DNA of 64,000 nt. It comes from Escherichia coli (GTDB taxonomy: Bacteria > Pseudomonadota > Gammaproteobacteria > Enterobacterales > Enterobacteriaceae). This document shows positions 1 to 64,000 of this stretch, piece by piece. Location of the stretch: assembly GCF_029227855.1 (NCBI RefSeq), contig NZ_CP074356.1. The stretch is one strand, 5' to 3'. The notes beneath the pieces were generated by a model. That model was not told the origin of the DNA. It made no database searches and was given only the letters and a program-made list of their open reading frames with translations. How positions within the stretch are numbered: the stretch's first letter is position 1; every line of letters begins with the position of its first letter. A program made the translations under genes and the position numbers.

Positions 1-2129
1 TCAACGATCGGGCCGTCATAACCTTTAATGCGGAATTCGCCCTCTTCGATCTCGTAACCGTCGCAGGTTGGGTTATTACCACAGACATGCAACTTACGTT
101 TCGGATCGATGAGATAGCTGTCCATCGCCGTGCCGCATTTCGGGCAACGACGTTTTGCGCGCAGCGCGTTGGTTTCAGCGTCTTCGCCTTCCAGCACGTT
201 CAGCACTTCGTTTTCCGGCACCAGGTTAATGGTGGTTTTGCAACGCTCTTTCGGCGGCAGCGCATAGCCAGAACAGCCAAGGAATACCCCGGTGCTCGCT
301 GTGCGAATCCCCATTTTGCGACCACAAGTCGGGCAGTCAATGCTGGTCAGAACCATCTGGTTCGGGCGCATCCCCCCCTCTTCCGGATCTTTTTCAGCTT
401 TATCTAACTGCTGGGTGAAATCCGAGAAGAAGTGATCCAGTACAGCTTTCCACTCTGCTTCGTGATTTGCCACCTGGTCGAGGCTGTTTTCCATCTGTGC
501 GGTGAAGTCGTAGTTCATTAACTCACGGAAATTTTCTTCAAGGCGATCGGTGACAATTTCACCCATTTTTTCCGCGTAGAAACGACGATTTTCTACTCGC
601 ACATAGCCACGATCCTGAATGGTCGAAATGATCGACGCATAGGTAGACGGACGACCGATGCCGCGTTTTTCCAGCTCTTTAACCAACGATGCTTCACTGA
701 AACGCGCTGGCGGCTTGGTAAAGTGCTGGGCTGGTGTCAGTTCAACGAGTGTCAAAGCATCGCCTTTATCGACTGCCGGTAAGATACGATCTTCATCGCC
801 TTTACGCAGCGCAGGCATCACTTTCGTCCAGCCATCAAAGCGCAAAATACGACCGCGTGCTTTCAGGCGGAAATCGCCCGCACCAACGGTCAGCGTCGTG
901 GAGTCATATTTCGCTGGGGTCATCTGGCAGGCAACGAACTGACGCCAGATTAACTGGTACAGTTTCTGCGCATCTGCTTCCATATCCTTCAGCGATTCCG
1001 CCATCACATTGACGTCAGAAGGACGAATCGCTTCGTGCGCTTCCTGTGAGTTTTCTTTGCTGGCGTACTGATTCGGACTTTCCGGCAGATATTTCTTACC
1101 AAAATTATCGCTGATATAACCGCGAACCATATTTACCGCGTCCTGACTCAGGTTGGTGGAGTCGGTACGCATGTAAGTGATATAGCCTGCTTCATACAAA
1201 CGCTGCGCCATCATCATGGTTTTTTTCACGCCAAATCCAAGACGGGTGCTGGCAGCTTGTTGCAGCGTAGAGGTAATAAAAGGAGCGCCAGGTTTACTGG
1301 TTGTCGGTTTGTCTTCACGTTCCAGCACGCTGTAGCGCGCTTTTTCCAGCAGACTTACCGCAGCCTGTGTTTGTTCTTTGTTGACCGGGCGGAACGGTTT
1401 GTCGTTCTGATGAGTCACCTGCAACGCCAACGCATCACCAGATGGCGTGGTCGTGCTGGCATCGACTTCCCAGAACTCTTCCGGTACGAACGCTTTAATT
1501 TCACGCTCACGCTCGACCACCAGGCGGACCGCCACCGACTGCACACGACCTGCAGACAGACCACGAGCGATCTTTTTCCACAGCAGCGGCGAAACCATAT
1601 ATCCCACCACGCGGTCCATAAAGCGACGCGCCTGCTGGGCATTAACACGATCAATATTCAGCTCACCTGGTTTGTTAAATGCCTGGCGGATCGCGTTTTT
1701 AGTAATTTCGTTAAACACCACTCGGCTATAGCGCGCATCATCACCACCAATCACTTCCCGCAGGTGCCATGCAATGGCTTCCCCTTCGCGGTCAAGGTCG
1801 GTTGCGAGATAGATGTGGTCGGCTTTTTCAGCCAGTTGTTTCAGTTCAGAGACGACCTTCTCTTTACCAGGCAACACTTCATAGTGCGCCTCCCAATTGT
1901 GCCACGGGTCAACCCCCATACGGTTGACGAGAGCGCCACGTTCATCCTTTTTAGGCTTTTTAGCCGTCTTGGTGGAGGTAGAGTCGGCACTCTTTTTGGC
2001 AGCTGAGCCACTGGTCGGCAAATCGCGGATGTGACCGACGCTGGATTTCACCACGTAGTCACTACCCAGATACTTGTTGATCGTTTTGGCTTTTGCCGGG
2101 GACTCAACGATGACAAGAGCTTTACCCAT
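1..2129 (-). CDS. topA: DNA topoisomerase I (partial; C-terminal part runs off the window start)
   Basis: Minus-strand translation from ATG at 2127-2129 gives [10 protein letters not shown]...; frame stays open to position 1, where it reads ...[31 protein letters not shown] (zinc-ribbon region). No stop in window, so absent from ORF track. Confidence 0.93.
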
Positions 2130-2508
2130 ATTCACCTTACCTAATTTGATTCTTCCAGGAATGCGTCGCACGTTGATAAACCTTCCACTGGCAACGAGTT
2201 ACCGATATGGACTCGCTCTCTGCGGATATCAACCCCTTGTCGTGACTCTGTTCACGAAAATTCAGGTGACTGAGTTAACAGGTCTTGGCCTACAGGCGCT
2301 ATAGCACGACGGAATTTTGGTCGAATGTCAAGCAAATCTATTGCCAGATTGACGAAAGCGTCACACTGTACCTGATAAAATCCGATACGCAACTTTATTA
2401 GCATGCAAAATCCAAAGTTGCCAGTAAGGCGCTCTTGCCACCAGCGTGGTATATTTGTCTGCAAGCCATGCCTGGCGTAGACTAATGTCCTTGTTTAAGG
2501 AGTAAATA

Positions 2509-2760
2509 ATGAACAAAGAGACACAACCCATCGACCGCGAAACGCTGTTGAAAGAGGCCAACAAAATCATTCGTGAGCATGAGGATACGCTCGCAGGGAT
2601 TGAAGCCACCGGCGTCACGCAGCGTAATGGCGTGCTGGTATTTACCGGCGACTACTTTTTAGATGAACAAGGATTGCCAACAGCCAAAAGCACCGCGGTG
2701 TTTAATATGTTCAAACACCTGGCCCATGTGCTTTCAGAAAAATATCACCTGGTTGATTAA
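2509..2760 (+). CDS. yciN: small conserved protein YciN (83 aa)
   Basis: ORF track 83 aa [27 protein letters not shown]...; matches recalled YciN; position between topA and sohB as in E. coli. Confidence 0.85.
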
Positions 2761-2795
2761 AGCAAAACGCGAGGTCTTAGCCTCGCGTTTGTCTT

Positions 2796-3845
2796 TTACA
2801 TCAATGGCTTTTGACCCCGCTGCCACCAGCGTAGCAACAATCGATCGGCGCTCTCTGCCGCGCTGCCGGTGAATCGGTCAATGAGTCGTTTACGCTGCAT
2901 ATAGCGTACATTGACCACTTCACGGCCTTCCATCAGGCTAAGAATAACTTCATCACTGGTGTTGATTTCATCAACCAGGCCTTTCTCTACCGCCTGTTGT
3001 CCGTACCAGTGTTCACCCGTTGCCACCTGTTCAATATCCAGAGACGGACGCATACGCTTCACAAAATCTTTAAATAACTGATGCGTTTCGTTCAGCTCTT
3101 CGCGGAATTTCTCCCGCCCTTCTTCGGTGTTTTCACCCAGCAAGGTCAGCGTGCGCTTATACTGCCCGGCGGTGTGCAGTTCGATATCAATATCTTTGCT
3201 TTTCAGGAAGCGGTTAAAGTTGGGCATTTGTGCCACCACGCCAATGGAACCCACAATAGCAAACGGTGCGGAAACAATTTTGTCCGCCACACAGGCCATC
3301 ATGTAACCGCCGCTGGCAGCGACTTTGTCTACCGTAACAGTTAAAGGAATGTTTTTATCACGCAGACGCTGCAGCTGCGAAGCCGCCAACCCGTAACCAT
3401 GCACCATGCCACCAGGGCTTTCCAGACGGAGCACAACCTGATCCTGCGGTTTGAATGCTGCGAGTACCGCCGTTATCTCTTCACGTAGCGAGTTCACTTC
3501 ATGGGCGTCCATGCTGCCTTTAAAATCCAGCACCCAGACGCGGGGTTTACTGTCAGTTGCCACCTCGCCCAGTTTGGCTTTCGCTTTTGCTGCTTTCGCT
3601 TCTTGCTTGTGCTTTTTCTTCTGCGCTTTGTGCCACTGTTTTTGCTGATGTGAGTCCATCAGCGCCGCGGCCAGTTCTTCTTTCATCTCCTTATACTGTT
3701 CGCTGAGATTGTTGACCCGTAACTCGCCACGCTGGCGTTTATTACGTTGAGCAACATTGACAATAATGGCGGCAATCGCCGCAATCGCTAGCACAACGGT
3801 AACGATTTTCGCCAAAAACAAACCATATTCAGACAACAATTCCAC
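2796..3845 (-). CDS. sohB: inner-membrane peptidase SohB (S49 family)
   Basis: 349 aa ORF with N-terminal TM segment (LAKIVTVVLAIAAIAAIIVNV) and peptidase core; conserved neighbour of yciN/yciK. Confidence 0.9.
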   Translation of the reverse strand: MELLSEYGLFLAKIVTVVLAIAAIAAIIVNVAQRNKRQRGELRVNNLSEQYKEMKEELAAALMDSHQQKQWHKAQKKKHKQEAKAAKAKAKLGEVATDSKPRVWVLDFKGSMDAHEVNSLREEITAVLAAFKPQDQVVLRLESPGGMVHGYGLAASQLQRLRDKNIPLTVTVDKVAASGGYMMACVADKIVSAPFAIVGSIGVVAQMPNFNRFLKSKDIDIELHTAGQYKRTLTLLGENTEEGREKFREELNETHQLFKDFVKRMRPSLDIEQVATGEHWYGQQAVEKGLVDEINTSDEVILSLMEGREVVNVRYMQRKRLIDRFTGSAAESADRLLLRWWQRGQKPLM

Positions 3846-4064
3846 GAGTCTCCACCTTGGTTAAACAACGCCTTGGCTCACAGTTTACAACAGGCATGTT
3901 AAGCCGTCTCGCAGAGATGTTATTGCAGCGAAAGTATGACAAAGTATCCATTTTGCGGTGTTATCGCCCCAGGCTGATTGAAATGCCCTTCTGTTTCAGG
4001 CATAAAGCCCCAAAGTCATAAAGTACACTGGCAGCGCGACAGACAACGTCGTTGAGGAGTAGCC

Positions 4065-4823
4065 ATGCATTACCAGCCAAAACAAGATTTACTCAATGAT
4101 CGCATTATCCTGGTGACGGGAGCCAGCGATGGTATTGGCCGTGAAGCCGCGATGACGTATGCACGCTATGGTGCGACAGTGATTCTGTTGGGCCGTAATG
4201 AAGAAAAATTACGTCAGGTAGCCAGCCACATAAACGAAGAAACTGGACGTCAGCCACAGTGGTTTATTCTCGATTTGCTGACCTGCACGTCCGAAGATTG
4301 CCAACAACTGGCACAGCGCATTGCCGTTAATTATCCGCGTCTGGATGGTGTTTTGCATAATGCCGGATTGCTCGGCGATGTTTGCCCAATGAGCGAACAA
4401 AATCCGCAGGTCTGGCAGGACGTCATGCAGGTCAACGTTAATGCCACCTTTATGCTCACCCAGGCACTGCTTCCTTTATTACTCAAATCGGACGCCGGTT
4501 CACTGGTCTTTACTTCATCAAGCGTTGGACGTCAGGGGCGTGCAAACTGGGGCGCATATGCAGCGTCGAAATTTGCCACCGAAGGGATGATGCAGGTACT
4601 GGCTGATGAATATCAGCAGCGTCTGCGCGTCAACTGTATTAACCCAGGCGGTACGCGCACCGCAATGCGGGCCAGTGCATTCCCGACCGAAGATCCACAG
4701 AAACTCAAAACACCCGCTGATATCATGCCGCTCTACCTCTGGCTGATGGGTGATGACAGCCGCCGTAAAACCGGCATGACCTTTGACGCCCAACCGGGCC
4801 GTAAACCAGGAATTTCCCAATGA
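4065..4823 (+). CDS. yciK: short-chain dehydrogenase/reductase YciK
   Basis: 252 aa; Rossmann motif VTGASDGIGRE near N-terminus; stop overlaps btuR start (ATGA at 4820-4823). Confidence 0.9.
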   Translation: MHYQPKQDLLNDRIILVTGASDGIGREAAMTYARYGATVILLGRNEEKLRQVASHINEETGRQPQWFILDLLTCTSEDCQQLAQRIAVNYPRLDGVLHNAGLLGDVCPMSEQNPQVWQDVMQVNVNATFMLTQALLPLLLKSDAGSLVFTSSSVGRQGRANWGAYAASKFATEGMMQVLADEYQQRLRVNCINPGGTRTAMRASAFPTEDPQKLKTPADIMPLYLWLMGDDSRRKTGMTFDAQPGRKPGISQ

Positions 4824-5410
4824 GTGATGAACGCTACCAACAGCGTCAGCAGCGAGTGAAAGAAAAAGTCGATGCTCGTGTGGCCCAGGCCCAGGATGAA
4901 CGCGGTATTATCATCGTCTTTACCGGCAATGGAAAAGGCAAAACCACCGCGGCATTTGGTACGGCAACTCGTGCAGTAGGCCATGGCAAAAAAGTGGGTA
5001 TCGTGCAGTTTATTAAAGGCACCTGGCCTAATGGCGAGCGCAATCTACTGGAGCCACATGGCGTTGAGTTTCAGGTGATGGCAACGGGCTTTACCTGGGA
5101 TACACAAAATCGCGAATCTGATACCGCGGCCTGCCGTGAAGTCTGGCAACATGCCAAACGAATGCTGGCCGATCCTTCACTGGATATGGTTTTGCTCGAT
5201 GAGCTGACTTATATGGTGGCGTATGATTATTTGCCACTGGAAGAAGTGGTGAAGGCGTTAAATGAACGTCCACATCAGCAAACCGTCATTATTACGGGTC
5301 GTGGTTGTCATCGGGATATTCTTGAACTGGCGGATACGGTAAGTGAATTACGCCCAGTGAAACATGCGTTTGATGCCGGTGTTAAGGCGCAAATAGGGAT
5401 TGATTATTAA
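4820..5410 (+). CDS. btuR: cob(I)yrinic acid a,c-diamide adenosyltransferase
   Basis: 196 aa; P-loop-like GNGKGKTTAAFG; translationally coupled to yciK. Confidence 0.9.
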   Translation: MSDERYQQRQQRVKEKVDARVAQAQDERGIIIVFTGNGKGKTTAAFGTATRAVGHGKKVGIVQFIKGTWPNGERNLLEPHGVEFQVMATGFTWDTQNRESDTAACREVWQHAKRMLADPSLDMVLLDELTYMVAYDYLPLEEVVKALNERPHQQTVIITGRGCHRDILELADTVSELRPVKHAFDAGVKAQIGIDY

Positions 5411-5415
5411 GAGAA

Positions 5416-5446
5416 AGCACCTCAAAAGATCGCCTCTTGAGGTGCT
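5416..5446. terminator. inverted repeat between convergent btuR and islet operon
   Basis: Perfect 10 bp stem AGCACCTCAA/TTGAGGTGCT with 11 nt loop, flanked by A/T; lies between the btuR stop and the stop of the 102 aa minus-strand gene. Confidence 0.5.
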
Positions 5447-5462
5447 TTAATCATAATTATAT

Positions 5463-5771
5463 TCAAGCGGCAATAGCAAAACTCAGAATCCGTTTTATCT
5501 CATTCAAATGTCCCTGATATGCTTCATGATTCTCAGCGTCAACATCTTCAATAAATAATATCAGTTCAGTAATTAACGCATTAGCATCGTCATAATTTAT
5601 CCCGGCTAACTCTGGCGAAGTTTCAGTACCATAGTTTATCGTCAGGTTGTTCATAACTGTGAGGATATGGATAAAGTATTTATGACAAACATTGCATGTG
5701 GTTTTATTACCCAAAGTATTATACAGCATATCAAGTAATGCCAGTATTCTACGGTTTTGCACATCGTTCAT
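5463..5771 (-). CDS. hypothetical 102 aa protein, second gene of low-GC islet (acidic C-terminal half, CxxCH motif)
   Basis: ORF track 102 aa MNDVQNRRILALLDMLYNTLGNKTTCNVCHKYF...; strong SD (TAGGAGGT) 7-8 nt upstream of ATG at 5771; only 10 nt after the stop of the upstream lipoprotein gene; AT-rich codon usage unlike flanking genes. No homolog recognised from memory. Confidence 0.6.
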   Translation of the reverse strand: MNDVQNRRILALLDMLYNTLGNKTTCNVCHKYFIHILTVMNNLTINYGTETSPELAGINYDDANALITELILFIEDVDAENHEAYQGHLNEIKRILSFAIAA

Positions 5772-5781
5772 AAAAAACCTC

Positions 5782-6783
5782 CTATAACATTATTCCGCTG
5801 GCAATAAGTAATTTTGCCAGCCCCTCAGACGCCTTTAACCCACTAATGACCTGTGCGCGTAATATTTCATTTAATCTTTTTTGTTCAGCTGCCGTGCGTG
5901 TTTTATTAACGTATAAGCTTTTCAGATAATCACCCTTATCTATAAAGGCATTTAAAGCCTCAATCGCAGGCATGGCAGGTGCCGATGCCTGTAGTCTGGT
6001 TTCATTCACATTGATTACTGAACTTAGAAACTCCTTCCTGTTTTTCAGAGTGTTAAACTCTGTATTCTTAGAGTTTTTAGATGCCGTATTATAATAAAAC
6101 ATATTATCATGCACATTCGCAAAGGTATAATTTTCAATCTTATTGCTTTTTGTATAAATATCATTGCGCAAAACTGCCATGTTCTTTATAAGTCTTACCC
6201 AGTTTTCATCTACCGTTTTGCCTATTTTTCCAGAATTGACTTTAATTATATATAACTCATTGAAATAATTTACCAAATCTTTAACCGCTGCTGCAGATTG
6301 AGCTAAATCTTTGCTATGTGAAACACCAAGTAGTGTTTGTGCGTTGTTTGCGTGATCCAGAGCCTGTTTAAGTAATGCCACTTGCTGACTTTCCGTAGTT
6401 GCCATATCCTTTGTCAGAAGTTCCACATAAGCGCTCATGCTATTAATGACTTCCATTGAAGCCAGTAATTTTTCTTTCTCGAAAGGGACTAATTGTACTT
6501 GTTTTGTATTTGGCCCTGAACGCTGGCATAATTTTCCGCCATTCCCATCACCGCCTATATCAATGGTATAATCAGGTCGCAGGGCACAATCCGGATTAGT
6601 CGCGTAGAAATTAACAAGGAAGTTTTCACGAGAAGCATAGTATTGTTTAAAGAAACTTGCATTCGCCGCTACTGCTTTGTTACCCGCAGTAATAACAGTT
6701 TCAGCTTGTTCGTTTTTCAATGCTTCAGTTGCACAACCTGAAAGCATTAACAGCGATAGAAATATTCCACTATATCTAATCAT
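5782..6783 (-). CDS. hypothetical lipoprotein (333 aa), first gene of low-GC islet; predicted outer-membrane sorted
   Basis: N-terminus MIRYSGIFLSLLMLSGC: basic n-region, hydrophobic core, lipobox L-S-G-C; residue after Cys is Ala (not Asp). SD GAGGTGGG upstream of ATG at 6783. Mature part is Asn/Lys-rich with two further Cys. GC about 28-37 percent in sampled 60 bp stretches versus about 50 percent in flanks. Confidence 0.7.
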   Translation of the reverse strand: MIRYSGIFLSLLMLSGCATEALKNEQAETVITAGNKAVAANASFFKQYYASRENFLVNFYATNPDCALRPDYTIDIGGDGNGGKLCQRSGPNTKQVQLVPFEKEKLLASMEVINSMSAYVELLTKDMATTESQQVALLKQALDHANNAQTLLGVSHSKDLAQSAAAVKDLVNYFNELYIIKVNSGKIGKTVDENWVRLIKNMAVLRNDIYTKSNKIENYTFANVHDNMFYYNTASKNSKNTEFNTLKNRKEFLSSVINVNETRLQASAPAMPAIEALNAFIDKGDYLKSLYVNKTRTAAEQKRLNEILRAQVISGLKASEGLAKLLIASGIML

Positions 6784-6914
6784 AACCCACCTCTTGACGT
6801 TGAATTTATCTCAGATAATTAAATAGTAATGTGGCTATTTCCGGGTATTATTCATAAGCAAGTATGAAATTAAATTAAAATACTGCGACTATTTATCATG
6901 CTTCAAATGAAGAA

Positions 6915-6940
6915 AAGGCCCCGCAGGGCCTTTATTTTAT
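6915..6940. terminator. bidirectional hairpin terminator downstream of rluB
   Basis: GGCCCCGCAGGGCC stem-loop flanked by A-run and T-run just after the rluB stop (minus strand); also bounds the islet promoter region. Confidence 0.6.
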
Positions 6941-6952
6941 ACTTATCTTAAA

Positions 6953-7828
6953 TTAACCGTTATTATTACGTCCGCCAGAACGGCGACCACCGCTCACCTG
7001 GCTATGACGTTTCACCGCACGACGAATCTGATTCGCCTTCATACGACGACGGTCTTTTTCTACGGCAACTTTAGAGCTGGTTTCTGGTGGCAGTTCCACC
7101 AGTTCACGCAGATAGTTAGTCTGAGCGAGGTCCAGCTCCGTCCAGCCACCGCGTGGCAGACCTTTTGGCAGTGGGATATCACCGTAACGCACACGGATCA
7201 GGCGACTTACCTGCACACCAACCGCTTCCCAAAGACGACGAACCTCACGGTTACGGCCTTCGGTCAGAGTAACGTTGTACCACTGGTTGATCCCTTCGCC
7301 GCCGCTGAACTTGATGGTTTTAAAGGCTGCCGGACCATCTTCCAGCTGCACGCCACGACTCAAATCACGCAGTTTCGCGTCGTCAACCTGACCAAATACA
7401 CGCACGGCATATTCACGTTCAACTTCACGGCTAGGATGCATTAAACGATTTGCCAGTTCACCGTCGGTGGTGAAGAGCAACAGACCACAGGTGTTAACGT
7501 CCAGACGACCTACGGCAATCCAGCGTGCGCCACGCAGCTTTGGCAGACGGTCAAACACCGTTGGACGCCCTTCCGGATCGTTACGGGTACACAACTCACC
7601 TTCCGGTTTGTAATAGGCCAGAACGCGACAAATTTGTTCAGCGGACTCACGTACCGAAATCAGGTGACCATCGATACGGATTTTCAATCCAGGGGTAATT
7701 TCAACACGATCGCCGAGTTTAGCAATTTTGCCATCAACACTCACACGACCGGCTTCAATAATAGATTCGATTTCACGGCGAGAACCGTGGCCGGCACGCG
7801 CCAGCACTTTCTGTAGCTTTTCGCTCAT
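6953..7828 (-). CDS. rluB: 23S rRNA pseudouridine(2605) synthase
   Basis: 291 aa; S4 domain N-terminus, RsuA-family catalytic core ([17 protein letters not shown]), Arg/Gly-rich basic C-tail. Confidence 0.9.
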
Positions 7829-7879
7829 AGAGCTTCCTTTTGGTGTCGCCTTCCCAGGCGTCTGATATGCTTTTGTGCA

Positions 7880-7911
7880 ACAGTGAGTCAGAACTTACAT
7901 CTGACTCACTG
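7880..7911. promoter_or_regulatory. perfect 12 bp inverted repeat in rluB upstream/leader region
   Basis: CAGTGAGTCAGA-ACTTACAT-TCTGACTCACTG at 7880-7911, about 55-85 bp upstream of the rluB start codon on its strand. Confidence 0.35.
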
Positions 7912-8038
7912 ATAGTAAAGTCTGTTTGAACTCTTCAGGCCTTAAGTAAACGACTCGACGTTTATCGGCCTGGCTTTGAGGCGCAACATACTACACTATC
8001 TTTATGGTTAAAGCTTGTTTCGATTAACATCAGCTTAA

Positions 8039-9934
8039 TTACCAGCCACCACCGCCTCCGCCACCCGCCCCGCCGCCAGCACCACCACCGGAATAACTTC
8101 GCCCCAACAAACTGGTATTGGCCCCCAGGCTCAGGTGCGTCTGTAATGAGAATAAAACGCCACTACGGGCAATTTCCGGGGCGCGAACAGCCGCTGTGAG
8201 TGATGGGGTGATACGTGCTGCCCATTCTCTGCCAAGGTTTGCCGAGACCGCCCAACCTAACAACGCGTAATCCAGTTTCCGTGTTTCCCCTTTCCGCCGC
8301 CGCCCACTGTGTGTTGCCGCCTCTTTACGCGCAAGATAGTTAACGATAGCTTCACCGTGGGCATAACGTTGCTGCCCAGTTTGGGTAAACTTTGGCAGAA
8401 AAATATACCCTATGCCAGTGAGATAACCGGTCAGGAAAACAGCGCTAAAATAACCCGCTGGCATATACCAGTAAAAGAATACATCTCCGACATTGATATA
8501 GAGAGAATAGAAGGCCACGCCTGAACAAATCAGTGGTAAAAACAAAGTGATGATTACACGATTAACGCAAGGCTTGTCATCATCGCGGGCAAATAAAAGC
8601 TCTAGGGAACAAAATAAAAAAGGAAGAAGCCAGCAGATCATAATAAACATATCGCCTACCAGACTCATTCCTGCCCAGCCTACGGGACTCAGGTTACCGT
8701 AGAGAATGACCGCCAATATTGCCATTCCGCCCCATTGCAAAAACGCATCAGGTCGGTAAAACGAAGACTTTTTACGCGGCAGATAAAATTTCTGCATCCG
8801 TAAAAATGCCTTGCGTAAGACTCTGTTGCGTCTCCCCGTAAGAACGACCTTATCGCCTTTACGAAATAACGCTTCCAGTAATAACTGCTCTGCGGGCAGT
8901 AATACCGCATTATTTCTGGTCGCGCCTTCATTAACACGAATCAGGATTTGCTGGTTCTTGTCATACTGATCTTTCAGATGAATTTTGCCTTTCACAATCA
9001 GATTTACGATATCGGCACAAAAACCTTTATCGTCGTAAACCAGTTTCGCATCGAGACGTAACATGCCGGGCGTGTAATCTGGCGGAATGACATCGGTTTC
9101 AATCACATCTACCGGCGTAAATTGTGGCCTGCGCTTCCAGAGATATAACCATCCACACGCCAGGAACAGACACGGAAACCAAATTAACAACGATGACGTA
9201 GAGGGTAAAAGAAGATGGCTGTAAATATTCGTCGTTTGTGGTGCCGGGGCATTACCAAGTAAAGCGTGAGGCCAGCGGTAGAGGACCGTGAAGTCTTCAC
9301 GATAAAACGGATCGCGGGATTCAATTCTTCCGTCCTCAAGGATGCGGCCATTTCGATATGTGTCGCCCTCTTCTCCAGTAAAGAGATCAATTTCGCTAAA
9401 TGGATTACCCGCAATATCAGGCAACTGGAGAGAAAATCGGGTCTTATAGATTTCAAACGGCCACTTGTTACCGGTCACGTTCCAGATTAACAGATCTGAA
9501 TCTCCCTCACGCAGGAAAGCATTTTTAACCTGATAATGAATTTGATAATGATAGTCGCCTTGAGGCAAGAAACGTTGTTTATCGCCCACGACAATACTCA
9601 TTAACCCGATATGCCAGTCAAGATGCCAGGGTTCAGGAATACCATCACGGGTGACGCCAACAATATGATAGTTCAGTAGTGCAGCGTCCCCATTAGGCTG
9701 CATCCATAGTCGTGGTAAATCACGATAAAATCCGTGCTTAATCTGCTGATTTCGCGCCTGAAAATGAATATTTTCTTTGATGTCGAGCACCCCATCCGGT
9801 TGCAGAGTGGCTTCAACATCAAAGAGCGAGATCCCTTCTTCATAAGAAGGGATCTCCGTGTTTTCTGCATAACTTAGAGATGCTACAAACAGCCCTGCTA
9901 TCAACAGCAAAATGCAGCGAAACTTCCCTGCCAT
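8039..9934 (-). CDS. yciQ: DUF2207-type membrane protein YciQ
   Basis: 631 aa; signal peptide, several TM helices, glycine-only C-terminal tail (GGGAGGGAGGGGGGGW). Confidence 0.85.
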   Translation of the reverse strand: MAGKFRCILLLIAGLFVASLSYAENTEIPSYEEGISLFDVEATLQPDGVLDIKENIHFQARNQQIKHGFYRDLPRLWMQPNGDAALLNYHIVGVTRDGIPEPWHLDWHIGLMSIVVGDKQRFLPQGDYHYQIHYQVKNAFLREGDSDLLIWNVTGNKWPFEIYKTRFSLQLPDIAGNPFSEIDLFTGEEGDTYRNGRILEDGRIESRDPFYREDFTVLYRWPHALLGNAPAPQTTNIYSHLLLPSTSSLLIWFPCLFLACGWLYLWKRRPQFTPVDVIETDVIPPDYTPGMLRLDAKLVYDDKGFCADIVNLIVKGKIHLKDQYDKNQQILIRVNEGATRNNAVLLPAEQLLLEALFRKGDKVVLTGRRNRVLRKAFLRMQKFYLPRKKSSFYRPDAFLQWGGMAILAVILYGNLSPVGWAGMSLVGDMFIMICWLLPFLFCSLELLFARDDDKPCVNRVIITLFLPLICSGVAFYSLYINVGDVFFYWYMPAGYFSAVFLTGYLTGIGYIFLPKFTQTGQQRYAHGEAIVNYLARKEAATHSGRRRKGETRKLDYALLGWAVSANLGREWAARITPSLTAAVRAPEIARSGVLFSLQTHLSLGANTSLLGRSYSGGGAGGGAGGGGGGGW

Positions 9935-9961
9935 AGTCTTCCATCCGTGGAACGCAATTTG

Positions 9962-10582
9962 TTATAAGAAAGGCTTCACATCACCTACGCCTTCACGCAC
10001 CACGACCGGCGTATCATCGGTAAGATCAATAACCGTTGTTGGTTTCTGTCCGAGATAGCCGCCGTGGATAATCAAATCCACCTGTTTTTCCAGACGGTCT
10101 TTAATTTCTTCGGGATCGGATTCGGTAAATTCGCTGCCTGGCAGCATTAGCGAAGTGGAAAGCATCGGTTCGCCCAATGCTTCAAGCAACGCCTGCGCAA
10201 TCGGGTTAGAAGGCACACGCATACCGATGGTTTTGCGTTTTTCCTGCAACAGACGGCGTGGCACCTCCTTCGTCCCTTTCAGGATGAAGGTGTAGTTGCC
10301 CGGCGTGTTGTTTTTCATCAAACGAAACGCAACGTTATCCACGAATGAATAGGTCGAGAGCTCAGAAAGATCGCGACACATCAGGGTAAAGTTGTGACCG
10401 TCCGGCAGCTGGCGAATTCGACAAATACGCTCCATGGCGTTTTTATCTTCAATTTTACAGCCGAGCGCATAGCCGGAATCGGTTGGATAAACAATCACCC
10501 CGCCTTTACGCACGATCTCCACCGCCTGGTTGATCAGTCGTTGCTGCGGGTTATCAGGATGAATATAAAAAAACTGGCTCAT
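9962..10582 (-). CDS. yciO: L-threonylcarbamoyladenylate synthase-like protein YciO (YrdC/Sua5 fold)
   Basis: Start refined to internal Met (MSQFFYIHPDNPQQRL...) giving 206 aa; the ORF-track 218 aa version would overlap yciV by 40 bp. Confidence 0.85.
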   Translation of the reverse strand: MSQFFYIHPDNPQQRLINQAVEIVRKGGVIVYPTDSGYALGCKIEDKNAMERICRIRQLPDGHNFTLMCRDLSELSTYSFVDNVAFRLMKNNTPGNYTFILKGTKEVPRRLLQEKRKTIGMRVPSNPIAQALLEALGEPMLSTSLMLPGSEFTESDPEEIKDRLEKQVDLIIHGGYLGQKPTTVIDLTDDTPVVVREGVGDVKPFL

Positions 10583-11460
10583 AATTCCCTCTCTGTGGTG
10601 TTCTGCGGCTGTTCCCATAGCTGCCAGACGCCTTCAACGCCTGCAGGCAGCCAGAGTTTACGACCCAGTTCAATCCACGGGCACGGCTGATGAAAATCAG
10701 ATCCTTGTGATGCCCATAAATGATGCTGACGCGCAAGTGTCGCCAGCTGGGTGCGTTCATTGGGCGATTGCTGGCACTGCGCGACTTCCATCGCGTCGCC
10801 GTGGTGTTCAGCAAAATGCGCAACCAATCTTTTCAGCCATTTAGCACTAAGATTGTACCGCCCAGGATGAGCTAGCACCGCCTTACCGCCAGAATGATGA
10901 ATGACATCAATAGCTTGTTCTATTGTACACCACTGTGGCGGAACGTATCCGGTTTTCCCGCGCGCCAGATATTTTTTAAAGACATCCGCCATTGAACTGG
11001 CTTTGCCGCACTCCACAAGGAAACGAGCAAAATGACCGCGCGTCACCGCACCGCCCTGCGCCAGTCGTTGCGCGCCTTCCAGCGCACCTGGTATCTGCGC
11101 TTTTTCAAGTCTTTCGGCAATCAGCTGCGCCCGCTGATTGCGCCGTTCTGTCTGCTGCGCGAGGAACTCACACATTAGCGGATGAGTAATATCAATATTC
11201 AGCCCGACAATGTGAATTTCATGATTTTCCCAGACCGTGGAAATTTCCACGCCGGGAATAAGATTCAGCGCCAGTCCCGAACGTGAAATTTCCTCTCTTG
11301 CTGGTGAGATTGCAGCTGTGGTGTCATGGTCGGTGATCGCCAGGGTGCCGACGCGCATCTCGACTGCACGGTGCACCAATGCTTCTGGCGTCAGGCAGCC
11401 ATCGGAAGCTGTGGTATGGCTGTGCAGGTCGTAAATCACTGCGTAATTCGTGTCGCTCAA
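10579..11460 (-). CDS. yciV: PHP-domain phosphoesterase (RNase AM)
   Basis: 293 aa; PHP metal-binding start YDLHSHTTASDG; stop overlaps yciO start by 4 nt. Confidence 0.85.
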   Translation of the reverse strand: MSDTNYAVIYDLHSHTTASDGCLTPEALVHRAVEMRVGTLAITDHDTTAAISPAREEISRSGLALNLIPGVEISTVWENHEIHIVGLNIDITHPLMCEFLAQQTERRNQRAQLIAERLEKAQIPGALEGAQRLAQGGAVTRGHFARFLVECGKASSMADVFKKYLARGKTGYVPPQWCTIEQAIDVIHHSGGKAVLAHPGRYNLSAKWLKRLVAHFAEHHGDAMEVAQCQQSPNERTQLATLARQHHLWASQGSDFHQPCPWIELGRKLWLPAGVEGVWQLWEQPQNTTEREL

Positions 11461-11535
11461 GGCGCACTCCCGTTCTGGATAATGTTTTTTGCGCCGACAT
11501 CATAACGGTTCTGGCAAATATTCTGAAATGAGCTG

Positions 11536-11570
11536 TTGACAATTAATCATCGAACTAGTTAACTAGTACG
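11536..11570 (+). promoter_or_regulatory. trp promoter with TrpR operator
   Basis: TTGACA (11536-11541), 17 bp spacer, TTAACT (11559-11564); operator palindrome CGAACTAGTTAACTAGTACG overlaps the -10. Confidence 0.9.
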
Positions 11571-11597
11571 CAAGTTCACGTAAAAAGGGTATCGACA

Positions 11598-11642
11598 ATG
11601 AAAGCAATTTTCGTACTGAAAGGTTGGTGGCGCACTTCCTGA
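11598..11642 (+). CDS. trpL: trp operon leader peptide (14 aa)
   Basis: atgaaagcaattttcgtactgaaaggttggtggcgcacttcctga = [14 protein letters not shown] with tandem Trp codons; too short for ORF track. Confidence 0.92.
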
Positions 11643-11683
11643 AACGGGCAGTGTATTCACCATGCGTAAAGCAATCAGATACC

Positions 11684-11712
11684 CAGCCCGCCTAATGAGC
11701 GGGCTTTTTTTT
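11684..11712 (+). terminator. trp attenuator (leader terminator)
   Basis: CAGCCCGCCTAATGAGCGGGCT hairpin followed by TTTTTTTT, about 25 bp upstream of trpE. Confidence 0.9.
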
Positions 11713-11733
11713 GAACAAAATTAGAGAATAACA

Positions 11734-13296
11734 ATGCAAACACAAAAACCGACTCTCGAACTGCTAACCTGCGAAGGCGCTTATCGCGACAACCCGACTG
11801 CGCTTTTTCACCAGTTGTGTGGGCATCGTCCAGCAACGCTGCTGCTGGAATCCGCAGATATCGACAGCAAAGATGATTTAAAAAGTCTGCTGCTGATAGA
11901 CAGTGCGCTGCGCATTACAGCATTAGGTGACACTGTCACAATTCAGGCACTTTCCGGCAATGGCGAAGCCCTGCTGGCACTACTGGATAACGCCCTGCCT
12001 GCGGGTGTGGAAAGTGAACAATCACCAAACTGCCGTGTGCTGCGCTTCCCCCCTGTCAGTCCACTGCTGGATGAAGACGCCCGCTTATGCTCCCTTTCGG
12101 TTTTTGACGCTTTCCGCTTATTGCAGAATCTGTTGAATGTACCGAGGGAAGAGCGAGAAGCAATGTTCTTCGGCGGCCTGTTCTCTTATGACCTTGTGGC
12201 GGGATTTGAAGATTTACCACAACTGGCAGCGGAAAATAACTGTCCTGATTTCTGTTTTTATCTCGCTGAAACGCTGATGGTGATTGACCATCAGAAAAAA
12301 AGCACCCGCATTCAGGCCAGTCTTTTTGCTCCGAATGAAGAAGAAAAACAACGTCTCACTGCTCGCCTGAACGATCTTCGCCAGCAACTGACTGAAACCG
12401 CGCCACCGCTGCCGGTGGTTTCCGTGCCGCATATGCGTTGTGAATGTAACCAGAGCGATGAAGAGTTCGGTGGCGTAGTGCGTTTGTTGCAAAAAGCGAT
12501 TCGCGCCGGAGAAATTTTCCAGGTCGTACCATCTCGCCGTTTCTCTCTGCCCTGCCCGTCACCGCTGGCGGCCTATTACGTGCTGAAAAAGAGTAATCCC
12601 AGCCCGTACATGTTTTTTATGCAGGATAATGATTTCACCCTGTTTGGCGCGTCGCCGGAAAGTTCGCTCAAGTATGACGCCACCAGCCGCCAGATTGAGA
12701 TCTACCCCATTGCCGGAACACGTCCACGCGGTCGTCGTGCCGATGGTTCACTGGACAGAGACCTCGACAGCCGCATCGAACTGGAAATGCGTACCGATCA
12801 TAAAGAGCTTTCTGAACATCTGATGCTGGTGGATCTCGCCCGTAATGATCTGGCACGCATTTGCACCCCCGGTAGTCGCTACGTCGCCGATCTCACCAAA
12901 GTTGACCGTTATTCTTATGTGATGCACCTCGTCTCCCGCGTGGTCGGTGAGCTGCGCCACGATCTCGACGCCCTGCACGCTTACCGCGCCTGTATGAATA
13001 TGGGCACGTTAAGCGGCGCGCCGAAAGTGCGCGCCATGCAGTTAATTGCCGAGGCGGAAGGTCGTCGCCGCGGCAGCTACGGCGGCGCAGTAGGTTATTT
13101 CACCGCGCATGGCGATCTCGACACCTGCATTGTGATCCGCTCGGCGCTGGTGGAAAACGGTATCGCCACCGTGCAAGCCGGTGCTGGCGTGGTACTTGAT
13201 TCTGTTCCGCAGTCGGAAGCCGACGAAACCCGTAATAAAGCCCGCGCTGTACTGCGCGCTATTGCCACCGCGCATCATGCACAGGAGACGTTCTGA
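11734..13296 (+). CDS. trpE: anthranilate synthase component I
   Basis: 520 aa [30 protein letters not shown]...; stop overlaps trpD start (TGATG). Confidence 0.97.
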
Positions 13297-14891
13297 TGGC
13301 TGACATTCTGCTGCTCGATAATATCGACTCTTTTACTTACAACCTGGCAGATCAGTTGCGCAGCAATGGTCATAACGTGGTGATTTACCGCAACCATATT
13401 CCGGCGCAGACCTTAATTGAACGCCTGGCGACAATGAGCAATCCGGTGCTGATGCTTTCTCCTGGCCCCGGTGTGCCAAGCGAAGCCGGTTGTATGCCAG
13501 AACTCCTCACCCGCCTGCGCGGCAAGCTGCCAATTATTGGCATTTGCCTCGGTCATCAGGCGATTGTCGAAGCTTATGGGGGGTATGTCGGTCAGGCGGG
13601 CGAAATTCTTCACGGTAAAGCGTCGAGTATTGAACATGACGGTCAGGCGATGTTTGCCGGATTAACAAACCCATTGCCAGTGGCGCGTTATCACTCGCTG
13701 GTTGGCAGTAACATTCCGGCCGGTTTAACCATCAACGCCCATTTTAATGGCATGGTGATGGCGGTGCGTCACGATGCAGATCGCGTTTGTGGATTCCAGT
13801 TCCATCCGGAATCCATTCTTACTACCCAGGGTGCTCGCCTGCTGGAACAAACGCTGGCCTGGGCGCAGCAGAAACTGGAACCGACCAACACGCTGCAACC
13901 GATTCTGGAAAAACTGTATCAGGCGCAGACCCTTAGCCAGCAGGAAAGTCACCAGCTGTTTTCAGCGGTGGTACGTGGCGAACTGAAACCGGAACAACTG
14001 GCGGCGGCGCTGGTGAGCATGAAAATTCGCGGCGAGCACCCGAACGAGATCGCCGGAGCAGCAACCGCGCTACTGGAAAATGCCGCGCCGTTCCCGCGCC
14101 CGGATTATCTGTTTGCTGATATCGTCGGTACTGGCGGTGACGGCAGTAACAGCATCAATATTTCTACCGCCAGTGCGTTTGTCGCCGCGGCCTGTGGGCT
14201 GAAAGTGGCGAAACACGGCAACCGTAGCGTCTCCAGTAAATCCGGCTCGTCGGATCTGCTGGCGGCGTTCGGTATTAATCTTGATATGAACGCCGATAAA
14301 TCGCGCCAGGCGCTGGATGAGTTAGGCGTCTGTTTCCTCTTTGCGCCGAAATATCACACCGGATTCCGCCACGCGATGCCGGTTCGCCAACAACTGAAAA
14401 CCCGCACCCTGTTCAATGTGCTGGGGCCATTGATTAACCCGGCGCATCCGCCGCTGGCGCTAATTGGTGTTTATAGTCCGGAACTGGTGCTGCCGATTGC
14501 CGAAACCTTGCGCGTGCTGGGGTATCAACGCGCTGCGGTAGTGCACAGCGGCGGGATGGATGAAGTTTCATTACACGCGCCGACAATCGTTGCCGAACTG
14601 CATGACGGTGAAATTAAGAGCTATCAGCTAACTGCAGAAGATTTTGGCCTGACACCCTACCACCAGGAGCAACTGGCAGGCGGAACACCGGAAGAAAACC
14701 GTGACATTTTAACACGCTTGTTACAAGGTAAAGGCGACGCCGCCCATGAAGCAGCCGTCGCGGCGAACGTCGCCATGTTAATGCGCCTGCATGGCCATGA
14801 AGATCTGCAAGCCAATGCGCAAACCGTTCTTGAGGTACTGCGCAGTGGTTCCGCTTACGACAGAGTCACCGCACTGGCGGCACGAGGGTAA
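13296..14891 (+). CDS. trpD: bifunctional anthranilate synthase component II / anthranilate phosphoribosyltransferase
   Basis: 531 aa; N-terminal glutamine amidotransferase (GICLGHQ), C-terminal PRTase. Confidence 0.97.
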
Positions 14892-16253
14892 ATGATGCAA
14901 ACCGTTTTAGCGAAAATCGTCGCAGACAAGGCGATTTGGGTAGAAACCCGCAAACAGCAGCAACCGCTGGCCAGTTTTCAGAATGAGGTTCAGCCGAGCA
15001 CGCGACATTTTTATGATGCACTTCAGGGCGCACGCACGGCGTTTATTCTGGAGTGTAAAAAAGCGTCGCCGTCAAAAGGCGTGATCCGTGATGATTTCGA
15101 TCCGGCACGCATTGCCGCCATTTATAAACATTACGCTTCGGCAATTTCGGTGCTGACTGATGAGAAATATTTTCAGGGGAGCTTTGATTTCCTCCCCATC
15201 GTCAGCCAAATCGCCCCGCAGCCGATTTTATGTAAAGACTTCATTATCGATCCTTACCAGATCTATCTGGCGCGCTATTACCAGGCCGATGCCTGCTTAT
15301 TAATGCTTTCAGTACTGGATGACGAACAATATCGCCAGCTTGCTGCCGTCGCCCACAGTCTGGAGATGGGTGTGCTGACCGAAGTCAGTAATGAAGAGGA
15401 ACTGGAGCGTGCCATTGCATTGGGGGCAAAGGTCGTTGGCATCAACAACCGCGATCTGCGTGATTTGTCGATTGATCTCAACCGTACCCGCGAGCTTGCG
15501 CCGAAACTGGGGCACAACGTGACGGTAATCAGCGAATCCGGCATCAATACTTACGCTCAGGTGCGCGAGTTAAGCCACTTCGCTAACGGTTTTCTGATTG
15601 GTTCGGCGTTGATGGCCCATGACGATTTGAACGCCGCCGTGCGCCGGGTGTTGCTTGGTGAGAATAAAGTGTGTGGCCTGACGCGTGGGCAAGATGCTAA
15701 AGCAGCTTATGACGCGGGCGCGATTTACGGTGGGTTGATTTTTGTTACAACGTCACCGCGTTGCGTCAGCGTTGAACAGGCGCAGGAAGTGATGGCTGCG
15801 GCACCGTTGCAATACGTTGGCGTATTCCGCAATCACGATATTGCCGATGTGGTGGACAAAGCTAACGCGTTATCGCTGGCAGCAGTGCAACTGCATGGTA
15901 ATGAAGATCAGCAATATATCGACGCACTGCGTGACGTGCTGCCCGCAAACGTTGCCATCTGGAAAGCATTGAGCGTCGGTGAAACTCTTCCCGCACGCGA
16001 TTTTCAGCACGTCGATAAATATGTTTTCGACAACGGCCAGGGTGGTAGCGGGCAACGTTTCGACTGGTCACTGTTAAACGGTCAATCGCTTGGCAACGTT
16101 CTGCTGGCGGGGGGCTTAGGCGCAGATAACTGCGTGGAAGCGGCACAAACCGGCTGCGCCGGACTTGATTTTAATTCTGCTGTAGAGTCACAACCGGGTA
16201 TAAAAGACGCACATCTTTTGGCCTCGGTTTTCCAGACGCTGCGCGCATATTAA
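14892..16253 (+). CDS. trpC: bifunctional indole-3-glycerol-phosphate synthase / phosphoribosylanthranilate isomerase
   Basis: 453 aa [16 protein letters not shown]...; begins immediately after the trpD stop. Confidence 0.97.
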
Positions 16254-16264
16254 GGAAAGGAACA

Positions 16265-17458
16265 ATGACAACATTACTTAACCCCTATTTTGGTGAGTTT
16301 GGCGGCATGTACGTGCCACAAATCCTGATGCCTGCTCTGCGCCAGCTGGAAGAAGCTTTTGTCAGCGCGCAAAAAGATCCTGAATTTCAGGCCCAGTTCA
16401 ACGACCTGTTGAAAAACTATGCCGGGCGTCCAACCGCACTGACCAAATGCCAGAACATTACGGCTGGGACGAACACTACGCTGTATCTTAAGCGCGAAGA
16501 TTTACTGCACGGCGGCGCGCATAAAACTAACCAGGTGCTCGGTCAGGCTTTACTGGCGAAGCGGATGGGTAAAACCGAAATCATCGCCGAAACCGGTGCC
16601 GGTCAGCATGGCGTGGCGTCGGCCCTTGCCAGTGCCCTGCTCGGCCTGAAATGCCGTATTTATATGGGTGCCAAAGACGTTGAACGCCAGTCGCCAAACG
16701 TTTTTCGTATGCGCTTAATGGGTGCGGAAGTGATCCCGGTACATAGCGGTTCCGCGACGCTGAAAGATGCCTGTAACGAGGCGCTACGCGACTGGTCCGG
16801 CAGTTATGAAACCGCGCACTATATGCTGGGCACCGCAGCTGGCCCGCATCCTTACCCGACCATTGTGCGTGAGTTTCAGCGAATGATTGGCGAAGAAACG
16901 AAAGCGCAGATTCTGGAAAGAGAAGGTCGCCTGCCGGATGCGGTTATCGCTTGTGTTGGCGGCGGTTCAAATGCCATCGGCATGTTTGCTGATTTCATCA
17001 ACGAAACCGACGTCGGCCTGATTGGTGTCGAACCAGGCGGTCACGGTATCGAAACTGGCGAGCACGGCGCACCGTTAAAACACGGTCGCGTGGGCATCTA
17101 TTTCGGTATGAAAGCGCCGATGATGCAAACCGAAGACGGGCAGATTGAAGAATCTTACTCCATCTCCGCCGGACTGGATTTCCCGTCTGTCGGCCCACAA
17201 CACGCGTATCTTAACAGCACTGGACGCGCTGATTACGTGTCAATTACCGATGATGAAGCACTGGAAGCCTTCAAAACGCTGTGCCTGTACGAAGGGATCA
17301 TCCCGGCGCTGGAATCCTCCCACGCCCTGGCCCATGCGCTGAAAATGATGCGCGAAAACCCGGAAAAAGAGCAGCTACTGGTGGTTAACCTTTCCGGTCG
17401 CGGCGATAAAGACATCTTCACCGTTCACGATATTTTGAAAGCACGAGGGGAAATCTGA
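16265..17458 (+). CDS. trpB: tryptophan synthase beta subunit
   Basis: 397 aa; PLP-lysine region [11 protein letters not shown]; stop overlaps trpA start. Confidence 0.97.
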
Positions 17459-18264
17459 TGCAACGCTACGAATCTCTGTTTGCCCAGTTGAAGGAGCGCA
17501 AAGAAGGCGCATTCGTTCCTTTCGTCACCCTCGGTGATCCGGGCATTGAGCAGTCGCTGAAAATTATCGACACGCTAATTGAAGCCGGTGCTGACGCGCT
17601 GGAGTTAGGTATCCCCTTCTCCGACCCACTGGCGGATGGCCCGACGATTCAAAACGCCACACTGCGTGCCTTTGCGGCAGGTGTGACCCCGGCACAGTGC
17701 TTTGAGATGCTGGCACTGATTCGCCAGAAGCACCCGACCATTCCCATCGGCCTTTTGATGTATGCCAACCTGGTGTTTAACAAAGGCATTGATGAGTTTT
17801 ATGCCCAGTGCGAGAAAGTCGGCGTCGATTCGGTGCTGGTTGCCGATGTGCCAGTGGAAGAGTCCGCTCCCTTCCGCCAGGCCGCGTTGCGTCATAATGT
17901 CGCACCTATCTTTATTTGCCCGCCGAATGCCGACGATGATTTGCTGCGCCAGATAGCCTCCTACGGTCGTGGATACACCTATTTATTGTCACGTGCGGGC
18001 GTGACCGGCGCAGAAAACCGCGCCGCGTTACCCCTCAATCATCTGGTCACGAAGCTGAAAGAGTACAATGCTGCGCCTCCATTGCAGGGCTTTGGTATTT
18101 CCGCCCCGGATCAGGTAAAAGCAGCGATTGATGCAGGAGCTGCGGGCGCGATTTCTGGTTCGGCCATTGTTAAAATCATCGAGCAACATATTAATGAGCC
18201 AGAGAAAATGCTGGCGGCACTGAAAGCTTTTGTACAACCGATGAAAGCGGCGACGCGCAGTTAA
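17458..18264 (+). CDS. trpA: tryptophan synthase alpha subunit
   Basis: 268 aa [28 protein letters not shown]... Confidence 0.97.
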
Positions 18265-18270
18265 TCCCAC

Positions 18271-18297
18271 AGCCGCCAGTACCGCTGGCGGCATTTT
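18271..18297 (+). terminator. trp operon terminator (trp t)
   Basis: AGCCGCCAGTACCGCTGGCGGC hairpin plus TTTT directly after the trpA stop. Confidence 0.85.
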
Positions 18298-18644
18298 AAC
18301 TTTCTTTAACGAAGCCGGAAAAATCCTAAATTCATTTTATATTTATCTTTTTACCGTTTCGCTTACCCCTGTCGAACGTCAACTTACGTTATTTTTCCGC
18401 CCAACAGTAATATAATCAAACAAATTAATCCCGCAACATAACACCAGTAAAATAAATAATTTTCTCTAAGTCACTTATTCCTCAGGCAATTGTTAATATA
18501 TCCAGAACGTTCCTCATAATATATTTTCCCACTTTCTTCTCGTTACGCTTAATTTGACTAATTCTCATTAGCGACTAATTTTAATGAGTGTCGACACACA
18601 ACACTCATATTAATCAAACAATGCAACGCAACGGGAGAAATAAC

Positions 18645-18824
18645 ATGGCCGAACATCGTGGTGGTTCAGGAAATTTCGCCGAAGACCGTGAGAAGGCATC
18701 CGACGCAGGCCGTAAAGGCGGTCAGCATAGCGGCGGTAATTTTAAAAATGATCCGCAACGCGCATCTGAAGCGGGTAAAAAAGGCGGTCAACAAAGCGGT
18801 GGTAATAAATCAGGCAAATCCTGA
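18645..18824 (+). CDS. yciG: KGG-repeat general stress protein YciG (59 aa)
   Basis: Start refined to internal ATG with SD GGGAGA: MAEHRGGSGNFAEDREKASDAGRKGGQHSGGNFKNDPQRASEAGKKGGQQSGGNKSGKS. Confidence 0.8.
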   Translation: MAEHRGGSGNFAEDREKASDAGRKGGQHSGGNFKNDPQRASEAGKKGGQQSGGNKSGKS

Positions 18825-18909
18825 TTCACCGTTAATTATTAATATCAGCTGATAAAGATAATTTCATCTGCGGGCCGTATGGCTCGCAGTGATTCCACTG
18901 GAGAAAAAT

Positions 18910-19410
18910 ATGAATATGAAGACCATTGAAGATGTATTTATTCACCTGCTTTCAGATACCTACAGCGCAGAAAAACAATTAACCCGTGCACTGGCAAAAC
19001 TCGCTAGAGCAACATCAAACGAAAAATTAAGTCAGGCTTTTCATGCGCACCTCGAGGAAACCCATGGACAGATTGAACGAATTGATCAAGTTGTGGAATC
19101 TGAATCGAACCTGAAAATTAAGCGCATGAAATGTGTGGCAATGGAAGGTCTCATTGAAGAAGCTAATGAGGTTATCGAAAGCACCGAGAAAAACGAAGTG
19201 CGTGATGCCGCACTGATTGCCGCAGCGCAGAAAGTCGAGCACTATGAGATCGCCAGTTACGGGACATTAGCGACGCTGGCTGAACAATTAGGTTACCGTA
19301 AAGCAGCGAAGCTTCTGAAAGAAACTCTTGAAGAAGAAAAGGCCACCGACATCAAACTGACTGATCTGGCACTTAATAACGTAAATAAGAAAGCCGAAAA
19401 TAAAGCCTGA
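18910..19410 (+). CDS. yciF: DUF892 ferritin-like stress protein YciF
   Basis: Start refined to MNMKTIEDVFIHLLSDTYSAEKQ (166 aa). Confidence 0.85.
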   Translation: MNMKTIEDVFIHLLSDTYSAEKQLTRALAKLARATSNEKLSQAFHAHLEETHGQIERIDQVVESESNLKIKRMKCVAMEGLIEEANEVIESTEKNEVRDAALIAAAQKVEHYEIASYGTLATLAEQLGYRKAAKLLKETLEEEKATDIKLTDLALNNVNKKAENKA

Positions 19411-19455
19411 AATATGAATTTTCACTTTTAGTCATTTTATAAAGAGGACATTTTC

Positions 19456-19962
19456 ATGAATCGTATTGAACATTATCATGACTGGTTACGTGACGCCCAC
19501 GCAATGGAAAAGCAAGCCGAATCTATGCTTGAATCCATGGCCAGTCGTATAGATAATTATCCTGAACTACGCGCTCGTATTGAACAACATCTTAGTGAAA
19601 CCAAAAACCAGATTATTCAACTGGAAACTATTCTTGATCGTAATGACATTTCACGTTCAGTCATTAAAGATTCCATGAGTAAAATGGCTGCGCTTGGGCA
19701 GTCAATCGGTGGTATATTCCCTTCTGATGAAATAGTCAAAGGCTCTATTAGCGGATATGTCTTCGAGCAATTTGAAATCGCCTGTTACACCTCACTATTA
19801 GCAGCAGCAAAAAATGCCGGTGATACAGCTTCAATTCCAACCATCGAAGCGATTTTAAATGAGGAAAAGCAAATGGCCGACTGGCTGATTCAGCATATTC
19901 CGCAAACAACTGAGAAATTTTTAATTCGCTCTGAAACTGATGGCGTAGAAGCGAAGAAATAA
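19456..19962 (+). CDS. yciE: DUF892 ferritin-like stress protein YciE
   Basis: 168 aa, paralog-like to yciF; last gene of yciGFE cluster. Confidence 0.85.
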   Translation: MNRIEHYHDWLRDAHAMEKQAESMLESMASRIDNYPELRARIEQHLSETKNQIIQLETILDRNDISRSVIKDSMSKMAALGQSIGGIFPSDEIVKGSISGYVFEQFEIACYTSLLAAAKNAGDTASIPTIEAILNEEKQMADWLIQHIPQTTEKFLIRSETDGVEAKK

Positions 19963-19986
19963 TACCCTTTATGCCATGTCCTTATT

Positions 19987-20013
19987 GACCCCGTATATTA
20001 CGGGGTCGTTTTT
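19987..20013 (+). terminator. yciGFE terminator
   Basis: GACCCCG-TATATTA-CGGGGTC hairpin followed by GTTTTT. Confidence 0.7.
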
Positions 20014-20021
20014 GTGCAGAA

Positions 20022-20660
20022 TTAAAAACGATATCCTGCTGAGAACATAAACACCCACGGATCGAGGCGTACGCTATCGTGTTGCTGTGCACCGCCCAGC
20101 TTATAATTGGCGGTGGTATCAATATCCATGTACCACACTGACATGTTAACCAACCAGTCACGGTTAATCAGATAATCAACCCCCACCTGCCCGGCAGCTC
20201 CCCAGGAATCTTTCAGACTGAGATCGGAAAGCCCCGCCTCTTTGCCATGATCGTTAAATCCATTATCAAAGAAGGTGGTGTAGTTAATACCTGCCCCAAC
20301 GTAAGGACGGAATTTGCTGCTGGCATCACCAAAATACCACTGCGCCATCAGTGTTGGCGGCAGATGATGAACGGTTGCAATATCGCCGGTCGCCCGGGTG
20401 CCGATTTTATGGCGGAACGGCGTCGCTGCCAGCAATTCCACACCAATGTTATCGGTCGCCATATAAGTAAACGTCAGGCCCAGTTGCGTGTTATTGGTCA
20501 CGCTGAATCCACCCAGACTTCCTAACGTACCACCAGCACCTTCTGTTGGACGTACGGTTGCAGAACCTGCACGCATAAAAAATTCGCCTGCTTCATGCGC
20601 AAAGGCACTGCCAGAGAGAAGAGTTGTTACTGCCAAAGCCGCCACTGTTAACTTTTTCAT
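20022..20660 (-). CDS. ompW: outer membrane protein W
   Basis: 212 aa; signal peptide MKKLTVAALAVTTLLSGSAFA; beta-barrel ending in Phe (..AGYRF). Confidence 0.92.
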   Translation of the reverse strand: MKKLTVAALAVTTLLSGSAFAHEAGEFFMRAGSATVRPTEGAGGTLGSLGGFSVTNNTQLGLTFTYMATDNIGVELLAATPFRHKIGTRATGDIATVHHLPPTLMAQWYFGDASSKFRPYVGAGINYTTFFDNGFNDHGKEAGLSDLSLKDSWGAAGQVGVDYLINRDWLVNMSVWYMDIDTTANYKLGGAQQHDSVRLDPWVFMFSAGYRF

Positions 20661-20808
20661 ATCCGCTCCGTCGTTATGGTTATAAAAACGTGACGAATAT
20701 ACCTACATTGGAGTAACAAATGATCCTACATAGATCACATTACATATGATAATTCACCCTTTATTGATCTGGATTAATTTAGAAGTTGCATTGAGAATCC
20801 TGGTTAAC

Positions 20809-20822
20809 GTGATTTAAATCAA
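20809..20822. promoter_or_regulatory. candidate FNR/CRP-type site upstream of ompW
   Basis: GTGATttaaATCAA matches TTGAT-N4-ATCAA at 9 of 10 positions; about 150 bp upstream of the ompW start; ompW is known to be FNR-regulated. Confidence 0.4.
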
Positions 20823-21016
20823 TTTTTAAATATTTTCGCTACGCAAATATTAACTCGTTCGCCACTTGCCGCGGTTTGCCCACGCCTGAAGGCCAGCAAT
20901 TACCTCCGCTTTACAAAGATATGCTTTTCCATACAAGACCTGATGCTGCCACCCGAGGCTTAACCAGGGTACAATTGCCCGCTAATTAACACCTGCATAA
21001 AACTCAAGGAGAGTGC

Positions 21017-21760
21017 ATGTCTATCACGGCGCAGTCCGTATACCGTGACACCGGAAATTTCTTCCGTAATCAATTTATGACCATTCTGTTGGTATCGTTG
21101 CTATGTGCGTTTATCACAGTGGTGTTAGGGCATGTTTTCTCACCCAGTGATGCACAGCTTGCGCAGCTCAATGACGGCGTGCCCGTTAGCGGCAGTAGTG
21201 GGTTGTTCGACCTGGTTCAGAATATGTCACCGGAACAGCAACAAATTTTGCTGCAGGCTTCAGCGGCGTCCACTTTTTCAGGATTAATCGGTAACGCCAT
21301 TCTCGCCGGAGGCGTAATATTAATTATCCAGCTGGTGTCTGCGGGTCAGAGAGTCAGTGCGCTGCGAGGTATTGGTGCCTGTGCGCCGATATTGCCAAAG
21401 TTATTTATTCTGATTTTTCTGACTACCCTTTTAGTACAGATTGGCATCATGCTGGTGGTCGTTCCGGGAATTATCATGGCTATTTTACTGGCCCTGGCAC
21501 CGGTGATGTTGGTACAGGACAAAATGGGCGTTTTTGCCTCGATGCGTAGCAGTATGCGGCTGACTTGGGCGAATATGCGTCTGGTGGCACCCGCAGTACT
21601 GAGCTGGTTGCTGGCAAAAACACTGTTGCTGCTTTTTGCCTCTTCTTTTGCCGCATTAACCCCGGAAATTGGTGCCGTACTGGCGAACACCTTGAGCAAC
21701 CTGATTTCAGCCGTACTGCTCATCTATCTGTTCCGCCTGTATATGTTGATTCGCCAATAA
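21017..21760 (+). CDS. yciC: UPF0259 inner membrane protein YciC
   Basis: 247 aa, multiple TM helices. Confidence 0.85.
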
Positions 21761-21789
21761 CCTTAAGCATTTGATTACGGAATCGTAAA

Positions 21790-22329
21790 ATGAAGCAGTT
21801 TCTTGATTTTTTACCGCTGGTTGTCTTTTTCGCGTTTTACAAGATTTATGACATCTATGCGGCTACTGCGGCGCTGATCGTCGCCACGGCGATTGTGCTT
21901 ATATATAGCTGGGTTCGCTTTCGTAAGGTTGAGAAGATGGCCCTGATCACTTTTGTTCTGGTGGTCGTCTTCGGTGGCTTAACCCTGTTCTTCCACAATG
22001 ATGAGTTTATTAAATGGAAGGTTACTGTCATTTATGCCCTGTTTGCAGGTGCCCTGTTAGTCAGCCAATGGGTGATGAAAAAGCCGCTAATTCAGCGGAT
22101 GCTGGGTAAAGAACTCACGCTGCCGCAACCGGTATGGTCGAAGCTGAATCTGGCCTGGGCTGTTTTCTTTATCCTTTGCGGTCTGGCAAACATCTACATC
22201 GCATTCTGGCTGCCGCAAAATATTTGGGTCAACTTTAAAGTCTTTGGCCTGACCGCCCTTACCTTAATCTTCACATTGTTAAGCGGTATCTATATCTACC
22301 GCCACATGCCGCAGGAAGATAAATCCTAA
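21790..22329 (+). CDS. yciB: inner membrane protein YciB (intracellular septation protein)
   Basis: 179 aa polytopic membrane protein [23 protein letters not shown]... Confidence 0.85.
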
Positions 22330-22433
22330 CCAGACTGCCAGTCCTTCGGGGCTGGCGCTGTATCTCCTCTGTTCTCCTCAGGAAAATCATAGTAGCATCG
22401 CGCCTGTGATTTTCCTTTTAAGTCGGTTTTACC

Positions 22434-22832
22434 ATGTCTACAACACATAACGTCCCTCAGGGCGATCTTGTTTTACGTACTTTAGCCATGCCCGCCGATA
22501 CCAATGCCAATGGGGACATCTTTGGTGGTTGGTTAATGTCACAAATGGATATTGGCGGCGCTATTCTGGCGAAAGAAATTGCCCACGGTCGCGTAGTGAC
22601 CGTGCGGGTTGAAGGAATGACTTTCTTACGACCGGTTGCGGTCGGCGATGTGGTGTGCTGCTATGCACGCTGTGTCCAGAAAGGGACGACATCGGTCAGC
22701 ATTAATATTGAAGTGTGGGTGAAAAAAGTCGCGTCTGAACCCATCGGGCAACGCTATAAAGCGACAGAAGCATTATTTAAGTATGTCGCGGTTGATCCTG
22801 AAGGAAAACCTCGCGCCTTACCTGTTGAGTAA
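22434..22832 (+). CDS. yciA: acyl-CoA thioesterase (hotdog fold)
   Basis: 132 aa. Confidence 0.85.
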   Translation: MSTTHNVPQGDLVLRTLAMPADTNANGDIFGGWLMSQMDIGGAILAKEIAHGRVVTVRVEGMTFLRPVAVGDVVCCYARCVQKGTTSVSINIEVWVKKVASEPIGQRYKATEALFKYVAVDPEGKPRALPVE

Positions 22833-22837
22833 TAATC

Positions 22838-22862
22838 AAAAGCCTCCGGTCGGAGGCTTTTG
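22838..22862. terminator. bidirectional terminator shared by yciA and tonB
   Basis: AAAAGCCTCCGGTCGGAGGCTTTT: symmetric hairpin with A-run on one side and T-run on the other, between convergent stops. Confidence 0.85.
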
Positions 22863-22871
22863 ACTTTCTGC

Positions 22872-23591
22872 TTACTGAATTTCGGTGGTGCCGTTAATTT
22901 TAAACAGGATATTCACCACAATCCCACTGCCTGGCTTACCCGGCTCATAACGCCATCTGCGCATCGCATTTTTCACCTCACGCTCAAACATGTTCGCAGG
23001 CTTGGCTGAGAGGATTTGTACGTTATCCACGCGACCATCCGGCGTAACGTCAAATTTAACTTTAACCTGCCCTTCAATGCGCAATGCCTGTGCTCGTGCC
23101 GGATACTGCGGCTGATTACGGCTTAATGCGCGTGGTCCTGAAGCCACACTGGTAACCGGCTTGCTGGTTGCAGCCGTTGCTGTACTTGATGTCGGGCGTG
23201 CCGGTGCCGTATTTTCAAACGGTGATGCCGGACGCGACTCTACGGGTTTGACATCGCGTTTTGGCTGTTCCTGTACCTTTTTCACCGGCTTCGGTTTTGG
23301 CTTAGGTTTCGGCTTCGGCTTTTCAATGACCACCGGTGCTTCTTTTGGCGGTTCGGGGATCGGCTCAGGTTCCGGTTCTGGCTCTACCACCGGCTCCGGT
23401 GGCGGCTGAACGGCTTGTGGCGGTTCGAGATCCGCAGGCGCAACCATCGTGACAGAAATTGGCTGCGCAGGCGCAGGTAGTTCAATAACCTGATGTACCG
23501 AGGTATAGAGCAGACCCGCCACAACAGCACCATGAATGCAGACCGAAAGTAACGTCGGCCAGGGGAAGCGGCGAGGTAAATCAAGGGTCAT
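22872..23591 (-). CDS. tonB: TonB energy transducer
   Basis: Start refined to [29 protein letters not shown] (239 aa); (EP)n and (KP)n rigid spacer repeats. Confidence 0.95.
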
Positions 23592-23814
23592 TGAAGTCAT
23601 AATCATTTCAGTAGAAAAACCAGGCCTCGATTTTAAATGCAAATAGCAATCATATTCAATAAGGCAAGACGATCAGGATCAGTGAAAATGTCATTTTTGG
23701 CGTAATTGACCTTACTTTTTAAATGGTCTTAACAAAGACATCATCTTTCCGTTGCAGATCTTCGCCCTTTCAAATAACGTACTTTACAACTTTCCCGAAC
23801 AAGGAGTTGTGCCC

Positions 23815-24111
23815 GTGTTGTATGTTATTTACGCTCAAGACAAAGCTGATAGCCTCGAAAAACGCCTTTCCGTTCGTCCGGCACATTTAGCACGTTTACA
23901 GTTACTGCATGATGAAGGTCGTTTGTTGACAGCTGGTCCAATGCCAGCGGTAGACAGTAACGATCCAGGGGCTGCGGGATTTACTGGCTCAACCGTTATT
24001 GCTGAATTTGAATCGCTGGAAGCAGCTCAGGCCTGGGCCGATGCTGACCCGTACGTAGCGGCAGGAGTCTATGAACACGTTTCAGTGAAACCATTTAAGA
24101 AAGTGTTCTGA
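23815..24111 (+). CDS. yciI: YciI-like protein (Dabb fold)
   Basis: GTG start at 23815 gives 98 aa (M)[27 protein letters not shown]...; the ORF-track ATG extension has no SD. Confidence 0.8.
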
Positions 24112-24411
24112 ATAGAGATTCAATATTTAAGGGCACGGTTTTTGCAACCGTGTTCTTGTTTGGCCTTTCCTTATAGGTCGGTCAGTGCATTCACCCCCAC
24201 AAGCAGATAATAACTTTATCTGTATTTCTTTATATGATGTGAGCATATTCAGGAAAAATGCCCTTTCCTGACGCAGAGTTGCTCACTCAAAACCTTTGAT
24301 TACTGCGGATAAAGTCATCTACTATTGTTTAACACATTCACGCGCTGCATGTATGTTCAGAAAATGTGCACGCTCAGATAATTAAACAAAATTGTGGTTA
24401 CAGAGGTATCA

Positions 24412-25665
24412 GTGAGTCACTGGGCTACATTCAAACAAACAGCAACTAATTTATGGGTGACCCTACGGCACGACATTCTCGCGCTGGCCGTCTTTTTAAA
24501 TGGATTGCTTATTTTTAAAACAATCTATGGTATGTCGGTCAATTTGCTAGATATTTTCCATATCAAAGCATTTTCAGAGTTGGATCTCTCCTTGCTGGCA
24601 AACGCCCCACTCTTTATGCTCGGCGTTTTTCTTGTCCTGAACTCCATTGGCTTACTGTTCCGGGCAAAGCTCGCATGGGCAATCAGTATCATTTTGTTGT
24701 TGATAGCGCTAATTTACACCCTGCATTTTTATCCCTGGCTGAAATTTAGTATTGGATTTTGCATTTTTACGCTGGTGTTTTTGCTGATACTGCGCAAAGA
24801 CTTCTCCCACAGTAGCGCCGCAGCCGGGACAATTTTCGCATTTATTAGTTTCACGACGTTACTATTTTACTCCACCTACGGTGCGCTTTATTTAAGCGAA
24901 GGTTTTAATCCGCGAATAGAAAGTTTGATGACCGCGTTCTATTTTTCGATAGAAACCATGTCAACCGTCGGCTATGGCGATATTGTCCCTGTTTCTGAAT
25001 CAGCACGATTGTTCACTATTTCGGTCATTATTTCCGGCATTACCGTTTTTGCCACCTCCATGACTTCAATTTTTGGTCCGCTTATCCGCGGGGGATTCAA
25101 TAAACTTGTAAAAGGAAACAATCATACAATGCATCGTAAAGATCATTTTATTGTTTGCGGACATTCGATTCTCGCCATCAATACGATTCTGCAACTGAAT
25201 CAACGCGGACAAAATGTAACGGTTATCAGCAACTTGCCTGAAGATGATATCAAGCAACTTGAGCAACGCTTAGGTGATAACGCTGATGTTATCCCCGGTG
25301 ACAGTAATGACAGTTCAGTATTAAAGAAAGCAGGAATCGATCGATGCCGGGCCATTCTGGCTCTGAGTGATAACGATGCAGATAACGCGTTTGTTGTACT
25401 CTCGGCAAAAGATATGAGCAGTGATGTCAAAACAGTTCTCGCCGTCAGTGATAGCAAAAACCTGAATAAGATTAAGATGGTACATCCGGATATCATTCTC
25501 TCGCCGCAACTGTTTGGCAGCGAAATTCTGGCGCGAGTTTTAAATGGTGAAGAGATTAATAATGATATGCTCGTTTCAATGCTGTTGAACTCCGGTCATG
25601 GCATTTTCAGCGATAACGATGAACAAGAAACGAAAGCTGACAATAAAGAATCGGCGCAAAAATAG
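24412..25665 (+). CDS. kch: voltage-gated K+ channel Kch
   Basis: GTG start with SD GAGGTA gives 417 aa (M)SHWATFKQTATNLWV...; selectivity filter TVGYGD; C-terminal TrkA/RCK domain. Confidence 0.85.
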   Translation: MSHWATFKQTATNLWVTLRHDILALAVFLNGLLIFKTIYGMSVNLLDIFHIKAFSELDLSLLANAPLFMLGVFLVLNSIGLLFRAKLAWAISIILLLIALIYTLHFYPWLKFSIGFCIFTLVFLLILRKDFSHSSAAAGTIFAFISFTTLLFYSTYGALYLSEGFNPRIESLMTAFYFSIETMSTVGYGDIVPVSESARLFTISVIISGITVFATSMTSIFGPLIRGGFNKLVKGNNHTMHRKDHFIVCGHSILAINTILQLNQRGQNVTVISNLPEDDIKQLEQRLGDNADVIPGDSNDSSVLKKAGIDRCRAILALSDNDADNAFVVLSAKDMSSDVKTVLAVSDSKNLNKIKMVHPDIILSPQLFGSEILARVLNGEEINNDMLVSMLLNSGHGIFSDNDEQETKADNKESAQK

Positions 25666-25719
25666 ACTTTAAAGACGGAAGAGTAAACTTATTGGGCACC
25701 GCAATGGTGCCCAGTACAT

Positions 25720-25893
25720 TTAGATACTGTAGATCGCAAACAATAACGAGTTACGCTGTTTGTTTAGAATGCACTTCCTGATGCTGTGGATACGCATATT
25801 TCGGCGCGACTGCCCCTCAAGCCAACGCGATTTACGTCGGCTAGCCTGACGCTGCATGCGCCAGCGCCCCACTTCCGTTCTACTCCGCTTCAT
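25720..25893 (-). CDS. yciY: small basic protein (57 aa), possibly YciY
   Basis: Internal Met of the 94 aa track ORF gives MKRSRTEVGRWRMQRQASRRKSRWLEGQSRRNMRIHSIRKCILNKQRNSLLFAIYSI; matches my recollection of a 57 aa Arg-rich K-12 small protein between kch and cls. Weak evidence. Confidence 0.35.
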   Translation of the reverse strand: MKRSRTEVGRWRMQRQASRRKSRWLEGQSRRNMRIHSIRKCILNKQRNSLLFAIYSI

Positions 25894-26035
25894 GTTAACT
25901 ACTCTATGCAATAACAGAATGGTCATTATACCCCCGCCCCCGACGCTGACCAGTGCTTTTCCCGCGTTTTTATTTGCCAGATGAATCCATATGCGTAAAC
26001 TCATAACAATGCGCTTTCAAAAGGATTTCTAATCT

Positions 26036-27860
<1,825 letters not shown>

Positions 27861-27912
27861 ATAATCGCTTTCGGCGTGAAAAAGGGCTGACAACTGTCAG
27901 CCCTTATTGTGT

Positions 27913-28917
27913 TTAAAGCGGATCGACTTTCAGGCAAGAAACGGCGTGTCTGAAACTCCCCTCCAGAACAGGACGTGTTTTGGCGCACTCCGGACCGGCA
28001 ATCGGGCAACGGGTACGGAAAACACAACCGGAAGGCGGGTTGATCGGCGACGGTAATTCCCCTTCCAGTAACTGGATGATTTTGTTCTTCTCCAGATCCG
28101 GATCAGGTATGGGGACTGCCGACATCAATGCCCGGGTGTAAGGATGTAGTGGATTGTGGTAGACCTCATCATAGGTCCCCAGTTCTACCGCATGGCCGAG
28201 ATACATCACCAGCACACGATCGGAAATGTGTTTTACCACGGCCAGGTCGTGAGCGATAAAAATTAATGACAATCCCATCTCGCGTTGCAGCTGCTGGAGC
28301 AGGTTGACCACCTGCGCCTGAATTGACACGTCCAGCGCCGACACCGGCTCATCACAGATAATCAGCTTCGGTTCAAGAATAAGAGCACGAGCAATCCCGA
28401 TACGCTGGCACTGCCCACCAGAGAACTCATGCGGATAGCGGTTAATCAGGTTAGGCAATAACCCGACTTTCAGCATCATCGCCTTCACGCGCTCGCGAAC
28501 TTCCTGGCGTGACATTTTCGGATGATAAGTACGCAGTGGTTCAGCGATGATCTCGCCGATGGTCATACGCGGGTTAAGCGATGCCAACGGATCCTGGAAA
28601 ATCATCTGAATATCACTGCGAACGGCACGCCATTCATCGGGCTTCATGCCCAGCAACTCTTTACCTAACCAGGCAACATGACCGTCGGTCGCCTTGACCA
28701 AACCGATGATGGCGCGAGCAAAGGTGGACTTACCGCATCCCGATTCCCCTACCACACCTAATGTTTCCCCTTCATACAGGCGAAGAGTGACACCATCGAC
28801 GGCTTTGAGCGTTTTCGGCGGTTGCCAGAACCACTGTTTGCCATCTTTGATTTCAAAGTGCACTTTCAGATCGGCGATTTCAAGGAGGACTTTTCTTCCT
28901 TCAGTTACAGCATTCAT
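27913..28917 (-). CDS. oppF: oligopeptide ABC transporter ATP-binding protein
   Basis: 334 aa; Walker A GESGCGKST, signature LSGGQ; overlaps oppD stop. Confidence 0.95.
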   Translation of the reverse strand: MNAVTEGRKVLLEIADLKVHFEIKDGKQWFWQPPKTLKAVDGVTLRLYEGETLGVVGESGCGKSTFARAIIGLVKATDGHVAWLGKELLGMKPDEWRAVRSDIQMIFQDPLASLNPRMTIGEIIAEPLRTYHPKMSRQEVRERVKAMMLKVGLLPNLINRYPHEFSGGQCQRIGIARALILEPKLIICDEPVSALDVSIQAQVVNLLQQLQREMGLSLIFIAHDLAVVKHISDRVLVMYLGHAVELGTYDEVYHNPLHPYTRALMSAVPIPDPDLEKNKIIQLLEGELPSPINPPSGCVFRTRCPIAGPECAKTRPVLEGSFRHAVSCLKVDPL

Positions 28918-29927
28918 AACAGTTCCTCCACCGGTTTAAAGCAAGCACGCAGACGGCCAGGCGTAAACTCTTCCAGCGGCGGTGCGCTACTACAAATTTC
29001 CATCGCATGCGGACAACGTGGCTGGAACGGGCAACCTTTCGGTAATCGCAGCAAGTTTGGCGGATTACCCGGGATGGTCAACATTGTTTCACCTTCCGCA
29101 TCAAGACGCGGCACCGCGTTGAGCAAACCGATAGAATAAGGATGAACGGGTTGATAAAAGACATCGCGCGCATTGCCATATTCCATCGTGCGCCCGGCGT
29201 ACATTACCAGCACTTTGTCGCAGATCCCCGCAACCACGCCAAGATCGTGGGTGATCATAATGATGGCGGTATTAAATTCCCGCTTCAGTTCATTTAATAG
29301 CGTCATGATCTGCGCCTGTACGGTGACGTCCAGCGCAGTAGTGGGTTCATCCGCAATCAGCAGCTTAGGTCGACATAGCAATGCCATCGCAATCATGACT
29401 CGCTGACGCATGCCACCAGAAAATTCATGCGGGTACATTTTCATGCGTTTACGTGCTTCCGGCATTTTTACCGCATCGAGCATCCGCACCGACTCTTCAA
29501 ACGCCTCAGCTTTGCTCATGTTCTTATGCAGCATCAGCACTTCCATCAACTGCTCACCGACGCGCATATAGGGATTCAACGAAGTCATTGGGTCCTGAAA
29601 AATCATTGAGATTTGTTCAGCGCGCAGTTTATTGAGTTCATGCTCTGGCAAATTGAGGATTTCACGCCCATTGAAGGTTGCCGATCCGCCAATACGTCCG
29701 TTGGCAGCCAACAGGCCCATCAACGCAAATGCAGTTTGCGATTTACCCGAACCAGACTCACCTACAATGCCCAGCGTTTCTCCGGCACGTAGGGAAAAAT
29801 TCAAATCATTGACCGCCGTGACGTCGCCGTCCGGGGTACTAAAGGTGACACGCAAATCTTTCACGTTCAGCAGTGCGTCAGCCTGTTGTTGTGCGAGCGG
29901 CACAGTTGCAGTTTCAATTACGCTCAT
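28914..29927 (-). CDS. oppD: oligopeptide ABC transporter ATP-binding protein
   Basis: 337 aa; Walker A GESGSGKSQ. Confidence 0.95.
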   Translation of the reverse strand: MSVIETATVPLAQQQADALLNVKDLRVTFSTPDGDVTAVNDLNFSLRAGETLGIVGESGSGKSQTAFALMGLLAANGRIGGSATFNGREILNLPEHELNKLRAEQISMIFQDPMTSLNPYMRVGEQLMEVLMLHKNMSKAEAFEESVRMLDAVKMPEARKRMKMYPHEFSGGMRQRVMIAMALLCRPKLLIADEPTTALDVTVQAQIMTLLNELKREFNTAIIMITHDLGVVAGICDKVLVMYAGRTMEYGNARDVFYQPVHPYSIGLLNAVPRLDAEGETMLTIPGNPPNLLRLPKGCPFQPRCPHAMEICSSAPPLEEFTPGRLRACFKPVEELL

Positions 29928-29938
29928 GGCTGCACTCC

Positions 29939-30847
29939 TTAACGATCTTTCGGGTCGAGGGCATCACGCAAGCCATCGCCGATAAAGTTGAAACAAAATA
30001 GCGTCACCACGAGGAATCCCGCTGGGAACAACAATAACCATGGAGAGACTTCCATCGAGTTCGCGCCATCACTCAGCAATGCACCCCAGCTGCTTAACGG
30101 CTCTTGCGTACCCAACCCCAGGAAGCTAAGGAAAGATTCAAAGAGGATCATGCTGGGCACCAGAAGTGATGCGTAGACCACCACCACACCGAGTACATTC
30201 GGCACAATGTGGCGAATAACAATGCCCGACGTCGATACACCGCCAACTTGTGCCGCCTCAATAAACTCTTTGCGCTTCAGACTCAGGGTTTGCCCACGCA
30301 CAATACGAGCCATATCCAGCCAGGAAACCATGCCTATCGCCACGAAAATCAGCAGGATGTTTTGACCGAAAAAGGTCACCAGCAAAATGACGAAGAACAT
30401 GAATGGGAAGGAGTTGAGGATTTCCAGCAGACGCATCATTACCGAATCCACTTTACCGCCCAGATAACCGGAAAGCGAACCGTAAAGTGTCCCGACGACC
30501 ACTGCCACCAGTGCCGCAGCAACACCGACCATGAGTGAGATACGCCCGCCAATCGCAACGCGCACAAGCAGATCGCGACCGGATGAGTCAGTACCAAAGT
30601 AGTGACCGGACTCCATATCCGGGGCGCTGGACATCATCGCCCAGTCAGTATCGTCATAGGCAAACTGCGAAAGCATCGGTGCCAGGATGACAAATAACGC
30701 GATCAGCACCAGCACTATCAGACTGGCAACCGCCGCACGGTTATGCATAAAACGTCGACGTGCGTCCTGCCACAAGCTGCGCCCTTCGACCTCCAGCTTT
30801 TCACTGAAATTTTCCAGCGTCTCGCTGTTTTTCTTACTTAACATCAT
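29939..30847 (-). CDS. oppC: oligopeptide ABC transporter permease
   Basis: 302 aa polytopic permease. Confidence 0.95.
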   Translation of the reverse strand: MMLSKKNSETLENFSEKLEVEGRSLWQDARRRFMHNRAAVASLIVLVLIALFVILAPMLSQFAYDDTDWAMMSSAPDMESGHYFGTDSSGRDLLVRVAIGGRISLMVGVAAALVAVVVGTLYGSLSGYLGGKVDSVMMRLLEILNSFPFMFFVILLVTFFGQNILLIFVAIGMVSWLDMARIVRGQTLSLKRKEFIEAAQVGGVSTSGIVIRHIVPNVLGVVVVYASLLVPSMILFESFLSFLGLGTQEPLSSWGALLSDGANSMEVSPWLLLFPAGFLVVTLFCFNFIGDGLRDALDPKDR

Positions 30848-30861
30848 CGCGAGCTCCAGTA

Positions 30862-31782
30862 TCAGTAACGGATTTTCGGGTCGATAACCGCATATAGCAC
30901 ATCGACAATGGCATTAAACAAAATGGTTAACGCACCAACCAGAATGGTCAGACTTAACACTAAGGAATAGTCACGATTCAATGCGCCATTAACGAACAAT
31001 TGCCCAATCCCCGGTAAACCATAAATGGTTTCGATGACCATAGAACCGGTAATAATGCCGACAAATGCAGGGCCCATATAGGAGAGCACGGGTAACAGAG
31101 CAGGTTTTAATGCATGGCGTAAAATGATCCGCCGCATAGGTAACCCTTTCGCCCGGGCAGTACGAATAAAGTTGGAGTGTAATACTTCAATCATAGAGCC
31201 ACGGGTAATACGCGCAATACTGGCGATATAGGCGAGTGACAACGCCACCATTGGCAGTATCATGAATTTAAGCGCACCACCATTCCAGCCACCTCCCGGC
31301 AGCCAATGCAAAATGATCGCAAATATCATGACTAATAATGGCGCAACCACAAAACTGGGGATAACAACCCCGGTCATTGCCAGCCCCATCACGGTATAGT
31401 CCCATTTGGTGTTTTGTTTTAATGCGGCAATAACGCCAGCACTAACACCCAGTATTACCGCAAGGAAAAATGCTGCGGCTCCCAGTTTGGCAGAAACGGG
31501 AAAACTGGATGCAACCAGGTCGTTGACCGAATAATCTTTATATTTAAACGATGGACCGAAATCGCCATGCACCAGTTGTTTCAGGTAGCTGAAATACTGT
31601 GTCATGATCGGATCATTAAGATGATATTTCGCTTCGATATTGGCCATCACTTCTGGCGGTAAAGTACGTTCGCCGGTAAAAGGGCTTCCCGGCGCGAGGC
31701 GCATCATGAAGAACGAAATAGTAATAAGAATAAATAGCGTCGGAATCGCTTCCAGACAGCGACGTAGAATAAATTTTAACAT
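30862..31782 (-). CDS. oppB: oligopeptide ABC transporter permease
   Basis: 306 aa polytopic permease. Confidence 0.95.
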   Translation of the reverse strand: MLKFILRRCLEAIPTLFILITISFFMMRLAPGSPFTGERTLPPEVMANIEAKYHLNDPIMTQYFSYLKQLVHGDFGPSFKYKDYSVNDLVASSFPVSAKLGAAAFFLAVILGVSAGVIAALKQNTKWDYTVMGLAMTGVVIPSFVVAPLLVMIFAIILHWLPGGGWNGGALKFMILPMVALSLAYIASIARITRGSMIEVLHSNFIRTARAKGLPMRRIILRHALKPALLPVLSYMGPAFVGIITGSMVIETIYGLPGIGQLFVNGALNRDYSLVLSLTILVGALTILFNAIVDVLYAVIDPKIRY

Positions 31783-31867
31783 TGCCCTACCTTCTGGCCT
31801 GTGCCTTCTGTAATGCGATAAAAATCAGACACCGTGGAGCAGGACACGCCTGCCCCACGTATTGCCA

Positions 31868-33499
31868 TTAGTGCTTCACAATGTACATATTCCGGGTGTA
31901 GGTATTATCCAGCGGATCTTTGCCGGTATAGCCACCAACCCACGGTTTCACCAGACGCGCATTCACGTAGTAATAAACAGGAACAATGGCCGAATCCTTA
32001 TCCAGCTGTTGTTCTGCTTTAGTGTACAGAGCTGTGCGCTGCGCCTCGTCAGTCACTTTCAGCGTTTCCGCCATAATGCTGTCAAAGGCCGGGCTCTTAT
32101 AATGCGCGGTATTCATCGAGCTGTTCGACAGCATGGTGTTCAGGAAGGAAGTTGGTTCGTTGTAGTCTGCACACCAGCCTGCACGGGCCACATCAAAAGT
32201 GCCCTGGTGACGGGTGTCGAGGAACGTTTTCCACTCCTGGTTAACCAGTTTGACGTTTACACCAATGTTTTTCTTCCACAATGAAGAGGCTGCAATCGCC
32301 AGCTTTTTATGCAGATCGGAGGTGTTATACAACAGGTTGATGGTTAACGGTTTGTCTGCGGTATAACCCGCTTCAGCCAGCAGTTTTTTCGCTTCTTCGT
32401 TACGTTTTTCCTGGCTCCAGCCAAACCATTCCGGCTGAGTCAATTTTGCGCCATCAGTATACGGTGGAGTGTAACCATAGGCGGGCATGTCGCCCTGCGC
32501 TTTCACTTTATTAACAATGATATCGCGGTCCATACCCAGTTTCAGTGCGGTACGCACACGTACATCGTTAAATGGCGGTTTCTGGTTGTTAATTTCGTAA
32601 TAATAAGTGCACAGGTATGGATCAACGTGAACTTCGTCCGGGATCTCTTTTTTCAGCTTCTGGAACAATTCGATCGGCATGTTGTTATACGTCATGTCGA
32701 TTTCACCACTACGGTAGCGGTTGACATCGGTAACTTCAGAAGCAATAGGCAAATAGGTTACCTGGTTAATAACGGTTTTCGCGTTGTTCCAGTAAGTCGG
32801 GCTGCGTTCAAGAACGATTCGCTCGTTTACGACCCAATCTTTTAAGGTATAGGCACCGTTGGTGACGATATTTCCAGGCTGGGTCCATTTTTCGCCGAAT
32901 TTCTCGATAGCGGCTTTTGGCACCGGTGAAGTTGATGGGTGAACAAGTAATTTATAGAAGTACGGAACAGGTTCACTTAAGGTGACTTCTAATGTGTGAT
33001 CATCAATAGCTTTCACGCCGAGATCGGTAATCGGTTTTTTCCCTTCAAGAATTTCATCAATACCGGCGATATGCCCATATTGCAGATAACTGGCATACGG
33101 AGAAGCGGTGTTCGGATCAACAGAACGTTGCCAGCTATACACAAAGTCTTGGGCTGTGACTGGCGTGCCATCAGACCATTTCGCATCTTTACGCAAATGG
33201 AAGGTCCAGACTTTCGCGTCTTTATTATCCCAGGATTCAGCGACGCCAGGTGCCGGATGGCCGTCAAGATCGCTGACCAGTAAGCCTTCAAACAGGTCTC
33301 GGCTGATATTAGACTCCGGAACACCTTCAATTTTGTGCGGATCTAATGACTGAACTTCTGAACCATTGTTACGTACCAGCGTTTGTTTTTCCGCCAGTGT
33401 GACGCCTGCGGGTACATCAGCTGCCAGCGCGACATTCCCTGCCATTAGCGCAGCCAGAACGCCAGCTGCTACTAAACTTCTCTTGGTGATGTTGGTCAT
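31868..33499 (-). CDS. oppA: periplasmic oligopeptide-binding protein
   Basis: Start refined to MTNITKRSLVAAGVLAALMAGNVALA (543 aa with signal peptide); long AT-rich 5' leader upstream. Confidence 0.95.
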   Translation of the reverse strand: MTNITKRSLVAAGVLAALMAGNVALAADVPAGVTLAEKQTLVRNNGSEVQSLDPHKIEGVPESNISRDLFEGLLVSDLDGHPAPGVAESWDNKDAKVWTFHLRKDAKWSDGTPVTAQDFVYSWQRSVDPNTASPYASYLQYGHIAGIDEILEGKKPITDLGVKAIDDHTLEVTLSEPVPYFYKLLVHPSTSPVPKAAIEKFGEKWTQPGNIVTNGAYTLKDWVVNERIVLERSPTYWNNAKTVINQVTYLPIASEVTDVNRYRSGEIDMTYNNMPIELFQKLKKEIPDEVHVDPYLCTYYYEINNQKPPFNDVRVRTALKLGMDRDIIVNKVKAQGDMPAYGYTPPYTDGAKLTQPEWFGWSQEKRNEEAKKLLAEAGYTADKPLTINLLYNTSDLHKKLAIAASSLWKKNIGVNVKLVNQEWKTFLDTRHQGTFDVARAGWCADYNEPTSFLNTMLSNSSMNTAHYKSPAFDSIMAETLKVTDEAQRTALYTKAEQQLDKDSAIVPVYYYVNARLVKPWVGGYTGKDPLDNTYTRNMYIVKH

Positions 33500-34236
33500 T
33501 GTTTTTTGGACTCCCTCATTATAATTACTGGTATTAACCAGCATGTGTAATCCCGGATTGGGACCCTGCACAGGCTCGGAGACTTTCTGCTGTCAGGTTA
33601 CTTTATCGTTACGTATTACTATCACCGACTTTATTTATTCTGGTGATTCAGACGATCACCTTATGTCGATTCGTACTGTGTCTCCCCTGTCGAGACACAT
33701 TATTCTTTCGCGACGCTCTTAAATTGTTAATTATTCTCATTACCAATAAAGAATCGTCTGGCGGTTGCCCGGAAAGTACCAAATGCGCTTCTTACTCGCC
33801 AATACATTTTGCAAAATTGTTAAGCAATTCTCTTTTATTGACCGTATCAGAATCTATAGCTTGCATCCATGTCTTAACAAACATCTTTCAATTCAATCAA
33901 ATAGAGATTGGTTAAGCATGTCTATCTTTTCTGATTACAGTTCCAGTAGTGAAATGCACAATAATTTAACAATTGATTATTATTTAGCACTTTCCTCTAC
34001 CAAAGGCAGTGGAATTACTAATATCATTTCAATTATTCTTCAGCAAGCCCAGGATTATGATGTGGCGAAAATAACATGATGGTGAGGAGAAGCAGTTAAG
34101 GAAATCCTTATAACCAACTGTAATTTGAGAAGAATATTTTCACCCATTCCTTTTGCTTTTGATAACTGCGCGGTAACAAAGTAAAAATAATGACGAAGTA
34201 AACGGAGCATGGCAGCTCCGTTTCATTTGAAAGGAA

Positions 34237-34884
34237 TTAATTAAGCAAGCCGGGGAAAATCCCCTTAACACCAGTAACGATAAATTCAATCCCCAATGCC
34301 ATCAGCAATAGCCCCATAATACGCGTGATCACGTTGATGCCGGTTTGGCGTAAAACCCGTACCAGCCACGGTGCCATGCGGAACAATCCCCAGCAACATA
34401 AAGCGAACAATGCAATAGCCACAAAGAAACCAAACAGATAGCTAATGCTGTGATAACGCGTACCCCAGACGATGGTAGAACTGATCGCCCCTGGCCCCGC
34501 CATCAACGGCAACGCCAACGGCACCACACCAATGCTTTCACGTACCGCGGTTTCTGATTTTTCTTGCTTATTCTGTTTATCCTCGCCAAGCTTGCCGCTG
34601 ATCATCGACATCGCTATTGTCACCACCAGGATGCCACCGGCGATACGGAATGAATCAATTGATATACCAAAAAGTTGTAGAATCGTGTCGCCGAGAAAAA
34701 GCGAGATCCACAAGATAATGGCCACAGACAGGTTGGCTGTAAGGTTCGTTTTGTTTCGCGCTGCCGCTGTCTGATAACTGGTCATGCTGATAAAGACGGG
34801 AATAATCCCTACCGGGTTGACCAGCGCAAATAACCCGATGAAAAATTTGAAGTAAACGGGAAAATCAAAAAGGATCTGAATCAC
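34237..34884 (-). CDS. ychE: MarC-family inner membrane protein
   Basis: 215 aa polytopic membrane protein. Confidence 0.85.
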   Translation of the reverse strand: MIQILFDFPVYFKFFIGLFALVNPVGIIPVFISMTSYQTAAARNKTNLTANLSVAIILWISLFLGDTILQLFGISIDSFRIAGGILVVTIAMSMISGKLGEDKQNKQEKSETAVRESIGVVPLALPLMAGPGAISSTIVWGTRYHSISYLFGFFVAIALFALCCWGLFRMAPWLVRVLRQTGINVITRIMGLLLMALGIEFIVTGVKGIFPGLLN

Positions 34885-35360
34885 GGTTAGCTCCGAAGCA
34901 AAAGCCGGATAATGTTAGCCATAAATAAGGTTGAAAAGACGCGCTGACAATACGCCTTTTGACAGCATTTTTCACCTCCTAACTACTTAAAATTGCTATC
35001 ATTCGTTATTGTTATCTGGTTGTGCAAAACATGCTAATGTAGCCACCAAATCATACTACAATTTATTAACTGTTAGCTATAATGGCGAAAAGCGATGCTG
35101 AAAGGTGTCAGCTTTGCAAAAATTTGATTTGGATCACGTAATCAGTACCCAGAAGTGAGTAATCTTGCTTACGCCACCTGGAAGTGACGCATTAGAGATA
35201 ATAACTCTAATGTTTAAACTCTTTTAGTAAATCACAGTGAGTGTGAGCGCGAGTAAGCTTTTGATTTTCATCGGTTAAGCAAATCATCACCGCACTGACT
35301 ATACTCTCGTATTCGAGCAGATGATTTACTAAAAAAGTTTAACATTATCAGGAGAGCATT

Positions 35361-38036
35361 ATGGCTGTTACTAATGTCGCTGAACTTAACGCACTCGTAG
35401 AGCGTGTAAAAAAAGCCCAGCGTGAATATGCCAGTTTCACTCAAGAGCAAGTAGACAAAATCTTCCGCGCCGCCGCTCTGGCTGCTGCAGATGCTCGAAT
35501 CCCACTCGCGAAAATGGCCGTTGCCGAATCCGGCATGGGTATCGTCGAAGATAAAGTGATCAAAAACCACTTTGCTTCTGAATATATCTACAACGCCTAT
35601 AAAGATGAAAAAACCTGTGGTGTTCTGTCTGAAGACGACACTTTTGGTACCATCACTATCGCTGAACCAATCGGTATTATTTGCGGTATCGTTCCGACCA
35701 CTAACCCGACTTCAACTGCTATCTTCAAATCGCTGATCAGCCTGAAGACCCGTAACGCCATTATCTTCTCCCCGCACCCGCGTGCAAAAGATGCAACCAA
35801 CAAAGCAGCTGATATCGTTCTGCAGGCTGCTATCGCTGCCGGTGCTCCGAAAGATCTGATCGGCTGGATCGATCAACCTTCTGTTGAACTGTCTAACGCA
35901 CTGATGCACCACCCAGACATCAACCTGATCCTCGCGACTGGTGGTCCGGGCATGGTTAAAGCCGCATACAGCTCCGGTAAACCAGCTATCGGCGTAGGCG
36001 CGGGCAACACTCCAGTTGTTATCGATGAAACTGCTGATATCAAACGTGCAGTTGCATCTGTACTGATGTCCAAAACCTTCGACAACGGCGTAATCTGTGC
36101 TTCTGAACAGTCTGTTGTTGTTGTTGACTCTGTTTATGACGCAGTACGTGAACGTTTCGCAACCCACGGCGGCTATCTGTTGCAGGGTAAAGAGCTGAAA
36201 GCTGTTCAGGACGTTATCCTGAAAAACGGTGCGCTGAACGCGGCTATCGTTGGTCAGCCAGCCTATAAAATTGCTGAACTGGCAGGCTTCTCTGTACCAG
36301 AAAACACCAAGATTCTGATCGGTGAAGTGACCGTTGTTGATGAAAGCGAACCGTTCGCACATGAAAAACTGTCCCCGACTCTGGCAATGTACCGCGCTAA
36401 AGATTTCGAAGACGCGGTAGAAAAAGCAGAGAAACTGGTTGCTATGGGCGGTATCGGTCATACCTCTTGCCTGTACACTGACCAGGATAACCAACCGGCT
36501 CGCGTTTCTTACTTCGGTCAGAAAATGAAAACGGCTCGTATCCTGATTAACACCCCGGCTTCTCAGGGTGGTATCGGTGACCTGTATAACTTCAAACTCG
36601 CACCTTCCCTGACTCTGGGTTGTGGTTCCTGGGGTGGTAACTCCATCTCTGAAAACGTTGGTCCGAAACACCTGATCAACAAGAAAACAGTTGCTAAGCG
36701 AGCTGAAAACATGTTGTGGCACAAACTTCCGAAATCTATCTACTTCCGCCGTGGCTCCCTGCCAATCGCGCTGGATGAAGTGATTACTGATGGCCACAAA
36801 CGTGCGCTCATCGTGACTGACCGCTTCCTGTTCAACAATGGTTATGCTGATCAGATCACTTCCGTACTGAAAGCAGCAGGCGTTGAAACTGAAGTCTTCT
36901 TCGAAGTAGAAGCTGACCCGACCCTGAGCATCGTTCGTAAAGGTGCAGAACTGGCAAACTCCTTCAAACCAGACGTGATTATCGCGCTGGGTGGTGGTTC
37001 CCCGATGGACGCCGCGAAGATCATGTGGGTCATGTACGAACATCCGGAAACTCACTTCGAAGAACTGGCGCTGCGCTTTATGGATATCCGTAAACGTATC
37101 TACAAGTTCCCGAAAATGGGCGTGAAAGCGAAAATGATCGCTGTCACCACCACTTCTGGTACAGGTTCTGAAGTCACTCCGTTTGCGGTTGTAACTGACG
37201 ACGCTACTGGTCAGAAATATCCGCTGGCAGACTATGCGCTGACCCCGGATATGGCGATTGTCGATGCCAACCTGGTTATGGACATGCCGAAGTCCCTGTG
37301 TGCTTTCGGTGGTCTGGACGCAGTAACTCACGCCATGGAAGCTTATGTTTCTGTACTGGCATCTGAGTTCTCTGATGGTCAGGCCCTGCAGGCGCTGAAA
37401 CTGCTGAAAGAATATCTGCCAGCGTCCTACCACGAAGGATCTAAAAATCCGGTAGCGCGTGAACGTGTTCACAGTGCAGCAACTATCGCGGGTATCGCGT
37501 TTGCGAACGCCTTCCTGGGTGTATGTCACTCAATGGCGCACAAACTGGGTTCCCAGTTCCATATTCCGCACGGTCTGGCAAACGCCCTGCTGATTTGTAA
37601 CGTTATTCGCTACAACGCGAACGACAACCCGACCAAGCAGACTGCATTCAGCCAGTATGACCGTCCGCAGGCTCGCCGTCGTTATGCTGAAATTGCTGAC
37701 CACCTGGGTCTGAGCGCACCGGGCGACCGTACTGCTGCTAAGATCGAGAAACTGCTGGCATGGCTGGAAACGCTGAAAGCTGAACTGGGTATTCCGAAAT
37801 CTATCCGTGAAGCTGGCGTTCAGGAAGCAGACTTCCTGGCGAATGTGGATAAACTGTCTGAAGATGCATTCGATGACCAGTGCACCGGCGCTAACCCGCG
37901 TTACCCGCTGATCTCCGAGCTGAAACAGATTCTGCTGGATACCTACTACGGTCGTGATTATGTAGAAGGTGAAACTGCAGCGAAAAAGGAAGCCGCTCCG
38001 GCTAAAGCTGAGAAAAAAGCGAAGAAATCCGCTTAA
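35361..38036 (+). CDS. adhE: bifunctional acetaldehyde-CoA / alcohol dehydrogenase
   Basis: 891 aa [35 protein letters not shown]...; Lys/Ala-rich C-tail. Confidence 0.97.
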
Positions 38037-38338
38037 TCAGTAGCGCTGTCTGGCAACATAAACGGTCCCTTCTGGGGCCGTTTTTTTGTTTTACCCAAAG
38101 CAACTTTCCCATAAACCGACAGCATTTGCCTTCATCATATTTACGGCGATGTATAACGCCTACACACAGCGATATTGTACTTTACAGGTCACAAGTCAAC
38201 GTCACTGTAAAAGCGCTCTGTGAGGGGTATAGTGGCGTTAAAGAACTGTCGAGAAGGGTATATACACCGGATGAAGTGAGTAAAACGAACTGACAGGATA
38301 AAAGCGCCCTGCTCACCCTGTCAGTAAAGAAATTCTTA

Positions 38339-38956
38339 TTAATCGTGGCGATGCCTTTCCTGAATAGCCGTTAATGAGCCGACTTCTAACGCTTCTTTAT
38401 AGTGTTTACGGCATACAGAAACGTAGCGTTCATTACCACCAATAACCACCTGCTCACCTTCGTTATAAGGTCTGCCTGCTTGATCAAGACGCAGCACCAT
38501 GCTTGCTTTGCGGCCACAAAAACAGATGGTTTTTAATTCAACCAGTTTGTCGGACCATGCCAGTAAGTATTGGCTGCCAATAAATAACTCACCTCGAAAA
38601 TCGGTACGTAAACCATAACAAAGTACGGGTATATCGAGTTGATCGACAACCTCCGATAATTCATATACTTGTTGTCTGGTTAAAAACTGGCATTCATCAA
38701 CCAGTACGCAATGAATTGCCTGCTGTTCATGTTCCGCACGAATCTCATCAAATAATGATGAATTTTGGTTAAATAATTTTGCAGGCGATGACAAACCTAT
38801 ACGCGAGCTGACTTTCCCGGCACCAAAGCGATCATCAATTTCTGCCGTATATACGACAGTGCGCATGCCGCGTTCCTGGTAATTGTATGAAGATTGCAAC
38901 AATGCTGTAGACTTACCCGCATTCATTGCGGAATAGTAGAAATATAGCTGTGCCAT
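38339..38956 (-). CDS. tdk: thymidine kinase
   Basis: 205 aa; P-loop [10 protein letters not shown]. Confidence 0.92.
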
Positions 38957-39559
38957 CAGCCACAGGCCCTCAATGATATGAATTAAAGTTGGCTGGAGTT
39001 TATCATAATTCGTCAGTTTTTCAGCTCAACAGTATGCACAGAAGTGGTATATGCGTTCTCCCTTACGAAGCCTTGCATAATCCTTCTGAGCTATCATTAC
39101 AACTGCCTCGCTTGTTATAAGCGGGTAAATGACTGCTGGTAACTATTCACAATCTTTAACCTGTTGCGCAAGTAATAGCCCTCTGTTGACCTCCTGGAGA
39201 TAGTGCAATACTAAGTCCCTGCTCTTATTGCGACTGTTCTACTTTTCATCATTCGCTTAATAGGGAATTCTCGTAAACACGACTAATACAGAAGACTGAA
39301 AGGTCGTCAGCCTACGATAATCTCCCCATAAAATGTGACATGAATCAGGAAGTTTTAACCTCACGTGCTGCGAAATCATCGGCGCAAATAGGGCTATATG
39401 CCGCGTCTTTTCTGGCTAATTTTATGAAAAGATATTTATTGGCGGCACAAAATAAAGAACAATTTTGAATTCCTTACATTCCTGGCTATTGCACAACTGA
39501 ATTTAAGGCTCTATTATTACCTCAACAAACCACCCCAATATAAGTTTGAGATTACTACA

Positions 39560-39973
39560 ATGAGCGAAGCACTTAAAATTCTGAACAACATCCGTACTCT
39601 TCGTGCGCAGGCAAGAGAATGTACACTTGAAACGCTGGAAGAAATGCTGGAAAAATTAGAAGTTGTTGTTAACGAACGTCGCGAAGAAGAAAGCGCGGCT
39701 GCTGCTGAAGTTGAAGAGCGCACTCGTAAACTGCAGCAATATCGCGAAATGCTGATCGCTGACGGTATTGACCCGAACGAACTGCTGAATAGCCTTGCTG
39801 CCGTTAAATCTGGCACCAAAGCTAAACGTGCTCAGCGTCCGGCAAAATATAGCTACGTTGACGAAAACGGCGAAACTAAAACCTGGACTGGCCAGGGCCG
39901 TACTCCAGCTGTAATCAAAAAAGCAATGGATGAGCAAGGTAAATCCCTCGACGATTTCCTGATCAAGCAATAA
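39560..39973 (+). CDS. hns: nucleoid-associated protein H-NS
   Basis: 137 aa [44 protein letters not shown]...TWTGQGRTP...; AT-rich upstream region 38957-39559. Confidence 0.97.
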
Positions 39974-39996
39974 TCTTTTGTAGATTGCACTTGCTT

Positions 39997-40025
39997 AAAA
40001 ATCCCGCCATCGGCGGGATTTTTTA
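39997..40025 (+). terminator. hns terminator
   Basis: ATCCCGCC-ATC-GGCGGGAT hairpin followed by TTTTTT. Confidence 0.85.
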
Positions 40026-40062
40026 TTGTCCGGTTTAAGACAATTTAATAAGAATAAGCTAT

Positions 40063-40774
40063 AATAAATATCCTCCGGCATAGCCGGAGGTTTTTCAAAT
40101 GCGCCTATAAGGCTCTCTTACCAGCCGCGCCCTAACAGGCGCACACGATCTGACATTTGCATCCAACTTCGTTACTTACGGCCCGTAAACGGGCTGCCCG
40201 GATAGGGAATCGATAACTGCTCTCCCATTTTATCCTCTTCAAGCTGGTGCTTTATGTAATCCTGTATCTTCGCCGTGTTCTTACCCACCGTATCGACGTA
40301 GTACCCTCTGCACCAGAACTCCCTGTTCCTGTATTTGAATTTCAAATCACCAAACTGCTCGTAAAGCATCAGACTGCTTTTCCCTTTCAGATATCCCATA
40401 AAGCCGGATACGCTCATTTTGGGCGGGATCTCCACAAGCATATGGATATGATCTGCACAGCATTCAGCTTCCAGAATCCGTACACTTTTCCACTCACACA
40501 GCTTTCTCAAAATACTGCCTATTGCTCTACGCTTCTCTCTGTAGAACACCTGTCTTCGGTATTTTGGCGCAAAAACTATGTGATATTTACAGTTCCATCG
40601 GGTGTGCGCTAAGCTCTTTTCGTTCCCCATTGGGACCCCCTTTTGATTTCTTGTTTGACACTTGCAGTTGCCAGACCGCAAGGTGTTTTAACAAATCAAA
40701 AGGGGTTTTAATAACTGGCTTAAAGCTGAAAGCTTTCCGGAACCCCCAGCCTAGCTGGGGGTTTTCTGTGCACA
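40063..40774 (-). mobile_element. IS200 copy 1 (IS200/IS605 family), head-to-tail with copy 2
   Basis: About 712 bp unit with tnpA (HuH/Y1 transposase) and subterminal palindromes (CCTCCGGCATAGCCGGAGG at one end; CCCCCAGCCTAGCTGGGGG at the tnpA-proximal end). Boundaries are ambiguous by 1-3 nt. Confidence 0.85.
40172..40630 (-). CDS. tnpA: IS200 transposase TnpA (152 aa)
   Basis: Start refined to MGNEKSLAHTRWNCKYHIVFAPKYRR...; HxH motif (ADHIHMLVEIPP) and catalytic Tyr region (YIKHQ). Confidence 0.88.
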   Translation of the reverse strand: MGNEKSLAHTRWNCKYHIVFAPKYRRQVFYREKRRAIGSILRKLCEWKSVRILEAECCADHIHMLVEIPPKMSVSGFMGYLKGKSSLMLYEQFGDLKFKYRNREFWCRGYYVDTVGKNTAKIQDYIKHQLEEDKMGEQLSIPYPGSPFTGRK

Positions 40775-41487
40775 AATAAATATCCTCCGGCATAGCCGGA
40801 GGTTTTTCAAATGCGCCTATAAGGCTCTCTTACCAGCCGCGCCCTAACAGGCGCACACGATCTGACATTTGCATCCAACTTCGTTACTTACGGCCCGTAA
40901 ACGGGCTGCCCGGATAGGGAATCGATAACTGCTCTCCCATTTTATCCTCTTCAAGCTGGTGCTTTATGTAATCCTGTATCTTCGCCGTGTTCTTACCCAC
41001 TGTATCGACGTAGTACCCTCTGCACCAGAACTCCCTGTTCCTGTATTTGAATTTCAAATCACCAAACTGCTCGTAAAGCATCAGACTGCTTTTCCCTTTC
41101 AGATATCCCATAAACCCGGATACGCTCATTTTGGGCGGGATCTCCACAAGCATATGGATATGATCTGCACAGCATTCAGCTTCCAGAATCCGTACGCTTT
41201 TCCACTCACACAGCTTTCTCAAAATACTGCCTATTGCTCTACGCTTCTCTCTGTAGAACACCTGTCTTCGGTATTTTGGCGCAAAAACTATGTGATATTT
41301 ACAGTTCCATCGGGTGTGCGCTAAGCTCTTTTCGTTCCCCATTGGGACCCCCTTTTGATTTCTTGTTTGACACTTGCAGTTGCCAGACCGCAAAGTGTTT
41401 TAACAAATCAAAAGGGGTTTTAATAACTGGCTCAAAGCTGAAAGCTTTCCGGAACCCCCAGCCTAGCTGGGGGTTTTCTGTGCACAA
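40775..41487 (-). mobile_element. IS200 copy 2, directly abutting copy 1
   Basis: Second unit, same orientation, no spacer; differs from copy 1 at a handful of positions; ends at the A-run of the galU terminator. Confidence 0.85.
40884..41342 (-). CDS. tnpA: IS200 transposase TnpA (152 aa), copy 2
   Basis: Protein identical to copy 1 in the ORF track although the DNA differs at a few sites. Confidence 0.88.
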   Translation of the reverse strand: MGNEKSLAHTRWNCKYHIVFAPKYRRQVFYREKRRAIGSILRKLCEWKSVRILEAECCADHIHMLVEIPPKMSVSGFMGYLKGKSSLMLYEQFGDLKFKYRNREFWCRGYYVDTVGKNTAKIQDYIKHQLEEDKMGEQLSIPYPGSPFTGRK

Positions 41488-41516
41488 AAAAACGGCGTCG
41501 ATTGCTCAACGCCGTT
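41484..41516 (-). terminator. galU terminator
   Basis: On the minus strand AACGGCG..CGCCGTT hairpin followed by TTTTTTTT, just after the galU stop. Confidence 0.8.
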
Positions 41517-41540
41517 TCGTGGATAACACCGATACGGATG

Positions 41541-42449
41541 TTACTTCTTAATGCCCATCTCTTCTTCAAGCCAGGCTTTAAATTCCGTGCCAAGGGTGTT
41601 ATGACGAATACCGTATTCAACGAAGGCCTGCATGTAACCTAATTTATTACCGCAGTCATGGCTCTTCCCTTTCATATGATAGGCTTCCACCGTTTCTTTT
41701 TCGATCAGCATATCAATTGCGTCGGTGAGCTGAATTTCATCACCAGCTCCCGGAGGGGTTTTTGCCAGCAACGGCCAAATATCCGCGCTAAGTACGTAAC
41801 GACCCACAATAGCGAGATTAGACGGCGCAACATCCGCTTTCGGTTTTTCTACCACACCAACCATCGGTACGCTTTCACCCGGCGCTAATTCAACGCCTTT
41901 ACAATCCACAACGCCATATGCGGTAACATCAGCAACCGGTTCAACCATGATCTGGCTATGACCCGTTTCATCAAAGCGGCGGATCATCTCTGCCAGGTTA
42001 TCCTGTGACAAATCGGATTCATATTCATCCAGAATAACGTCAGGCAAAATAACAGCCACAGGTTCATCACCCACTACCGGGTGAGCACACAATACCGCAT
42101 GTCCCAGGCCTTTCGCCAGCCCCTGACGAACTTGCATAATAGTCACGTGCGGCGGACAAATAGACTGCACTTCATCAAGCAGTTGACGTTTTACACGTTT
42201 TTCCAGCATTGCTTCCAGTTCAAAACTGGTATCAAAGTGGTTTTCAATCGAGTTTTTAGATGAGTGAGTAACCAGCACAATTTCAGTAATGCCAGCCGCA
42301 ATACATTCATTCACGACGTATTGAATTAATGGCTTATCGACAAGTGGCAGCATCTCTTTCGGGATGGCTTTCGTCGCCGGCAACATCCTGGTTCCTAATC
42401 CCGCAACGGGGATAACGGCTTTTTTGACTTTCGTATTAATGGCAGCCAT
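41541..42449 (-). CDS. galU: UTP-glucose-1-phosphate uridylyltransferase
   Basis: 302 aa [35 protein letters not shown]... Confidence 0.95.
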
Positions 42450-42650
42450 TTAAATTCTCCTGGACTGTTCGTGTTTTGAACGTGTTCATATTTCTGTATC
42501 GCATCCCAGTATATCAGCACCCCGAAGGGGCTAAGTTCTGAAAAGGAGGCGAGTTAGCATAATTAAGACAATTACTTATACGAATGGCGACGATAGTAAC
42601 ACCAGCCGACATGAGCAGGTAATGCAAATTTAGCCCGCGTTATCGTTTGC

Positions 42651-43664
42651 TCATTCTGCAGACAACATCAAGCGAAGCCGACCACCGGTTCCCCATATTT
42701 GGCATTGCCAGGCATCGCATCGCTGGCTCAATTGATTCAAATAAGCGTTACCTAAAGTGCCTAACGGAACACCATTACTGATTTGCACCTGGTGTTCGCC
42801 AGTATTTAATGTCGCATTCAGACCCGCAGAAACCAGAATGAGATTTTTCAGTTCGCGATGATAATAGCCAACTAATAGCGGAAACAGCCCCGGTAGATTG
42901 GCCTGACGGAGTAAATGGTTTACCTGCTTCAATAACGCGCCCAACTCTGGCAACCGTTGATTTTGATGTGCAAGCTGTTCCTGTAATAATCCGTTAAACA
43001 ATGCGCGTAATAACAAGGCAGCAAGTACGCCATTATGTCCAGCTCGGGTGACATCAAGGCAATAAAATGCCAGATCGTTTTCCGAAAGTGCGGCAATATC
43101 AAGCACCAGGCCGGGTTTGTCCGCGGCAACCAATTGACGATAATTAACCCGGCAATGGGAAATCACCTGCTGAACCGGCGGTTGCAATTCCTGTAATAAT
43201 TTCGCCGCTGCGGCAGGGTTATCAACCATTGCATCCCAGTCGCGAAAAAGCCTCTCCTCTTCCTCAACGCGGGAATTAAACATGCTGGGATAGAGACAGG
43301 CAAAAACCATCTCGCGCAAGCGATTCAGATCTTTAACTGGTTTCAGCAAAACATCTTCAACGCCCAGACGTAACGCTTTGGCAATATCTGCCATATTTTC
43401 AGTGGCAGATATCACCAGAACAGGTGTCTGGTCGCCTCTGTTACGTATATGCTCCAGCAGTTTAAGCCCGTTCATTCGTGGCATCGCGATATCACATATC
43501 ATCAGGTCTGGAGTGAAACCTCCCAGCAACTCAAGGGCATCCACCCCATCAGCCGCCAGTACCGTTGTCGCTCCCAATGAGGAAAACCACGAATCCAGAA
43601 GCGAGCGAAATACCTGCTCATCTTCAACAATGAGAATCTGTTTTCCGACCAATGGCTGCGTCAT
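42651..43664 (-). CDS. rssB: RpoS proteolysis adaptor / response regulator RssB
   Basis: 337 aa; receiver domain with phospho-acceptor Asp context (LMICDIAMP). Confidence 0.92.
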   Translation of the reverse strand: MTQPLVGKQILIVEDEQVFRSLLDSWFSSLGATTVLAADGVDALELLGGFTPDLMICDIAMPRMNGLKLLEHIRNRGDQTPVLVISATENMADIAKALRLGVEDVLLKPVKDLNRLREMVFACLYPSMFNSRVEEEERLFRDWDAMVDNPAAAAKLLQELQPPVQQVISHCRVNYRQLVAADKPGLVLDIAALSENDLAFYCLDVTRAGHNGVLAALLLRALFNGLLQEQLAHQNQRLPELGALLKQVNHLLRQANLPGLFPLLVGYYHRELKNLILVSAGLNATLNTGEHQVQISNGVPLGTLGNAYLNQLSQRCDAWQCQIWGTGGRLRLMLSAE

Positions 43665-43755
43665 GTTCTCTCCCCTGACTGGCTTTACTCAATAGTGGCA
43701 TGCTATTGCCACCTGCGCCTGTCAGAATTAACTTAAGTGTAGATAAAAATTCTGG

Positions 43756-44661
43756 TCAAATGTTGGTGCGTACCAACGGCAAAAGTTCATCCATTTTCTT
43801 TTCCACTGCCAGCTGCCCAGCCGCAATGGCAGCGTGCGCGCGATGGAAATCAAGCGTAGATATTTGCGGGCAAACAGGTTGAATCAGAATATCGGGCGGA
43901 TCACCTGCCATGCGGTTCCTTTTAAGGCGGTTCTCCAGCACCTGGATAGAAGTGGTCATAATCTCTGTTGCCGTTGGCGCTGTCACCGCCCGACGTGTCG
44001 TTATGCTGCCCAACCTTTCTTTCAGACGCGCATGCCACGGCAGAGAATCACCATTCTCGCTATTTTCTTCACTAACATTAAAGGAGAGCAGATCTTGTTG
44101 CATCAAATGAGCATCGTGCTGCAGGTCGACCGCTATCACAATATCAGCACCCAATGCACGCGTGAGCGAAATAGGAATTGGGTTAACTACAGCGCCATCA
44201 ACCAGCCAGTAGCCGTTATGCGCAACGGGTGCCATTAGTCCTGGAATACTGCATGATGCACGAATAGCAAGATGGAGATCGCCTTCAGTAAACCATAATT
44301 CGCGCCCAGTACTTAAATTGGTGGCAACAGCCGCGAAGCGACGGGAACAATTTTCGATCTCTGTTTCCGGCATTATTTCGCGATATTGATTGAAGACACG
44401 CTCGCCGCGCAGTAACCCACCGCGCTGCCAGGAGAGATCCATCAGGCGTAAAACATCCCAATAACTGAAAGAGGTCACCCAATCTTCCAGCGCAGATAGT
44501 CGATCGCATGCATAGGCAGCGCCCACCAGCGAACCAATTGAACATCCTGCAACGATATCAATTTCAATACCCACTTTTTTTAGCGCATTAATAACGCCAA
44601 TATGCGACCAACCTCTCGCCGCGCCAGATCCCAGCGCCAGCCCTATTTTTATCTTTCTCAT
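43756..44661 (-). CDS. rssA: patatin-like phospholipase RssA
   Basis: 301 aa; GxSxG motif GCSIGS. Confidence 0.88.
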   Translation of the reverse strand: MRKIKIGLALGSGAARGWSHIGVINALKKVGIEIDIVAGCSIGSLVGAAYACDRLSALEDWVTSFSYWDVLRLMDLSWQRGGLLRGERVFNQYREIMPETEIENCSRRFAAVATNLSTGRELWFTEGDLHLAIRASCSIPGLMAPVAHNGYWLVDGAVVNPIPISLTRALGADIVIAVDLQHDAHLMQQDLLSFNVSEENSENGDSLPWHARLKERLGSITTRRAVTAPTATEIMTTSIQVLENRLKRNRMAGDPPDILIQPVCPQISTLDFHRAHAAIAAGQLAVEKKMDELLPLVRTNI

Positions 44662-44773
44662 TATTCCCGCAAGATTCCCCTGGAATGCAATCGTAGCAAC
44701 ATCGCTACCGCTCGGTTAACATAGTGCTACTCAGGCGGTTAATACGCCGTTATTGTTTCCAGGGAGATTATTT

Positions 44774-45232
44774 GTGTCTCAGCTTTGTCCCTGTGGTAGT
44801 GCTGTCGAGTATAGCCTATGTTGCCACCCTTATGTGTCTGGTGAAAAGGTTGCACCTGATCCAGAACATCTCATGCGTTCGCGTTACTGCGCTTTTGTGA
44901 TGAAAGACGCAGATTATTTAATAAAGACCTGGCATCCATCTTGTGGAGCGGCGGCGTTACGTGCCGAATTGATTGCCGGATTTGCGCATACTGAATGGTT
45001 AGGATTGACCGTATTTGAACATTGTTGGCAGGACGTCGACAATATCGGATTTGTCAGTTTTGTTGCGCGATATACCGAAGGTGGCAAAACAGGTGCAATC
45101 ATTGAACGTTCGCGATTTTTGAAAGAAAACGGTCAATGGTACTATATTGACGGTACACGTCCGCAGTTTGGCCGCAACGATCCCTGCCCTTGTGGTTCAG
45201 GTAAAAAATTTAAAAAGTGCTGCGGCCAATAA
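44774..45232 (+). CDS. ychJ: UPF0225 protein YchJ (SEC-C metal-binding motifs)
   Basis: GTG start with SD AGGGAG gives 152 aa (M)[19 protein letters not shown]...; C-terminal [14 protein letters not shown]. Confidence 0.8.
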
Positions 45233-45281
45233 TGGTTGACGGTACGGTTTAGCAAACACTCTCAACAAGGTTTTTCCAGCA

Positions 45282-46124
45282 ATGCATTCACTCCAACGTA
45301 AAGTTCTGCGTACTATTTGTCCGGACCAAAAAGGTCTGATCGCACGTATTACCAATATTTGCTACAAGCACGAGTTAAATATCGTACAGAACAATGAATT
45401 TGTTGATCACCGTACCGGGCGCTTTTTTATGCGCACGGAACTGGAAGGGATTTTTAATGATTCCACCCTGCTGGCGGATCTCGATAGCGCATTGCCAGAA
45501 GGCTCCGTGCGTGAGCTGAATCCTGCCGGTCGTCGCCGGATAGTGATTCTGGTCACTAAAGAAGCGCATTGCCTTGGCGATTTGTTGATGAAAGCCAATT
45601 ACGGCGGCCTGGATGTCGAAATCGCGGCAGTTATTGGTAACCACGATACTTTACGTTCTCTGGTTGAGCGTTTTGATATTCCGTTTGAGCTGGTAAGTCA
45701 TGAAGGATTAAGCCGCAACGAGCACGATCAAAAGATGGCGGATGCCATTGATGCTTATCAGCCTGACTACGTGGTGCTGGCGAAGTATATGCGGGTATTA
45801 ACGCCAGAATTTGTGGCACGCTTCCCGAATAAGATCATCAATATTCACCATTCATTCCTGCCAGCGTTTATCGGCGCACGTCCTTATCACCAGGCCTATG
45901 AACGTGGCGTGAAGATTATTGGCGCAACCGCTCACTATGTGAATGACAATCTGGACGAAGGTCCAATCATCATGCAGGACGTTATTCATGTCGATCATAC
46001 CTACACAGCTGAAGATATGATGCGCGCAGGTCGTGACGTCGAGAAAAACGTCTTAAGTCGCGCACTCTACAAAGTACTGGCGCAGCGCGTCTTTGTTTAC
46101 GGTAATCGGACGATTATTCTTTAA
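45282..46124 (+). CDS. purU: formyltetrahydrofolate deformylase
   Basis: 280 aa; N-terminal ACT domain and formyltransferase core. Confidence 0.92.
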   Translation: MHSLQRKVLRTICPDQKGLIARITNICYKHELNIVQNNEFVDHRTGRFFMRTELEGIFNDSTLLADLDSALPEGSVRELNPAGRRRIVILVTKEAHCLGDLLMKANYGGLDVEIAAVIGNHDTLRSLVERFDIPFELVSHEGLSRNEHDQKMADAIDAYQPDYVVLAKYMRVLTPEFVARFPNKIINIHHSFLPAFIGARPYHQAYERGVKIIGATAHYVNDNLDEGPIIMQDVIHVDHTYTAEDMMRAGRDVEKNVLSRALYKVLAQRVFVYGNRTIIL

Positions 46125-46205
46125 TCGCCAGCAAAAATAACTGGTTACCTTTAATCCGTTACGGATGAAAATTACCCAACCAGTTCATTTTTCTCAACGT
46201 AACAC

Positions 46206-46233
46206 TTTACAGCGGCGCGTCATTTGATATGAT
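46206..46233 (+). promoter_or_regulatory. tyrT promoter (stringently controlled)
   Basis: TTTACA (46206-46211), 16 bp spacer, TATGAT (46228-46233), then GC-rich discriminator GCGCCCC; about 41 nt leader before the mature tRNA. Confidence 0.8.
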
Positions 46234-46282
46234 GCGCCCCGCTTCCCGATAAGGGAGCAGGCCAGTAAAAGCATTACCCCGT

Positions 46283-46367
<85 letters not shown>

Positions 46368-46401
46368 TCTCAAGCATTACCTCAAAATTTGAATTACCCC
46401 T

Positions 46402-46486
<85 letters not shown>

Positions 46487-46672
46487 TCACTTTTCAAAAG
46501 TCCGTGAACTCTCAAACGAATCCGCAATTAAATATTCTGCCCATGCGGGGAAGGATGAGAAGCTTCGACCAAGGTGCGACTCGGGCGCCAGCGAGAAAGC
46601 GTTGCCGCAGGCAACGACCCGAAGGGTGAAGCGCGCAGCGCTGAGTAATCCTTCCCCCACCACCATCACTTC
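46487..46672 (+). ncRNA. rttR: tyrT operon distal repeat unit (rtT-like) ending in a copy of the tRNA 3' terminus
   Basis: About 186 bp after tyrV ends with TCCTTCCCCCACCACCATCAC, repeating the last 19 nt of the tRNA; matches the recalled organisation of the K-12 tyrT distal repeats. One unit seen here. Confidence 0.4.
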
Positions 46673-46804
46673 CTGTAAATACTCAAAACCTGTTACTCCG
46701 AGCTAATTCTACCCAATGGCACCGCGTTTACCGGACCTACAATATCCTCCCCTGTAGGTCGGATAAGCGAAGCGCATCCGACAACTCACCCCGTACCGTG
46801 CCCA

Positions 46805-46829
46805 TAAAAAAACCCCGCCGAAGCGGGGT
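46805..46829 (-). terminator. narGHJI operon terminator
   Basis: On the minus strand ACCCCGCTTCGGCGGGGT hairpin followed by TTTTTTT, immediately after the narI stop; preceded by a REP-like palindrome at about 46757-46790. Confidence 0.85.
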
Positions 46830-46849
46830 CTATGCAAACTAAAATTCGC

Positions 46850-47527
46850 TTAGTGACGAGCGCGCACCAGCTGATACTTACGTGTCAGATACTCCACCGG
46901 TACGCTCCAGATGTGCACCAGACGTGAGAACGGGAACAGCAAGAATAACGTCATCCCCAGCACCAGGTGCAGACGGAAGATAAACGCCACACCATCAAGG
47001 TGTTGAGAAGCGCCACCGTGGAAGGTCACTACCGACTGCGCCCAGCCAACCAGTTTCATCATCTCGCTACCGTCCATATGCTGGGCGGAGAACGGAATGG
47101 TCAGCAAGCCCAGAGCGCACTGGATAACCAGCAGAGACAGGATCAGGATATCCGCTCCGGTAGTCGTTGCACGCACGCGTGGGCTGAACAGACGACGTTT
47201 CAGCAACAGCACGCCGCCAATCAGACACAGCACGCCGCTGGCACCACCAGCAAACATCGCCATTTTCTGTTTCACTTCAATCGGCAGCCAGGCTTCATAC
47301 ATCCAGTGCGGCGTCAGCATACCGAAGAAGTGACCGACAAAAATCCCCAGAATACCGATATGGAACAGGTTCGACGCCAGGTTCATCCCTTTGCGATCCA
47401 GCATCTGGCTGGACGCCGCGCGCCAGGTGTACTGCCCGTAGTCATAACGCAGCCAGCTACCAATCAGGAAGACCGCCCCGGTTATGTACGGGTAGATATC
47501 AAAGAAGAACATATTCAGGAATTGCAT
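46850..47527 (-). CDS. narI: respiratory nitrate reductase gamma subunit (cytochrome b)
   Basis: 225 aa polytopic membrane protein. Confidence 0.95.
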
Positions 47528-48237
47528 TAGTGCTGTCCTCCGGTGGTGATATTCAGATATTGCGGCGCGACGGCACCAGCAAAGCGACGCTGATGAGCAG
47601 TGATTGCTGAATCACCGCAGCCTTTGTCAGCAAAGAATTTAACCTGCTCTTCTTCCCAGACAGCATCCAGCGCCTGCGGCGTATCGTCGCGCGCTTCGTC
47701 GGCAATTTTTTCCGCCACTTTGTCGCTGTCGATTGCGGTATTCGCCAGTTTCAGCAGCAGATCAAACAGCACGGCATAACGGCTTTCACGCTGTTGCAGA
47801 CGCGCACTCAGCAATGCCAGAATCGGCGCAATATCTTTCAAACCCTCCACGGCTTCGCTTTGCGGCAGCTGCGCCAGGTACTCCAGATACAGCGGCAGAT
47901 GGTCGGGCAATTCGCGGCTGTTTAACTGCAAACCGTGCTGCTCATACTGCGCCAGCAGGTCTACCATCGCCTGACCGCGGTCGCGGGATTCACCGTGCAC
48001 ATGTTCAAACAGCAACAGTGACGTGGCACGACCACGGTCGAACAGTTCGCTGTACTGGGCCTGAGCATCGAGCGGATCCATCGCCGTTAAATCGCGCAGG
48101 AAAATGCCCAGCGCATGGGCATCTTCTTTCGACAGATTTTTCGACGCAGCAATCGCCTCAAACATCTCTTGTTGATGCTGCCATAAGGCAGCATCCGGAT
48201 ATTCAAGGAGACGCGATACAATCACGAGTTCGATCAT
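47527..48237 (-). CDS. narJ: nitrate reductase assembly chaperone
   Basis: 236 aa. Confidence 0.95.
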
Positions 48238-49772
48238 GGGTGCGACTCCGTTTTGCTCGTTACGTCGATGGCATCGATACGGCGGCTGTTGAACAGATTG
48301 AATTTGGTATCTGAACCGTGGCAGCCATCACCAAAGGTAAAGCCGCAGCCATTTTTCTCCGGGAAGGCTTCCCGCGCCAGTTCACGATGACTGCTCGGCA
48401 CCACAAAGCGATCTTCGTAGTTAGCAATCGCCAGATAACGGTACATCTCCTGTGCCTGGGCTTCGGTCAGACCGACCTCTTCCAGCGCACGGGTATCGAC
48501 TTTACCGTCAACGGTTTCAGCACGTTTGTAATGACGCATCGCCAGCATACGTTTCAGCGCGCGCAGTACTGGTTTGGTATCACCGGCGGTCAGCAGATTC
48601 GCCAGATACTGTACCGGAATACGCAGACTTTCGACGTCTGGCAGAATGCCGTTGCTGCCCAGTTCACCCGCATCTGCCGCAGACTGAATCGGCGACAGAG
48701 GCGGCACGTACCAGACCATCGGCAGTGTGCGATATTCCGGATGCAGCGGCAGCGCCAGTTTCCATTCCATCGCCATTTTATAAACCGGCGACTGCTGTGC
48801 GGCTTCAATAACGCTCAGCGGAATACCGTCTTTAATTGCCTGCTCGATGACTTTCGGATCGTTCGGATCGAGGAACACCTCCAGCTGACGCTGGTAGAGA
48901 TCTTTCTCGTTCTCGGTGCTGGCTGCACGTTCAATGGCGTCGGCATCGTACAGCAGCACGCCGAGATAACGGATACGACCGACACAGGTTTCAGAGCACA
49001 CCGTCGGCTGACCGGCTTCAATACGCGGATAGCAGAAGATGCACTTCTCAGACTTACCGCTCTTCCAGTTGAAGTAGATTTTTTTGTACGGGCATCCGGT
49101 GATGCACATACGCCAGCCACGGCATTTATCCTGGTCGATCAGGACGATGCCATCTTCTTCACGCTTGTAAATCGCACCGCTCGGGCAGGTCGCCACACAT
49201 GCCGGGTTCAGGCAGTGTTCGCACAGGCGCGGCAAATACATCATGAAGGTGTTTTCGAACTGGCTATACATCGCCTTCTGGATGTTGTCGAAGTTCTTGT
49301 CTTTCGCCAGCTTGTCAAACTCACCGCCCAGGTCATCTTCCCAGTTCGGCCCTTTTTCGATTTTCGCCATCCGTTCGCCGGTAATCAGCGAACGCGGACG
49401 GGCAATCGGCTGCGATTTGCTGCCTTCCGGCGCGGTATGCAGGTTCTGATAATCAAAATCGAACGGCTCGTAATAATCGTCGATACCCGGCAGATGCGGG
49501 TTAGCAAAGATTTTACCCAGCAGCATGGCGCGGTTACCCATGCGCGGCTGCAGTTTGCCGTTGATTTTACGGATCCAGCCGCCTTTGTATTTTTCCTGGT
49601 TTTCCCAGTCAGTCGGGAAGCCCTGGCCCGGCTTGGTTTCCACGTTGTTGAACCACGCGTATTCCACACCTTCGCGGCTGGTCCAGACGTTTTTACAGGT
49701 AACTGAACAGGTGTGGCAGCCGATGCACTTATCGAGATTCAGCACCATGCCGACTTGTGAACGAATTTTCAT
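48234..49772 (-). CDS. narH: respiratory nitrate reductase beta subunit (Fe-S)
   Basis: 512 aa; ferredoxin-type Cys clusters (CIGCHTCSVTC, CEHCLNPACVATCP). Confidence 0.95.
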   Translation of the reverse strand: MKIRSQVGMVLNLDKCIGCHTCSVTCKNVWTSREGVEYAWFNNVETKPGQGFPTDWENQEKYKGGWIRKINGKLQPRMGNRAMLLGKIFANPHLPGIDDYYEPFDFDYQNLHTAPEGSKSQPIARPRSLITGERMAKIEKGPNWEDDLGGEFDKLAKDKNFDNIQKAMYSQFENTFMMYLPRLCEHCLNPACVATCPSGAIYKREEDGIVLIDQDKCRGWRMCITGCPYKKIYFNWKSGKSEKCIFCYPRIEAGQPTVCSETCVGRIRYLGVLLYDADAIERAASTENEKDLYQRQLEVFLDPNDPKVIEQAIKDGIPLSVIEAAQQSPVYKMAMEWKLALPLHPEYRTLPMVWYVPPLSPIQSAADAGELGSNGILPDVESLRIPVQYLANLLTAGDTKPVLRALKRMLAMRHYKRAETVDGKVDTRALEEVGLTEAQAQEMYRYLAIANYEDRFVVPSSHRELAREAFPEKNGCGFTFGDGCHGSDTKFNLFNSRRIDAIDVTSKTESHP

Positions 49773-52700
49773 TTTACGCTCTCCTGTACCTGGTCATTGC
49801 CTTCGCCATCTAACCAGTCAATGTTCTTCATCTTACGCACTACAACAAACTCATCGCGGTTAGAACCTACGGTGCCGTAGTAGTTAAAGCCGTATGCCAG
49901 ATGGGCATAGCCGCCGATCATATGCGTCGGTTTCGGCGTGATACGGGTGACCGAGTTATGGATACCACCACGCTGTTGGGTAATTTCCGAACCAGGCAGG
50001 TTAACGATACGTTCCTGCGCGTGGTACATCATGGTCATCCCTGCCGGAACACGCTGGCTGACAACCGCACGGGCAGTCAGAGCACCGTTGCTGTTGAAGA
50101 CTTCAATCCAGTCGTTATCGGCGATACCCAGCTCTTTGGCATCGGCTTCACTCAGCCAGACCACCGGACCACCGCGACCTAAAGTCAGCATCAGCAGGTT
50201 GTCGCTGTAGGTGGAGTGGATACCCCACTTCTGGTGCGGCGTCAGGAAGTTGAGCGCTTTTTCCGGGTTGCCATTGGATTTCTGGCCCATCACTTCTTTC
50301 ACCGAACGGGTGTCGATCGGCGGACGATAAACCAGCAGGCTTTCACCGAAATCACGCATCCATTGGTGATCCTGATACAGTTGCTGACGGCCAGAGAGCG
50401 TACGCCACGGGATCAGCTCGTGAATGTTGGTGTAACCGGCGTTGTAAGAAACGTGTTCATCTTCAAGGCCAGACCAGGTTGGGCTGGAGATGATTTTGCG
50501 CGGCTGTGCCTGAATATCGCGGAAGCGAATCTTCTCGTCTTCTTTATTCAGCGCCAGATGCGTATGGTCACGACCGGTAAACTCGCTCAGGGCAGCCCAG
50601 GCTTTCACGGCTACCTGACCGTTGGTTTCCGGTGCCAGCGTCAGGATCATCTCTGCCGCATCAATGGCGGTGTTCAGCATCGGCTGGCCTTTTGCCGGAC
50701 CTTCCGCTTTGGTGTAGTTGAGCTTACGCAGCAGATCCATCTCGCTCTGGGTGTTCCAGGCAATCCCTTTACCGCCGTTACCGATTTTCTCCATCAACGG
50801 GCCGATAGAGGTAAAGCGTTCGTAAGTTGCCGGATAATCGCGCTCTACGACCATAATGTGCGGTGCAGTTTTACCTGGGATCAGGTCGCATTCGCCTTTT
50901 TTCCAGTCTTTCACATCCAGCGGTTGCGCCAGTTCAGCGGCAGAGTCGTGCTGGATAGGCAGCGTGACGATGTCGGTTTCTTTACCCAGGTGGCCGACGC
51001 ACACTTCGGAGAATTTCTTCGCGATGGCTTTGTAGATTTCCCAGTCGCTTTTCGCTTCCCAGGCCGGATCGACCGCCGCAGACAGCGGGTGAATAAACGG
51101 ATGCATATCCGAAGTATTCATGTCGTCTTTTTCGTACCAGGTCGCCGTCGGCAAAATGATGTCGGAATAGAGACAGGTGCTCGACAGACGGAAGTCCAGC
51201 GTAACCACCAGATCCAGCTTGCCTTCCAGACCATTGTCCTGCCAGTCCACTTCTTCCGGCTTCACGCCGCCCTGCTGCCCCAGATCTTTACCCTGGATAC
51301 CGTGCTCCGTCCCCAGCAGGTACTTGAGCATAAACTCATGACCTTTACCGGAAGAACCGAGCAGGTTAGAACGCCAGATGAACAGGTTGCGCGGGTGGTT
51401 TTTACCGTTTTCCGGCTGTTCCGCAGCGAAACGGATAGAACCCTCTTTCAGGGATTTCACCGTATAGTCCACCGGATTCATCCCGGCTTTTTCTGCTTCG
51501 CGAGCGATAGTCAGCGGGTTAGTGCCTAACTGCGGCGCAGACGGCAGCCAGCCCATGCGTTCTGCACGGACGTTAAAGTCGATCAAGTGTCCGGTATAGC
51601 GAGATTTATCCGCCATCGGCGACAGCAGTTCTGCCGCAGTCACGGTTTCATAACGCCACTGGCTGGAGTGGTTATAGAAATAAGAGGTACTGTTCATGTG
51701 ACGCGCCGGACGCTGCCAGTCGAGGGCAAACGCCAGCGGCTGCCAGCCGGTTTGCGGACGCAGTTTTTCCTGACCTACATAGTGCGCCCAGCCCCCCCCG
51801 CTCTGACCGACACAGCCGCAGAAAATCAGCATGTTGATCAGACCACGATAGTTCATATCGAGGTGATACCAGTGGTTCAGCCCCGCACCGACGATAATCA
51901 TCGAACGACCGTGCGTCTTGTCAGCGTTATCGGCAAATTCACGGGCAATACGGATAATCTGGCTACGAGAAACGCCAGTGATTTGCTCGGCCCAGGCAGG
52001 GGTGTAAGCTTTCACGTCGTCATAGCTGGTTGCACAATTAACGTCGTTCAGGCCACGTTCCAGACCGTAGTTTGCCAGCGTCAGATCATAAACGGTGGTC
52101 ACCAGGGCGGTGCTGCCATCAGCCAGTTGCAAGCGTTTCACCGGCAGCTTGTGCAGCAGCACGTTTTCCAGTTCCACTTTGTTGAAGTGTTCCGTGCCGT
52201 CGCCACCAAAGTACGGGAAGCCCACCTCAGCGATCTCATCCTGGCTACCCAGCAGGCTCAGTTGCAGCTCGGTTTCTTCGCCAGTTTTGCCGTCGCGCTG
52301 TTCAAGATTCCATTTGCCCTTCTCGCCCCAGCGGAAGCCGATAGAACCGTTCGGCGCAACCATTTCGCCATTGGTATTAAAGGCGACAGTTTTCCATTCC
52401 GGATTGTTTTCCTGGCCCAGCGCATCCACCAGATCAGCAGCGCGCAGCATACGACCCGCAGCGTAGTAACCGTCGCGTTCTTCCAGCATCACCAGCATCG
52501 GCATGTCGGTGTAGCGACGCACATAGTCGGTGAAATACTGGCTTGGGTTGTCGAGGTGGAATTCACGCAGCATTACGTGGCCCATCGCCAGCGCCATTGC
52601 TGCGTCGGTGCCCTGTTTCGGTGCCAGCCACAGATCGCACAGTTTGGCGATTTCAGCGTAGTCCGGTGTGACGGCAACAGTTTTGGTGCCTTTGTAACGC

Positions 52701-53512
52701 ACTTCAGTAAAGAAGTGAGCATCCGGGGTACGCGTCTGCGGCACGTTTGAACCCCAGGCGATGATGTAGCTGGAGTTGTACCAGTCAGCAGATTCCGGTA
52801 CGTCAGTCTGCTCGCCCCAGGTTTGCGGAGATGCAGGAGGCAGGTCGCAGTACCAGTCGTAGAAGCTTAAGCAAGTACCGCCAAGCAGCGAGAGATAGCG
52901 CGCGCCGGAAGCGTAAGAAACCATCGACATTGCCGGAATTGGCGAGAAGCCAGCGACGCGGTCCGGGCCGTAGTTTTTGATGGTGTAAACGTTAGAGGCG
53001 GCGATCATTTCATTCACTTCCTGCCAGGAAGAACGAACAAAACCACCGCGTCCACGCGCCTGCTTAAAGCTTTTCGCTTTATCGGCGTCTTCAATGATAG
53101 AAGCCCATGCCTCAACCGGATCGCTATGCAGCGCCTTCGCTTCACGCCACATTTTCATCAGGCGTTTGCGCATCATCGGGTATTTCAGACGGTTGGCGCT
53201 GTAAAGATACCAGGAGTAGCTGGCACCACGCGGGCAGCCGCGAGGTTCATGGTTTGGCAGGTCCGGGCGAGTACGCGGATAGTCAGTCTGCTGGGTTTCC
53301 CAGGTCACCAGACCGTTTTTAACGTAGATTTTCCAGCTGCAGGAGCCGGTGCAGTTTACCCCGTGGGTAGAGCGGACGATTTTGTCATGCTGCCAACGCT
53401 GGCGATATCCATCCTCCCAGTCACGGTTGGTATTGAGAAGCTGGCCATGCCCATCGGCAAAGGTTTCACCCTTCTGTTTGAAGTAGCGAAACCGGTCCAG
53501 GAATTTACTCAT
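49769..53512 (-). CDS. narG: respiratory nitrate reductase alpha subunit (Mo-bisMGD)
   Basis: 1247 aa MSKFLDRFRYFKQKGETFADGHGQLL... Confidence 0.96.
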   Translation of the reverse strand: MSKFLDRFRYFKQKGETFADGHGQLLNTNRDWEDGYRQRWQHDKIVRSTHGVNCTGSCSWKIYVKNGLVTWETQQTDYPRTRPDLPNHEPRGCPRGASYSWYLYSANRLKYPMMRKRLMKMWREAKALHSDPVEAWASIIEDADKAKSFKQARGRGGFVRSSWQEVNEMIAASNVYTIKNYGPDRVAGFSPIPAMSMVSYASGARYLSLLGGTCLSFYDWYCDLPPASPQTWGEQTDVPESADWYNSSYIIAWGSNVPQTRTPDAHFFTEVRYKGTKTVAVTPDYAEIAKLCDLWLAPKQGTDAAMALAMGHVMLREFHLDNPSQYFTDYVRRYTDMPMLVMLEERDGYYAAGRMLRAADLVDALGQENNPEWKTVAFNTNGEMVAPNGSIGFRWGEKGKWNLEQRDGKTGEETELQLSLLGSQDEIAEVGFPYFGGDGTEHFNKVELENVLLHKLPVKRLQLADGSTALVTTVYDLTLANYGLERGLNDVNCATSYDDVKAYTPAWAEQITGVSRSQIIRIAREFADNADKTHGRSMIIVGAGLNHWYHLDMNYRGLINMLIFCGCVGQSGGGWAHYVGQEKLRPQTGWQPLAFALDWQRPARHMNSTSYFYNHSSQWRYETVTAAELLSPMADKSRYTGHLIDFNVRAERMGWLPSAPQLGTNPLTIAREAEKAGMNPVDYTVKSLKEGSIRFAAEQPENGKNHPRNLFIWRSNLLGSSGKGHEFMLKYLLGTEHGIQGKDLGQQGGVKPEEVDWQDNGLEGKLDLVVTLDFRLSSTCLYSDIILPTATWYEKDDMNTSDMHPFIHPLSAAVDPAWEAKSDWEIYKAIAKKFSEVCVGHLGKETDIVTLPIQHDSAAELAQPLDVKDWKKGECDLIPGKTAPHIMVVERDYPATYERFTSIGPLMEKIGNGGKGIAWNTQSEMDLLRKLNYTKAEGPAKGQPMLNTAIDAAEMILTLAPETNGQVAVKAWAALSEFTGRDHTHLALNKEDEKIRFRDIQAQPRKIISSPTWSGLEDEHVSYNAGYTNIHELIPWRTLSGRQQLYQDHQWMRDFGESLLVYRPPIDTRSVKEVMGQKSNGNPEKALNFLTPHQKWGIHSTYSDNLLMLTLGRGGPVVWLSEADAKELGIADNDWIEVFNSNGALTARAVVSQRVPAGMTMMYHAQERIVNLPGSEITQQRGGIHNSVTRITPKPTHMIGGYAHLAYGFNYYGTVGSNRDEFVVVRKMKNIDWLDGEGNDQVQESVK

Positions 53513-53603
53513 CGGTTTTCTCCTGTGGGAGCCTGTCGGCCCTCTGATAAATCGACATTGCTAATGTTTAAGGGCAAGGTAACGCTCTGAAACAGCGTGG
53601 GAA

Positions 53604-53617
53604 TTGATAACGATCAA
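53604..53617. promoter_or_regulatory. FNR site of narG promoter
   Basis: TTGATaacgATCAA, perfect match to TTGAT-N4-ATCAA, about 90-105 bp upstream of the narG ATG; TACCCCT NarL-type heptamer at 53655-53661. Confidence 0.8.
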
Positions 53618-53856
53618 GAGTGATGGGGATGAAAAATAAAGTAAATTCCTAAGATACCCCTTTAGGATAATTAACAGCCACAACATAACAGACTGTAAAT
53701 TAAGACGTTTTATACCTGTAGTTATTTAAACTATTAAGATTTTTATGCAGATGGGTATTAAGGAGTATTCCCCATGGGTAACATATTAATGGCTCTTAAT
53801 GAAATCCGGCGAAATAAGCCACTCACACATGAGTATGTTGTAACTAAACGACAGAT

Positions 53857-53882
53857 AAAAAAAGCGCGACATCATGCCGCGC
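53857..53882 (-). terminator. narK terminator
   Basis: On the minus strand GCGCGGCATGATGTCGCGC hairpin followed by TTTTTTT, about 25-50 nt after the narK stop. Confidence 0.75.
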
Positions 53883-53905
53883 AAAGGATAATCAAATATT
53901 AAGAT

Positions 53906-55297
53906 TTATTTTTTAGAATGCCGACCATATACCGCCCAAGTAATCACTACACAGGCGATATAGAAAATCAAAAATACTTTCATTGCGCCGACTGGCGAAC
54001 CCGTTAATGCCAGCGAGCTACCGAACGCTTTCGGGATAAAGAAGCCACCAATCGCGCCAATCGCAGAGATGAAACCCAGCGCCGCCGCCGTGTCGGTTGC
54101 TGCTTCACGCATCGCACGTTCGTCAGAACCCCCTTCTGCTTTCACGCGATCCATTGTCAGTTTACGGAAGATCACGGAAATCATCTGGAAAGTGGAACCA
54201 CTACCCAGCCCAGCTGTCAGGAACAGCGCCAGGAAGACTGCGAAGAACGCCATGAAGCTTCCGCCCTGTCCGTCAGTCGGTAAGGTCAGGAACAGCAGGC
54301 CGCTGAAAATTGCCATCAGAATAAAGTTCACCAGCGTGACACGAGTTCCGCCAAGACGGTCAGATAATGCACCACCTGCAGAACGCGCCAGCGCACCAAT
54401 AAACGGCCCGAAGAAAGCGTATTGCAGAATCTGAACATCCGGGAACTGCGTTTTTGACAGCATCGCAAAGCCCGCGGAGAAGCCGATGAAGGAGCCGAAG
54501 GTTGCCAGATACAGCAGGCTCATAATCCACAGATGACCCCGTTTGAGTACCGGCAACTGCTCCTTGATGGAGGCTTTCGAGGTAGCAAGATCGTTCATGC
54601 CAAACCACGCCGCAATGGTGAAGATGGCAAGGAACGGCACCCATACCCAGGACGCATTCGCCAGATACAGCTCAGTCCCATCCGGCTGTTTGACACCCTG
54701 GCTACCAAATACTGCGAAAATCGACAGTGATACCACCAGCGGAGCAACCAACTGCATGACGCTGACGCCCATGTTGCCCAGACCACCATTCAGACCCAGC
54801 GCGCCACCCTGCTTCTGTTTCGGAAAGAAGAAGCTGATGTTTGCCATACTGGAAGCGAAGTTCGCGCCAGCAAAGCCGCACAGTAGAGAGATGATGATGA
54901 AGACGCTATAAGGCGTGGAGGTATCCTGCACGGCAAAACCCAGCCAGACGCAAGGAATAATCAGAATACCGGTGCTGAACGCCGTCCAGCGACGACCACC
55001 GAAGATAGGAACCATAAAGGAGTATGGAACACGTAATAACGCGCCAGAAACCGAAGGCAGCGCAGTCAACATAAATAGCTGATCGGTCGTAAAATTAAAA
55101 CCGACTTTCGGTAAGTTCACCGCAACAGCGCTGAACAACATCCATACGCAAAACGCCAGCAGCAGACAGGGAACGGAAATCCACAGGTTGCGGCTGGCAA
55201 TACGTTGACCGCGTTGTTGCCAGAACGCAGGATCTTCCGGTCGCCAATCTGTAATGACAGCTCCAGTAGCCCTTTCGGGGGCGGATGAGTGACTCAT
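53906..55297 (-). CDS. narK: nitrate/nitrite antiporter (MFS)
   Basis: Start taken at second Met (MSHSSAPERATGAVITDWRPEDPAFW..., 463 aa); the ORF-track start is 2 codons upstream. Confidence 0.93.
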   Translation of the reverse strand: MSHSSAPERATGAVITDWRPEDPAFWQQRGQRIASRNLWISVPCLLLAFCVWMLFSAVAVNLPKVGFNFTTDQLFMLTALPSVSGALLRVPYSFMVPIFGGRRWTAFSTGILIIPCVWLGFAVQDTSTPYSVFIIISLLCGFAGANFASSMANISFFFPKQKQGGALGLNGGLGNMGVSVMQLVAPLVVSLSIFAVFGSQGVKQPDGTELYLANASWVWVPFLAIFTIAAWFGMNDLATSKASIKEQLPVLKRGHLWIMSLLYLATFGSFIGFSAGFAMLSKTQFPDVQILQYAFFGPFIGALARSAGGALSDRLGGTRVTLVNFILMAIFSGLLFLTLPTDGQGGSFMAFFAVFLALFLTAGLGSGSTFQMISVIFRKLTMDRVKAEGGSDERAMREAATDTAAALGFISAIGAIGGFFIPKAFGSSLALTGSPVGAMKVFLIFYIACVVITWAVYGRHSKK

Positions 55298-55356
55298 AGA
55301 CACCTCTGATACTCGTTTCGATGTCTGCCACCTTAGTGTCTGTAGCTAAAGGCAAT

Positions 55357-55370
55357 TTGATGTAAATCAA
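55357..55370. promoter_or_regulatory. FNR site of narK promoter
   Basis: TTGATgtaaATCAA, perfect consensus, about 60-70 bp upstream of the narK start; TACCCAT heptamer at 55409-55415. Confidence 0.8.
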
Positions 55371-55635
55371 ACGATAAGATAACTTTATCTATCATTGATA
55401 TTTATCATTACCCATAGTGAGTACAGTGATTTCATAAAAATTATGAGATTTTTCACGGTGCTGTAAAATCCCTACCCTTACCGATGTAAAGCGACTAACC
55501 ACGCGGCAAATAAGGAGTAACTCTTTCCGGGTATGGGTATACTTCAGCCAATAGCCGAGAATACTGCCATTCCAGAATGTATCGCCACATTCATTAAGGT
55601 TATTGCTCATTTAAAGCCTGAAGGAAGAGGTTTAC

Positions 55636-57432
55636 ATGCTTAAACGTTGTCTCTCTCCGCTCACCCTGGTTAATCAGGTTGCGCTTATTGTGTTGCTTTC
55701 TACTGCTATTGGACTGGCAGGGATGGCAGTTTCTGGCTGGCTAGTGCAAGGCGTTCAGGGCAGCGCCCATGCGATCAACAAAGCGGGATCGCTGCGCATG
55801 CAAAGTTACCGTCTGTTGGCGGCAGTGCCATTAAGCGAGAAAGACAAGTCCTTAATTAAAGAGATGGAACAAACAGCATTTAGCGCCGAATTAACCCGAG
55901 CAGCAGAACGAGACGGACAACTGGCGCAATTACAGGGTTTACAAGATTACTGGCGTAATGAACTGATCCCTGCGCTGATGCGTGCACAAAACCGCGAAAC
56001 GGTGTCAGCGGATGTCAGCCAGTTTGTTGCCGGGCTTGATCAGCTGGTATCTGGTTTTGACCGCACCACGGAAATGCGTATTGAGACAGTGGTGCTGGTC
56101 CATCGGGTAATGGCGGTATTTATGGCACTTTTACTGGTGTTCACTATTATCTGGTTGCGGGCGCGATTGCTACAACCGTGGCGGCAACTGCTGGCAATGG
56201 CGAGTGCCGTCAGCCATCGCGATTTTACCCAACGCGCGAACATCAGCGGGCGCAACGAAATGGCGATGCTTGGAACTGCGTTGAACAATATGTCTGCAGA
56301 ACTGGCCGAAAGTTATGCCATACTTGAGCAGCGGGTTCAGGAGAAAACCGCCGGGCTGGAGCATAAAAATCAGATCCTCTCTTTTTTATGGCAGGCCAAC
56401 CGCCGATTGCATTCCCGCGCCCCGCTGTGTGAACGCCTGTCACCTGTACTCAACGGCTTACAGAATTTGACCCTGCTACGTGATATTGAACTGCGGGTGT
56501 ATGACACTGATGATGAAGAGAATCATCAGGAGTTTACCTGCCAGCCAGATATGACTTGTGATGATAAAGGCTGCCAGCTCTGCCCGCGCGGCGTATTACC
56601 CGTTGGCGATCGCGGCACAACCCTGAAGTGGCGGCTGGCTGACTCTCATACGCAGTACGGTATTTTGCTGGCGACCCTGCCGCAGGGGCGTCATCTTAGC
56701 CATGATCAACAACAACTGGTGGATACCCTGGTTGAACAACTCACCGCCACGCTGGCGTTGGATCGCCATCAGGAACGTCAGCAACAGTTGATCGTGATGG
56801 AAGAGCGTGCCACCATTGCGCGCGAACTGCATGATTCTATTGCCCAATCTCTCTCTTGCATGAAGATGCAGGTGAGTTGTTTACAGATGCAGGGCGATGC
56901 GCTGCCAGAAAGCAGTCGCGAACTGTTAAGTCAGATCCGTAACGAACTGAATGCATCCTGGGCGCAGTTGCGTGAATTGCTCACCACATTCCGTTTGCAG
57001 CTCACCGAGCCTGGATTACGTCCGGCGCTGGAGGCGAGTTGCGAAGAGTACAGCGCCAAATTTGGCTTCCCGGTGAAGCTGAATTATCAATTGCCGCCTC
57101 GTCTGGTGCCTTCGCATCAGGCAATCCACTTGTTGCAAATTGCCCGTGAGGCATTAAGTAACGCCCTCAAACATTCGCAAGCGAGTGAAGTCGTGGTGAC
57201 GGTGGCGCAAAACGATAATCAGGTCAAACTGACCGTCCAGGATAACGGCTGCGGCGTGCCTGAAAATGCCATCCGCAGCAATCACTACGGCATGATAATA
57301 ATGCGCGACCGTGCGCAAAGTTTACGAGGCGATTGCCGCGTCCGCCGTCGTGAATCAGGTGGCACCGAAGTGGTGGTCACCTTTATTCCCGAAAAAACTT
57401 TCACAGACGTCCAAGGAGATACCCATGAGTAA
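55636..57432 (+). CDS. narX: nitrate/nitrite sensor histidine kinase
   Basis: 598 aa; periplasmic P-box region, HAMP, H-box ([11 protein letters not shown]), ATPase domain; 3' end overlaps narL by 8 nt. Confidence 0.95.
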
Positions 57433-58075
57433 TCAGGAACCGGCTACTATCCTGCTGATCGACGATCACCCGATGCTGCGAACTGGCGTAAAACAGCTTA
57501 TCAGTATGGCACCAGATATCACCGTGGTTGGCGAAGCGAGTAATGGCGAACAGGGTATTGAACTGGCGGAATCTCTTGATCCCGATTTGATCCTGTTAGA
57601 TCTCAATATGCCCGGCATGAACGGTCTGGAAACGCTGGATAAACTGCGCGAAAAGTCCCTCTCCGGGCGCATTGTGGTATTCAGCGTTTCTAACCATGAA
57701 GAAGATGTGGTCACCGCACTGAAACGCGGCGCGGATGGCTATCTGTTAAAAGATATGGAACCGGAAGATCTGCTGAAAGCGTTACATCAGGCAGCTGCTG
57801 GCGAAATGGTATTAAGCGAAGCATTAACGCCTGTTCTGGCCGCCAGCTTGCGTGCTAACCGTGCCACTACTGAGCGCGATGTTAACCAGTTAACCCCACG
57901 CGAGCGCGATATTCTCAAGCTGATTGCCCAGGGTTTGCCGAACAAGATGATTGCCCGCCGCCTGGACATCACCGAAAGCACAGTAAAAGTGCACGTCAAG
58001 CACATGCTGAAGAAAATGAAGCTCAAGTCTCGCGTGGAAGCAGCGGTATGGGTGCATCAGGAGCGCATTTTCTGA
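57425..58075 (+). CDS. narL: nitrate/nitrite response regulator
   Basis: Start refined to [22 protein letters not shown] (216 aa); LuxR-type HTH C-terminus. Confidence 0.95.
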
Positions 58076-59470
58076 TTACGGTTCCCAGCGCAGTTCGTCG
58101 TTTGACAATGCATCGAACGGTTCGACAAGCGTTAGCGTGATCTCATTGGAGGAGACACGCTGCCCCTGGTTATCTTCCACCACCACCGACAATCGCCAGT
58201 GATTGCTCGCCCCTTCCCCGTTCTGCCAGTCAGGCATGATCAGCGTCCAGCCCTCCACGCTGTTGGCTTGTGCGCCCGGCGTCAAACTTAATATCTGCGT
58301 ATCGCCCTGCCAAATCAGTTGCCGAATACCGTAACGACTGCGGATTTGTAATTTCAGCGGCACTGTTTCGCCAGGTTTTAGATCCCACGGAGGTGTCGCC
58401 AGAAACACCGTTAACGTTTTTCGCTGTCGGTACTCAAGAGTCGGTAGATTATTTCGCTGCGGATTGTCATAGCGACTACCACGTAACGACTGACTTTCGG
58501 CAACCTCGCCCGCAGAAAGTTGTTTTTTGAGCGGTACACCAAAGCGGTAATTAAGACTCAGCCCGAGGTTATTTTGATTTTCGCCACTTTCACCCTGTTT
58601 ATGCTGGGCCGTCACAGTGACTAATGGCACTGGGGTGTAATTTAATCCCAGACTCAACGCGACGGGATTGTGATAACCCGTACCAGAGTTAAACAAATCA
58701 ACACGATCACCAAAATACTGTTCTACGCTGACACTGGTATTGAGGTGTTGATAGAACGGCATGCGCATCCGGGCTGTCAGGTCGTACCCGCGCGCCATCC
58801 GTTGTTCCTGCGTGGCTGTCTGTTCGTGCCATGCAGCAAACGGCTGGTAAAAGTTTGCCGATAGTCGCAAATATTCGCCCCACGCTTCGGCACCAAAGCC
58901 CGCTCGCTGAAGATTTTCGTCCAGCAAGTAGTCATAAAAAGTGTTATAACCCACCAGCCAGCTGCCGCGCGCCCAGCGTTGCCCAACGCCCACATTGCTC
59001 ACCAACCCATCATCCTGCTGAGTAAGACCCAGCTGGCTCCAGGTGAGATAACGATCATTATCTTGTAACGGCACAAACCAGCTTCCACGACTGCCGGTGA
59101 AATGTCCTTCGTTATCCAGTTTGACGTCAACACTGGCATTTCCCCACGGTGATAGCCAGGATTCTACGTGCTGATTAACCTGTTGACTAAGCGCATCGCG
59201 GACTTTTCCCAATGCGAAAGCTTTTGCCTGCTCGCCAGTATCCAGCCCGTTATCATTCATACTGGTTTCGCCGAAATCTTTCACAATTTCAGCAAAGTGT
59301 TTTTCCCCATCATGATTTTCAGGTGCCATGCCTAAATCCGGCAGACCATCATTGTTATTATCAAAGGGATTTGCCGCTTTTTGCTCGAAGGTAGATTGTG
59401 CGTTAGCTGTACCGCCTGCCGCCAGTAAGAGTAAATAAAACGGAATAATGCGAGGAACGAAACGGCTCAA
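58076..59470 (-). CDS. ychO: invasin/intimin-like outer membrane beta-barrel protein YchO
   Basis: ORF-track ATG at 59506 gives 476 aa; a TTG 12 codons downstream gives a cleaner signal peptide (M)SRFVPRIIPFYLLLLAAGGTANA-QS. Start uncertain. Confidence 0.7.
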   Translation of the reverse strand: MSRFVPRIIPFYLLLLAAGGTANAQSTFEQKAANPFDNNNDGLPDLGMAPENHDGEKHFAEIVKDFGETSMNDNGLDTGEQAKAFALGKVRDALSQQVNQHVESWLSPWGNASVDVKLDNEGHFTGSRGSWFVPLQDNDRYLTWSQLGLTQQDDGLVSNVGVGQRWARGSWLVGYNTFYDYLLDENLQRAGFGAEAWGEYLRLSANFYQPFAAWHEQTATQEQRMARGYDLTARMRMPFYQHLNTSVSVEQYFGDRVDLFNSGTGYHNPVALSLGLNYTPVPLVTVTAQHKQGESGENQNNLGLSLNYRFGVPLKKQLSAGEVAESQSLRGSRYDNPQRNNLPTLEYRQRKTLTVFLATPPWDLKPGETVPLKLQIRSRYGIRQLIWQGDTQILSLTPGAQANSVEGWTLIMPDWQNGEGASNHWRLSVVVEDNQGQRVSSNEITLTLVEPFDALSNDELRWEP

Positions 59471-59534
59471 AACGTCGGTAACTTCCGGTAAAAAATGAAA
59501 AACCATAGCCCTAAAGAATAACGATTACTGGCAA

Positions 59535-59638
<104 letters not shown>

Positions 59639-59655
59639 GAATACAGGAGTAAATA

Positions 59656-60009
59656 ATGCAAAAAATCGTGATCGTTGCCAATGGCGCACCTTACGGGAGC
59701 GAATCCTTGTTTAACAGCTTGCGGCTGGCCATTGCGTTACGAGAGCAGGAGAACAATCTGGATCTGCGTCTGTTCCTGATGTCTGATGCGGTCACAGCCG
59801 GGTTGCGCGGGCAAAAACCAGGGGAAGGCTACAACATTCAGCAAATGCTGGAGATCCTTACCGCTCAGAATGTACCGGTGAAATTGTGCAAAACCTGTAC
59901 CGACGGGCGCGGGATTAGCACACTTCCTCTGATTGATGGGGTGGAAATCGGTACTCTTGTGGAACTGGCGCAATGGACGCTGTCAGCCGATAAAGTGCTC
60001 ACATTTTAA
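59656..60009 (+). CDS. ychN: DsrE/DsrF-like protein YchN
   Basis: 117 aa MQKIVIVANGAPYGSESLFNSLRLAIAL... Confidence 0.88.
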   Translation: MQKIVIVANGAPYGSESLFNSLRLAIALREQENNLDLRLFLMSDAVTAGLRGQKPGEGYNIQQMLEILTAQNVPVKLCKTCTDGRGISTLPLIDGVEIGTLVELAQWTLSADKVLTF

Positions 60010-60052
60010 TGTTTGAGGGGGCGTCTGACGCCCCACTATGAGGGAAGTTTAC

Positions 60053-60748
60053 TCAGGCGAATCCCGGCCGTAACACACCATCCGGATAATTCTCCGCCAG
60101 CAGTTTTTTTACCGATACCAGCAAATCATTCAGCCCATCGTCCTGCATTCCCAGTTTGATAAGCTCCTGTTCCAGTGAAAACAGGTATTGTGCGTTGGTT
60201 CCCAGTGGACCGCTCGCCGCCGCAATCAACGGCGCGATGACCTGAGCGCGAGTGTCAGATTCATATTCTGGATGTCGCGGGTCCATAATAAACACAATGG
60301 CGTTTACTGTGCGTCCATCATCAAGATCAAGCTGACACCAGGTTGGCAGATAACAGCCGGTAATCATCTCGCGCTTCCACAACAGGGTTAGTTCCTGCTC
60401 CAGCGTCTCTTCTGGCAGTCGATAGGCGACGCCTGAGGTGCGTCCGCCCTCTTTCAGTGCAAGCATCCGTCCCGGCTGGTGCGCAGTCCCGCGCCCGGCG
60501 GTCAGGCGCAGGCAAAACGCGCGATGCCATCCAACCAGTGTACCGGTGCACGACTCGGTAAACTCCAGTGCCGGATTCCACATCAACGATCCATAACCGA
60601 AGATCCACACCGGTCCCTCATCAGGTCGACAAGCCAGCGTCGCCGCCAGCGAAGCCGCCCGTTGCTCTGCTGACCATAAGAGTGATTCTTCAATGGCACC
60701 AAATGCCGTTTTACAATCGGCATTCATCAAGAAATCACGCGTTATCAC
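60053..60748 (-). CDS. chaC: gamma-glutamylcyclotransferase ChaC
   Basis: GTG start gives 231 aa (M)ITRDFLMNADCKTAFGAIEESL...; YGSL motif (IFGYGSLMWNP). Confidence 0.85.
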   Translation of the reverse strand: MITRDFLMNADCKTAFGAIEESLLWSAEQRAASLAATLACRPDEGPVWIFGYGSLMWNPALEFTESCTGTLVGWHRAFCLRLTAGRGTAHQPGRMLALKEGGRTSGVAYRLPEETLEQELTLLWKREMITGCYLPTWCQLDLDDGRTVNAIVFIMDPRHPEYESDTRAQVIAPLIAAASGPLGTNAQYLFSLEQELIKLGMQDDGLNDLLVSVKKLLAENYPDGVLRPGFA

Positions 60749-60905
60749 CTTACACCTCCGCCACTGCATACTTCCCTGCGACAACTTTTTGGTGTCTTCC
60801 GGACATTTTTACTGCTCATTTTGAAACCACTAACGGGACAATATGCAATCCACGGACCACTTGCAAGGCAACACCGCACGAATAGCTTTAACTAAGCTAC
60901 CGGTT

Positions 60906-61136
60906 TTACGATTTTTTATGCCATTTATCATCATCCCCTTTGGCATATTCATGCTTCACAGCAGCCCAGGCCACTTTATGCGCGGTTTCTTCGCGACTGG
61001 CGTCATCACGCCGATCTTCTTTATCTTTATATTGATCCCATGCGCTGTTGAACGCTTCTTTATAGATATCCTGAGCATGAGACGGTAGCACGTGCTTTAC
61101 GCTTTCCGGCAGATCGCTTTTCGTTTTATACGGCAT
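60906..61136 (-). CDS. chaB: cation transport regulator ChaB
   Basis: 76 aa MPYKTKSDLPESVKHVLPSHAQDIYKEAFNSAWDQY... Confidence 0.9.
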   Translation of the reverse strand: MPYKTKSDLPESVKHVLPSHAQDIYKEAFNSAWDQYKDKEDRRDDASREETAHKVAWAAVKHEYAKGDDDKWHKKS

Positions 61137-61405
61137 CGTTGACTCCTTTTACAAAGTTGAACATTAAGTGTGGTCAACAATATCCACTCTTGCCAAAACA
61201 TAAGAATTTTCATGTCAGACTCTTCTTAAGAAACGCTAAAACAAACATTGTCTAAACGCATTGCTTATTTTTATGGCCCGATGAGTAAAAAATCGACAGC
61301 GGGGTAAAAATTCGTAAAATGTTACCGATATCCAGACACTTTCTGTTATTTTTCCTACCTATTTTTTACATTTTCGATAAATTCATCTGCAAAGGGATAA
61401 CCATA

Positions 61406-62506
61406 ATGTCAAATGCTCAAGAGGCGGTAAAAACCCGCCACAAGGAGACTTCGCTTATTTTCCCGGTTCTGGCGCTGGTAGTGCTGTTCCTGTGGGGAAG
61501 CAGCCAGACACTACCAGTGGTCATTGGCATCAATCTTCTTGCTCTTATTGGTATTTTAAGTAGCGCCTTTAGTGTTGTCCGTCATGCGGACGTATTAGCC
61601 CATCGCCTGGGAGAACCTTACGGTTCGCTTATTCTTAGCCTTTCAGTGGTTATTCTTGAAGTCAGTTTGATTTCAGCTTTAATGGCAACCGGCGATGCAG
61701 CGCCAACGCTAATGCGTGATACGCTCTATTCAATCATTATGATTGTTACCGGTGGGCTGGTTGGCTTTTCATTATTGTTGGGCGGACGCAAGTTTGCCAC
61801 CCAATATATGAATCTGTTTGGTATCAAGCAGTATTTAATTGCGCTGTTCCCCCTGGCGATAATCGTACTGGTATTTCCAATGGCTCTGCCTGCGGCGAAT
61901 TTTTCAACCGGTCAGGCGTTACTGGTAGCATTAATTTCTGCGGCAATGTATGGCGTATTTTTGCTGATCCAGACCAAAACGCATCAAAGTTTATTTGTCT
62001 ACGAGCACGAAGATGACAGTGATGATGACGACCCGCACCACGGTAAACCGTCTGCCCATAGCAGCCTTTGGCATGCTATCTGGTTGATTGTCCATCTGAT
62101 TGCCGTTATTGCAGTCACCAAAATGAACGCCAGCCCGCTGGAGACATTGCTCGACAGCATGAATGCCCCTGTCGCCTTTACTGGCTTCCTGGTGGCTCTG
62201 TTGATTCTGTCGCCGGAAGGTTTAGGTGCGTTAAAAGCAGTGTTGAACAACCAGGTCCAGCGCGCGATGAATCTGTTCTTTGGTTCAGTGTTAGCAACCA
62301 TTTCGCTTACCGTACCTGTCGTCACGCTAATTGCCTTTATGACGGGTAACGAATTGCAGTTTGCACTTGGTGCGCCAGAAATGGTAGTGATGGTGGCCTC
62401 TTTAGTGCTGTGCCATATCTCCTTCTCCACCGGACGTACTAACGTGCTCAATGGCGCAGCGCATCTGGCACTGTTTGCCGCCTATTTGATGACGATATTT
62501 GCCTGA
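61406..62506 (+). CDS. chaA: Na+(K+)/H+ and Ca2+/H+ antiporter ChaA
   Basis: Start refined to MSNAQEAVKTRHKETSLIFPVLALVV (366 aa). Confidence 0.9.
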   Translation: MSNAQEAVKTRHKETSLIFPVLALVVLFLWGSSQTLPVVIGINLLALIGILSSAFSVVRHADVLAHRLGEPYGSLILSLSVVILEVSLISALMATGDAAPTLMRDTLYSIIMIVTGGLVGFSLLLGGRKFATQYMNLFGIKQYLIALFPLAIIVLVFPMALPAANFSTGQALLVALISAAMYGVFLLIQTKTHQSLFVYEHEDDSDDDDPHHGKPSAHSSLWHAIWLIVHLIAVIAVTKMNASPLETLLDSMNAPVAFTGFLVALLILSPEGLGALKAVLNNQVQRAMNLFFGSVLATISLTVPVVTLIAFMTGNELQFALGAPEMVVMVASLVLCHISFSTGRTNVLNGAAHLALFAAYLMTIFA

Positions 62507-62792
62507 CAGTTATATCTCCTCCGATGACAGAAATCGGGGGAGATAATATAAATTCCTGCTTATTGTATTTCTTCATACTACCTGAACAGGTTGTTAATCA
62601 GAATTGCGAGCCTGTACCAGAACCTGCACGAAACCACTGCAACAGCTGTTGAAAAGCCGGAATGTACTCTTTATTGCAAACATTTCAGGGATGAAGTGAA
62701 GATGAATTGAGACGTAGTATCCACACCAAGCCGGCGTTATCCGGTGAGGCGCAATGTTGCGGGGGCTTTATCCCTGGTGGCATTGGTTGCTG

Positions 62793-62858
62793 GAAAGAGA
62801 AAACCCCCGCACGTTGAGAGGTAAAACCTGACAACAGAACGGGGGCTAATCTTGAACC
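62793..62858 (-). ncRNA. rdl: Rdl-type antisense RNA (antitoxin), copy 1
   Basis: Minus strand reads GGTTCAAGATTAGCCCCCGTTCTGTTGTCAGGTTTTACCTCTCAACGTGCGGGGGTTTTCTCTTT, matching recalled Rdl sequence and ending in a stem plus U-tract; lies antisense to the ldr leader. Ends approximate. Confidence 0.5.
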
Positions 62859-62911
62859 ATCAACAATTCAAGAATAGCCGCAAAATGTTGTCATTACAAC
62901 AAGGCGGCTAT

Positions 62912-63019
62912 ATGACGCTCGCGCAGTTTGCCATGATTTTCTGGCACGACCTGGCAGCACCGATCCTGGCGGGAATTATTACCGCAGCGATTGTCAGCTG
63001 GTGGCGTAACCGGAAGTAA
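62912..63019 (+). CDS. ldr: Ldr type I toxin peptide (35 aa)
   Basis: atgacgctcgcgcagtttgccatgattttctggcacgacctggcagcaccgatcctggcgggaattattaccgcagcgattgtcagctggtggcgtaaccggaagtaa = MTLAQFAMIFWHDLAAPILAGIITAAIVSWWRNRK; below ORF-track size cutoff. Confidence 0.85.
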   Translation: MTLAQFAMIFWHDLAAPILAGIITAAIVSWWRNRK

Positions 63020-63327
63020 GGTGAAAACGGGCGTCAGGCTGCCGTGATGGCAATATGCGCCCGAAACCGGCCGCAGGTGTAACAGCCTGCGGCCTTTTTT
63101 GTCTTTATCTCTTCCACAAGTAAATATTGGCAACCCGAGCTGGAAGCATCATCCAGAGCACTCATGAAACGACTGTAACAGCTGTTGAAAAACCGGAATG
63201 CACTCTTCATTGCATACATTTCAGGGATGAAGTGAAGATGAATTGAGTCGTAGTATCCACACCAAGCCGGCGTTATCCGGTGAGGCGCAATGTTGCGGGG
63301 GCTCTATCCCTGGTGGCATTGGTTGCT

Positions 63328-63393
63328 GGAAAGAGAAAACCCCCGCACGTTGAGAGGTATAACCTGACAACAGAACGGGGGCTAATCTTGAAC
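63328..63393 (-). ncRNA. rdl: Rdl-type antisense RNA (antitoxin), copy 2
   Basis: Same sequence as copy 1 with one or two substitutions. Confidence 0.5.
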
Positions 63394-63445
63394 CAGAACA
63401 ATTCAAAATAGCCGCAAAATGTTGTCATTACAACAAGGCGGCTAT

Positions 63446-63553
63446 ATGACGCTCACGCAGTTTGCCATGACTTTCTGGCACGACCTGGCAGCACCGATCC
63501 TGGCGGGAATTATTACCGCAGCGATTGTCAGCTGGTGGCGTAACCGGAAGTAA
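63446..63553 (+). CDS. ldr: Ldr type I toxin peptide (35 aa), variant copy
   Basis: MTLTQFAMTFWHDLAAPILAGIITAAIVSWWRNRK; differs from copy 1 at two residues (A4T, I9T). Confidence 0.85.
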   Translation: MTLTQFAMTFWHDLAAPILAGIITAAIVSWWRNRK

Positions 63554-63700
63554 GGTGAAAACGGGCGTCAGGCTGCCGTGATGGCAATATGCGCCCGAAA
63601 CCGGCCGCAGGAGTAACAGCCTGCGGCCTTTTTTGTATCCGGCCCCATGAAAAAAGCCTTAACGCAGAACGCTAAGGCTTTAGTTTTCAAGCAAAAAAGA

Positions 63701-64000
<300 letters not shown>

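What the first reader, a model, noticed from the sequence alone, without database searches (positions are those of the whole stretch)
5463..5771. Islet gene 2: 102 aa protein with CxxCH motif and acidic C-terminal half, translationally coupled to the lipoprotein
It has its own strong SD (TAGGAGGT) immediately after the upstream stop, which is a classic operon junction. It lacks a signal peptide or TM helix. A single C-N-V-C-H motif sits near residue 26-30, and the C-terminal 45 residues are very acidic (many D/E). Small acidic proteins encoded directly downstream of an exported protein are often immunity, chaperone or anti-activator partners; this is a hypothesis only.
Basis: inference. Interest (0 to 1): 0.55.

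Follow-up and report, generated by a model that had tools for sequence, protein, structure and literature searches.

The report
Orphan small partner of lipoprotein gene
This is a real gene for a small, acidic, cytoplasmic four-helix protein of an undescribed family that always sits directly behind one particular lipoprotein gene, in about a quarter of E. coli strains and on a mobile element in another genus. It is almost certainly that lipoprotein's functional partner, but its actual job is untested.

Summary
A 102-aa ORF lies on the minus strand at 5771→5463. It has C26-N-V-C29-H30, no signal peptide or TM helix, and a C-terminal 45 aa with net charge −7. Its GGAGG overlaps the lipoprotein's TAG stop.

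The window is E. coli chromosome. The two genes form a low-GC, self-contained unit between btuR/cobO and rluB. It is present in 1237 of 5426 complete genomes; 4183 have the K-12-type empty site.

The ORF is under purifying selection (dN/dS 0.11–0.17). AF2 predicts a four-helix bundle. It matches nothing in Pfam, NCBIfam, PADLOC, PHROGs, PDB or AFDB.

An exhaustive HMM search of 1.84 billion proteins found only Escherichia/Citrobacter copies and one remote homologue (37% identity). That homologue is on a Duffyella gerundensis integrative conjugative element (ICE). It also sits directly behind a homologue of the lipoprotein (26% identity), with a GGAGG close after the stop.

So the pairing is supported, but "immunity/chaperone" is not shown. 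The CxxCH is not a haem-c site: the protein is not exported, and His30 is Lys in Duffyella. The invariant residues are CxxC plus His88.

The small-protein type does not follow the lipoprotein's variable body, which argues against allele-specific toxin/immunity pairing. Interest is moderate.

The parts
5463..5771 (-). Small gene: 102-aa acidic cytoplasmic four-helix-bundle protein (ATG 5771, stop 5465-5463). Invariant residues across the family include C26, C29, H88, N22 and the helix-3 block A63-N64-x-x-I67-T68-E69-L70-x-L72-F73-I74.
5772..5784 (-). Operon junction TAGGAGGTTTTTT. The lipoprotein stop TAG (5784-5782) shares its G with SD GGAGG (5782-5778), followed by a 6-nt T spacer before the ATG.
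   Evidence: GGAGG is conserved in all homologous loci, and the stop lies inside the SD in Escherichia and Citrobacter. No masking RNA structure was found.
5782..6783 (-). Lipoprotein gene: 333 aa, signal peptide with lipobox L-S-G-C17, Ala at +2, conserved C66 and C86, predicted all-alpha with one hairpin, pI 8.9.
6486..6584 (-). Hypervariable segment of the lipoprotein gene (codons ~67-100), 32-52% nucleotide identity between E. coli alleles and with indels. It starts at a sharp recombination breakpoint near 6585.
6784..6913 (-). AT-rich upstream region with the lipoprotein SD (GAGGTGG) and presumably the promoter. It is 95-100% identical between E. coli alleles. A block GTCGCA-N17-CATACT is shared with Citrobacter (read by eye).
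   Evidence: No consensus sigma-70 site was called on this strand.
5414..5448 (.). 15-bp hairpin between the btuR stop and the small-gene stop, followed on the minus strand by UUUCUCUU. Likely a bidirectional terminator that closes the two-gene unit.
   Evidence: -23.9 kcal/mol, z -6.25
6914..6933 (.). rluB terminator hairpin, which insulates the islet from rluB read-through.

Best explanation
The ORF encodes a cytoplasmic, acidic four-helix-bundle protein. It is the obligate second subunit of a two-gene lipoprotein module. The module has its own promoter region, then the outer-membrane lipoprotein gene, then a GGAGG overlapping the stop, then the small gene, then a terminator. Shown: the gene is real. 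It is always co-inherited and co-oriented with the lipoprotein gene, including after transfer to an unrelated genomic context. It is more conserved than the lipoprotein. Inferred: it is made together with the lipoprotein and acts as a dedicated binding or neutralising partner, in the manner of an immunity protein or holdase. It would use the conserved acidic helix-3 face (N64, T68, E69, L72, D76) against the basic lipoprotein, most plausibly the lipoprotein's conserved N- or C-terminal parts rather than the variable body. Contact would occur before export or when the lipoprotein re-enters a cell. The invariant Cys26-x2-Cys29 at the start of helix 2, together with His88, is inferred to be a structural Zn or redox site. 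It is not a haem-c attachment site.
For: Real gene: dN/dS is 0.11-0.17. AF2 gives a four-helix bundle with pLDDT 87 and pTM 0.82 for the best model. Pair conservation: there is strict co-occurrence in E. coli. The pair has the same position in E. albertii, E. whittamii and Citrobacter. An exhaustive HMM search of 1.84 billion representative proteins found no full-length family member apart from these and P0043. P0043 (37% identity) lies 14 nt behind a 347-aa lipoprotein homologue (26% identity, E 3e-29), as cargo of an integrative conjugative element (ICE) in Duffyella gerundensis. GGAGG lies 4-6 nt before the ATG in all loci. The charges are opposite. The small gene stays intact where the lipoprotein gene is frameshifted (L015) or fragmented (L012). 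This is the pattern expected of an antidote, but it rests on only two cases.
Against: The two proteins are predicted to sit in different compartments. No toxin, enzyme or other domain is recognisable in the lipoprotein. Its AF2 model is poor (pLDDT 46.6). The small-protein type does not track the lipoprotein body type. No sequence or fold match exists to any immunity, antitoxin or chaperone family. Within Escherichia and Citrobacter the co-occurrence is partly plain linkage in a 1.5-kb islet, so only the ICE copy is an independent observation. No complex prediction could be run.
Confidence: 0.35

Rival explanations
1. A co-expressed but independent cytoplasmic sensor or regulator. The CxxC...His bundle senses redox state or metal and acts on a host factor, in the manner of an anti-sigma or connector protein. 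The lipoprotein does the envelope part of the same job, and the two do not bind each other.
For: C26, C29 and H88 are invariant down to 37% identity. CxxC sits at the N-terminus of helix 2 of a four-helix bundle. This geometry is known from zinc-binding anti-sigma (ZAS) domains (own knowledge). This reading fits the different compartments of the two proteins. It also fits the lack of co-variation with the lipoprotein body.
Against: The ZAS motif H-x3-C-x2-C is not present, because the position is an invariant Asn22. There is no zf-HC2 or other Pfam match. No sigma factor or regulator gene is adjacent in any locus. A pI of 4.8 argues against DNA binding.
Confidence: 0.22
2. The islet is a pair of orphan immunity genes against incoming interbacterial toxins (T6SS, CDI or bacteriocin). 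One is a periplasmic or outer-membrane lipoprotein and the other is cytoplasmic.
For: The islet is patchy: present in 23% of E. coli and variable within Citrobacter. It has low GC, 0.31-0.42 against 0.50-0.56 in the flanks. The alleles are ancient (dS about 1) with a hypervariable exposed segment. A copy is carried as ICE cargo beside an Mrr-type nuclease gene. No effector-like gene is present in the unit.
Against: Two unrelated immunity genes would not be expected to stay fused as a stop-overlapping bicistron down to 26% and 37% identity. The only immunity-family hits, to a T6SS immunity lipoprotein family and to the Exc2 family, have E about 0.06-0.09 and cover only the signal peptide. At 333 aa the lipoprotein is large for an immunity protein.
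Confidence: 0.13
3. The CxxCH marks a haem-binding c-type cytochrome-like protein.
For: A C-x-x-C-H motif is present in all Escherichia and Citrobacter copies.
Against: Covalent haem attachment by the Ccm system takes place in the periplasm (established knowledge), and this protein has no export signal. His30 is Lys in the Duffyella homologue, while both Cys are kept. No cytochrome family matches.
Confidence: 0.02
4. It is not a functional gene, but a chance or decaying ORF in an AT-rich islet.
For: There is no family, no structural neighbour and a very narrow distribution. Occasional truncated copies exist (P0013, P0015, P0016, P0046).
Against: dN/dS is 0.11-0.17. Length, start codon and SD are conserved across genera. 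The AF2 fold is confident. 457 of 458 and 775 of 776 E. coli copies are full length at the DNA level.
Confidence: 0.03

Closest known systems
SitA lipoprotein toxin / SitI immunity of Myxococcus (PMC5562445, PMC8546572)
   Same: An outer-membrane lipoprotein gene is followed directly by a small gene for a protein without an export signal. The N-terminal part of the lipoprotein is conserved and the rest diverges between strains. The module is carried on mobile DNA in one lineage.
   Different: SitA carries recognisable and mutually unrelated C-terminal toxin domains (nuclease, tRNase), and SitI is specific for its cognate toxin. Here all lipoprotein alleles are homologous over their full length, no toxin domain is detected, and the small-protein type does not follow the variable part. 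Delivery in Myxococcus needs TraA/B outer-membrane exchange, which is not known in Enterobacterales (own knowledge).
Colicin/pyocin DNase immunity proteins (Im7/Im9 type, Pfam PF01320)
   Same: A protein of roughly 85-100 aa that is acidic, cytoplasmic and a four-helix bundle. It is encoded immediately downstream of a larger basic protein and has its own strong SD.
Zinc-binding anti-sigma (ZAS) domains
   Same: A small cytoplasmic helical bundle with a conserved CxxC and a conserved His.
   Different: The H-x3-C-x2-C signature is absent, with Asn22 at the His position. There is no Pfam hit and no neighbouring sigma factor gene.
c-type cytochromes (CxxCH)
   Same: The five-residue motif.
   Different: There is no export signal, the motif His is not invariant, and the fold is an orphan four-helix bundle.

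Membership tests
c-type cytochrome | CxxCH motif present and conserved, including the His | tested here: not met
   The motif is present in the window, but the His is Lys in the Duffyella homologue while both Cys are invariant.
c-type cytochrome | Export to the periplasm (signal peptide) for haem attachment | tested here: not met
   Maximum 19-residue hydropathy is 0.93. Residues 3-21 form helix 1 of the bundle.
Colicin/pyocin immunity (PF01320) | Profile match to the family | tested here: not met
   Pfam scans of the protein and of all 11 family members gave nothing at E<=0.1.
Colicin/pyocin immunity (PF01320) | Encoded downstream of a toxin with a recognisable cytotoxic domain | tested here: not met
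   The upstream lipoprotein has no Pfam, NCBIfam, PADLOC or PHROG domain. The only hit is a marginal HEPN_DZIP3 match (E 8.5e-4) in one Citrobacter member.
SitA/SitI lipoprotein toxin-immunity | The upstream gene encodes an outer-membrane lipoprotein (type II signal, lipobox) | tested here: met
   L-S-G-C17 with Ala at +2. The lipobox is conserved in all homologues, including Duffyella (L-S-S-C).
SitA/SitI lipoprotein toxin-immunity | Polymorphic, mutually unrelated C-terminal toxin domains | tested here: not met
   The alleles align over their full length at 65-67% identity, and the C-terminal 30 aa are conserved.
SitA/SitI lipoprotein toxin-immunity | The downstream protein type co-varies with the toxin's variable part | tested here: not met
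   Small type A goes with body A (424 genomes) and with body C (34 genomes), and 424+34 = 458.
SitA/SitI lipoprotein toxin-immunity | Toxicity of the lipoprotein and neutralisation by the downstream protein | not testable with these tools
   This needs expression and competition experiments.
ZAS anti-sigma domain | H-x3-C-x2-C zinc motif, profile match, adjacent ECF sigma gene | tested here: not met
   Asn22 is invariant at the His position. There is no Pfam match. The neighbours are cobO and rluB, or ICE genes.
Known anti-phage defence systems (PADLOC 2.0) | Match of either protein to a defence-system model | tested here: not met
   There were 0 families at E<=1 for the E. coli, Citrobacter and Duffyella proteins.

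The most novel reading that the evidence does not exclude
The pair is a new lipoprotein-based antagonism or exclusion module of Enterobacterales. The surface-exposed lipoprotein would act on other cells or phages, which would explain its three ancient alleles and hypervariable disulfide-flanked loop as products of balancing or diversifying selection. The orphan-fold cytoplasmic CxxC protein would be its antidote. In function this would be a SitA/SitI-like system, with no homology to any known toxin or immunity family, sitting in pandemic lineages such as ST131.
Probability: 0.12. Interest if true: 0.75.

Novelty: new variant of a known kind. Interest (0 to 1): 0.4.

Why it matters
About 23% of complete E. 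coli genomes carry this two-gene unit, among them ST131 strains, and it was present in every E. albertii locus examined. Neither protein has a family, a fold neighbour or a paper. The locus shows unusually deep allelic divergence for an E. coli chromosomal site (dS about 1) and a hypervariable loop. That pattern suggests interaction with something that evolves, such as phage, a toxin, the host or other bacteria. If the small protein proves to be an antidote or export partner of the lipoprotein, it would define a new protein family and perhaps a new envelope-based competition or exclusion system. If not, it is one more narrowly distributed accessory gene of unknown function.

Tried and rejected
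Haem-c reading of the CxxCH: rejected, because there is no export signal and the His is not invariant.

Tat signal from R7-R8: rejected. The RR is absent in Duffyella, the putative h-region holds Asp14, and the segment is helix 1 of the bundle.

Family searches for both proteins and their distant homologues gave nothing significant. These covered Pfam, NCBIfam, PADLOC, PHROGs and PDB sequences. The zf-FCS hit has E 0.14. The T6SS-immunity-lipoprotein and Exc2 hits cover only the signal peptide.

The HEPN_DZIP3 hit in the Citrobacter lipoprotein (E 8.5e-4) was set aside. The R-N-D-I-x-T stretch lacks the His, and its Arg is Leu in other alleles.

There were no phage or viral copies. The three 'plasmid' hits are a 4.9-Mb record and two fragments of one assembly, not real plasmids.

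RNA structure masking the SD, which would mean strict translational coupling, was not found.

Literature searches by RefSeq protein accessions and by locus genes found nothing relevant.

The genome-contig scan used E. coli-like patterns and found only E. whittamii and E. albertii.

The lipoprotein family was not searched exhaustively. The word-index search with the alignment did not even return the Duffyella protein, so solo lipoprotein homologues elsewhere cannot be excluded.

Full report
**Where the window comes from.** The window is E. coli chromosome, with gene order topA, yciN, sohB, yciK, btuR/cobO, the islet, rluB, yciQ, yciO, rnm, trpE. In K-12, btuR and rluB converge with 39 bp between them and share one hairpin. 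Here 1.5 kb is inserted at 5411-6952. Its GC content is 0.31-0.42, against 0.50-0.56 in the flanks.

The insert is a closed transcription unit on the minus strand:
- The rluB terminator hairpin lies at 6914-6933.
- An AT-rich upstream region follows.
- The 333-aa lipoprotein gene runs from 6783 to 5782.
- The 102-aa gene runs from 5771 to 5463.
- A 15-bp hairpin at 5414-5448 (-23.9 kcal/mol, z -6.25) is followed by UUUCUCUU.

**Checking the observation.**
- The motif C26-N-V-C29-H30 is there, and these are the only two Cys.
- No hydrophobic segment exists; the maximum 19-residue hydropathy is 0.93.
- The C-terminal 45 residues have net charge -7 and pI 4.2. The N-terminal 57 are neutral.
- The junction reads TAG-GAGG-TTTTTT-ATG, with the lipoprotein's stop forming the first bases of the SD.

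The ORF is a real gene. dN/dS is 0.11-0.17 where dS can be measured. At the DNA level the copies are full length in 457 of 458 and 775 of 776 E. coli genomes. The best of five AF2 models, built from a 10-sequence alignment, is a four-helix bundle with helices at 3-21, 27-43, 60-78 and 82-95. It has pLDDT 87 and pTM 0.82; the other four models score 53-64.

Strict translational coupling is not shown. No RNA structure hides the SD in four homologues.

**What family it belongs to.** None that has been described.
- Pfam, NCBIfam, PADLOC and PHROGs gave no significant hit for the E. coli, Citrobacter or Duffyella versions, and PDB sequences none for the E. coli protein or the lipoprotein profile.
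- Foldseek against AFDB50 returned nothing at E<=0.001.
- RefSeq calls both genes 'hypothetical protein'.
- No paper mentions the accessions.

An exhaustive profile search of 1.84 billion representative proteins found 11 hits. All but two are the Escherichia/Citrobacter cluster or fragments of it. One of the two is a repetitive 1356-aa protein at E 1e-3, taken as spurious. The other, P0043 (95 aa, E 9e-8), is a true remote homologue at 37% identity.

**Evidence on the partnership.** Within E. coli the islet is a presence/absence polymorphism.
- 1237 of 5426 complete genomes have it.
- 4183 have the K-12-type empty junction.
- Small-gene type A is in 458 genomes and type B in 776, which sums to 1234.

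The pair sits at the same place in E. albertii, E. whittamii, Citrobacter and an unnamed metagenome contig. That alone could be linkage.

The independent evidence is P0043. It lies in Duffyella gerundensis, inside an integrative conjugative element (ICE). The element carries TraG-D, DUF2859, RAQPRD, DUF3262, DUF2976, DUF3487, DUF2895, DUF3438 and TraC_F_IV genes. P0043 is convergent with an Mrr_cat gene. It sits 14 nt behind a 347-aa lipoprotein that is 26% identical to the E. coli one (E 3e-29). That lipoprotein again has a lipobox, and a GGAGG lies 4 nt before the small gene's ATG.

So the gene order, spacing and SD survived divergence to 26% and 37% identity and a move to a different genomic context. 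This is good evidence for a functional unit.

**Evidence bearing on the mechanism.** The lipoprotein has L-S-G-C17 with Ala at +2, which predicts outer-membrane sorting by the established Lol rule. It has two more invariant Cys, C66 and C86, compatible with a periplasmic disulfide. It is basic, with net charge +5.

Its E. coli alleles are mosaic:
- The promoter and codons 1 to about 66 are 95-100% identical.
- A sharp breakpoint lies near 6585.
- A hypervariable stretch at 6584-6486 has 32-52% nucleotide identity, with indels.
- The body is 52-82% identical at the nucleotide level.
- The C-terminal 30 residues are conserved.

dS between allele types is about 1. That is far deeper than ordinary E. 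coli core divergence (own knowledge).

There are three body types: A in 424 genomes, C in 34, and B by inference in 776. Type C is a recombinant that returns to type A sequence near 5885. As a result, type A small protein serves both body A and body C.

The small protein is always more conserved than the lipoprotein: 72% against 65% between types A and B, and 37% against 26% to Duffyella. It therefore does not behave like an allele-specific immunity protein for the variable part. If it binds the lipoprotein, it should bind the conserved ends.

In two loci the lipoprotein gene is broken while the small gene is intact. These are the E. albertii type strain (L015) and the metagenome contig L012. 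This is suggestive of an antidote, but it is only two cases.

**The Cys motif.** Across the whole family C26, C29 and H88 are invariant. H30 is Lys in Duffyella. With no export signal, covalent haem attachment is excluded.

CxxC lies at the N-terminal end of helix 2. H88 is in helix 4, at the same end of the bundle; this is inferred from the helix order, as coordinates could not be measured. A Zn or redox site is therefore plausible but unproven. The ZAS signature H-x3-C-x2-C is not met, because Asn22 is invariant at that position.

**Verdict.** The interpretation that this is a partner of the lipoprotein is supported at the level of genetic coupling. The specific roles are untested, and allele-specific immunity is disfavoured.

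My best explanation is a dedicated cytoplasmic binding or neutralising partner of the lipoprotein, with a Cys2-His site (confidence 0.35). The rivals are:
- an independent redox or metal-sensing regulator (0.22);
- a pair of orphan immunity genes (0.13);
- a cytochrome-like protein (0.02);
- a non-functional ORF (0.03).

It is an undescribed protein family in a familiar-looking arrangement. Interest is moderate. It would rise sharply if toxicity and antidote activity, or an exclusion function, were shown.

Noticed in passing
window 6486-6584 (lipoprotein codons ~67-100); L002, L004: The lipoprotein gene has three deeply diverged allele types in E. coli, with dS about 1. A hypervariable, indel-rich segment starts right after conserved Cys66. 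The promoter and first ~66 codons are 95-100% identical between types. This is a signature of recombination plus balancing or diversifying selection on an exposed loop.
   Followed up: partly
window 5411-6952 versus L009 2729-2767 (K-12): The islet is a presence/absence polymorphism: 1237 genomes carry it and 4183 have the empty site. The K-12 empty site has a different shared terminator hairpin and no remnant or direct repeats of the islet. The same locus is occupied in E. albertii, E. whittamii and some Citrobacter. Ancestral presence with loss, or replacement through flanking homology, is therefore more likely than site-specific insertion.
   Followed up: partly
L008 788-1485; hit H34: In some E. 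coli strains an IS1 element sits at this locus. In Ec-U3 it lies between cobO and rluB in place of the islet. In NZ_OZ546911 it interrupts the islet.
   Followed up: no
L015 2898-3916; L012 6946-7987: The lipoprotein gene is frameshifted in the E. albertii type strain NBRC 107761 and fragmented into three ORFs in one Duffyella-like metagenome contig. The downstream small gene is intact in both.
   Followed up: partly
P0038 (Citrobacter lipoprotein) residues 137-221; window lipoprotein residues ~205-212: There is a marginal Pfam HEPN_DZIP3 match (E 8.5e-4, 19.6 bits) in one member, with 3 of 11 members at E<=0.1. The stretch L-R-N-D-I-x-T resembles the HEPN R-N-x3-H motif but lacks the His, and the Arg is Leu in other alleles. 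Probably spurious.
   Followed up: partly
L010 8459-9220: In the Duffyella ICE the pair is convergent with a gene for an Mrr_cat restriction-endonuclease-like protein. It lies between the coupling-protein module and the mating-pore module, which looks like a cargo or defence spot.
   Followed up: no
window 6800-6870; L005 ~4880-4940: An upstream block is conserved between E. coli and Citrobacter: GTCGCA, 17 nt, CATACT. The hexamers are kept while the spacer sequence changes. It may be a weak promoter, but it was not called by the consensus scan.
   Followed up: no
window 11619-11712, 40640-40763, 41352-41475, 46283-46665, 62798-62863, 63334-63399: Rfam matches elsewhere in the window: the trp leader, two STnc490 sRNA copies, two tRNAs with RtT RNA, and two rdlD antitoxin RNAs. 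All are ordinary for this E. coli region.
   Followed up: no
window 8039-8090 (yciQ 3' end, minus strand): YciQ (DUF2207, 631 aa) ends in a long Gly/Ala run, ...SGGGAGGGAGGGGGGGW.
   Followed up: no

Follow-up and report, generated by a model that had tools for sequence, protein, structure and literature searches.

The window, that is, the whole 64,000-nucleotide stretch of Escherichia coli chromosome that we analyzed, contains an AT-rich islet of 1,542 bp (5411..6952) that extends from the stop codon of cobO/btuR to that of rluB and stands in place of the 39-bp rluB-cobO (rluB-btuR) spacer of K-12. Its GC fraction of 0.34-0.39 sets it apart from its flanks, at about 0.50-0.54. The islet carries two genes on the minus strand, one for a predicted lipoprotein and one for a small partner protein, and two hairpins lie near its ends. 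The first of these (5414..5448, minus strand; 15-bp stem, -23.9 kcal/mol, z = -6.5, followed by UCUCUU) is terminator-like, lies 3' of the partner gene and is common to it and the convergent cobO; the second, a bidirectional terminator-like hairpin (6914..6933), ends rluB and insulates the two genes from read-through. No repeats or mobility genes were seen in the islet, and comparison with RNA families yielded sub-threshold noise only.

The lipoprotein gene (5782..6783, minus strand, stop codon included) is an ATG-to-TAG reading frame of 333 codons' worth of protein, whose product begins MIRYSGIFLSLLMLSGCATEA. Its coordinates had been given in a preliminary description, but its strand had been left out: the plus-strand reading contains stops throughout, and the gene lies on the minus strand. 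A strong Shine-Dalgarno sequence, GAGGTGGG (6786..6793, minus strand; read from the sequence), precedes the ATG by 2-3 nt, and the region upstream of the gene yielded no consensus sigma-70 promoter. PGAP labels the product 'hypothetical protein', some copies in UniProt are already auto-labelled 'putative lipoprotein', and our search of the literature found no papers naming its RefSeq accessions.

The signal peptide (codons 1-16) together with the predicted lipidated Cys17 occupies 6733..6783 (minus strand) and includes the lipobox L14-S15-G16-C17 (6733-6744, minus strand). The PROSITE PS51257 rule calls for [LVI][ASTVI][GAS]-C with the Cys at residues 15-35, a K/R within the first 7 residues, and an uncharged hydrophobic stretch before the lipobox. 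The segment MIRYSGIFLSLLMLSGC satisfies it, with R3 in the n-region, L-S-G-C with the Cys at position 17, and six positions ahead of the lipobox that lack a charged residue; Ala and Thr follow at +2 and +3. Conservation across the family indicates that this lipobox goes beyond chance: the Cys stands at the aligned column in all 40 members, down to ~17% identity, each time as [AGS]-C, the strict PS51257 rule is passed by 34 of them, and Asp never occurs at +2. According to the Lol-avoidance (+2) rule of E. coli, lipoproteins with a residue other than Asp at this position are sorted to the outer membrane. With Ala at +2, and Asp absent from this position family-wide, the rule predicts outer-membrane sorting, and it is strongly supported that the product is a predicted Sec- and signal-peptidase-II-type lipoprotein that the Lol system would deliver to an outer-membrane anchor. 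Both the lipobox and the sorting proposed in the preliminary description are thereby upheld in silico. The mature protein computes to 316 aa, as had been estimated, with a pI of 8.9 and an abundance of Asn (9.8%), Lys (8.5%) and Thr (6.0%) that fits the islet GC of 34-39%.

The partner gene (5463..5771, minus strand) codes for an acidic protein (102 aa, pI 4.8) with neither a signal peptide nor a transmembrane segment, and without a match in Pfam or the PDB. Its Shine-Dalgarno sequence, AGGAGG, overlaps the lipoprotein stop codon across an intergenic gap of 10 nt, such that the two genes are translationally coupled, and the two proteins are found in the same set of taxa. In 13 of the 13 family contexts examined an ORF follows the lipoprotein gene on the same strand at a distance of 1-25 nt, with the other neighbors differing from one context to the next. 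These partners are of two types, namely soluble proteins of 88-108 aa and longer versions of ~255-275 aa with a hydrophobic C-terminal domain that is probably located in the inner membrane. The long partners are mutually homologous (41% identity); between the enteric and the distant short partners there is no detectable sequence homology (hhalign probability 0.1%), and they are equated purely by position, size and character. There is strong support for the family being encoded in every case by an operon of two genes, the second of which follows directly and codes for a non-secreted partner. This two-gene cassette, which the preliminary description had not seen, is the informative unit.

The E. 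coli copy sits between housekeeping genes and outside any prophage. Of 5,426 complete E. coli genomes, 1,234 (~23%) carry the islet, those of ST131 among them, and 4,182 have an empty junction; as these two states account for 5,416 of the total, the site is bi-allelic, and we rejected the idea that rluB-cobO is a cargo hotspot. A putative '33%-identical third allele' on plasmid CP054249.1 was also discarded, the record being a frameshift-ridden chromosome fragment with trpD, trpL and the ~65% allele. Citrobacter carries the cassette at the same site. Elsewhere, the cassette of a distant family member occupies the non-essential orf30 cargo slot between S and V of a P2-like prophage, one copy lies near VapBC, Fic, MazG_C and a transposase, and another near a DDE transposase. 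In Sphingomonas, where an alignment-based genome scan gave three loci, the cassette is found among ordinary chromosomal genes, a context equally compatible with a physiological role and with defence; further relatives come from metagenomes without host association. Taken together, the low GC, the presence/absence pattern, the shared site in Citrobacter, the P2-like slot and the transposase and toxin-antitoxin neighbors point to a mobile, accessory element, and we consider it strongly supported that the two-gene cassette is self-contained and horizontally mobile. Carriage by prophages is represented by a single case; a tblastn search with two family members against INPHARED (50,697 phage genomes) returned no match and pattern scans of IMG/VR no relative, and phage carriage as the rule was rejected.

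Profile searches place the lipoprotein outside the named families. It has no match in Pfam, even at E <= 10, or in NCBIfam; Pfam searches with all 40 family members gave nothing meaningful; sequence searches of the PDB with 13- and 40-sequence profiles gave coiled-coil noise only (E >= 0.01); PADLOC-DB v2 offered 0 families for either the lipoprotein or its partner at E <= 1; and the only PHROGs matches of the lipoprotein were at the level of the signal peptide (E >= 0.04). It is strongly supported that the protein is a member of an unnamed family with a sparse distribution across Proteobacteria. Across the 40 relatives (to ~17% identity) only the lipobox Cys, Cys66, Cys86 and Tyr119 are invariant. 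With so few invariant positions (three Cys and one Tyr) and nothing matched in Pfam, NCBIfam or the PDB, a binding or structural role is more likely than an enzymatic one, in agreement with the preliminary description.

Structure prediction with AF2 from 13 close homologs was too poor to use (pLDDT 52), and we relied on a 40-sequence run, which gave a model of moderate confidence only (pLDDT 71, pTM 0.68). The model shows a bundle of long helices and a beta-hairpin between the two cysteines. The bundle covers approximately residues 100-333 (5785..6484, minus strand), holds the invariant Tyr119 and ends in a conserved, amphipathic helix, whereas the segment with the invariant Cys66-Cys86 pair and the hairpin (strands 73-77 and 93-97) maps to 6493..6588 (minus strand). 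No family member has a hydrophobic segment of transmembrane grade; the hydrophobic C-terminal tail of the lipoprotein measures ~13 residues, and its best 19-residue KD window scores 1.12. From this model we consider it strongly supported that the mature 316-aa part would form a soluble bundle of long helices in which a beta-hairpin follows helix 1, pinned by a conserved, predicted Cys66-Cys86 disulfide; that this disulfide is structural gains its strong support from the invariance of both cysteines in 40 homologs and from their flanking a predicted hairpin. Thus, the pairing earlier suggested for the cysteines of PDCALRP (Cys66) and GKLCQRS (Cys86) has gained in weight, as has the Asn/Lys/Thr-rich, probably helical region, given that the predicted structure is nearly all helix. 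The Gly-rich turn IDIGGDGNGG (residues 74-83) is present as quoted, but does not hold as a motif, being allele-specific, hypervariable and not conserved. On the whole, the first interpretation of the lipoprotein is supported in silico. Two further identities were tried and rejected: a unimolecular spanin needs a C-terminal transmembrane helix of ~20 residues, for which the tail is too short, and the gene lies outside a lysis cassette; an alpha-helical pore-forming toxin of the ClyA type would show a hydrophobic beta-tongue or hairpin and match ClyA/Hbl/Nhe in fold, and this identity fails on hydrophobicity and context.

Comparison of alleles gives dN/dS values of 0.09-0.25 for the lipoprotein gene and 0.11-0.19 for the partner gene, and both genes are under purifying selection. 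The allele classes of E. coli differ by a dS of ~1, as against 0.06-0.16 in the flanking rluB, and the alleles are mosaic; the E. coli alleles are anciently diverged and recombining. The Cys66-Cys86 hairpin is the most variable part of the protein, with the highest pN (0.33-0.50), indels, and a pN/pS of ~0.6-0.8, a value below 1 that does not demonstrate positive selection. In one mosaic allele (L023) the variable center has been swapped and the partner is still of the window type; hence the hairpin variation does not track the partner. The dS of ~1 relative to rluB, the mosaic alleles and the non-synonymous divergence and indels of the hairpin together constitute an arms-race-like signature. 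A T-run frameshift occurs in just 3 of the ~776 genomes of the ST131-type allele class, and widespread pseudogenisation of this allele was accordingly rejected. Given the intact frame with its Shine-Dalgarno sequence, the dN/dS values and the rarity of frameshifted copies, we are highly confident that 5782-6783 (minus strand) is a genuine, selectively maintained gene.

Tentatively, and with some reserve, we favor a reading of the cassette as an accessory module for envelope protection or exclusion. The outer-membrane lipoprotein would engage a variable incoming or external ligand through its hypervariable, disulfide-stapled hairpin; candidates for this ligand are bacteriocins, toxins delivered by contact, and phage components for receptor binding or injection. 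Its partner could work in the cytoplasm or at the inner membrane, perhaps as a chaperone or regulator dedicated to the lipoprotein before its export, or might alternatively supply the inner-membrane half of the module. In a simple receptor-masking model, it is hard to see what a cytoplasmic partner would do for a lipoprotein that is exported. Other observations that speak against an exclusion module are the 0 PADLOC models matched, the want of a real PHROG match and of any copy among the 50,697 phages, and an E. coli site that is bi-allelic rather than a cargo hotspot, with housekeeping genes on either side. A more far-reaching version is that the lipoprotein and its partner constitute an undescribed, horizontally mobile two-gene system of envelope defence or exclusion, in which a diversifying, disulfide-stapled hairpin would serve for recognition at the outer membrane and the partner would work from the cytoplasm or the inner membrane. 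Such a system would occur in roughly one in four E. coli, in scattered Proteobacteria and in at least one P2-like prophage; we regard it as a conjecture that is somewhat unlikely to hold.

Of the other functional readings, the one that survives best is an accessory to envelope sensing or homeostasis, in which the periplasmic helical bundle would bind a small ligand or envelope component, much in the manner of four-helix-bundle sensor domains, and work with an inner-membrane or cytoplasmic partner in a housekeeping-like, lineage-specific role. We think this unlikely, as the fold matches are to generic helical bundles at <=13% identity, neither the lipoprotein nor the partner has a signalling domain, and the low GC, the prophage cargo position and the inter-allele dS of ~1 would be unusual for a housekeeping function. 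A surface lipoprotein for interaction with a host, acting in serum resistance, immune evasion or adhesion and presenting the hairpin as an exposed antigenic loop, has models in TraT, Bor/Iss and the helical-bundle lipoproteins of Borrelia. Nevertheless, relatives of the family occur in environmental Sphingomonas and in metagenomes lacking host association, none of the analyses made predicts surface exposure, the Borrelia matches are generic four-helix ones, and the conserved non-secreted partner is left unexplained, all of which makes this reading a decidedly weak contender.

A question of ancestry rather than of function, and one compatible with any functional reading, is whether the family is a distant, unrecognised branch of DUF3829 (YiiG-like), the only named family that recurs in the AFDB fold search. 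Foldseek against AFDB50 recovered four DUF3829 proteins of similar length (E 1.6e-4 to 0.1, TM ~0.36-0.56, from the model with pLDDT 71), and E. coli YiiG is likewise a helical lipoprotein of ~350 aa. Yet membership is rejected at the sequence level, with 0 of 40 members matching PF12889 at E <= 0.1, and at the profile level, where hhalign against YiiG gave a probability of 2.6% and aligned the signal peptide alone. YiiG moreover has Asp at +2, implying retention in the inner membrane, and lacks the Cys pair. Any resemblance would be at the fold level only, and common descent strikes us as quite unlikely; DUF3829 is itself of no known function, and its literature was uninformative in this regard.

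An addiction or toxin-antitoxin-like pair, in which the basic lipoprotein (pI 8.9) would be harmful and the acidic partner (pI ~4.5-5.3) would neutralise it before export, would explain how the cassette persists although the host gains nothing from it. It draws on the opposite charges, the tight translational coupling, the mobility, and the presence of toxin-antitoxin and Fic genes nearby in one context; we nonetheless judge it improbable, as the predicted final compartments of the two proteins differ and neither a toxin-like domain nor a hydrophobic segment suited to pore formation is present. No sign of trouble is seen in the three genomes in which the lipoprotein is frameshifted, though they are uninformative here. 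Finally, a non-functional or decaying ORF in AT-rich junk DNA, to which one genome with the gene flagged 'frameshifted' by PGAP, one with an IS1 insertion and the missing consensus promoter might point, is effectively refuted by dN/dS values held low over a dS of up to ~1, by a frame intact in ~773 of 776 genomes of one allele class, and by full-length homologs across Proteobacteria that keep the lipobox and the Cys pair.

As a predicted lipoprotein alone the finding would be ordinary; what it adds is an unnamed family with a conserved disulfide-hairpin signature, always in a two-gene cassette, which is carried by ~23% of complete E. coli genomes, the pandemic ST131 lineage among them. Should the protection or exclusion reading be true, the cassette would be a new type in the repertoire of defence and competition and would account for the stable polymorphism, presence against absence, that a core region of the E. 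coli chromosome shows; otherwise it would be one more accessory lipoprotein.

Among known systems, the protein resembles the Lol-sorted outer-membrane lipoproteins (PS51257 class) in its basic n-region, hydrophobic core, L-S-G-C, Cys17 and non-Asp +2 residue, but its mature domain falls into none of the named families of Pfam, NCBIfam, PHROGs, PADLOC or the PDB. With DUF3829/YiiG (PF12889) it shares a similar length, lipoprotein character and possibly the long-helix bundle, whereas YiiG has Asp at +2 and no conserved Cys pair, hairpin or evident partner-gene arrangement. The four-helix-bundle sensor domains of Tar/Tsr, TorS and PcaY are generic matches (<=12% identity) that belong to transmembrane receptors rather than lipoproteins and have no disulfide hairpin. 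T5 Llp, phi80/N15 Cor, TraT and Bor are outer-membrane exclusion or conversion lipoproteins encoded by single small genes as accessory or prophage cargo. They differ from the present family in having no cytoplasmic partner and no sequence or PHROG similarity to it, and the E. coli copy lies outside prophages, although one family member does occupy the P2 cargo slot. Type IV pilins, unrelated to this lipoprotein in fold, location and biogenesis, provide purely by analogy a parallel to the hairpin in their D-region, a disulfide-bounded loop that is hypervariable where the rest of the envelope protein is conserved.

The lipoprotein gene is an ATG-to-TAG open reading frame encoding 333 aa on the minus strand at 5782-6783, with the Shine-Dalgarno sequence GAGGTGGG directly 5' of its ATG. 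The preliminary description had correctly placed a reading frame here but omitted the strand: a plus-strand reading is ruled out by a translation full of stops, and the protein that it quoted, including PDCALRP, IDIGGDGNGG and GKLCQRS, is found in the minus-strand product, which begins MIRYSGIFLSLLMLSGC-ATEA. This N-terminus matches the PROSITE lipoprotein rule PS51257, with the lipobox cysteine at position 17 and alanine at +2, in agreement with the lipobox and outer-membrane sorting proposed earlier. Among 40 aligned relatives (the family, reaching down to ~17% identity), 34 conform to the strict form of the lipoprotein rule, [AGS]-Cys occupies the aligned lipobox column in every one, Asp at +2 occurs in none, and none contains a transmembrane-grade hydrophobic segment past the signal peptide. 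The mature protein (pI 8.9) is Asn/Lys-rich, as had been noted (9.8% Asn, 8.5% Lys), which agrees with the GC content of the islet (34-39% vs ~50-54% in the flanks). That this is a real gene is strongly supported, as is the sequence-based prediction that its product is a lipoprotein destined for the outer membrane. Taken as a lipoprotein prediction alone, the gene is ordinary.

The window is a piece of the E. coli chromosome, with the gene order yciN, sohB, yciK, cobO (btuR), the islet, rluB, yciQ, yciO, trpH and trpEDC. The convergent genes rluB and btuR are spaced by only 39 bp in K-12, with one hairpin between them; in the window this spacer is replaced in full by the islet, a gap of 1,542 bp (5411-6952) whose sole gene content is the lipoprotein gene and a 102-aa partner on the minus strand (5463-5771). 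The partner lies 10 nt downstream of the lipoprotein gene, and its AGGAGG Shine-Dalgarno overlaps the stop codon of the latter. Terminator-like hairpins are present at both ends of this two-gene cassette (6914-6933, and 5414-5448 with a 15-bp stem, -23.9 kcal/mol, z = -6.5). Neither repeats nor mobility genes were seen at the islet junctions, the region upstream of the lipoprotein gene showed no consensus sigma-70 promoter, and no Rfam family scored above threshold in the islet. Since the cassette occurs in 1,234 of 5,426 complete E. coli genomes and the junction is empty, as in K-12, in 4,182, the rluB-cobO site is essentially bi-allelic, and the same counts rule out a cargo hotspot. Citrobacter has the cassette at the identical site. 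PGAP and all public sources label both proteins 'hypothetical', and no paper searched mentions their accessions.

Several peculiarities accompany these loci. In Citrobacter sp. ANG330 (L007, 4232-5828) rluB directly follows yciO without yciQ, a gene (631 aa, DUF2207) that occupies 8039-9934 in the window. One E. coli genome, NZ_CP029420.1 (H45), has its cassette cut in two by an IS1-family transposase insertion. The PLSDB 'plasmids' CP054249.1 and CP054253.1 of E. coli STO_Bone4 contain trpD, trpL, rluB and cobO as well as the cassette, with numerous frameshifts, and look like poor-quality chromosome fragments wrongly labelled. In protein clusters P0016 and P0002, many database entries for the lipoprotein are 'partial', ending where ~100-kb contigs end; the AT-rich gene is a frequent break point of short-read assemblies. 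In Sphingomonas sp. PAMC 26621 (L027) the frames flanking the cassette at 4068-4994 and 7085-8164 carry, as read by eye, a DRGH-type non-specific endonuclease motif in one and a thermolysin-like HExxH in the other. In the window, GC is also lowered, to 0.40-0.45, in a second stretch at 18001-20000, beyond the trp operon on its downstream side.

Relatives of the lipoprotein recovered by a word-indexed search were confined to E. coli, E. albertii (65% identity) and Citrobacter (51%). When a 13-sequence profile was used for an exhaustive HMM search, 56 matches were obtained, about 30 of them full-length (324-357 aa) at 15-25% identity. As relatives occur in three Sphingomonas genomes, the family covers at least Gamma- and Alphaproteobacteria. 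No match was obtained in Pfam (searched with the query and with each of the 40 members), in NCBIfam, PADLOC or PHROGs, or in the PDB sequence set, which strongly supports, at the level of sequence comparison, a family undescribed in all libraries searched. The only invariant positions in the 40-sequence alignment are Cys17 of the lipobox, Cys66, Cys86 and Tyr119.

AlphaFold on 13 close homologs was unusable (pLDDT 52), and the model was taken from the 40-sequence alignment instead (pLDDT 71, pTM 0.68). It has eight helices (residues 15-62, 103-124, 131-153, 158-183, 187-236, 246-264, 268-292 and 298-328) and one beta-hairpin in the Cys66-Cys86 region (strands 73-77 and 93-97), in line with the long, probably helical region anticipated earlier; the model strongly supports a predicted soluble helical bundle for the mature part. 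A BFVD fold search found no match at E <= 0.001. The AFDB50 matches comprised members of the family, which carry the automatic names 'Lipoprotein' or 'Putative lipoprotein', along with further uncharacterised proteins and four from DUF3829 (E 1.6e-4 to 0.1, TM 0.36-0.56). At the sequence level, membership of DUF3829 is rejected: PF12889 matches 0/40 members, and hhalign with E. coli YiiG aligns the signal peptide only (probability 2.6%). A distant DUF3829 relationship seems improbable, and, being a matter of ancestry, would fit any functional reading.

A same-strand reading frame lies 1-25 nt downstream of the lipoprotein gene in all 13 family contexts read; the remaining neighbours vary. Nine contexts (the window, Citrobacter L007, and the loci L002-4, L005-6, L011, L012-14, L016, L018 and L019) have short partners of 88-108 aa, mostly acidic (pI 4.5-5.3), with neither signal peptide nor transmembrane segment. 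In four contexts of sphingomonad type the partner is long, at 253-275 aa (L010, 2171-2980; L025, 9003-9830; L027, 6296-7057; and L026, 3387-4154, known by size and position only). In the three read in sequence, the N-domain is soluble and is joined by a linker, which is poly-Pro in L025, to a C-terminal domain that is hydrophobic and bears the conserved motif [DE]P-x(0,1)-YY...LFP-x-EA; identity between L025 and L010 is 41% (E 4e-45), and the L010 protein has no recorded Pfam match. Enteric short partners share a C-x2-C-H motif (TTCNVCHKYF; Cys26, Cys29 and His30 in the 102-aa partner, which gives a weak Pfam zf-FCS match, E = 0.14) that is absent from distant partners; Cys26 alone is invariant across the enteric group and L011, whose partner is 26% identical to that of the window. 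As homology between enteric and distant short partners is undetectable (hhalign probability 0.1%), the pairing is conserved in position, size and character, not by proven common partner ancestry. Membership of the gene in a conserved, self-contained, mobile two-gene cassette is strongly supported.

Within E. coli, the alleles fall into two main classes: ~424 genomes carry alleles >90% identical to the window gene and ~810, including O25b:H4-ST131, a class at ~71% identity. By Nei-Gojobori estimates, dN/dS is 0.09-0.25 for the lipoprotein and 0.11-0.19 for the partner, and both genes are therefore under purifying selection. One genome has a copy marked frameshifted by PGAP: a T is lost from a T-run near codon 296 (GATTTATAC to GATTATAC), truncating the conserved C-terminal helix, a deletion seen in 3 of ~776 genomes of the ST131-type class, including E. 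coli S1-IND-02-A (L022, 1806-2827). Between classes dS is ~1, against 0.06-0.16 for the neighbouring rluB of these genomes; either the alleles greatly predate the core genome around them, or they were imported. They are also mosaic, with codons 1-60 near-identical between classes. The Cys-Cys hairpin shows the top non-synonymous divergence (pN 0.33-0.50, pN/pS ~0.6-0.8) along with indels, and the conserved Cys pair probably staples this variable hairpin. Allele L023 is window-type at its 3' end and in its partner as well, and has diverged in the centre alone; because a swapped centre is combined here with an unchanged partner, hairpin variation does not follow the partner.

Our best single guess, offered tentatively, is that the cassette serves in exclusion or protection at the level of the envelope: the hairpin would recognise an external ligand that varies, and the partner would work at the cytoplasmic or inner-membrane side. 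That the pair constitutes a new two-gene envelope defence or exclusion system is a more doubtful proposition. An accessory role in envelope sensing or homeostasis is rather unlikely, a surface lipoprotein acting in host interaction somewhat more so, and a TA-like addiction pair decidedly improbable. A decaying reading frame is effectively refuted by the low dN/dS of both genes. The preliminary interpretation as a whole is supported in silico. The cassette is a reasonable, though not urgent, experimental target: the family is unnamed, a partner gene is present in every context read, the Cys-pair hairpin (a predicted disulfide) is conserved, allelic divergence is deep, and ~23% of E. coli, ST131 included, carry it.

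Three of the genomic settings suggest mobility. One cassette adjoins VapBC, Fic, MazG_C and a Y1 transposase, and another a DDE transposase. A further cassette lies in a P2-like prophage, with tail-completion genes R/S immediately on one side and baseplate gene V on the other, the slot that in P2 itself is occupied by the non-essential orf30. Evidence to the contrary is that searching 50,697 phage genomes by tblastn with two family members gave no match, and that pattern scans of IMG/VR confirmed no relative. Taken together, several features resemble those of accessory protection or competition modules: GC is low, the cassette is polymorphic for its presence, its alleles diverged long ago and recombine, a loop with a putative disulfide is diversifying, and one copy occupies a prophage cargo site.

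Follow-up and report, generated by a model that had tools for sequence, protein, structure and literature searches.

Stem-loops of the ompA type in the 5' untranslated region (UTR) are said to stabilise transcripts, and structural elements to act as obstacles to RNase E scanning, reportedly from work by Emory et al. in 1992 and by Richards and Belasco in 2019. Other described leader structures include the 5'-leader intrinsic-terminator attenuators of the Escherichia coli Term-seq catalogue (PMC7815308), in which a stable stem-loop lies between promoter and start codon, and the ribosomal autoregulatory leaders, such as that of rplJL, which is bound by L10(L12)4 (PMC4538822). The leader considered here belongs to rluB, the gene for the 23S rRNA pseudouridine 2605 synthase, and shares features with each of these classes. 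Literature searches on rluB returned no description of its regulation, and for none of the E. coli rRNA pseudouridine synthase genes is a mode of regulation known to have been described.

Within the window, that is, the whole 64-kb stretch of E. coli DNA analysed, rluB lies on the minus strand (6953..7828), preceded on the same strand by yciQ (8039..9934), an accessory DUF2207 gene tied to the long-leader allele described below, and by yciO (9962..10618); gene positions and names follow the open reading frame list and RefSeq. Reading of the sequence and a repeat finder both placed in the yciQ-rluB spacer the 12-nt CAGTGAGTCAGA (7881-7892) and its exact reverse complement TCTGACTCACTG (7900-7911), arms that are 100% complementary and separated by a 7-nt loop (ACTTACA on the plus strand). 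An earlier note on this DNA had reported a perfect 12-bp inverted repeat in the rluB leader; the repeat is present, starting at 7881, one base later than the 7880 given there, and its loop is 7 nt long rather than 8. The location that the note gave, 55-85 nt upstream of the rluB start, also holds, with the exact span corrected to -53 to -83 from the A of the ATG, and the hairpin does lie well downstream of the yciQ stop, starting 127 nt past it. Read as rluB-sense RNA from the minus strand, the 5' arm is CAGUGAGUCAGA (7900..7911; columns 23-34 of alignment A3, described below), the loop is UGUAAGU (7893..7899) and the 3' arm is UCUGACUCACUG (7881..7892), as identified by the repeat finder and by folding and, for the 3' arm, in A3 as well. 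These are followed by a tail, UUGCACAAAAGCAUAUCA (7863..7880), which lacks a U-tract here. The stem has 12 perfect pairs, six of them G-C, and the folding energy of the hairpin is -20.1 kcal/mol, with z = -5.1 relative to shuffled sequences; the entire 210-nt yciQ-rluB intergenic spacer gives z = -4.4.

Such repeats are rarely expected by chance. A first-order Markov simulation, counting perfect repeats with arms of at least 12 bp and loops of 3-10 nt, gave 0.05 per simulated 64-kb window, and four are present in the real window. Two of the other three (22836-22863 and 39997-40023) are terminator-like, with a G+C-rich stem and A/T-run flanks. A search of the window with the 12-mer matched only the two arms of the hairpin, and the sequence occupies a median of one place per E. 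coli genome, so that the multiple copies typical of REP/BIME, ERIC or MITE-like elements are not seen. The hairpin sequence had no match in viral contigs, and its plasmid matches were chromosome-sized or chromosome-derived (mislabelled chromosome) records; a mobile or repeated element was rejected on these grounds. Also observed in the window were a perfect palindrome in the 5' coding part of yciQ (9828-9856; GAGATCCCTTCTT-CAT-AAGAAGGGATCTC), with 13-bp arms, a 3-nt loop and two GATC sites, and a 23-nt palindromic sequence, AACCCCCAGCCTAGCTGGGGGTT, present in two identical copies 712 bp apart (40741-40763 and 41453-41475).

The hairpin is transcribed with rluB. In the SMRT-Cappable-seq data of PMC6131387, b1269 (rluB) is the sole gene of a primary transcript that runs from position 1326700 to 1327761 of NC_000913.3, and a second rluB start is given at 1326297, within yciQ. 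In rich medium 37 reads begin at 1326700; 18 of them stop at the rluB terminator, five end within 50 bp downstream of it and two continue beyond, and the end of rluB is thus reached by 25 of the 37 (PMC6131387). K-12 and the window are identical in the start-site region, and transfer of coordinates via the E. coli locus L001 places the transcription start site at 7980 on the minus strand. The rluB 5' UTR is then 152 nt long, with the AUG at +153 and the hairpin at +70 to +100 (K-12 1326769-1326799). Because this start lies upstream of the hairpin and not downstream of it, the hairpin belongs to the rluB 5' UTR, where the earlier note had placed it pending a mapped 5' end.

A scan for sigma-70 consensus promoters on the minus strand between 7700 and 8200 returned none, and the -10 hexamer TAGTAT (7988..7993), which is followed by the GC-rich discriminator GTTGCGCC, was chosen from conservation alone. 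The mapped start agrees with it in position, 8 nt from the last base of the hexamer, and most loci keep the arrangement as TAGTAT, TAATAT, TATACT or TATAAT followed by GCGG or GCGC. A second promoter between the hairpin and the conserved box described below, with GTATAC or CATATC as its -10, was rejected, as 1326297 and 1326700 are the only b1269 starts listed by SMRT-Cappable-seq. Between the start site and the repeat lies another hairpin, leader hairpin 1 (7936..7972), with an outer stem CAGGCC/GGCCUG and an inner stem AAACG/CGUUU, the apical part of which is missing, through a deletion, from L004, a divergent Escherichia allele. The rluB Shine-Dalgarno sequence, AAGGAAG, is at 7833..7839, as read from the sequence and the leader alignments. 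Term-seq with bicyclomycin (PMC7815308) places a bicyclomycin-sensitive, Rho-dependent site within yciQ at K-12 position 1325258 (about 9422 in the window), which fits with yciQ being a Rho-silenced accessory gene and rluB depending on its own promoters.

The hairpin is unchanged in eight sampled E. coli lineages except for ST131/B2-type alleles, in which a C-to-U change in the 3' arm at 7883 converts a G-C pair to G.U in the rluB-sense RNA. The allele L004, whose spacer is only 77% identical to that of the window and which occurs in none of 5426 complete E. coli genomes, has the arms CAGTGGGGCAGG and TCTGCCCCACTG, amounting to two fully compensatory pair changes and one G.U pair. Template-switch (quasi-palindrome) mutation can maintain perfect palindromes without selection, and this weakens the comparison of E. 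coli with L004 taken alone; the G.U-rich conservation across genera is unaffected. That broader comparison used A3, an alignment of 24 long-type leaders from Escherichia to Yersinia which beyond Escherichia includes Leclercia, Kosakonia, Pseudocitrobacter, Cedecea, Shimwellia, Pluralibacter, Erwinia, Yersinia and several MAGs. Pairing across the 12 stem pairs holds in 85.5% of the cells of A3, compared with 30-49% when the partner is slid; nine of the 12 pairs show changes on both sides, and the observed scores were reached by none of 500 shuffles. RNAalifold recovered the stem base with no structure supplied. A covariance model built from A3 found one match in each of 100 sources, and the 97 distinct leaders among these were aligned (A4); there all 12 stem pairs covary (0.314 versus 0.098 in shuffles), in an alignment that was fitted to the model and hence favours it.

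The fold also prefers one strand. In 23 of the 24 A3 leaders the sense strand gives the more stable fold, with a mean gap of 6 kcal/mol to the antisense strand, owing to the many G.U pairs in the homologous stems. The loop is free to change in length and sequence among homologues, and the stem base, CAGUGAG/CUCAYUG, is conserved in sequence in long-type leaders from Escherichia to Yersinia. Stem strength reaches -20 kcal/mol in the E. coli long allele and -25 kcal/mol in L004, and the homologous hairpins of other genera are weaker (-2 to -18 kcal/mol) and irregular. Short-type and Pantoea/Erwinia-type leaders have a hairpin of wholly different sequence, and in L004 the upper stem is rewritten. 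The conservation of pairing through compensatory changes, a check named in the earlier note, is therefore seen in L004, in A3 and in the 97-leader alignment. Together with the bias of the fold towards the sense strand, these changes point to an RNA structure in the rluB transcript and not to a symmetric DNA site, and we conclude with high confidence that the rluB 5' UTR carries this repeat as a conserved hairpin of the sense-strand RNA.

What follows the stem bears on how this hairpin arose. In E. coli the tail (TTGCACAAAAG / UUGCACAA; the RNA begins UUGCAC) has two U residues in 8 nt and no U-tract, a terminator scan of 7700-8200 found nothing, and the Term-seq tables of PMC7815308 give no mapped 3' end at the hairpin, the only nearby position among the ends listed being 1327761, after rluB. 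Such an absence from the listed ends implies that attenuation in E. coli is at best weak. In the view of the earlier note the E. coli hairpin was unlikely to be an intrinsic terminator; the missing U-tract, the lack of a listed 3' end and the 25 of 37 reads that run to the end of rluB all agree with this. Because SMRT-Cappable-seq selects long molecules and leaves short RNAs uncaptured, those reads would miss any short attenuated transcripts either way.

Relatives present a different picture. At least four U residues occur in the first 8 nt past the stem in 52 of 100 leaders, as counted on the covariance-model alignment (an ungapped terminator scan of all loci was too strict to inform), and in many genera the stem is directly followed by the U-tract UUUUUGAAAGUAUACCA at the place of the E. 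coli tail. The Kosakonia homologue (L038), which has 14 pairs and the tail TTTTTGAAAG, is accepted by the terminator scan. In the short leader of other E. coli, of Citrobacter and of Enterobacter, another hairpin occupies the corresponding position, with UUGAUUCUCC or UUUUUGACC after it. Escherichia stands at the low end among leaders, with two U residues after the stem in the E. coli long allele and one in L004. Given these tails, the ancestral element resembles an intrinsic terminator with the rluB promoter on one side and the gene on the other, and the comparison suggests an ancestry as a leader attenuator whose U-tract has since been lost in Escherichia. About half of the homologous leaders lack a U-tract, from which it follows that termination is not the sole conserved role; inspection of the leaders by eye recognised no antiterminator or conserved alternative pairing. 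The best explanation of the whole is that the hairpin is a decayed attenuator, in which Escherichia has largely given up termination and kept the stem, now as a structural module. We regard this as probable, with modest confidence, and the specific function of the hairpin in present-day E. coli is far less certain than its conservation.

Under this decayed-attenuator explanation, the ancestral hairpin and U-tract would have formed an attenuator between the rluB promoter and gene that also kept transcription of the upstream gene from running into rluB. Loss of the U-tract and a stronger stem would have followed in Escherichia, and RNA polymerase would therefore mostly read through the hairpin. 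The E. coli structure is the local version of an Enterobacterales leader hairpin, which is followed closely by a GNRA hairpin, then by the Shine-Dalgarno sequence and finally by the start codon. At present the hairpin may serve to pause RNA polymerase or terminate it weakly, to hinder 5'-end-dependent attack by RNase E, or to insulate the downstream regulatory hairpins so that they fold independently.

The strongest constraint in the leader falls on the GNRA hairpin. It is formed by an invariant box, GACGCCUGGGAAGGCGAC (7845..7862, minus strand), that begins 18 nt downstream of the repeat hairpin and just upstream of the rluB Shine-Dalgarno sequence. In its general form, GACGCCTG[G/T]GAAGGCGAC (RNA GACGCCUGKGAAGGCGAC), the box precedes rluB in all 82 Enterobacterales loci compared (L001-L082), which span Escherichia to Yersinia, Serratia, Erwinia and Pantoea. 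RNAalifold and the covariance alignment fold it as a GNRA tetraloop (GGGA or GUGA) on a 5-bp stem, CGCCU/AGGCG, with the N of CGCCU-GNGA-AGGCG as the sole variable base; the stem is 99.8% paired and never varies in the 97 distinct leaders. The identity of the RluB protein falls to about 82% over the range in which the box stays invariant. In Yersinia RluB (L068, 3905-4010) an inserted stretch of about 32 residues, in which Lys, Pro and Gln abound, directly follows the conserved MSEK N-terminus, as a result of which tblastn set the start about 95 nt too far downstream. Metagenome matches to the box outside high-G+C DNA all precede an rluB homologue or sit in DNA that is recognisably an rluB leader but runs out at a contig end. 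The other matches lie in high-G+C DNA, mostly with C at the N position and with no rluB nearby, and look like chance. A further mini-hairpin, GCUC-UAU-GAGC (7823..7833, minus strand; general form GCUC-nAU-GAGC), was predicted by RNAalifold; it includes the rluB AUG and is 96.9% paired in A4.

Neither the box nor the leader as a whole corresponds to an Rfam family. Rfam 15 covariance models run over the window leader at E <= 10 produced no credible match. At E <= 1, in six leaders covering all three types, the sole match over a leader was Histone3 on the antisense strand of L005, a chance match that scored 22.5 bits and so fell below the gathering score of 34. Literature searches found no description of the box and no paper on regulation through the rluB leader. 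One resemblance was noted within rRNA itself: nt 302-315 of 23S rRNA (L209, 2461-2474) form the hairpin CGUCU-GGAA-AGGCG, which matches nine of the ten box stem positions and has a GNRA loop. It is one of three 5-bp GNRA hairpins in 23S rRNA, a rough estimate of p is about 0.05, and the likeness may be mimicry or chance.

Among alternatives to the decayed attenuator, the one that survives best is binding of the hairpin and GNRA box by RluB, through its S4-like domain, or by a ribosomal or assembly protein, with feedback on the translation or stability of rluB. The sequence-conserved stem base of long-type leaders would suit such a site, as would the adjoining box, which holds invariant in 97 distinct leaders as RluB itself diverges and resembles a 23S rRNA hairpin. 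However, a binding site would hardly be expected to have a wholly different hairpin sequence in short-type and Pantoea/Erwinia-type leaders or a rewritten upper stem in L004, the rRNA likeness is weak, and the literature searches found no paper on such a site; we consider this alternative doubtful. A wider proposal, also unlikely in our judgement and offered tentatively, is that hairpin, box and start-codon hairpin together form an undescribed cis-regulatory RNA that would tie the expression of rluB to assembly of the 50S subunit. By mimicking 23S nt 302-315 it might, for example, attract RluB or a large-subunit protein, and the hairpin would set termination, pausing or the folding of the sensor. 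In E. coli no convincing pairing of the hairpin with the Shine-Dalgarno sequence or start region was found. A switch in which the 3' arm CUCAYUG would pair with CAAUGAG at the rluB start was rejected, being perfect in few genera and only 4 bp long in E. coli, and by eye it does not track the CTCAATG/CTCTATG variation in A3. An AUG-UAA start-stop mini-ORF in the loop is not conserved, and the L004 loop has no AUG.

It is improbable that the palindrome acts instead as DNA, as an operator or IHF-type site downstream of the rluB start with an effect on transcription. A perfect palindrome does suit a dimeric DNA-binding protein, and in 22 of the 82 loci the antisense strand of the 3' arm position is an exact IHF core, WATCAANNNNTTR (AATCAAnnnnTTA), compared with 0.67 in shuffles; in these relatives its N4 segment varies and it lies at a fixed distance upstream of the box, 26-28 or 36-40 nt. 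The leaders that carry it, among L031-L082, belong to Pantoea, Erwinia, Yersinia, Kosakonia cowanii and others. E. coli is not among them: its leader (L001) has no exact core, and CAACAGTGAGTCA shows three or four mismatches by eye. Moreover, the N4 positions covary with the opposite arm, which IHF binding does not require, the homologous stems are full of G.U pairs that break the symmetry of the DNA, and the sense strand folds far better. LexA, SlmA (GTGAGTACTCAC) and FNR (TTGAT-N4-ATCAA) sites were rejected on half-sites or spacing, compared by eye with the consensus sequences, and the palindrome is not known to fit any E. coli operator consensus.

The distribution of the hairpin within E. 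coli raises the question of yciQ. The 210-nt yciQ-rluB spacer is found in 3995 of 5426 complete E. coli genomes; the full spacer was counted in 3976 and the spacer together with the end of yciQ in 3970. About 26% of complete genomes have neither yciQ nor the long leader and carry the short leader with its different hairpin instead; the long-type hairpin, missing from this fraction, is dispensable for the species. In yciQ-less E. coli such as strain N96, yciO is followed by about 100 nt and then rluB, the arrangement also seen in E. albertii and Citrobacter, and the two E. coli leader alleles have only the last 35 nt or so before the rluB ATG in common. As yciQ-less E. coli do not have the spacer, the hairpin was first read as cargo of a yciQ insertion. 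No yciQ homologue was found in any of 80 rluB loci of other Enterobacterales, and a search with the spacer retrieved the divergent copy in L004 and partial matches in yciQ-less enterobacterial genomes; the cargo reading was rejected, as homologous hairpins stand upstream of rluB in genera without yciQ.

A related possibility, that the hairpin is a 3'-end element of yciQ (a terminator or stabiliser) which arrived with that gene and only incidentally precedes rluB, is very improbable. It would account for the restriction of the hairpin within E. coli to yciQ genomes and for the match of yciQ-less strains to nothing but the last ~35 nt before the ATG. Yet yciQ-less genera have homologous hairpins with the same flanks upstream of rluB, the rluB start site falls between the yciQ stop and the hairpin, the hairpin has neither a U-tract nor a listed 3' end, and the Rho-dependent site at 1325258 lies inside yciQ. 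The two natural leader alleles, with and without yciQ, offer a means of testing the role of the hairpin by allele swaps.

At the yciO-rluB junction, where the polymorphic part in the window is yciQ (8039-9934) plus the spacer (7863-8038), other genera carry different cargo, and the junction looks like an insertion hot spot on account of this variety. In Leclercia (L023, 2475-3736) the DNA inserted between yciO and rluB holds small ORFs and a gene for a 163-aa protein with the N-terminus MPIPPYMWLKDDGGADIKGS...; by eye this N-terminus looks Hcp-like (type VI secretion tube), and the insert may be a candidate orphan Hcp-effector islet.

Least probable of all is an RNase III processing site in the rluB 5' UTR, an option raised in the earlier note, for although the hairpin is a perfect duplex in an mRNA leader, on which a long-range stem (8000-7985 with 7926-7911) could stack in read-through transcripts starting upstream of 8000, its 12 bp are about half of the ~22 bp, or about two helical turns of dsRNA, that RNase III accommodates (PMC6212723), the homologous hairpins elsewhere are weaker and irregular, and the long-range stem, itself a rejected candidate, lies upstream of the mapped start, hence is missing from the promoter-proximal transcript, and is not kept in L004.

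The locus can now be set against the described systems. With its own promoter and a structured leader, rluB has an architecture that is kept across Enterobacterales, is absent from Rfam and provides a testable handle on the control of a ribosome-biogenesis enzyme. Like the 5'-leader attenuators of the E. coli Term-seq catalogue (PMC7815308), rluB has a stable stem-loop between promoter and start codon; its homologues are alike in that about half have a U-tract, one passes the terminator scan, and structure is conserved over sequence. The E. coli copy differs from those attenuators in having no U-tract, no listed 3' end and no recognised antiterminator or sensing factor. An exact IHF core stands at the position in question in 22 of 82 homologous leaders, but the window copy is mismatched, and covariation and strand asymmetry favour RNA.

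Like the stabilising stem-loops of ompA type, the rluB hairpin is strong, conserved in structure and part of a long 5' UTR. The short-type and Pantoea/Erwinia-type hairpins sit about 5-25 nt from the inferred 5' end, whereas the hairpin of the window starts at +70 and not at the 5' terminus. Like the ribosomal autoregulatory leaders, exemplified by rplJL (PMC4538822), rluB belongs to ribosome biogenesis and carries an invariant small hairpin beside the Shine-Dalgarno sequence, although that box shares only a faint resemblance to an rRNA hairpin and the 12-bp hairpin, variable in sequence, is not the invariant part of the leader. The repeat is thus an ordinary kind of object, a leader stem-loop with terminator ancestry, and the strongly constrained and more unusual part of the rluB leader is the GNRA box rather than the hairpin.

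Follow-up and report, generated by a model that had tools for sequence, protein, structure and literature searches.

The window analysed here is a 64,000-nt stretch of one strand of Escherichia coli DNA (contig NZ_CP074356.1). It carries the trp genes together with a promoter, an operator, a leader with alternative RNA helices and an intrinsic terminator (Table 1). Five structural genes follow trpL on one strand in the order trpE, trpD, trpC, trpB and trpA, as determined from open reading frames and from NCBIfam and Pfam matches. The five NCBIfam models (TIGR00565, NF007073, NF006945, TIGR00263 and TIGR00262) each score above their equivalog cut-offs with essentially full-length matches, and Pfam recovers the expected domain fusions (trpG-D and trpC-F). 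The trpD product combines a glutamine amidotransferase with an anthranilate phosphoribosyltransferase (Pfam GATase, Glycos_trans_3N and Glycos_transf_3), and the trpC product combines indole-3-glycerol-phosphate synthase with phosphoribosylanthranilate isomerase (PRAI). The encoded enzymes would lead from chorismate to tryptophan.

Escherichia coli K-12 MG1655 (b1265–b1260, NC_000913.3 1316416–1323082, minus strand) has the same gene order, gene lengths, fusions, junction architecture, terminator position and flanking genes as the window. All trp genes have their MG1655 lengths, with 0 internal stops and 0 indels. Over the operon interval, 258 of 6762 positions differ (96.2% identity), nearly all of them synonymous, and the structural genes are 95.4–96.7% identical to K-12 at the nucleotide level. 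Such agreement is far beyond chance. In strain JNEC-KY178, whose sequence is identical over this stretch, RefSeq annotates trpL, a Trp leader region, trpE, trpD, trpCF, trpB and trpA at matching coordinates. An earlier note had claimed an intact operon and proposed alignment to K-12 trpLEDCBA as the check; the alignment sustains that claim, with five full-length open reading frames, no gene indels and an identical control region. Judged from its sequence, the locus is almost certainly the chromosomal trpLEDCBA operon of E. coli, apparently intact and functional, and K-12-type two-layer control is to be expected; no sequence feature speaks against this reading. A trp operon with repressor-plus-attenuation control is the standard textbook form in E. 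coli and is already known.

Table 1. Features of the trp locus in window coordinates.
Feature	Position	Strand	Basis and details
trpL-trpE-trpD-trpC-trpB-trpA	11536-18297	+	ORF list, profile matches, alignment to K-12
trp promoter	11536-11564	+	-35 TTGACA 11536-11541, 17-nt spacer, -10 TTAACT 11559-11564; read from sequence
TrpR operator palindrome CGAACTAGTT/AACTAGTACG	11551-11570	.	Inverted repeat, 10-nt arms, no gap
Leader transcript, 162 nt	11572-11733	+	+1 (A at 11572) to base preceding trpE ATG
trpL leader peptide ORF, 14 aa	11598-11642	+	Tandem Trp codons UGG UGG 11625-11630; RefSeq trpL at same position
Rfam RF00513 Trp_leader	11619-11712	+	93.1 bits, gathering score 41, E = 1.6e-19
Segment 1:2 hairpin (pause / anti-antiterminator)	11623-11665	+	Fold of +50..+95 = -17.5 kcal/mol
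Segment 2:3 antiterminator	11645-11690	+	Fold of +70..+125 = -15.6 kcal/mol, segment 4 left out
Segment 3:4 attenuator	11685-11713	+	G+C-rich hairpin 11685-11705, then U8 11706-11713
trpE, anthranilate synthase component I, 520 aa	11734-13296	+	TIGR00565 equivalog 926.7 bits, cut-off 494.65
trpE/trpD TGATG stop/start overlap, -1 spacing	13294-13298	+	Junction sequence TTCTGATGGCT
trpD (trpG-trpD fusion), 531 aa	13296-14891	+	NF007073 equivalog 1238 bits, cut-off 738, positions 1-531 of 531
trpC (trpC-trpF fusion), 453 aa	14892-16253	+	NF006945 equivalog 763 bits, cut-off 380; Pfam IGPS + PRAI
trpB, tryptophan synthase beta, 397 aa	16265-17458	+	TIGR00263 equivalog 624 bits, cut-off 392
trpB/trpA TGATG stop/start overlap	17456-17460	+	Junction sequence ATCTGATGCAA
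trpA, tryptophan synthase alpha, 268 aa	17458-18264	+	TIGR00262 equivalog 375.5 bits, cut-off 102
trp t intrinsic terminator	18272-18297	+	Hairpin 18272-18292, then ATTTT, last T = 18297

Control region, junctions and terminator

The intergenic control region between rnm and trpE (11461–11733) is identical to K-12 MG1655 at 273 of 273 nt (100%), and in a species-wide search 5328 of 5425 matching records shared at least 99% identity with it. It contains the promoter, the TrpR operator, a leader of 14 codons that includes UGG-UGG, and RNA segments 1:2, 2:3 and 3:4. The trp promoter falls inside this identical stretch, its −35 hexamer starting exactly at 11536, and we take its function to be that established for the same sequence in K-12. 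A generic sigma-70 promoter scan of the window missed the trp promoter: its −10 hexamer TTAACT fits just three of six consensus positions, which places it under the scanner threshold. We do not count this miss against the promoter, since the sequence here equals that of the K-12 promoter defined by experiment. The operator palindrome overlaps the −10 hexamer; an inverted-repeat search gives arms that are complementary at 9 of 10 positions (90%), and the sequence is that of K-12. By analogy with K-12, where this very control sequence was studied by experiment, TrpR would be expected to bind here, and the tryptophan-bound repressor would block initiation. TrpR binding in K-12 and the published control mechanism are summarised in PMC13178558. 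Both trpR and tRNA-Trp are located outside the window.

The transcription start in Table 1 was set from K-12 on the assumption that the mRNA likewise begins AAGUUCACG, with the trpL AUG at +27 and the trpE AUG at +163; both offsets agree with the window coordinates. The whole leader folds with a minimum free energy (MFE) of −49.8 kcal/mol (z = −3.9), and the 1:2 hairpin recurs in this structure. Rfam family RF00513 comprises enterobacterial ribosome-dependent attenuators; the window leader matches its full covariance model (positions 1–100 of 100), including both conserved helices, and equals the type sequence of the family without notable difference. All three alternative helices exist in the leader. 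The 2:3 helix pairs ACGGGC with GCCCG, which is the 5' arm of the terminator stem, and this arm is also used by the 3:4 helix; the alternative helices are mutually exclusive. A terminator scan gives seven pairs for the 3:4 hairpin, six of them G-C, with a folding energy of −14.0 kcal/mol.

With ample charged tRNA-Trp, the ribosome would pass both UGG codons, the 3:4 hairpin would form and transcription would stop at the U-run before trpE. A ribosome stalled at the UGG codons would instead leave segment 2 free to pair with segment 3, so that the antiterminator would form and read-through would follow. With all 141 nt present, the equilibrium MFE structure kept the 3:4 terminator even after segment 1 was masked to imitate a ribosome stalled at the two UGG codons; the 2:3 antiterminator appears solely when segment 4 is omitted, as it would be during co-transcriptional folding. 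The switch is thus not captured by simple thermodynamics, and for the role of the antiterminator we rely on the established kinetic, co-transcriptional model. Attenuation kinetics like those of K-12, where experiments were made on the identical control sequence, would be expected. In K-12, repression amounts to roughly 70-fold and attenuation to 8–10-fold.

Two of the gene junctions are TGATG overlaps. At the others, trpD and trpC abut as TAAATG, with the trpC ATG directly after the trpD TAA, and trpC and trpB are separated by 11 nt that bear a Shine-Dalgarno-like AAGGAAAGGA. Translational coupling between trpE and trpD in K-12 was shown by Oppenheim and Yanofsky, according to PMC12548453, which also describes the −1 spacing of TGATG overlaps and the coupling. 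Extrapolated from the K-12 experiments, the overlaps in the window would couple TrpD translation to TrpE and TrpA translation to TrpB, where each pair would make up a stoichiometric enzyme complex.

Transcription would end at the trp t hairpin. This hairpin has nine pairs in the terminator scan, seven of them G-C, and folds at −18.1 kcal/mol (z = −6.1); none of 200 shuffled sequences folds as well. Its one difference from K-12 is a T-to-A change at 18281 in the loop, and 13 positions differ in the 436 nt 3' of trpA. The promoter and operator, the leader peptide with tandem Trp codons, the attenuator hairpin, both TGATG overlaps and the trp t terminator had all been named in the earlier note, and each was located as listed in Table 1. 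The K-12 operon also has a low-level internal promoter, trp-p2, in distal trpD and a Rho-dependent terminator, trp t', beyond trp t. The generic promoter scan returned no + strand match within trpD and is uninformative for such a weak promoter.

Divergence of the structural genes and origin of the allele

The operon occurs across the species: with either 11400–18400 or 11536–18297 as query, at least 80% of its length is covered in 5416 of 5426 complete E. coli genomes. JNEC-KY178 (NZ_AP045174.1) and KE55 (NZ_CP141061.1) are each listed at 100.0% identity over 11400–18400, with KE55 scoring slightly lower (12923 vs 12929 bits). JNEC-KY178, the closest genome, differs from the window at only two positions across 1–20147. 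From the equivalent of 20148 it has an Stx2e prophage in ompW; in the window this site is free of prophage and ompW is intact (212 aa). A prophage next to the operon, which in JNEC-KY178 lies 1.9 kb downstream, was thus rejected for the window, given the intact ompW and divergence exactly at 20148.

The operon may not have been inherited vertically; we lean towards a segment of ~15 kb that a divergent E. coli lineage contributed through homologous recombination. Divergence from K-12 per 500 bp is ~3–6% over ~4500–19500 vs ~1% in most of 1–4500 and 19500–30000. The trp allele is also rare: 14 of 5422 matching records reach at least 99% identity over the operon vs 518 of 6588 over the next 24 kb. 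In an alignment with strain TUM14771, two differences fall in the first ~4.4 kb of the operon and 48 in the remaining ~2.4 kb, mostly in trpB and trpA, which marks a clear mosaic breakpoint. However, the pattern could equally result if the imported DNA had entered K-12 or other reference lineages, and the comparison covers just seven alleles. A recombinant origin concerns where the operon came from and not how it functions, and is compatible with an intact operon. A fuller version of the recombinant origin, to which we give an even chance, is that exchange of the ~4500–19500 tract produced a rare mosaic trp allele in which a cluster of changed residues within the PRAI half of TrpC (325–353 and 379) could slightly alter enzyme properties.

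The five genes have dN/dS values of 0.005–0.13 vs K-12 at dS of 0.13–0.19, which indicates purifying selection on the trp genes. Amino-acid replacements total 31: TrpE has 6 (95.9% nucleotide identity, dN/dS 0.03), TrpD 1, TrpC 18, TrpB 3 and TrpA 3. All active-site residues examined are unchanged, including the PLP lysine motif HKTNQ in TrpB and E49 and D60 in TrpA. TrpC has the highest dN/dS of the five (0.13); its examined catalytic residues are kept, and L379F adjoins the PRAI catalytic Asp. Relaxed constraint was rejected as an explanation of the 18 TrpC differences: TrpC is polymorphic generally (30 positions among just seven strains), and most of the variants are common to other strains (five compared).

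It is very improbable that the operon looks intact and is nonetheless impaired, with a replacement such as TrpC L379F, TrpE D31H or TrpA E2Q inactivating or deregulating an enzyme and leaving the strain leaky or auxotrophic. The 31 differences, and their concentration in TrpC at the highest dN/dS, would fit such impairment, but all five genes have dN/dS values far under 1, every catalytic residue examined is conserved and equivalog scores are well over their cut-offs. Moreover, the TrpC variants, F379 among them, also occur in other natural isolates, and the TrpE and TrpD RefSeq protein accessions are common to several independent isolates. A pseudogene or frameshifted copy is ruled out by K-12 open reading frame lengths, the lack of internal stops and the low dN/dS.

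Genomic context and significance

K-12 gene order is kept on both sides of the operon, with rnm-yciO-yciQ upstream and yciG-yciF-yciE-ompW downstream. The + strand of the window runs in reverse of MG1655 numbering and is colinear with that genome, starting at topA and heading for the ldr/rdl repeats that lie upstream of chaA. The use of the operon as an anchor for the locus and its orientation, suggested in the earlier note, is borne out by this arrangement. The same note's judgement of the operon as textbook and of low novelty also holds. Nothing is added to the understanding of trp regulation, and the value of the operon is that of an anchor.

Clonal-segment mosaicism of the E. coli trp region has reportedly been described since the 1980s in studies by Milkman. 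If the recombinant origin is true, the trp tract in the window would be one more case of this long-known mosaicism. The trp operon places the window on the E. coli chromosome in the K-12 28-minute region. It also provides a yardstick for other features of the window, with an invariant control region beside structural genes that have a dS of ~0.16.

Layout and extent of the trp operon

The earlier note had placed an intact trp operon at 11536-18297, with promoter/operator, 14 aa leader, attenuator hairpin, TGATG overlaps at trpE-trpD and trpB-trpA, and the terminator trp t. All of these elements are present, as is evident from the ORFs, the raw sequence, alignment to Escherichia coli K-12 and the RefSeq annotation of strain JNEC-KY178, in which the same positions carry trpL, a 'Trp leader region', trpE, trpD, trpCF, trpB and trpA. 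The limits are exact, as the -35 hexamer starts at 11536 and trp t ends with its last T at 18297. The control elements occupy 11536-11713, with AAGTTCACG... between the -10 hexamer and trpL, and five long plus-strand ORFs occur within 10500-19500. The trpE/trpD junction reads TTCTGATGGCT, with TGATG at 13294-13298, and the trpB/trpA junction reads ATCTGATGCAA, with TGATG at 17456-17460; trpD and trpC abut, as their junction is TAAATG, and the 11-nt spacer between trpC and trpB contains AAGGAAAGGA. Translational coupling through a -1 overlap was first demonstrated for the trpE/trpD pair (PMC12548453). Downstream of trpA lies GCCGCCAGTACCGCTGGCGGCATTTT; trp t differs from K-12 only by T to A at 18281, in the loop.

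Window features, with K-12 comparison and family assignment of the Trp proteins (cut-offs are those of the NCBIfam equivalogs)
Feature	Position	Strand	Description	nt identity to K-12; aa differences; dN/dS	NCBIfam (bits; cut-off)	Pfam
Islet ORF	5463-5771	-				
Islet ORF	5782-6783	-				
trp promoter -35	11536-11541	+	TTGACA, raw sequence			
Operator palindrome	11551-11570		CGAACTAGTT/AACTAGTACG, overlaps -10 hexamer			
trp promoter -10	11559-11564	+	TTAACT, raw sequence, 17-nt spacer after -35			
trpL	11598-11642	+	short ORF ATGAAAGCAATTTTCGTACTGAAAGGTTGGTGGCGCACTTCCTGA, raw sequence			
Attenuator	11685-11713	+	G+C-rich hairpin and eight T's, raw sequence			
trpE	11734-13296	+	520 aa	95.9%; 6; 0.030	TIGR00565 (926.7; 494.65)	Anth_synt_I_N + Chorismate_bind
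trpD	13296-14891	+	531 aa	96.3%; 1; 0.005	NF007073 (1238; 738)	GATase + Glycos_trans_3N + Glycos_transf_3
trpC	14892-16253	+	453 aa	95.8%; 18; 0.131	NF006945 (763.2; 380)	IGPS + PRAI
trpB	16265-17458	+	397 aa	96.7%; 3; 0.023	TIGR00263 (624.1; 392.45)	PALP
trpA	17458-18264	+	268 aa	95.4%; 3; 0.026	TIGR00262 (375.5; 102.35)	Trp_syntA
trp t hairpin	18272-18292	+	9 pairs, 7 G-C; -18.1 kcal/mol, z = -6.1			
ompW	20022-20660	-	intact, 212 aa			
IS200-type element ORF	40172-40681	-				
IS200-type element ORF	40884-41393	-				

Leader RNA

With +1 placed at the A at 11572, as in K-12, the AUG codons of trpL and trpE fall at +27 and +163, respectively, in agreement with published offsets. Across 9 kb searched with Rfam, Trp_leader (RF00513, gathering score 41) is the sole family at threshold; it matches over its full model length at 11619-11712 (93.1 bits, E = 1.6e-19). 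For the 162-nt leader the fold energy is -49.8 kcal/mol versus -34.6 ± 3.9 for shuffles (z = -3.9), and the minimum free energy structure has the 1:2 and 3:4 hairpins. Folded alone, segment 1:2 (11623-11665) reaches -17.5 kcal/mol and segment 3:4, the attenuator (11685-11705), reaches -14.0 kcal/mol. In segment 2:3, the antiterminator (11645-11690, -15.6 kcal/mol), ACGGGC pairs with GCCCG, a stretch shared with 3:4, where it forms the 5' arm. With segment 1 masked and all 141 nt present, the equilibrium optimum remains 3:4. Folding demonstrates that alternative, mutually exclusive leader helices exist, but not the switch, which is kinetic and co-transcriptional according to the K-12 literature summarised in PMC13178558.

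Conservation and a probable allelic mosaic

Alignment to K-12 trpLEDCBA (NC_000913.3), as the earlier note had suggested, gives equal gene lengths throughout and no internal stops. All five Trp proteins exceed curated NCBIfam equivalog cut-offs over essentially their full length, with the expected Pfam architectures. Presumed catalytic or regulatory residues, of which only the local motifs were verified, are unchanged: TrpE S40 and M293; TrpD C84, H170 and E172; TrpC E54, K56, K115, E164, N185, C261 and D380 (453-aa numbering); TrpB K87 and E109; TrpA E49 and D60. In a seven-strain comparison, TrpC is polymorphic at 30 amino-acid positions, and most variants in the window are shared with other strains.

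trpL is nucleotide-identical to K-12 and the 273-nt rnm-trpE intergenic region (11461-11733) has no differences, whereas synonymous divergence in the structural genes is about 0.16 (dS 0.13-0.19). The contrast is also seen species-wide, with a nearly invariant control region next to well-diverged synonymous sites: identity of 99% or more is found for the control region in 5328 of 5425 matching records (about half of the sampled rows being fully identical), but for the whole operon in only 14 of 5422. Of 5426 complete E. coli genomes, 5416 have a megablast match to at least 80% of window 11400-18400; JNEC-KY178 and KE55 are each listed as 100.0% identical over this interval. The promoter spacer has single-base variants in strains EDL933 and 2013C-3492.

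Most strains, K-12 and O157:H7 among them, share about 96.2% identity with the trp allele of the window, and a minority share 97-98%. Per 500 bp, the sequence diverges from K-12 by about 3-6% over ~4500-19500, an approximately 15-kb tract in which the operon lies, versus about 1% over most of the flanks. Compared with strain TUM14771, the operon has 2 differences in its first ~4.4 kb and 48 in the remaining about 2.4 kb, most of them in trpB and trpA, with a sharp breakpoint near 15.9-16.3 kb in the window. Judged from these alignments, the tract and breakpoint look like a recombination mosaic. The trp region is a long-standing classic example of such recombination-shaped patterns, and its mosaicism is already known rather than a new observation.

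Chromosomal setting

Several other features were observed in the window. A 1.5-kb two-gene islet (5411-6951), absent from K-12, lies between cobO (btuR) and rluB. Its two products, one of 333 aa whose N-terminus (MIRYSGIFLSLLMLSGC) is lipoprotein-like and one of 102 aa, both lack a Pfam match. A query covering the islet with its edges (5380-6980) is matched over at least 80% of its length in 605 of 5426 E. coli genomes. The hns-galU intergenic region (40068-41486), where K-12 has nothing, contains two IS200-type elements in tandem, nearly identical and about 712 bp apart (transposase Y1_Tnp, E = 5e-38). Two MG1655 mobile elements seem to be missing, at 33984-33987 and 38067-38076; K-12-only alignment gaps of roughly 1.2 kb and roughly 1 kb fit IS5U upstream of oppA and ISZ between adhE and tdk, respectively. 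A 43-nt piece that covers the trp promoter on its -35 side (11510-11552) exactly matches a 96-kb plasmid of O157:H7 ATCC 43890, and nine plasmid places match in total. These may be engineered promoters of the tac/trc type, a class built on the trp -35 region. At the right end (62617-63997), blast repeatedly matches ldr/rdl, the type I toxin-antitoxin repeats of K-12.

Up to base 20147, only 2 positions distinguish JNEC-KY178 from the window, and that strain carries an Stx2e-encoding prophage in ompW at the point equivalent to 20148; in the window this site is unoccupied and ordinary chromosome follows ompW. Gene order runs topA, rnm, trp, yciGFE, ompW, tonB, opp, adhE, hns, galU, nar and the ldr/rdl repeats, colinear with MG1655 in reverse orientation, which bears out the anchoring role that the earlier note gave to the operon. 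Its view of a textbook system of low novelty is likewise supported: the operon is intact and already known, and is useful solely as a positional and orientational anchor of the window.

Follow-up and report, generated by a model that had tools for sequence, protein, structure and literature searches.

Two FNR boxes between ompW and yciC in a non-K-12 Escherichia coli strain very probably represent the mapped FNR operators of the ompW promoter

The spacer between the divergent genes ompW and yciC carries two short palindromes resembling binding sites for the oxygen-responsive regulator FNR, which raises the question of whether they are genuine FNR operators and which of the two flanking genes they serve. 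The window, the whole stretch of 64,000 nucleotides of E. coli chromosomal DNA that was analysed, places the two genes as follows.

20022-20660, minus strand: ompW coding sequence, 212 aa, the regulated gene (ORF list; PGAP annotation of identical E. coli DNA)
21017-21760, plus strand: yciC coding sequence, 247 aa (ORF list; PGAP annotation of identical E. coli DNA)

The spacer separating them measures 356 bp and, together with both gene ends, is found by megablast in 5,422 of the 5,426 complete E. coli genomes. Many of these matches are 100% identical and annotated as ompW and yciC, so the gene names in the earlier note, which the ORF list and the annotation of identical DNA bear out as well, were right. 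The best megablast matches are other E. coli strains, the strain of the window not being K-12. An Rfam scan of 20300-21400 returned no RNA family at E <= 1, and the spacer is therefore not explained by a known sRNA or riboswitch, while an inverted-repeat scan of the spacer yielded only short AT-rich palindromes, none of which rivals the FNR reading. A promoter and terminator consensus scan gave a single plus-strand sigma-70-like match at 20946-20975, no more than shuffled sequences give, and left the weak, activator-dependent ompW promoter itself uncalled.

The two palindromes read as follows, with their centres counted from the ompW transcription start.

20809-20822, minus strand: upstream (distal) FNR box, GTGATTTAAATCAA on the plus strand and TTGATTTAAATCAC on the ompW strand, centre -126.5, repressing or damping (exact match to published site; 9/10 consensus; ChIP-seq peak)
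20764-20777, minus strand: proximal FNR box, core TTGATCTGGATTAA on the plus strand and TTAATCCAGATCAA on the ompW strand, centre -81.5, activating (exact match to published site; 9/10 consensus)

The earlier note had placed an FNR site at 20809-20822, where it is indeed found, and a possible second one at about 20761, where the longer string TTATTGATCTGGATTAA (20761-20777) encloses the 14-bp core of the proximal box at 20764-20777. Both cores form the FNR-type inverted repeat TTGAT-N4-ATCAA, each departing from TTGATNNNNATCAA by a single mismatch and thus matching at 9/10 positions. Read by eye, neither contains the CRP pattern TGTGA-N6-TCACA, and the spacing between the half-sites is the N4 of FNR; of the label "FNR/CRP-like" given to them at first, the FNR part holds and the CRP part does not apply to these boxes, the CRP site being a separate element at 20724-20739. 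The box centres lie 45 bp apart. Measured from the distal centre, 20815.5, the start codon of ompW is 155.5 bp away and that of yciC 201.5 bp, so that an initial estimate of about 150-190 bp to either start codon describes this box roughly, but not the proximal one, whose centre at 20770.5 is 110.5 bp from the ompW ATG and 246.5 bp from that of yciC.

Matches of this quality exceed chance expectation in the window. Allowing at most one mismatch, the consensus occurs at 8 sites in the whole 64 kb, compared with 2.96 +/- 1.56 in dinucleotide-preserving shuffles (n = 100), and 0/100 shuffles reached 8. At the shuffle rate, 0.016 sites are expected in the 356-bp spacer, which gives a probability of ~1.3e-4 for two or more. 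At least five of the eight matches belong to published FNR targets (ompW twice, narG once, narK twice). Specifically, perfect boxes, TTGATAACGATCAA and TTGATGTAAATCAA, occupy 53604-53617 in the narG promoter region and 55357-55370 in the narK promoter region, with a 9/10 box at 55395-55408 beside the latter; narG and narK are listed FNR targets and serve as positive controls for the scan. A further 9/10 candidate, TTGATTTGGATCAC, lies at 35124-35137 between ychE and adhE, 230 bp ahead of the adhE start codon (gene identities by NCBIfam); adhE is absent from the main text of the FNR ChIP-seq paper of Myers et al. 2013 (PMC3688515). The remaining 9/10 matches, 10308-10321 and 45748-45761, are internal to long ORFs and probably arose by chance.

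The boxes can be set directly against a mapped promoter. Xiao et al. 2016 dissected the ompW promoter and defined FNR sites at -126.5 and -81.5, and located the transcription start by 5' RLM-RACE at a G 29 bp upstream of the ATG (PMC4886647). Transferred to the window, the remaining promoter elements are the following.

20689, minus strand: ompW transcription start, G, 29 nt upstream of the ATG (5' RLM-RACE, PMC4886647; base and distance checked in the window)
20696-20701, minus strand: ompW -10 hexamer TATATT, -12 to -7 (position read from the promoter sequence; invariant in 15/15 aligned loci)
20700-20715, minus strand: NarL 7-2-7 site TACTCCAATGTAGGTA, centre -18.5, nitrate repression (exact match to published site, PMC4886647)
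20724-20739, minus strand: CRP site TGTGATCTATGTAGGA, centre -42.5, activating without glucose (exact match to published site, PMC4886647)

Each published FNR string is found once in the window, on the minus strand, and counting from 20689 puts their centres at exactly -126.5 and -81.5. The comparison with mapped ompW promoter elements that had been proposed as a check thus gives exact agreement in string and position for both FNR sites, the CRP site and the NarL site. The published experiments were carried out in MG1655, and all four site sequences are identical in the non-K-12 strain of the window; relative to K-12 PompW, the 14-mers, their 45-bp spacing, the distances to start and ATG, and the CRP and NarL sites are the same, with no difference in the sites. 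Through this identity of string and position, the two candidates of the earlier note correspond to the published PompW FNR operators, and we regard it as very probable that in E. coli these boxes are the pair of operators through which FNR controls ompW. A 2026 footprinting study used this same promoter as a software benchmark and recovered both FNR peaks, and RegulonDB lists the sites (PMC13058942).

Neither box occupies a classical FNR position, near -61.5 for class I or -41.5 for class II, the centres being at -81.5 and -126.5, and the authors themselves term these positions unconventional (PMC4886647). The earlier note had named, as grounds for rejecting the sites, a mapped ompW start that their positions would not fit. 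The distances are unconventional, yet mutants of the sites are deficient in binding and change transcription; since both boxes bind FNR and both alter ompW transcription, the FNR reading is not refuted by their positions.

The published evidence for binding and regulation covers both boxes. Under anaerobic conditions PompW-lacZ activity, ompW mRNA and OmpW-FLAG all rise ~3-fold, and the rise is lost in an fnr deletion (PMC4886647), so that the link to anaerobic ompW induction drawn in the earlier note holds at the reporter, transcript and protein levels. In EMSA, FNR-D154A forms two shifted complexes with the promoter, of which each single-site mutant loses one and the double mutant both (PMC4886647). 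Mutation of the -81.5 site cuts lacZ activity ~3-fold, leaving it as low as in the fnr deletion, whereas the -126.5 site acts in the opposite direction, lacZ activity rising ~2-fold upon its mutation and ~3-fold upon its deletion (PMC4886647). When both sites are changed, the result equals that of the -81.5 mutant alone, and the effect of the distal site therefore depends on the proximal one (PMC4886647). In addition, H-NS silences PompW in air and is counteracted by FNR, and ArcA adds an FNR-dependent repression (PMC4886647). The -126.5 site was also detected in the genome-wide ChIP-seq study of Myers et al. 2013, which assigned its peak to ompW and placed ompW among the operons directly repressed by FNR (PMC3688515). 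This classification conflicts with the net activation seen in the reporters (PMC4886647). This conflict is reconciled by the two-site model of the promoter's authors, in which the -81.5 site is filled first and the -126.5 site second as active FNR builds up, with maximal expression at the aerobic-to-anaerobic transition (PMC4886647).

Applied to the window, the sequence of events would be as follows. As oxygen falls, dimeric [4Fe-4S]-FNR would first occupy the proximal box at -81.5 (20764-20777), raising ompW transcription ~3-fold and relieving H-NS silencing. With further accumulation of active FNR, a second dimer would bind the distal box at -126.5 (20809-20822) and, together with ArcA, damp ompW transcription again. 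Because damping from -126.5 requires the -81.5 site, ompW expression would peak under microaerobic conditions. CRP at -42.5 provides a carbon-source input and NarL at -18.5 a nitrate input to the same promoter. FNR at -81.5 may behave like a class I upstream activator, as its position near the -82.5 face, from which activators of the CRP/FNR family can contact alpha-CTD, would suggest, and FNR at -81.5 combined with CRP at -42.5 may resemble a tandem, class III-like arrangement.

Several FNR-controlled promoters are comparable. Judged by mechanism, the yfiD (grcA) promoter is the nearest analogue of ompW: as summarized in two later papers, FNR at -40.5 activates yfiD and FNR at -93.5 down-regulates it, with microaerobic expression (Green 1998, Marshall 2001; via PMC3688515, PMC3445967). 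On these secondary accounts, both promoters use two FNR dimers, the proximal activating and the distal suppressing that activation, and both are described as microaerobically tuned. They differ, again according to those summaries, in that the activating site of yfiD is of class II at -40.5, whereas ompW is activated from -81.5 and has CRP where a class II activator would sit, and in that the damping site is 45 bp upstream of the activating site in ompW versus 53 bp in yfiD. The cydAB promoter shares with ompW the silencing by H-NS in air, the interplay of FNR and ArcA, a low-oxygen maximum and non-classical FNR positions; unlike ompW, where FNR both activates and represses and ArcA represses, cydAB is only repressed by FNR and is activated by ArcA. 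The narK and narG promoters, recognized by the same consensus in the same scan, are likewise FNR-activated, but their boxes match at 10/10 positions and stand at the classical -41.5, where FNR acts as a simple class II activator, joined at narG by NarL as co-activator.

Conservation was assessed in one-genome-per-species contigs searched with a degenerate-codon DNA pattern for the OmpW peptide HEAGEFFMRAG, which retrieved 15 loci, 14 of them with usable upstream DNA; a Kosakonia locus, lacking upstream DNA, was left out. The loci include Salmonella enterica subsp. arizonae and diarizonae, Enterobacter, Cedecea, Atlantibacter, Phytobacter, Buttiauxella, Dryocola, Huaxiibacter, Lelliottia and E69, a divergent genome labelled E. 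coli, and several of the 14 come from the same genus (three, for example, from Atlantibacter). An FNR-like box matching at 8-9/10 positions stands at the position homologous to -81.5 in all of them (14/14 other Enterobacteriaceae loci), and in the MAFFT alignment of the 14 loci the ten half-site bases of this box are 96% identical to the window, compared with 44% for the 31 bp between the boxes. Identity across the 14 loci at the -126.5 box is 84% in the left half, TTGAT, and 44% in the right half, and a box of at least 8/10 occurs at this position only in E69, S. arizonae, Atlantibacter and Phytobacter. Conservation at a fixed position is thus complete for the proximal box only, and the full -126.5 palindrome is well kept in Escherichia alone, mostly its left half being retained elsewhere; the repressing role may therefore be lineage-specific. 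E69 differs from the window by 18 substitutions over the region -170 to -30, of which 0 fall within the 28 bp of the two boxes. Within ~390 bp upstream of ompW in the relatives, no FNR box of at least 8/10 was found besides those at the two homologous positions. The promoter's authors name the -81.5 FNR site and the CRP site as the conserved ones (PMC4886647), and the alignment footprint agrees both with this remark and with the 2026 footprinting (PMC4886647, PMC13058942).

The alignment also brings out other elements of the promoter. Beneath the CRP site at -42.5 lies a palindrome conserved across genera, TGTGATC-N7-GATCAY (20720-20739, minus strand), centred near -40. Its near-perfect half-sites stand 5 bp farther apart than those of the CRP consensus TGTGA-N6-TCACA, too far for both to be used by one CRP dimer, and each arm contains a GATC (Dam) site, the two being 11 bp apart. 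Just downstream of the -81.5 box, at -70 to -55, Salmonella has the ArcA site ABS-1. The 13 loci from outside Escherichia have almost the same sequence, AATGTTAAATTA, in the homologous block, and E. coli reads AAGGGTGAATTA there (20744-20759, minus strand), a difference in sequence which suggests a shift or a weakening of the ArcA site in Escherichia. Farther upstream, the inverted repeat AATATTTTCG-cta-CGCAAATATT at 20829-20851 is homologous to MS-C, a 'marsox' box for SoxS in Salmonella, and the left half of the FNR box at -126.5 is overlapped by the 3' end of MS-C.

The question of which gene the boxes serve, which the earlier note held could not be decided, is answered by published work: the mutant reporters (PMC4886647) and the ChIP-seq assignment (PMC3688515) give them to ompW. 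An assignment of the boxes, or at least of the distal one, to the divergent side, with FNR control directed toward yciC-yciB-yciA, is very unlikely. The spacer is common to both genes, the distal box is nearer to yciC than the proximal one, and the yciC promoter is probably inside the spacer, given that its sole plus-strand sigma-70-like match lies at 20946-20975; counted from this candidate promoter, however, the box centres would be ~165 and ~210 bp upstream of the start. To our knowledge, no activating FNR position that far upstream is documented. The ChIP-seq peak, moreover, is assigned to ompW, and yciC is absent from the main text of that study (PMC3688515).

The history of the spacer likewise argues against yciC. 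In its yciC-proximal third, at 20900-20989 (plus strand), PGAP annotates a partial pseudogene made up of the ~30 C-terminal codons of a YkgJ-family cysteine-cluster gene. Salmonella enterica subsp. diarizonae and Enterobacter sp. R1 carry a complete copy of 134-136 aa at this place, with ompW on one side and yciC on the other (L004 4072-4476; L002 1585-1995). E. coli has lost most of this ancestral divergent neighbour of ompW, and, with a remnant here and an intact gene in Salmonella and Enterobacter, the present juxtaposition of ompW and yciC is a by-product of that deletion. The spacing of the boxes to yciC is accordingly a recent accident, whereas their distance is fixed to ompW across genera and not to the neighbour.

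It is improbable in the extreme that the distal box chiefly belongs to a SoxS/MarA (marsox) or CRP element and is not an FNR operator. The Salmonella box MS-C (TTTGCATAGCGTGAATATGTCAAAATTGAT) does end in AAAATTGAT, which is the left half of the distal box and the part of it conserved across genera, and the GTGAT half of the box resembles a CRP half-site. The E. coli 14-mer is nevertheless a 9/10 FNR palindrome whose mutation removes one FNR-DNA complex and de-represses ompW, CRP binds at -42.5 and no longer does so once that site is mutated (PMC4886647), and an overlap with a marsox box is compatible with use by FNR. Equally negligible is the reading of both matches as chance AT-rich near-palindromes without function: the spacer is AT-rich, a 9/10 match is expected ~3 times per 64 kb and the matches at 10308 and 45748 inside long ORFs are candidate examples of such chance, but two matches in 356 bp (P ~1.3e-4), a box position conserved across genera and the ChIP-seq peak (PMC3688515) stand against it, and the mutational EMSA and reporter data refute it (PMC4886647).

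Beyond the assignment of the boxes as FNR operators of ompW, additional functions at these elements are conceivable, though unlikely: the distal box might have a second, undescribed role, either in divergent transcription (of the ykgJ-family gene ancestrally and now of yciCBA by way of the gene remnant) or through competition with SoxS/MarA, and, separately, the palindrome under the CRP site might bind something other than, or more than, one CRP dimer.

Published experiments already describe the element completely, and the finding contains nothing new. The ompW promoter is among the best annotated in E. coli, with input from FNR (twice), CRP, NarL, ArcA, Fur and H-NS, and the value of the present analysis is one of confirmation only, validated FNR operators having been picked from raw sequence and the gene they serve resolved, with no question made newly testable. 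Should SoxS/MarA competition at the distal box prove true, control by oxygen and by oxidative stress would be joined at one element.

Follow-up and report, generated by a model that had tools for sequence, protein, structure and literature searches.

The yciY locus

The window analysed here is a 64,000-nucleotide stretch of the Escherichia coli contig NZ_CP074356.1. It contains a small open reading frame on the minus strand, flanked by kch on one side and cls/clsA on the other (Table 1), which translates into MKRSRTEVGRWRMQRQASRRKSRWLEGQSRRNMRIHSIRKCILNKQRNSLLFAIYSI followed by a stop codon, a protein of 57 amino acids opening with MKRSRTEVGRWRMQRQ. The initial annotation had described a small arginine-rich frame within the kch-cls spacer, and both the translation and the flanking genes agree with this description.

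The same annotation had tentatively equated the peptide with YciY of K-12, and this identification was confirmed. The counterpart in K-12 MG1655, b4595 (YP_001165316.1), is located between clsA and kch and is identical in 56 of 57 residues; the only substitution lies at residue 56, which is serine here and asparagine in K-12. The serine form is already deposited in RefSeq as WP_275877254.1, and RefSeq annotates yciY at identical coordinates in a 100%-identical strain. The NCBIfam model NF033701 (yciY_fam), for which the cut-off is 30 bits, matched the protein with 109.6 bits (E = 6e-32) over profile positions 1-55 of 56. Homologues are labelled PF26518:YciY in precomputed Pfam annotation, and a search of YciY against a copy of Pfam-A that does not include the PF26518 model gave no match. 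All features of the family were found, namely a length of about 57 amino acids, a start of the form M[KR][RH]SR..EVGRWRM, divergent orientation to clsA and occurrence in Enterobacterales. The known YciY family (b4595, NF033701, PF26518) has the same length, start codon, and position and orientation between kch and clsA as the frame in the window. There is very little doubt that this frame is yciY, a real and translated gene. Both the gene and its translation were already known; the observation is right, though not novel.

A 701-bp query around the frame was recovered with at least 95% identity in 5,422 of 5,426 complete E. coli genomes, and 'yciY: YciY family protein' is annotated at the locus in all E. 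coli matches listed. Thirteen of 5,430 matches to the kch-yciY-cls segment in complete E. coli assemblies were on plasmid-classed records, which may reflect wrongly assigned replicons or the capture of large chromosomal pieces.

Table 1. Features of the yciY region in the window
Feature	Position	Strand	Description and evidence
kch	24412..25665	+	Flanking gene, convergent with yciY
GC-rich hairpin	25690..25716	both	Core GGGCACC-N5-GGTGCCC at 25694-25712; lies where kch and yciY converge, between their stop codons
yciY CDS	25720..25893	-	57 codons + TAA; ATG at 25893-25891; translation, RefSeq, NCBIfam NF033701, dN/dS, TetRP, Venus fusion
94-aa open reading frame	25720..26004	-	Contains the 57-aa frame
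Upstream part of the 94-aa frame	25894..26004	-	Not coding; yciY 5'UTR, promoter and divergent clsA promoter region read in frame
AGAG Shine-Dalgarno-like element	25902..25905	-	8 nt 5' of the ATG; read from sequence
-10 hexamer TATAAT	25925..25930	-	Promoter scan; transcription predicted to start near 25918 (about 1308763 in K-12), with a 5'UTR of some 25 nt
-35 hexamer TGGTCA	25947..25952	-	Promoter scan; 16-bp GC-rich spacer to -10
clsA promoter-like site TTGCCA-16-TAAACT	25974..26001	+	21 bp between its -35 and the yciY -35; back-to-back
cls/clsA	26036..27496	+	Flanking gene, divergent from yciY

Coding status and start codon

About 80 species-level Enterobacteriaceae loci were retrieved, and 80 unique coding sequences were compared. 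Variation was found at 51 of 55 third codon positions, at 26 first positions and at 21 second positions, and pairwise dN/dS had a median of 0.073 and a maximum of 0.30. The yciY frame is far beyond a chance open reading frame, as the concentration of changes at third positions together with the low dN/dS marks a coding gene under purifying selection. Met1 is kept in 166 of 167 unique YciY homologues, and the motif following it is likewise conserved.

Translation in K-12 has been documented earlier. Published tetracycline-inhibited ribosome profiling (TetRP; PMC4909307) lists a start peak at the ATG of the 57-amino acid yciY with a value of 192.4 against 4.17 in the neighbouring column and 46 in a ratio column, the column meanings being our interpretation. 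In that study, a chromosomal yciY-Venus fusion provided the positive control, both in LB and in glucose minimal medium (PMC4909307). The sequence surrounding this ATG is conserved. The initial annotation had held that missing ribosome occupancy and missing conserved homologues would speak against the gene; ribosome occupancy is published, with the peak at the 57-amino acid ATG in the data considered (PMC4909307), and homologues of YciY are conserved.

A longer minus-strand frame of 94 amino acids contains the 57-amino acid frame, and the proposal that the longer one is an artefactual extension was borne out. It is very improbable that the 94-amino acid frame is the real product and the shorter form an internal fragment. 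In Escherichia, and in part of the Klebsiella and Trabulsiella sequences, no stop codon interrupts the longer frame, and its N-terminal stretch of about 20 residues seems conserved; however, this conservation in Escherichia and Klebsiella coincides with the promoter and 5' region of clsA on the opposite strand. Depending on the genus, the open frame 5' of Met1 extends over 3 to 91 codons, and in Cedecea, Kosakonia, Pluralibacter and others a stop codon closes it only 3-10 codons before Met1. The conserved -35 and -10 elements lie downstream of the 94-amino acid ATG, inside the extension, and the -10 box changes frame between genera, giving GIM or GYN readings, which also argues against the longer product. 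NF033701 aligned to residues 38-92 only of the 94-amino acid sequence. The 57-amino acid model is correct and the 94-amino acid frame is an artefact, because the TetRP start and the Venus fusion support the shorter form, the frame closes in other genera and the N-terminal conservation coincides with the clsA promoter and 5' region. The gene model is thereby settled at 57 and not 94 amino acids.

Long frames 5' of yciY, of 71 and 91 codons, were also seen in Citrobacter amalonaticus AUH_CA_2023_1 and Kluyvera genomosp. 3 YDC799 (L016 and L044). In the former, the match to clsA begins only at residue 155, and in the latter clsA has a full-length identity of only 67%, which suggests either assembly indels or real disruptions of clsA in these two loci.

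Promoter, 5'UTR and probable terminator

The promoter scan identified a TGGTCA-16 bp-TATAAT promoter for yciY that matches the consensus in 10 of 12 positions. An exact TATAAT was present in 84 of 87 loci and was located 29-33 nt 5' of the ATG in 81 of those, and TGGTC[A/T] was the commonest -35 hexamer at 16-bp spacing (45 of the 84 loci, across genera). In an alignment of 81 upstream regions the AGAG block was at least 95% conserved, and a GAG, AGG or GGA motif occurred within 16 nt before the ATG in 84 of 84 loci. GC content is 77% in the six bases past the -10 box and 68% in the spacer, compared with 42% for the region overall. A perfect -10 box, a 16-bp spacer and a GC-rich discriminator are features of the class of promoters repressed by ppGpp/DksA, to which rrn and ribosomal-protein promoters belong. 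By analogy, the yciY promoter resembles this stringently controlled class, which hints at growth-rate-coupled expression.

In the intergenic alignment, both hexamers of the clsA promoter-like site belong to blocks of high conservation. Upstream of clsA (25974-26035, plus strand), the blocks conserved across genera are TTGCCA, GCGTAAACTC and AAAAGGATTT, corresponding to a promoter-like -35, a -10 and a Shine-Dalgarno-like element. A/T tracts lie between the -35 hexamers of yciY and clsA and could act as shared UP-like elements.

Downstream, the stop codons of kch and yciY are convergent and 54 bp apart, with the GC-rich hairpin between them. Its minimum free energy is -17.7 kcal/mol on the yciY strand (z -3.1) and -23.2 kcal/mol on the kch strand (z -4.2). 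The same stem sequence is found 3' of the yciY stop codon in other genera irrespective of the downstream gene (median z -2.9 in 87 loci), and in many genera A/T runs flank it, as is typical of a bidirectional terminator. The E. coli hairpin has no clear U-tract, and the terminator scan made no call there. The hairpin is a probable bidirectional terminator or 3'-end structure, and the yciY mRNA would accordingly be monocistronic with a length of about 235 nt.

Searching Rfam permissively returned just two matches, both sub-threshold and both on the plus strand within 25573-25717 and outside the coding sequence, in the 3' end of kch and the kch-yciY spacer. The one at the 3' end of kch (25573-25608) was to CRISPR-DR35; it reached 26 bits where the gathering score is 35 (E = 0.01), is present as a single copy inside coding sequence and is almost certainly due to chance.

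Gene neighbourhood

The genes yciY and clsA are divergent in 81 of 81 Enterobacteriaceae loci, with start codons 136-146 bp apart. Three contexts from more distant Enterobacterales have a gap of 191-253 bp, and one of these distant lineages has lost the yciI-tonB neighbourhood and retained the clsA-yciY pairing. No insertion between yciY and clsA was found in any locus examined. This invariant pairing could reflect functional coupling or, equally, interlocked promoters that do not tolerate insertions.

The other flank is variable. Only in Escherichia loci does kch lie between yciY and yciI, and in most other Enterobacteriaceae yciI follows 45-60 bp 3' of yciY. Several Citrobacter, Kosakonia and Cedecea loci have unrelated inserts of 0.5-2 kb 3' of yciY, and in one further locus (L087) a chemoreceptor gene is found. 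The 3' flank of yciY seems to tolerate insertions, and kch seems to be one that entered in the Escherichia lineage. In E. coli TBE6 (NZ_CP154401.1) an IS5-like element of the ISKpn26 family (2374-3354) lies between kch and yciY, at a site equivalent to about 25666-25719 of the window. The alignment breaks exactly at the yciY stop (query base 221, window position 25720), and yciY is intact.

Features of the YciY protein

YciY contains 13 arginines and 4 lysines. The initial annotation had given 30% Arg/Lys for the N-terminus; its arginine-rich character was confirmed, whereas the figure is that of the whole protein (17/57), and the N-terminal share is higher, with 15 of the first 40 residues (38%) and 8 of the first 20 (40%). 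With only two glutamates, the net charge is +15 and the pI 12.0 at a mass of 7.1 kDa. Five of the 13 arginine codons are rare ones, compared with 26% in the long open reading frames of the window.

AlphaFold2, run with a 32-sequence alignment, predicted one continuous helix over residues 5-56 with a mean pLDDT of 91.9. Invariant or nearly invariant residues are E7-Q16, R19-R20, R23-N32, R34-I35, I38-K40, L50 and F52, where positions 7-13 are partly fixed by the motif used for sequence collection and are also invariant in an independent alignment. As the invariant residues are contiguous, every face of the helix is conserved. The arginine-rich helix includes two invariant RW motifs and invariant glutamine, serine and glutamate residues, and the C-terminus carries a conserved hydrophobic LLFAI stretch.

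Among 167 unique sequences, the arginine positions are occupied by arginine in 87-100% and by lysine in at most 2%, whereas lysine positions 2 and 21 change to arginine in 11-17% of the sequences. Since arginine positions are rarely lysine while lysine positions exchange with arginine, this substitution pattern suggests that guanidinium-specific contacts, and not charge alone, may have been selected.

An amphipathic or membrane helix was considered and rejected. The maximum hydrophobic moment over 18 residues was 0.54, no higher than in shuffled sequences (0.53 +/- 0.11). No hydrophobic segment is long enough to span a membrane, the longest stretch comprising about 8 residues at a GRAVY of -1.10.

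Distribution and distant relatives

An exhaustive profile search of 1.84 billion representatives yielded 39 clusters only, and those inspected were YciY-like sequences or fragments; outside the inspected set was one match of 819 amino acids with five short matched stretches. Wherever a homologue has a reliable organism label, it comes from Enterobacterales. A sequence labelled Listeria monocytogenes (P0045) is an enterobacterial-type YciY, and a locus labelled Chryseobacterium sp. 18061 (L068) has the complete clsA-yciY-yciI-tonB arrangement with about 90% identity; both labels likely stem from contaminated or mislabelled assemblies.

A profile search of the PDB returned mitochondrial uS14 as the sole match (E = 0.32). 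Direct comparison with E. coli uS14 by hhalign gave a probability of 0.2%, and the match was treated as a chance effect of composition. Foldseek found no PDB match for the AlphaFold2 model, as expected for a lone helix. Taken over the PDB profile search, hhalign, Foldseek and Pfam-A, no homology to an RNA-binding or ribosomal protein was detected. PHROG and PADLOC had no match for YciY and thus pointed to no phage or defence-system relatives.

Possible functions of YciY

YciY almost certainly has a function, because strong purifying selection acts on what is a complete and conserved transcription unit. The likeness to ribosome- or nucleic-acid-binding microproteins suggested in the initial annotation is a reasonable conjecture that agrees with several sequence features. 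As to the nature of the function, we tentatively favour binding to structured RNA or to the ribosome through the arginine-rich helix, a reading that we hold with less than even confidence. The small gene is transcribed divergently from clsA, the cardiolipin synthase gene, and consists of a sigma-70 promoter of its own, 57 codons preceded by a 5'UTR of about 25 nt, and a hairpin terminator. The arginine-rich helix (residues 3-40 or so) would dock into a structured polyanion, most probably RNA, be it rRNA in the ribosome or a specific transcript. The hydrophobic LLFAI terminus might provide a second contact for self-association or for a partner, and a role coupled to growth would fit the stringent-type promoter. 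A helix enclosed by its ligand is suggested by the conservation on all faces; a burial in a polyanion is further suggested by the arginine-specific conservation, the invariant tryptophan, glutamine and serine residues and the lack of amphipathicity. On the other side, the 5 of 13 rare arginine codons are unlike those of stoichiometric ribosomal proteins, and a lone predicted helix may say little about the tertiary context.

Two groups of known proteins are instructive for comparison. ARM peptides such as those of lambda and P22 N, HIV Rev and BIV Tat share with YciY a short arginine-rich helix with conserved Gln/Asn/Ser and Trp and a preference for arginine over lysine. The hallmark of these peptides, arginine identity beyond mere charge within a helical segment, was found in YciY (pLDDT 92; 167 sequences). 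The likeness is a functional analogy only, since ARM peptides form the N-terminus of phage and viral regulators, whereas YciY is a free-standing chromosomal protein of 57 amino acids without shown sequence homology to them. The small, very basic ribosomal or ribosome-associated proteins bL34, bL36 and Sra/bS22 and the N-terminal helices of uS14 are comparable to YciY: they are of similar size, with a pI of about 12 and predicted helices, and have a GC-rich discriminator in the promoter. YciY has no significant similarity to them, uses rare arginine codons and, in contrast to core ribosomal proteins, is confined to Enterobacterales.

Alternatively, YciY might be a small regulator that binds one larger protein, with the helix as interaction surface and the charge incidental, which we regard as rather unlikely. 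Such a role would fit the strict conservation on all helix faces and the hydrophobic LLFAI patch at the C-terminus, and many characterised small proteins of E. coli act by binding a larger protein (10.1101/511675). However, protein-protein interfaces would hardly be expected to carry so extreme a net charge as +15 within 57 residues, and the gene context yields no candidate partner besides clsA.

The pairing with clsA leads to a further proposal, in which YciY belongs to the cardiolipin or anionic-lipid pathway, either because its helix binds cardiolipin- or PG-rich membrane or ClsA or because its promoter is co-regulated with that of clsA. This proposal ranks behind the regulator in our estimate and is improbable. 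It draws on the divergent arrangement in every locus examined, on the insertion-free spacer compared with the highly variable other flank, and on the retention of the pair even where downstream synteny is broken. Peptides rich in arginine and tryptophan commonly bind anionic lipids, which also counts in its favour. Nevertheless, the hydrophobic moment is at the level of shuffled sequences and mean hydrophobicity is very low; arginine is not exchangeable with lysine, which would be unexpected for simple electrostatic lipid binding. Back-to-back promoters intolerant of insertions explain the fixed spacer equally well, and adjacency inside a single order may be plain inheritance.

A leader peptide or upstream open reading frame, for example one sensing arginine, or a non-coding or antisense RNA with an incidental frame would agree with the small, arginine-rich, intergenic nature of the frame and its convergence on kch, but is very unlikely: no co-directional gene lies downstream, the next one being convergent, selection acts on the whole amino acid sequence and not on arginine codons alone (dN/dS 0.07), a conserved terminator hairpin directly follows the stop codon and no Rfam family matched; the substitution pattern already amounts to an effective refutation, and for the leader peptide the convergent downstream gene adds to the grounds for rejection. 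The probability that remains beyond these readings belongs to functions not considered here.

Returning to the binding of RNA or the ribosome, a more specific version would see YciY as an Enterobacterales-specific RNA- or ribosome-binding microprotein whose rrn-like stringent promoter is fused back-to-back with the clsA promoter. This combination is speculative and, taken as a whole, improbable. The arginine-specific conservation, the conservation all around the helix, the stringent-type promoter and the clsA pairing offer handles for a functional study of YciY. If the combination of a stringent promoter with an RNA- or ribosome-binding YciY were true, the translation or growth-rate status of the cell would be tied to cardiolipin synthesis.
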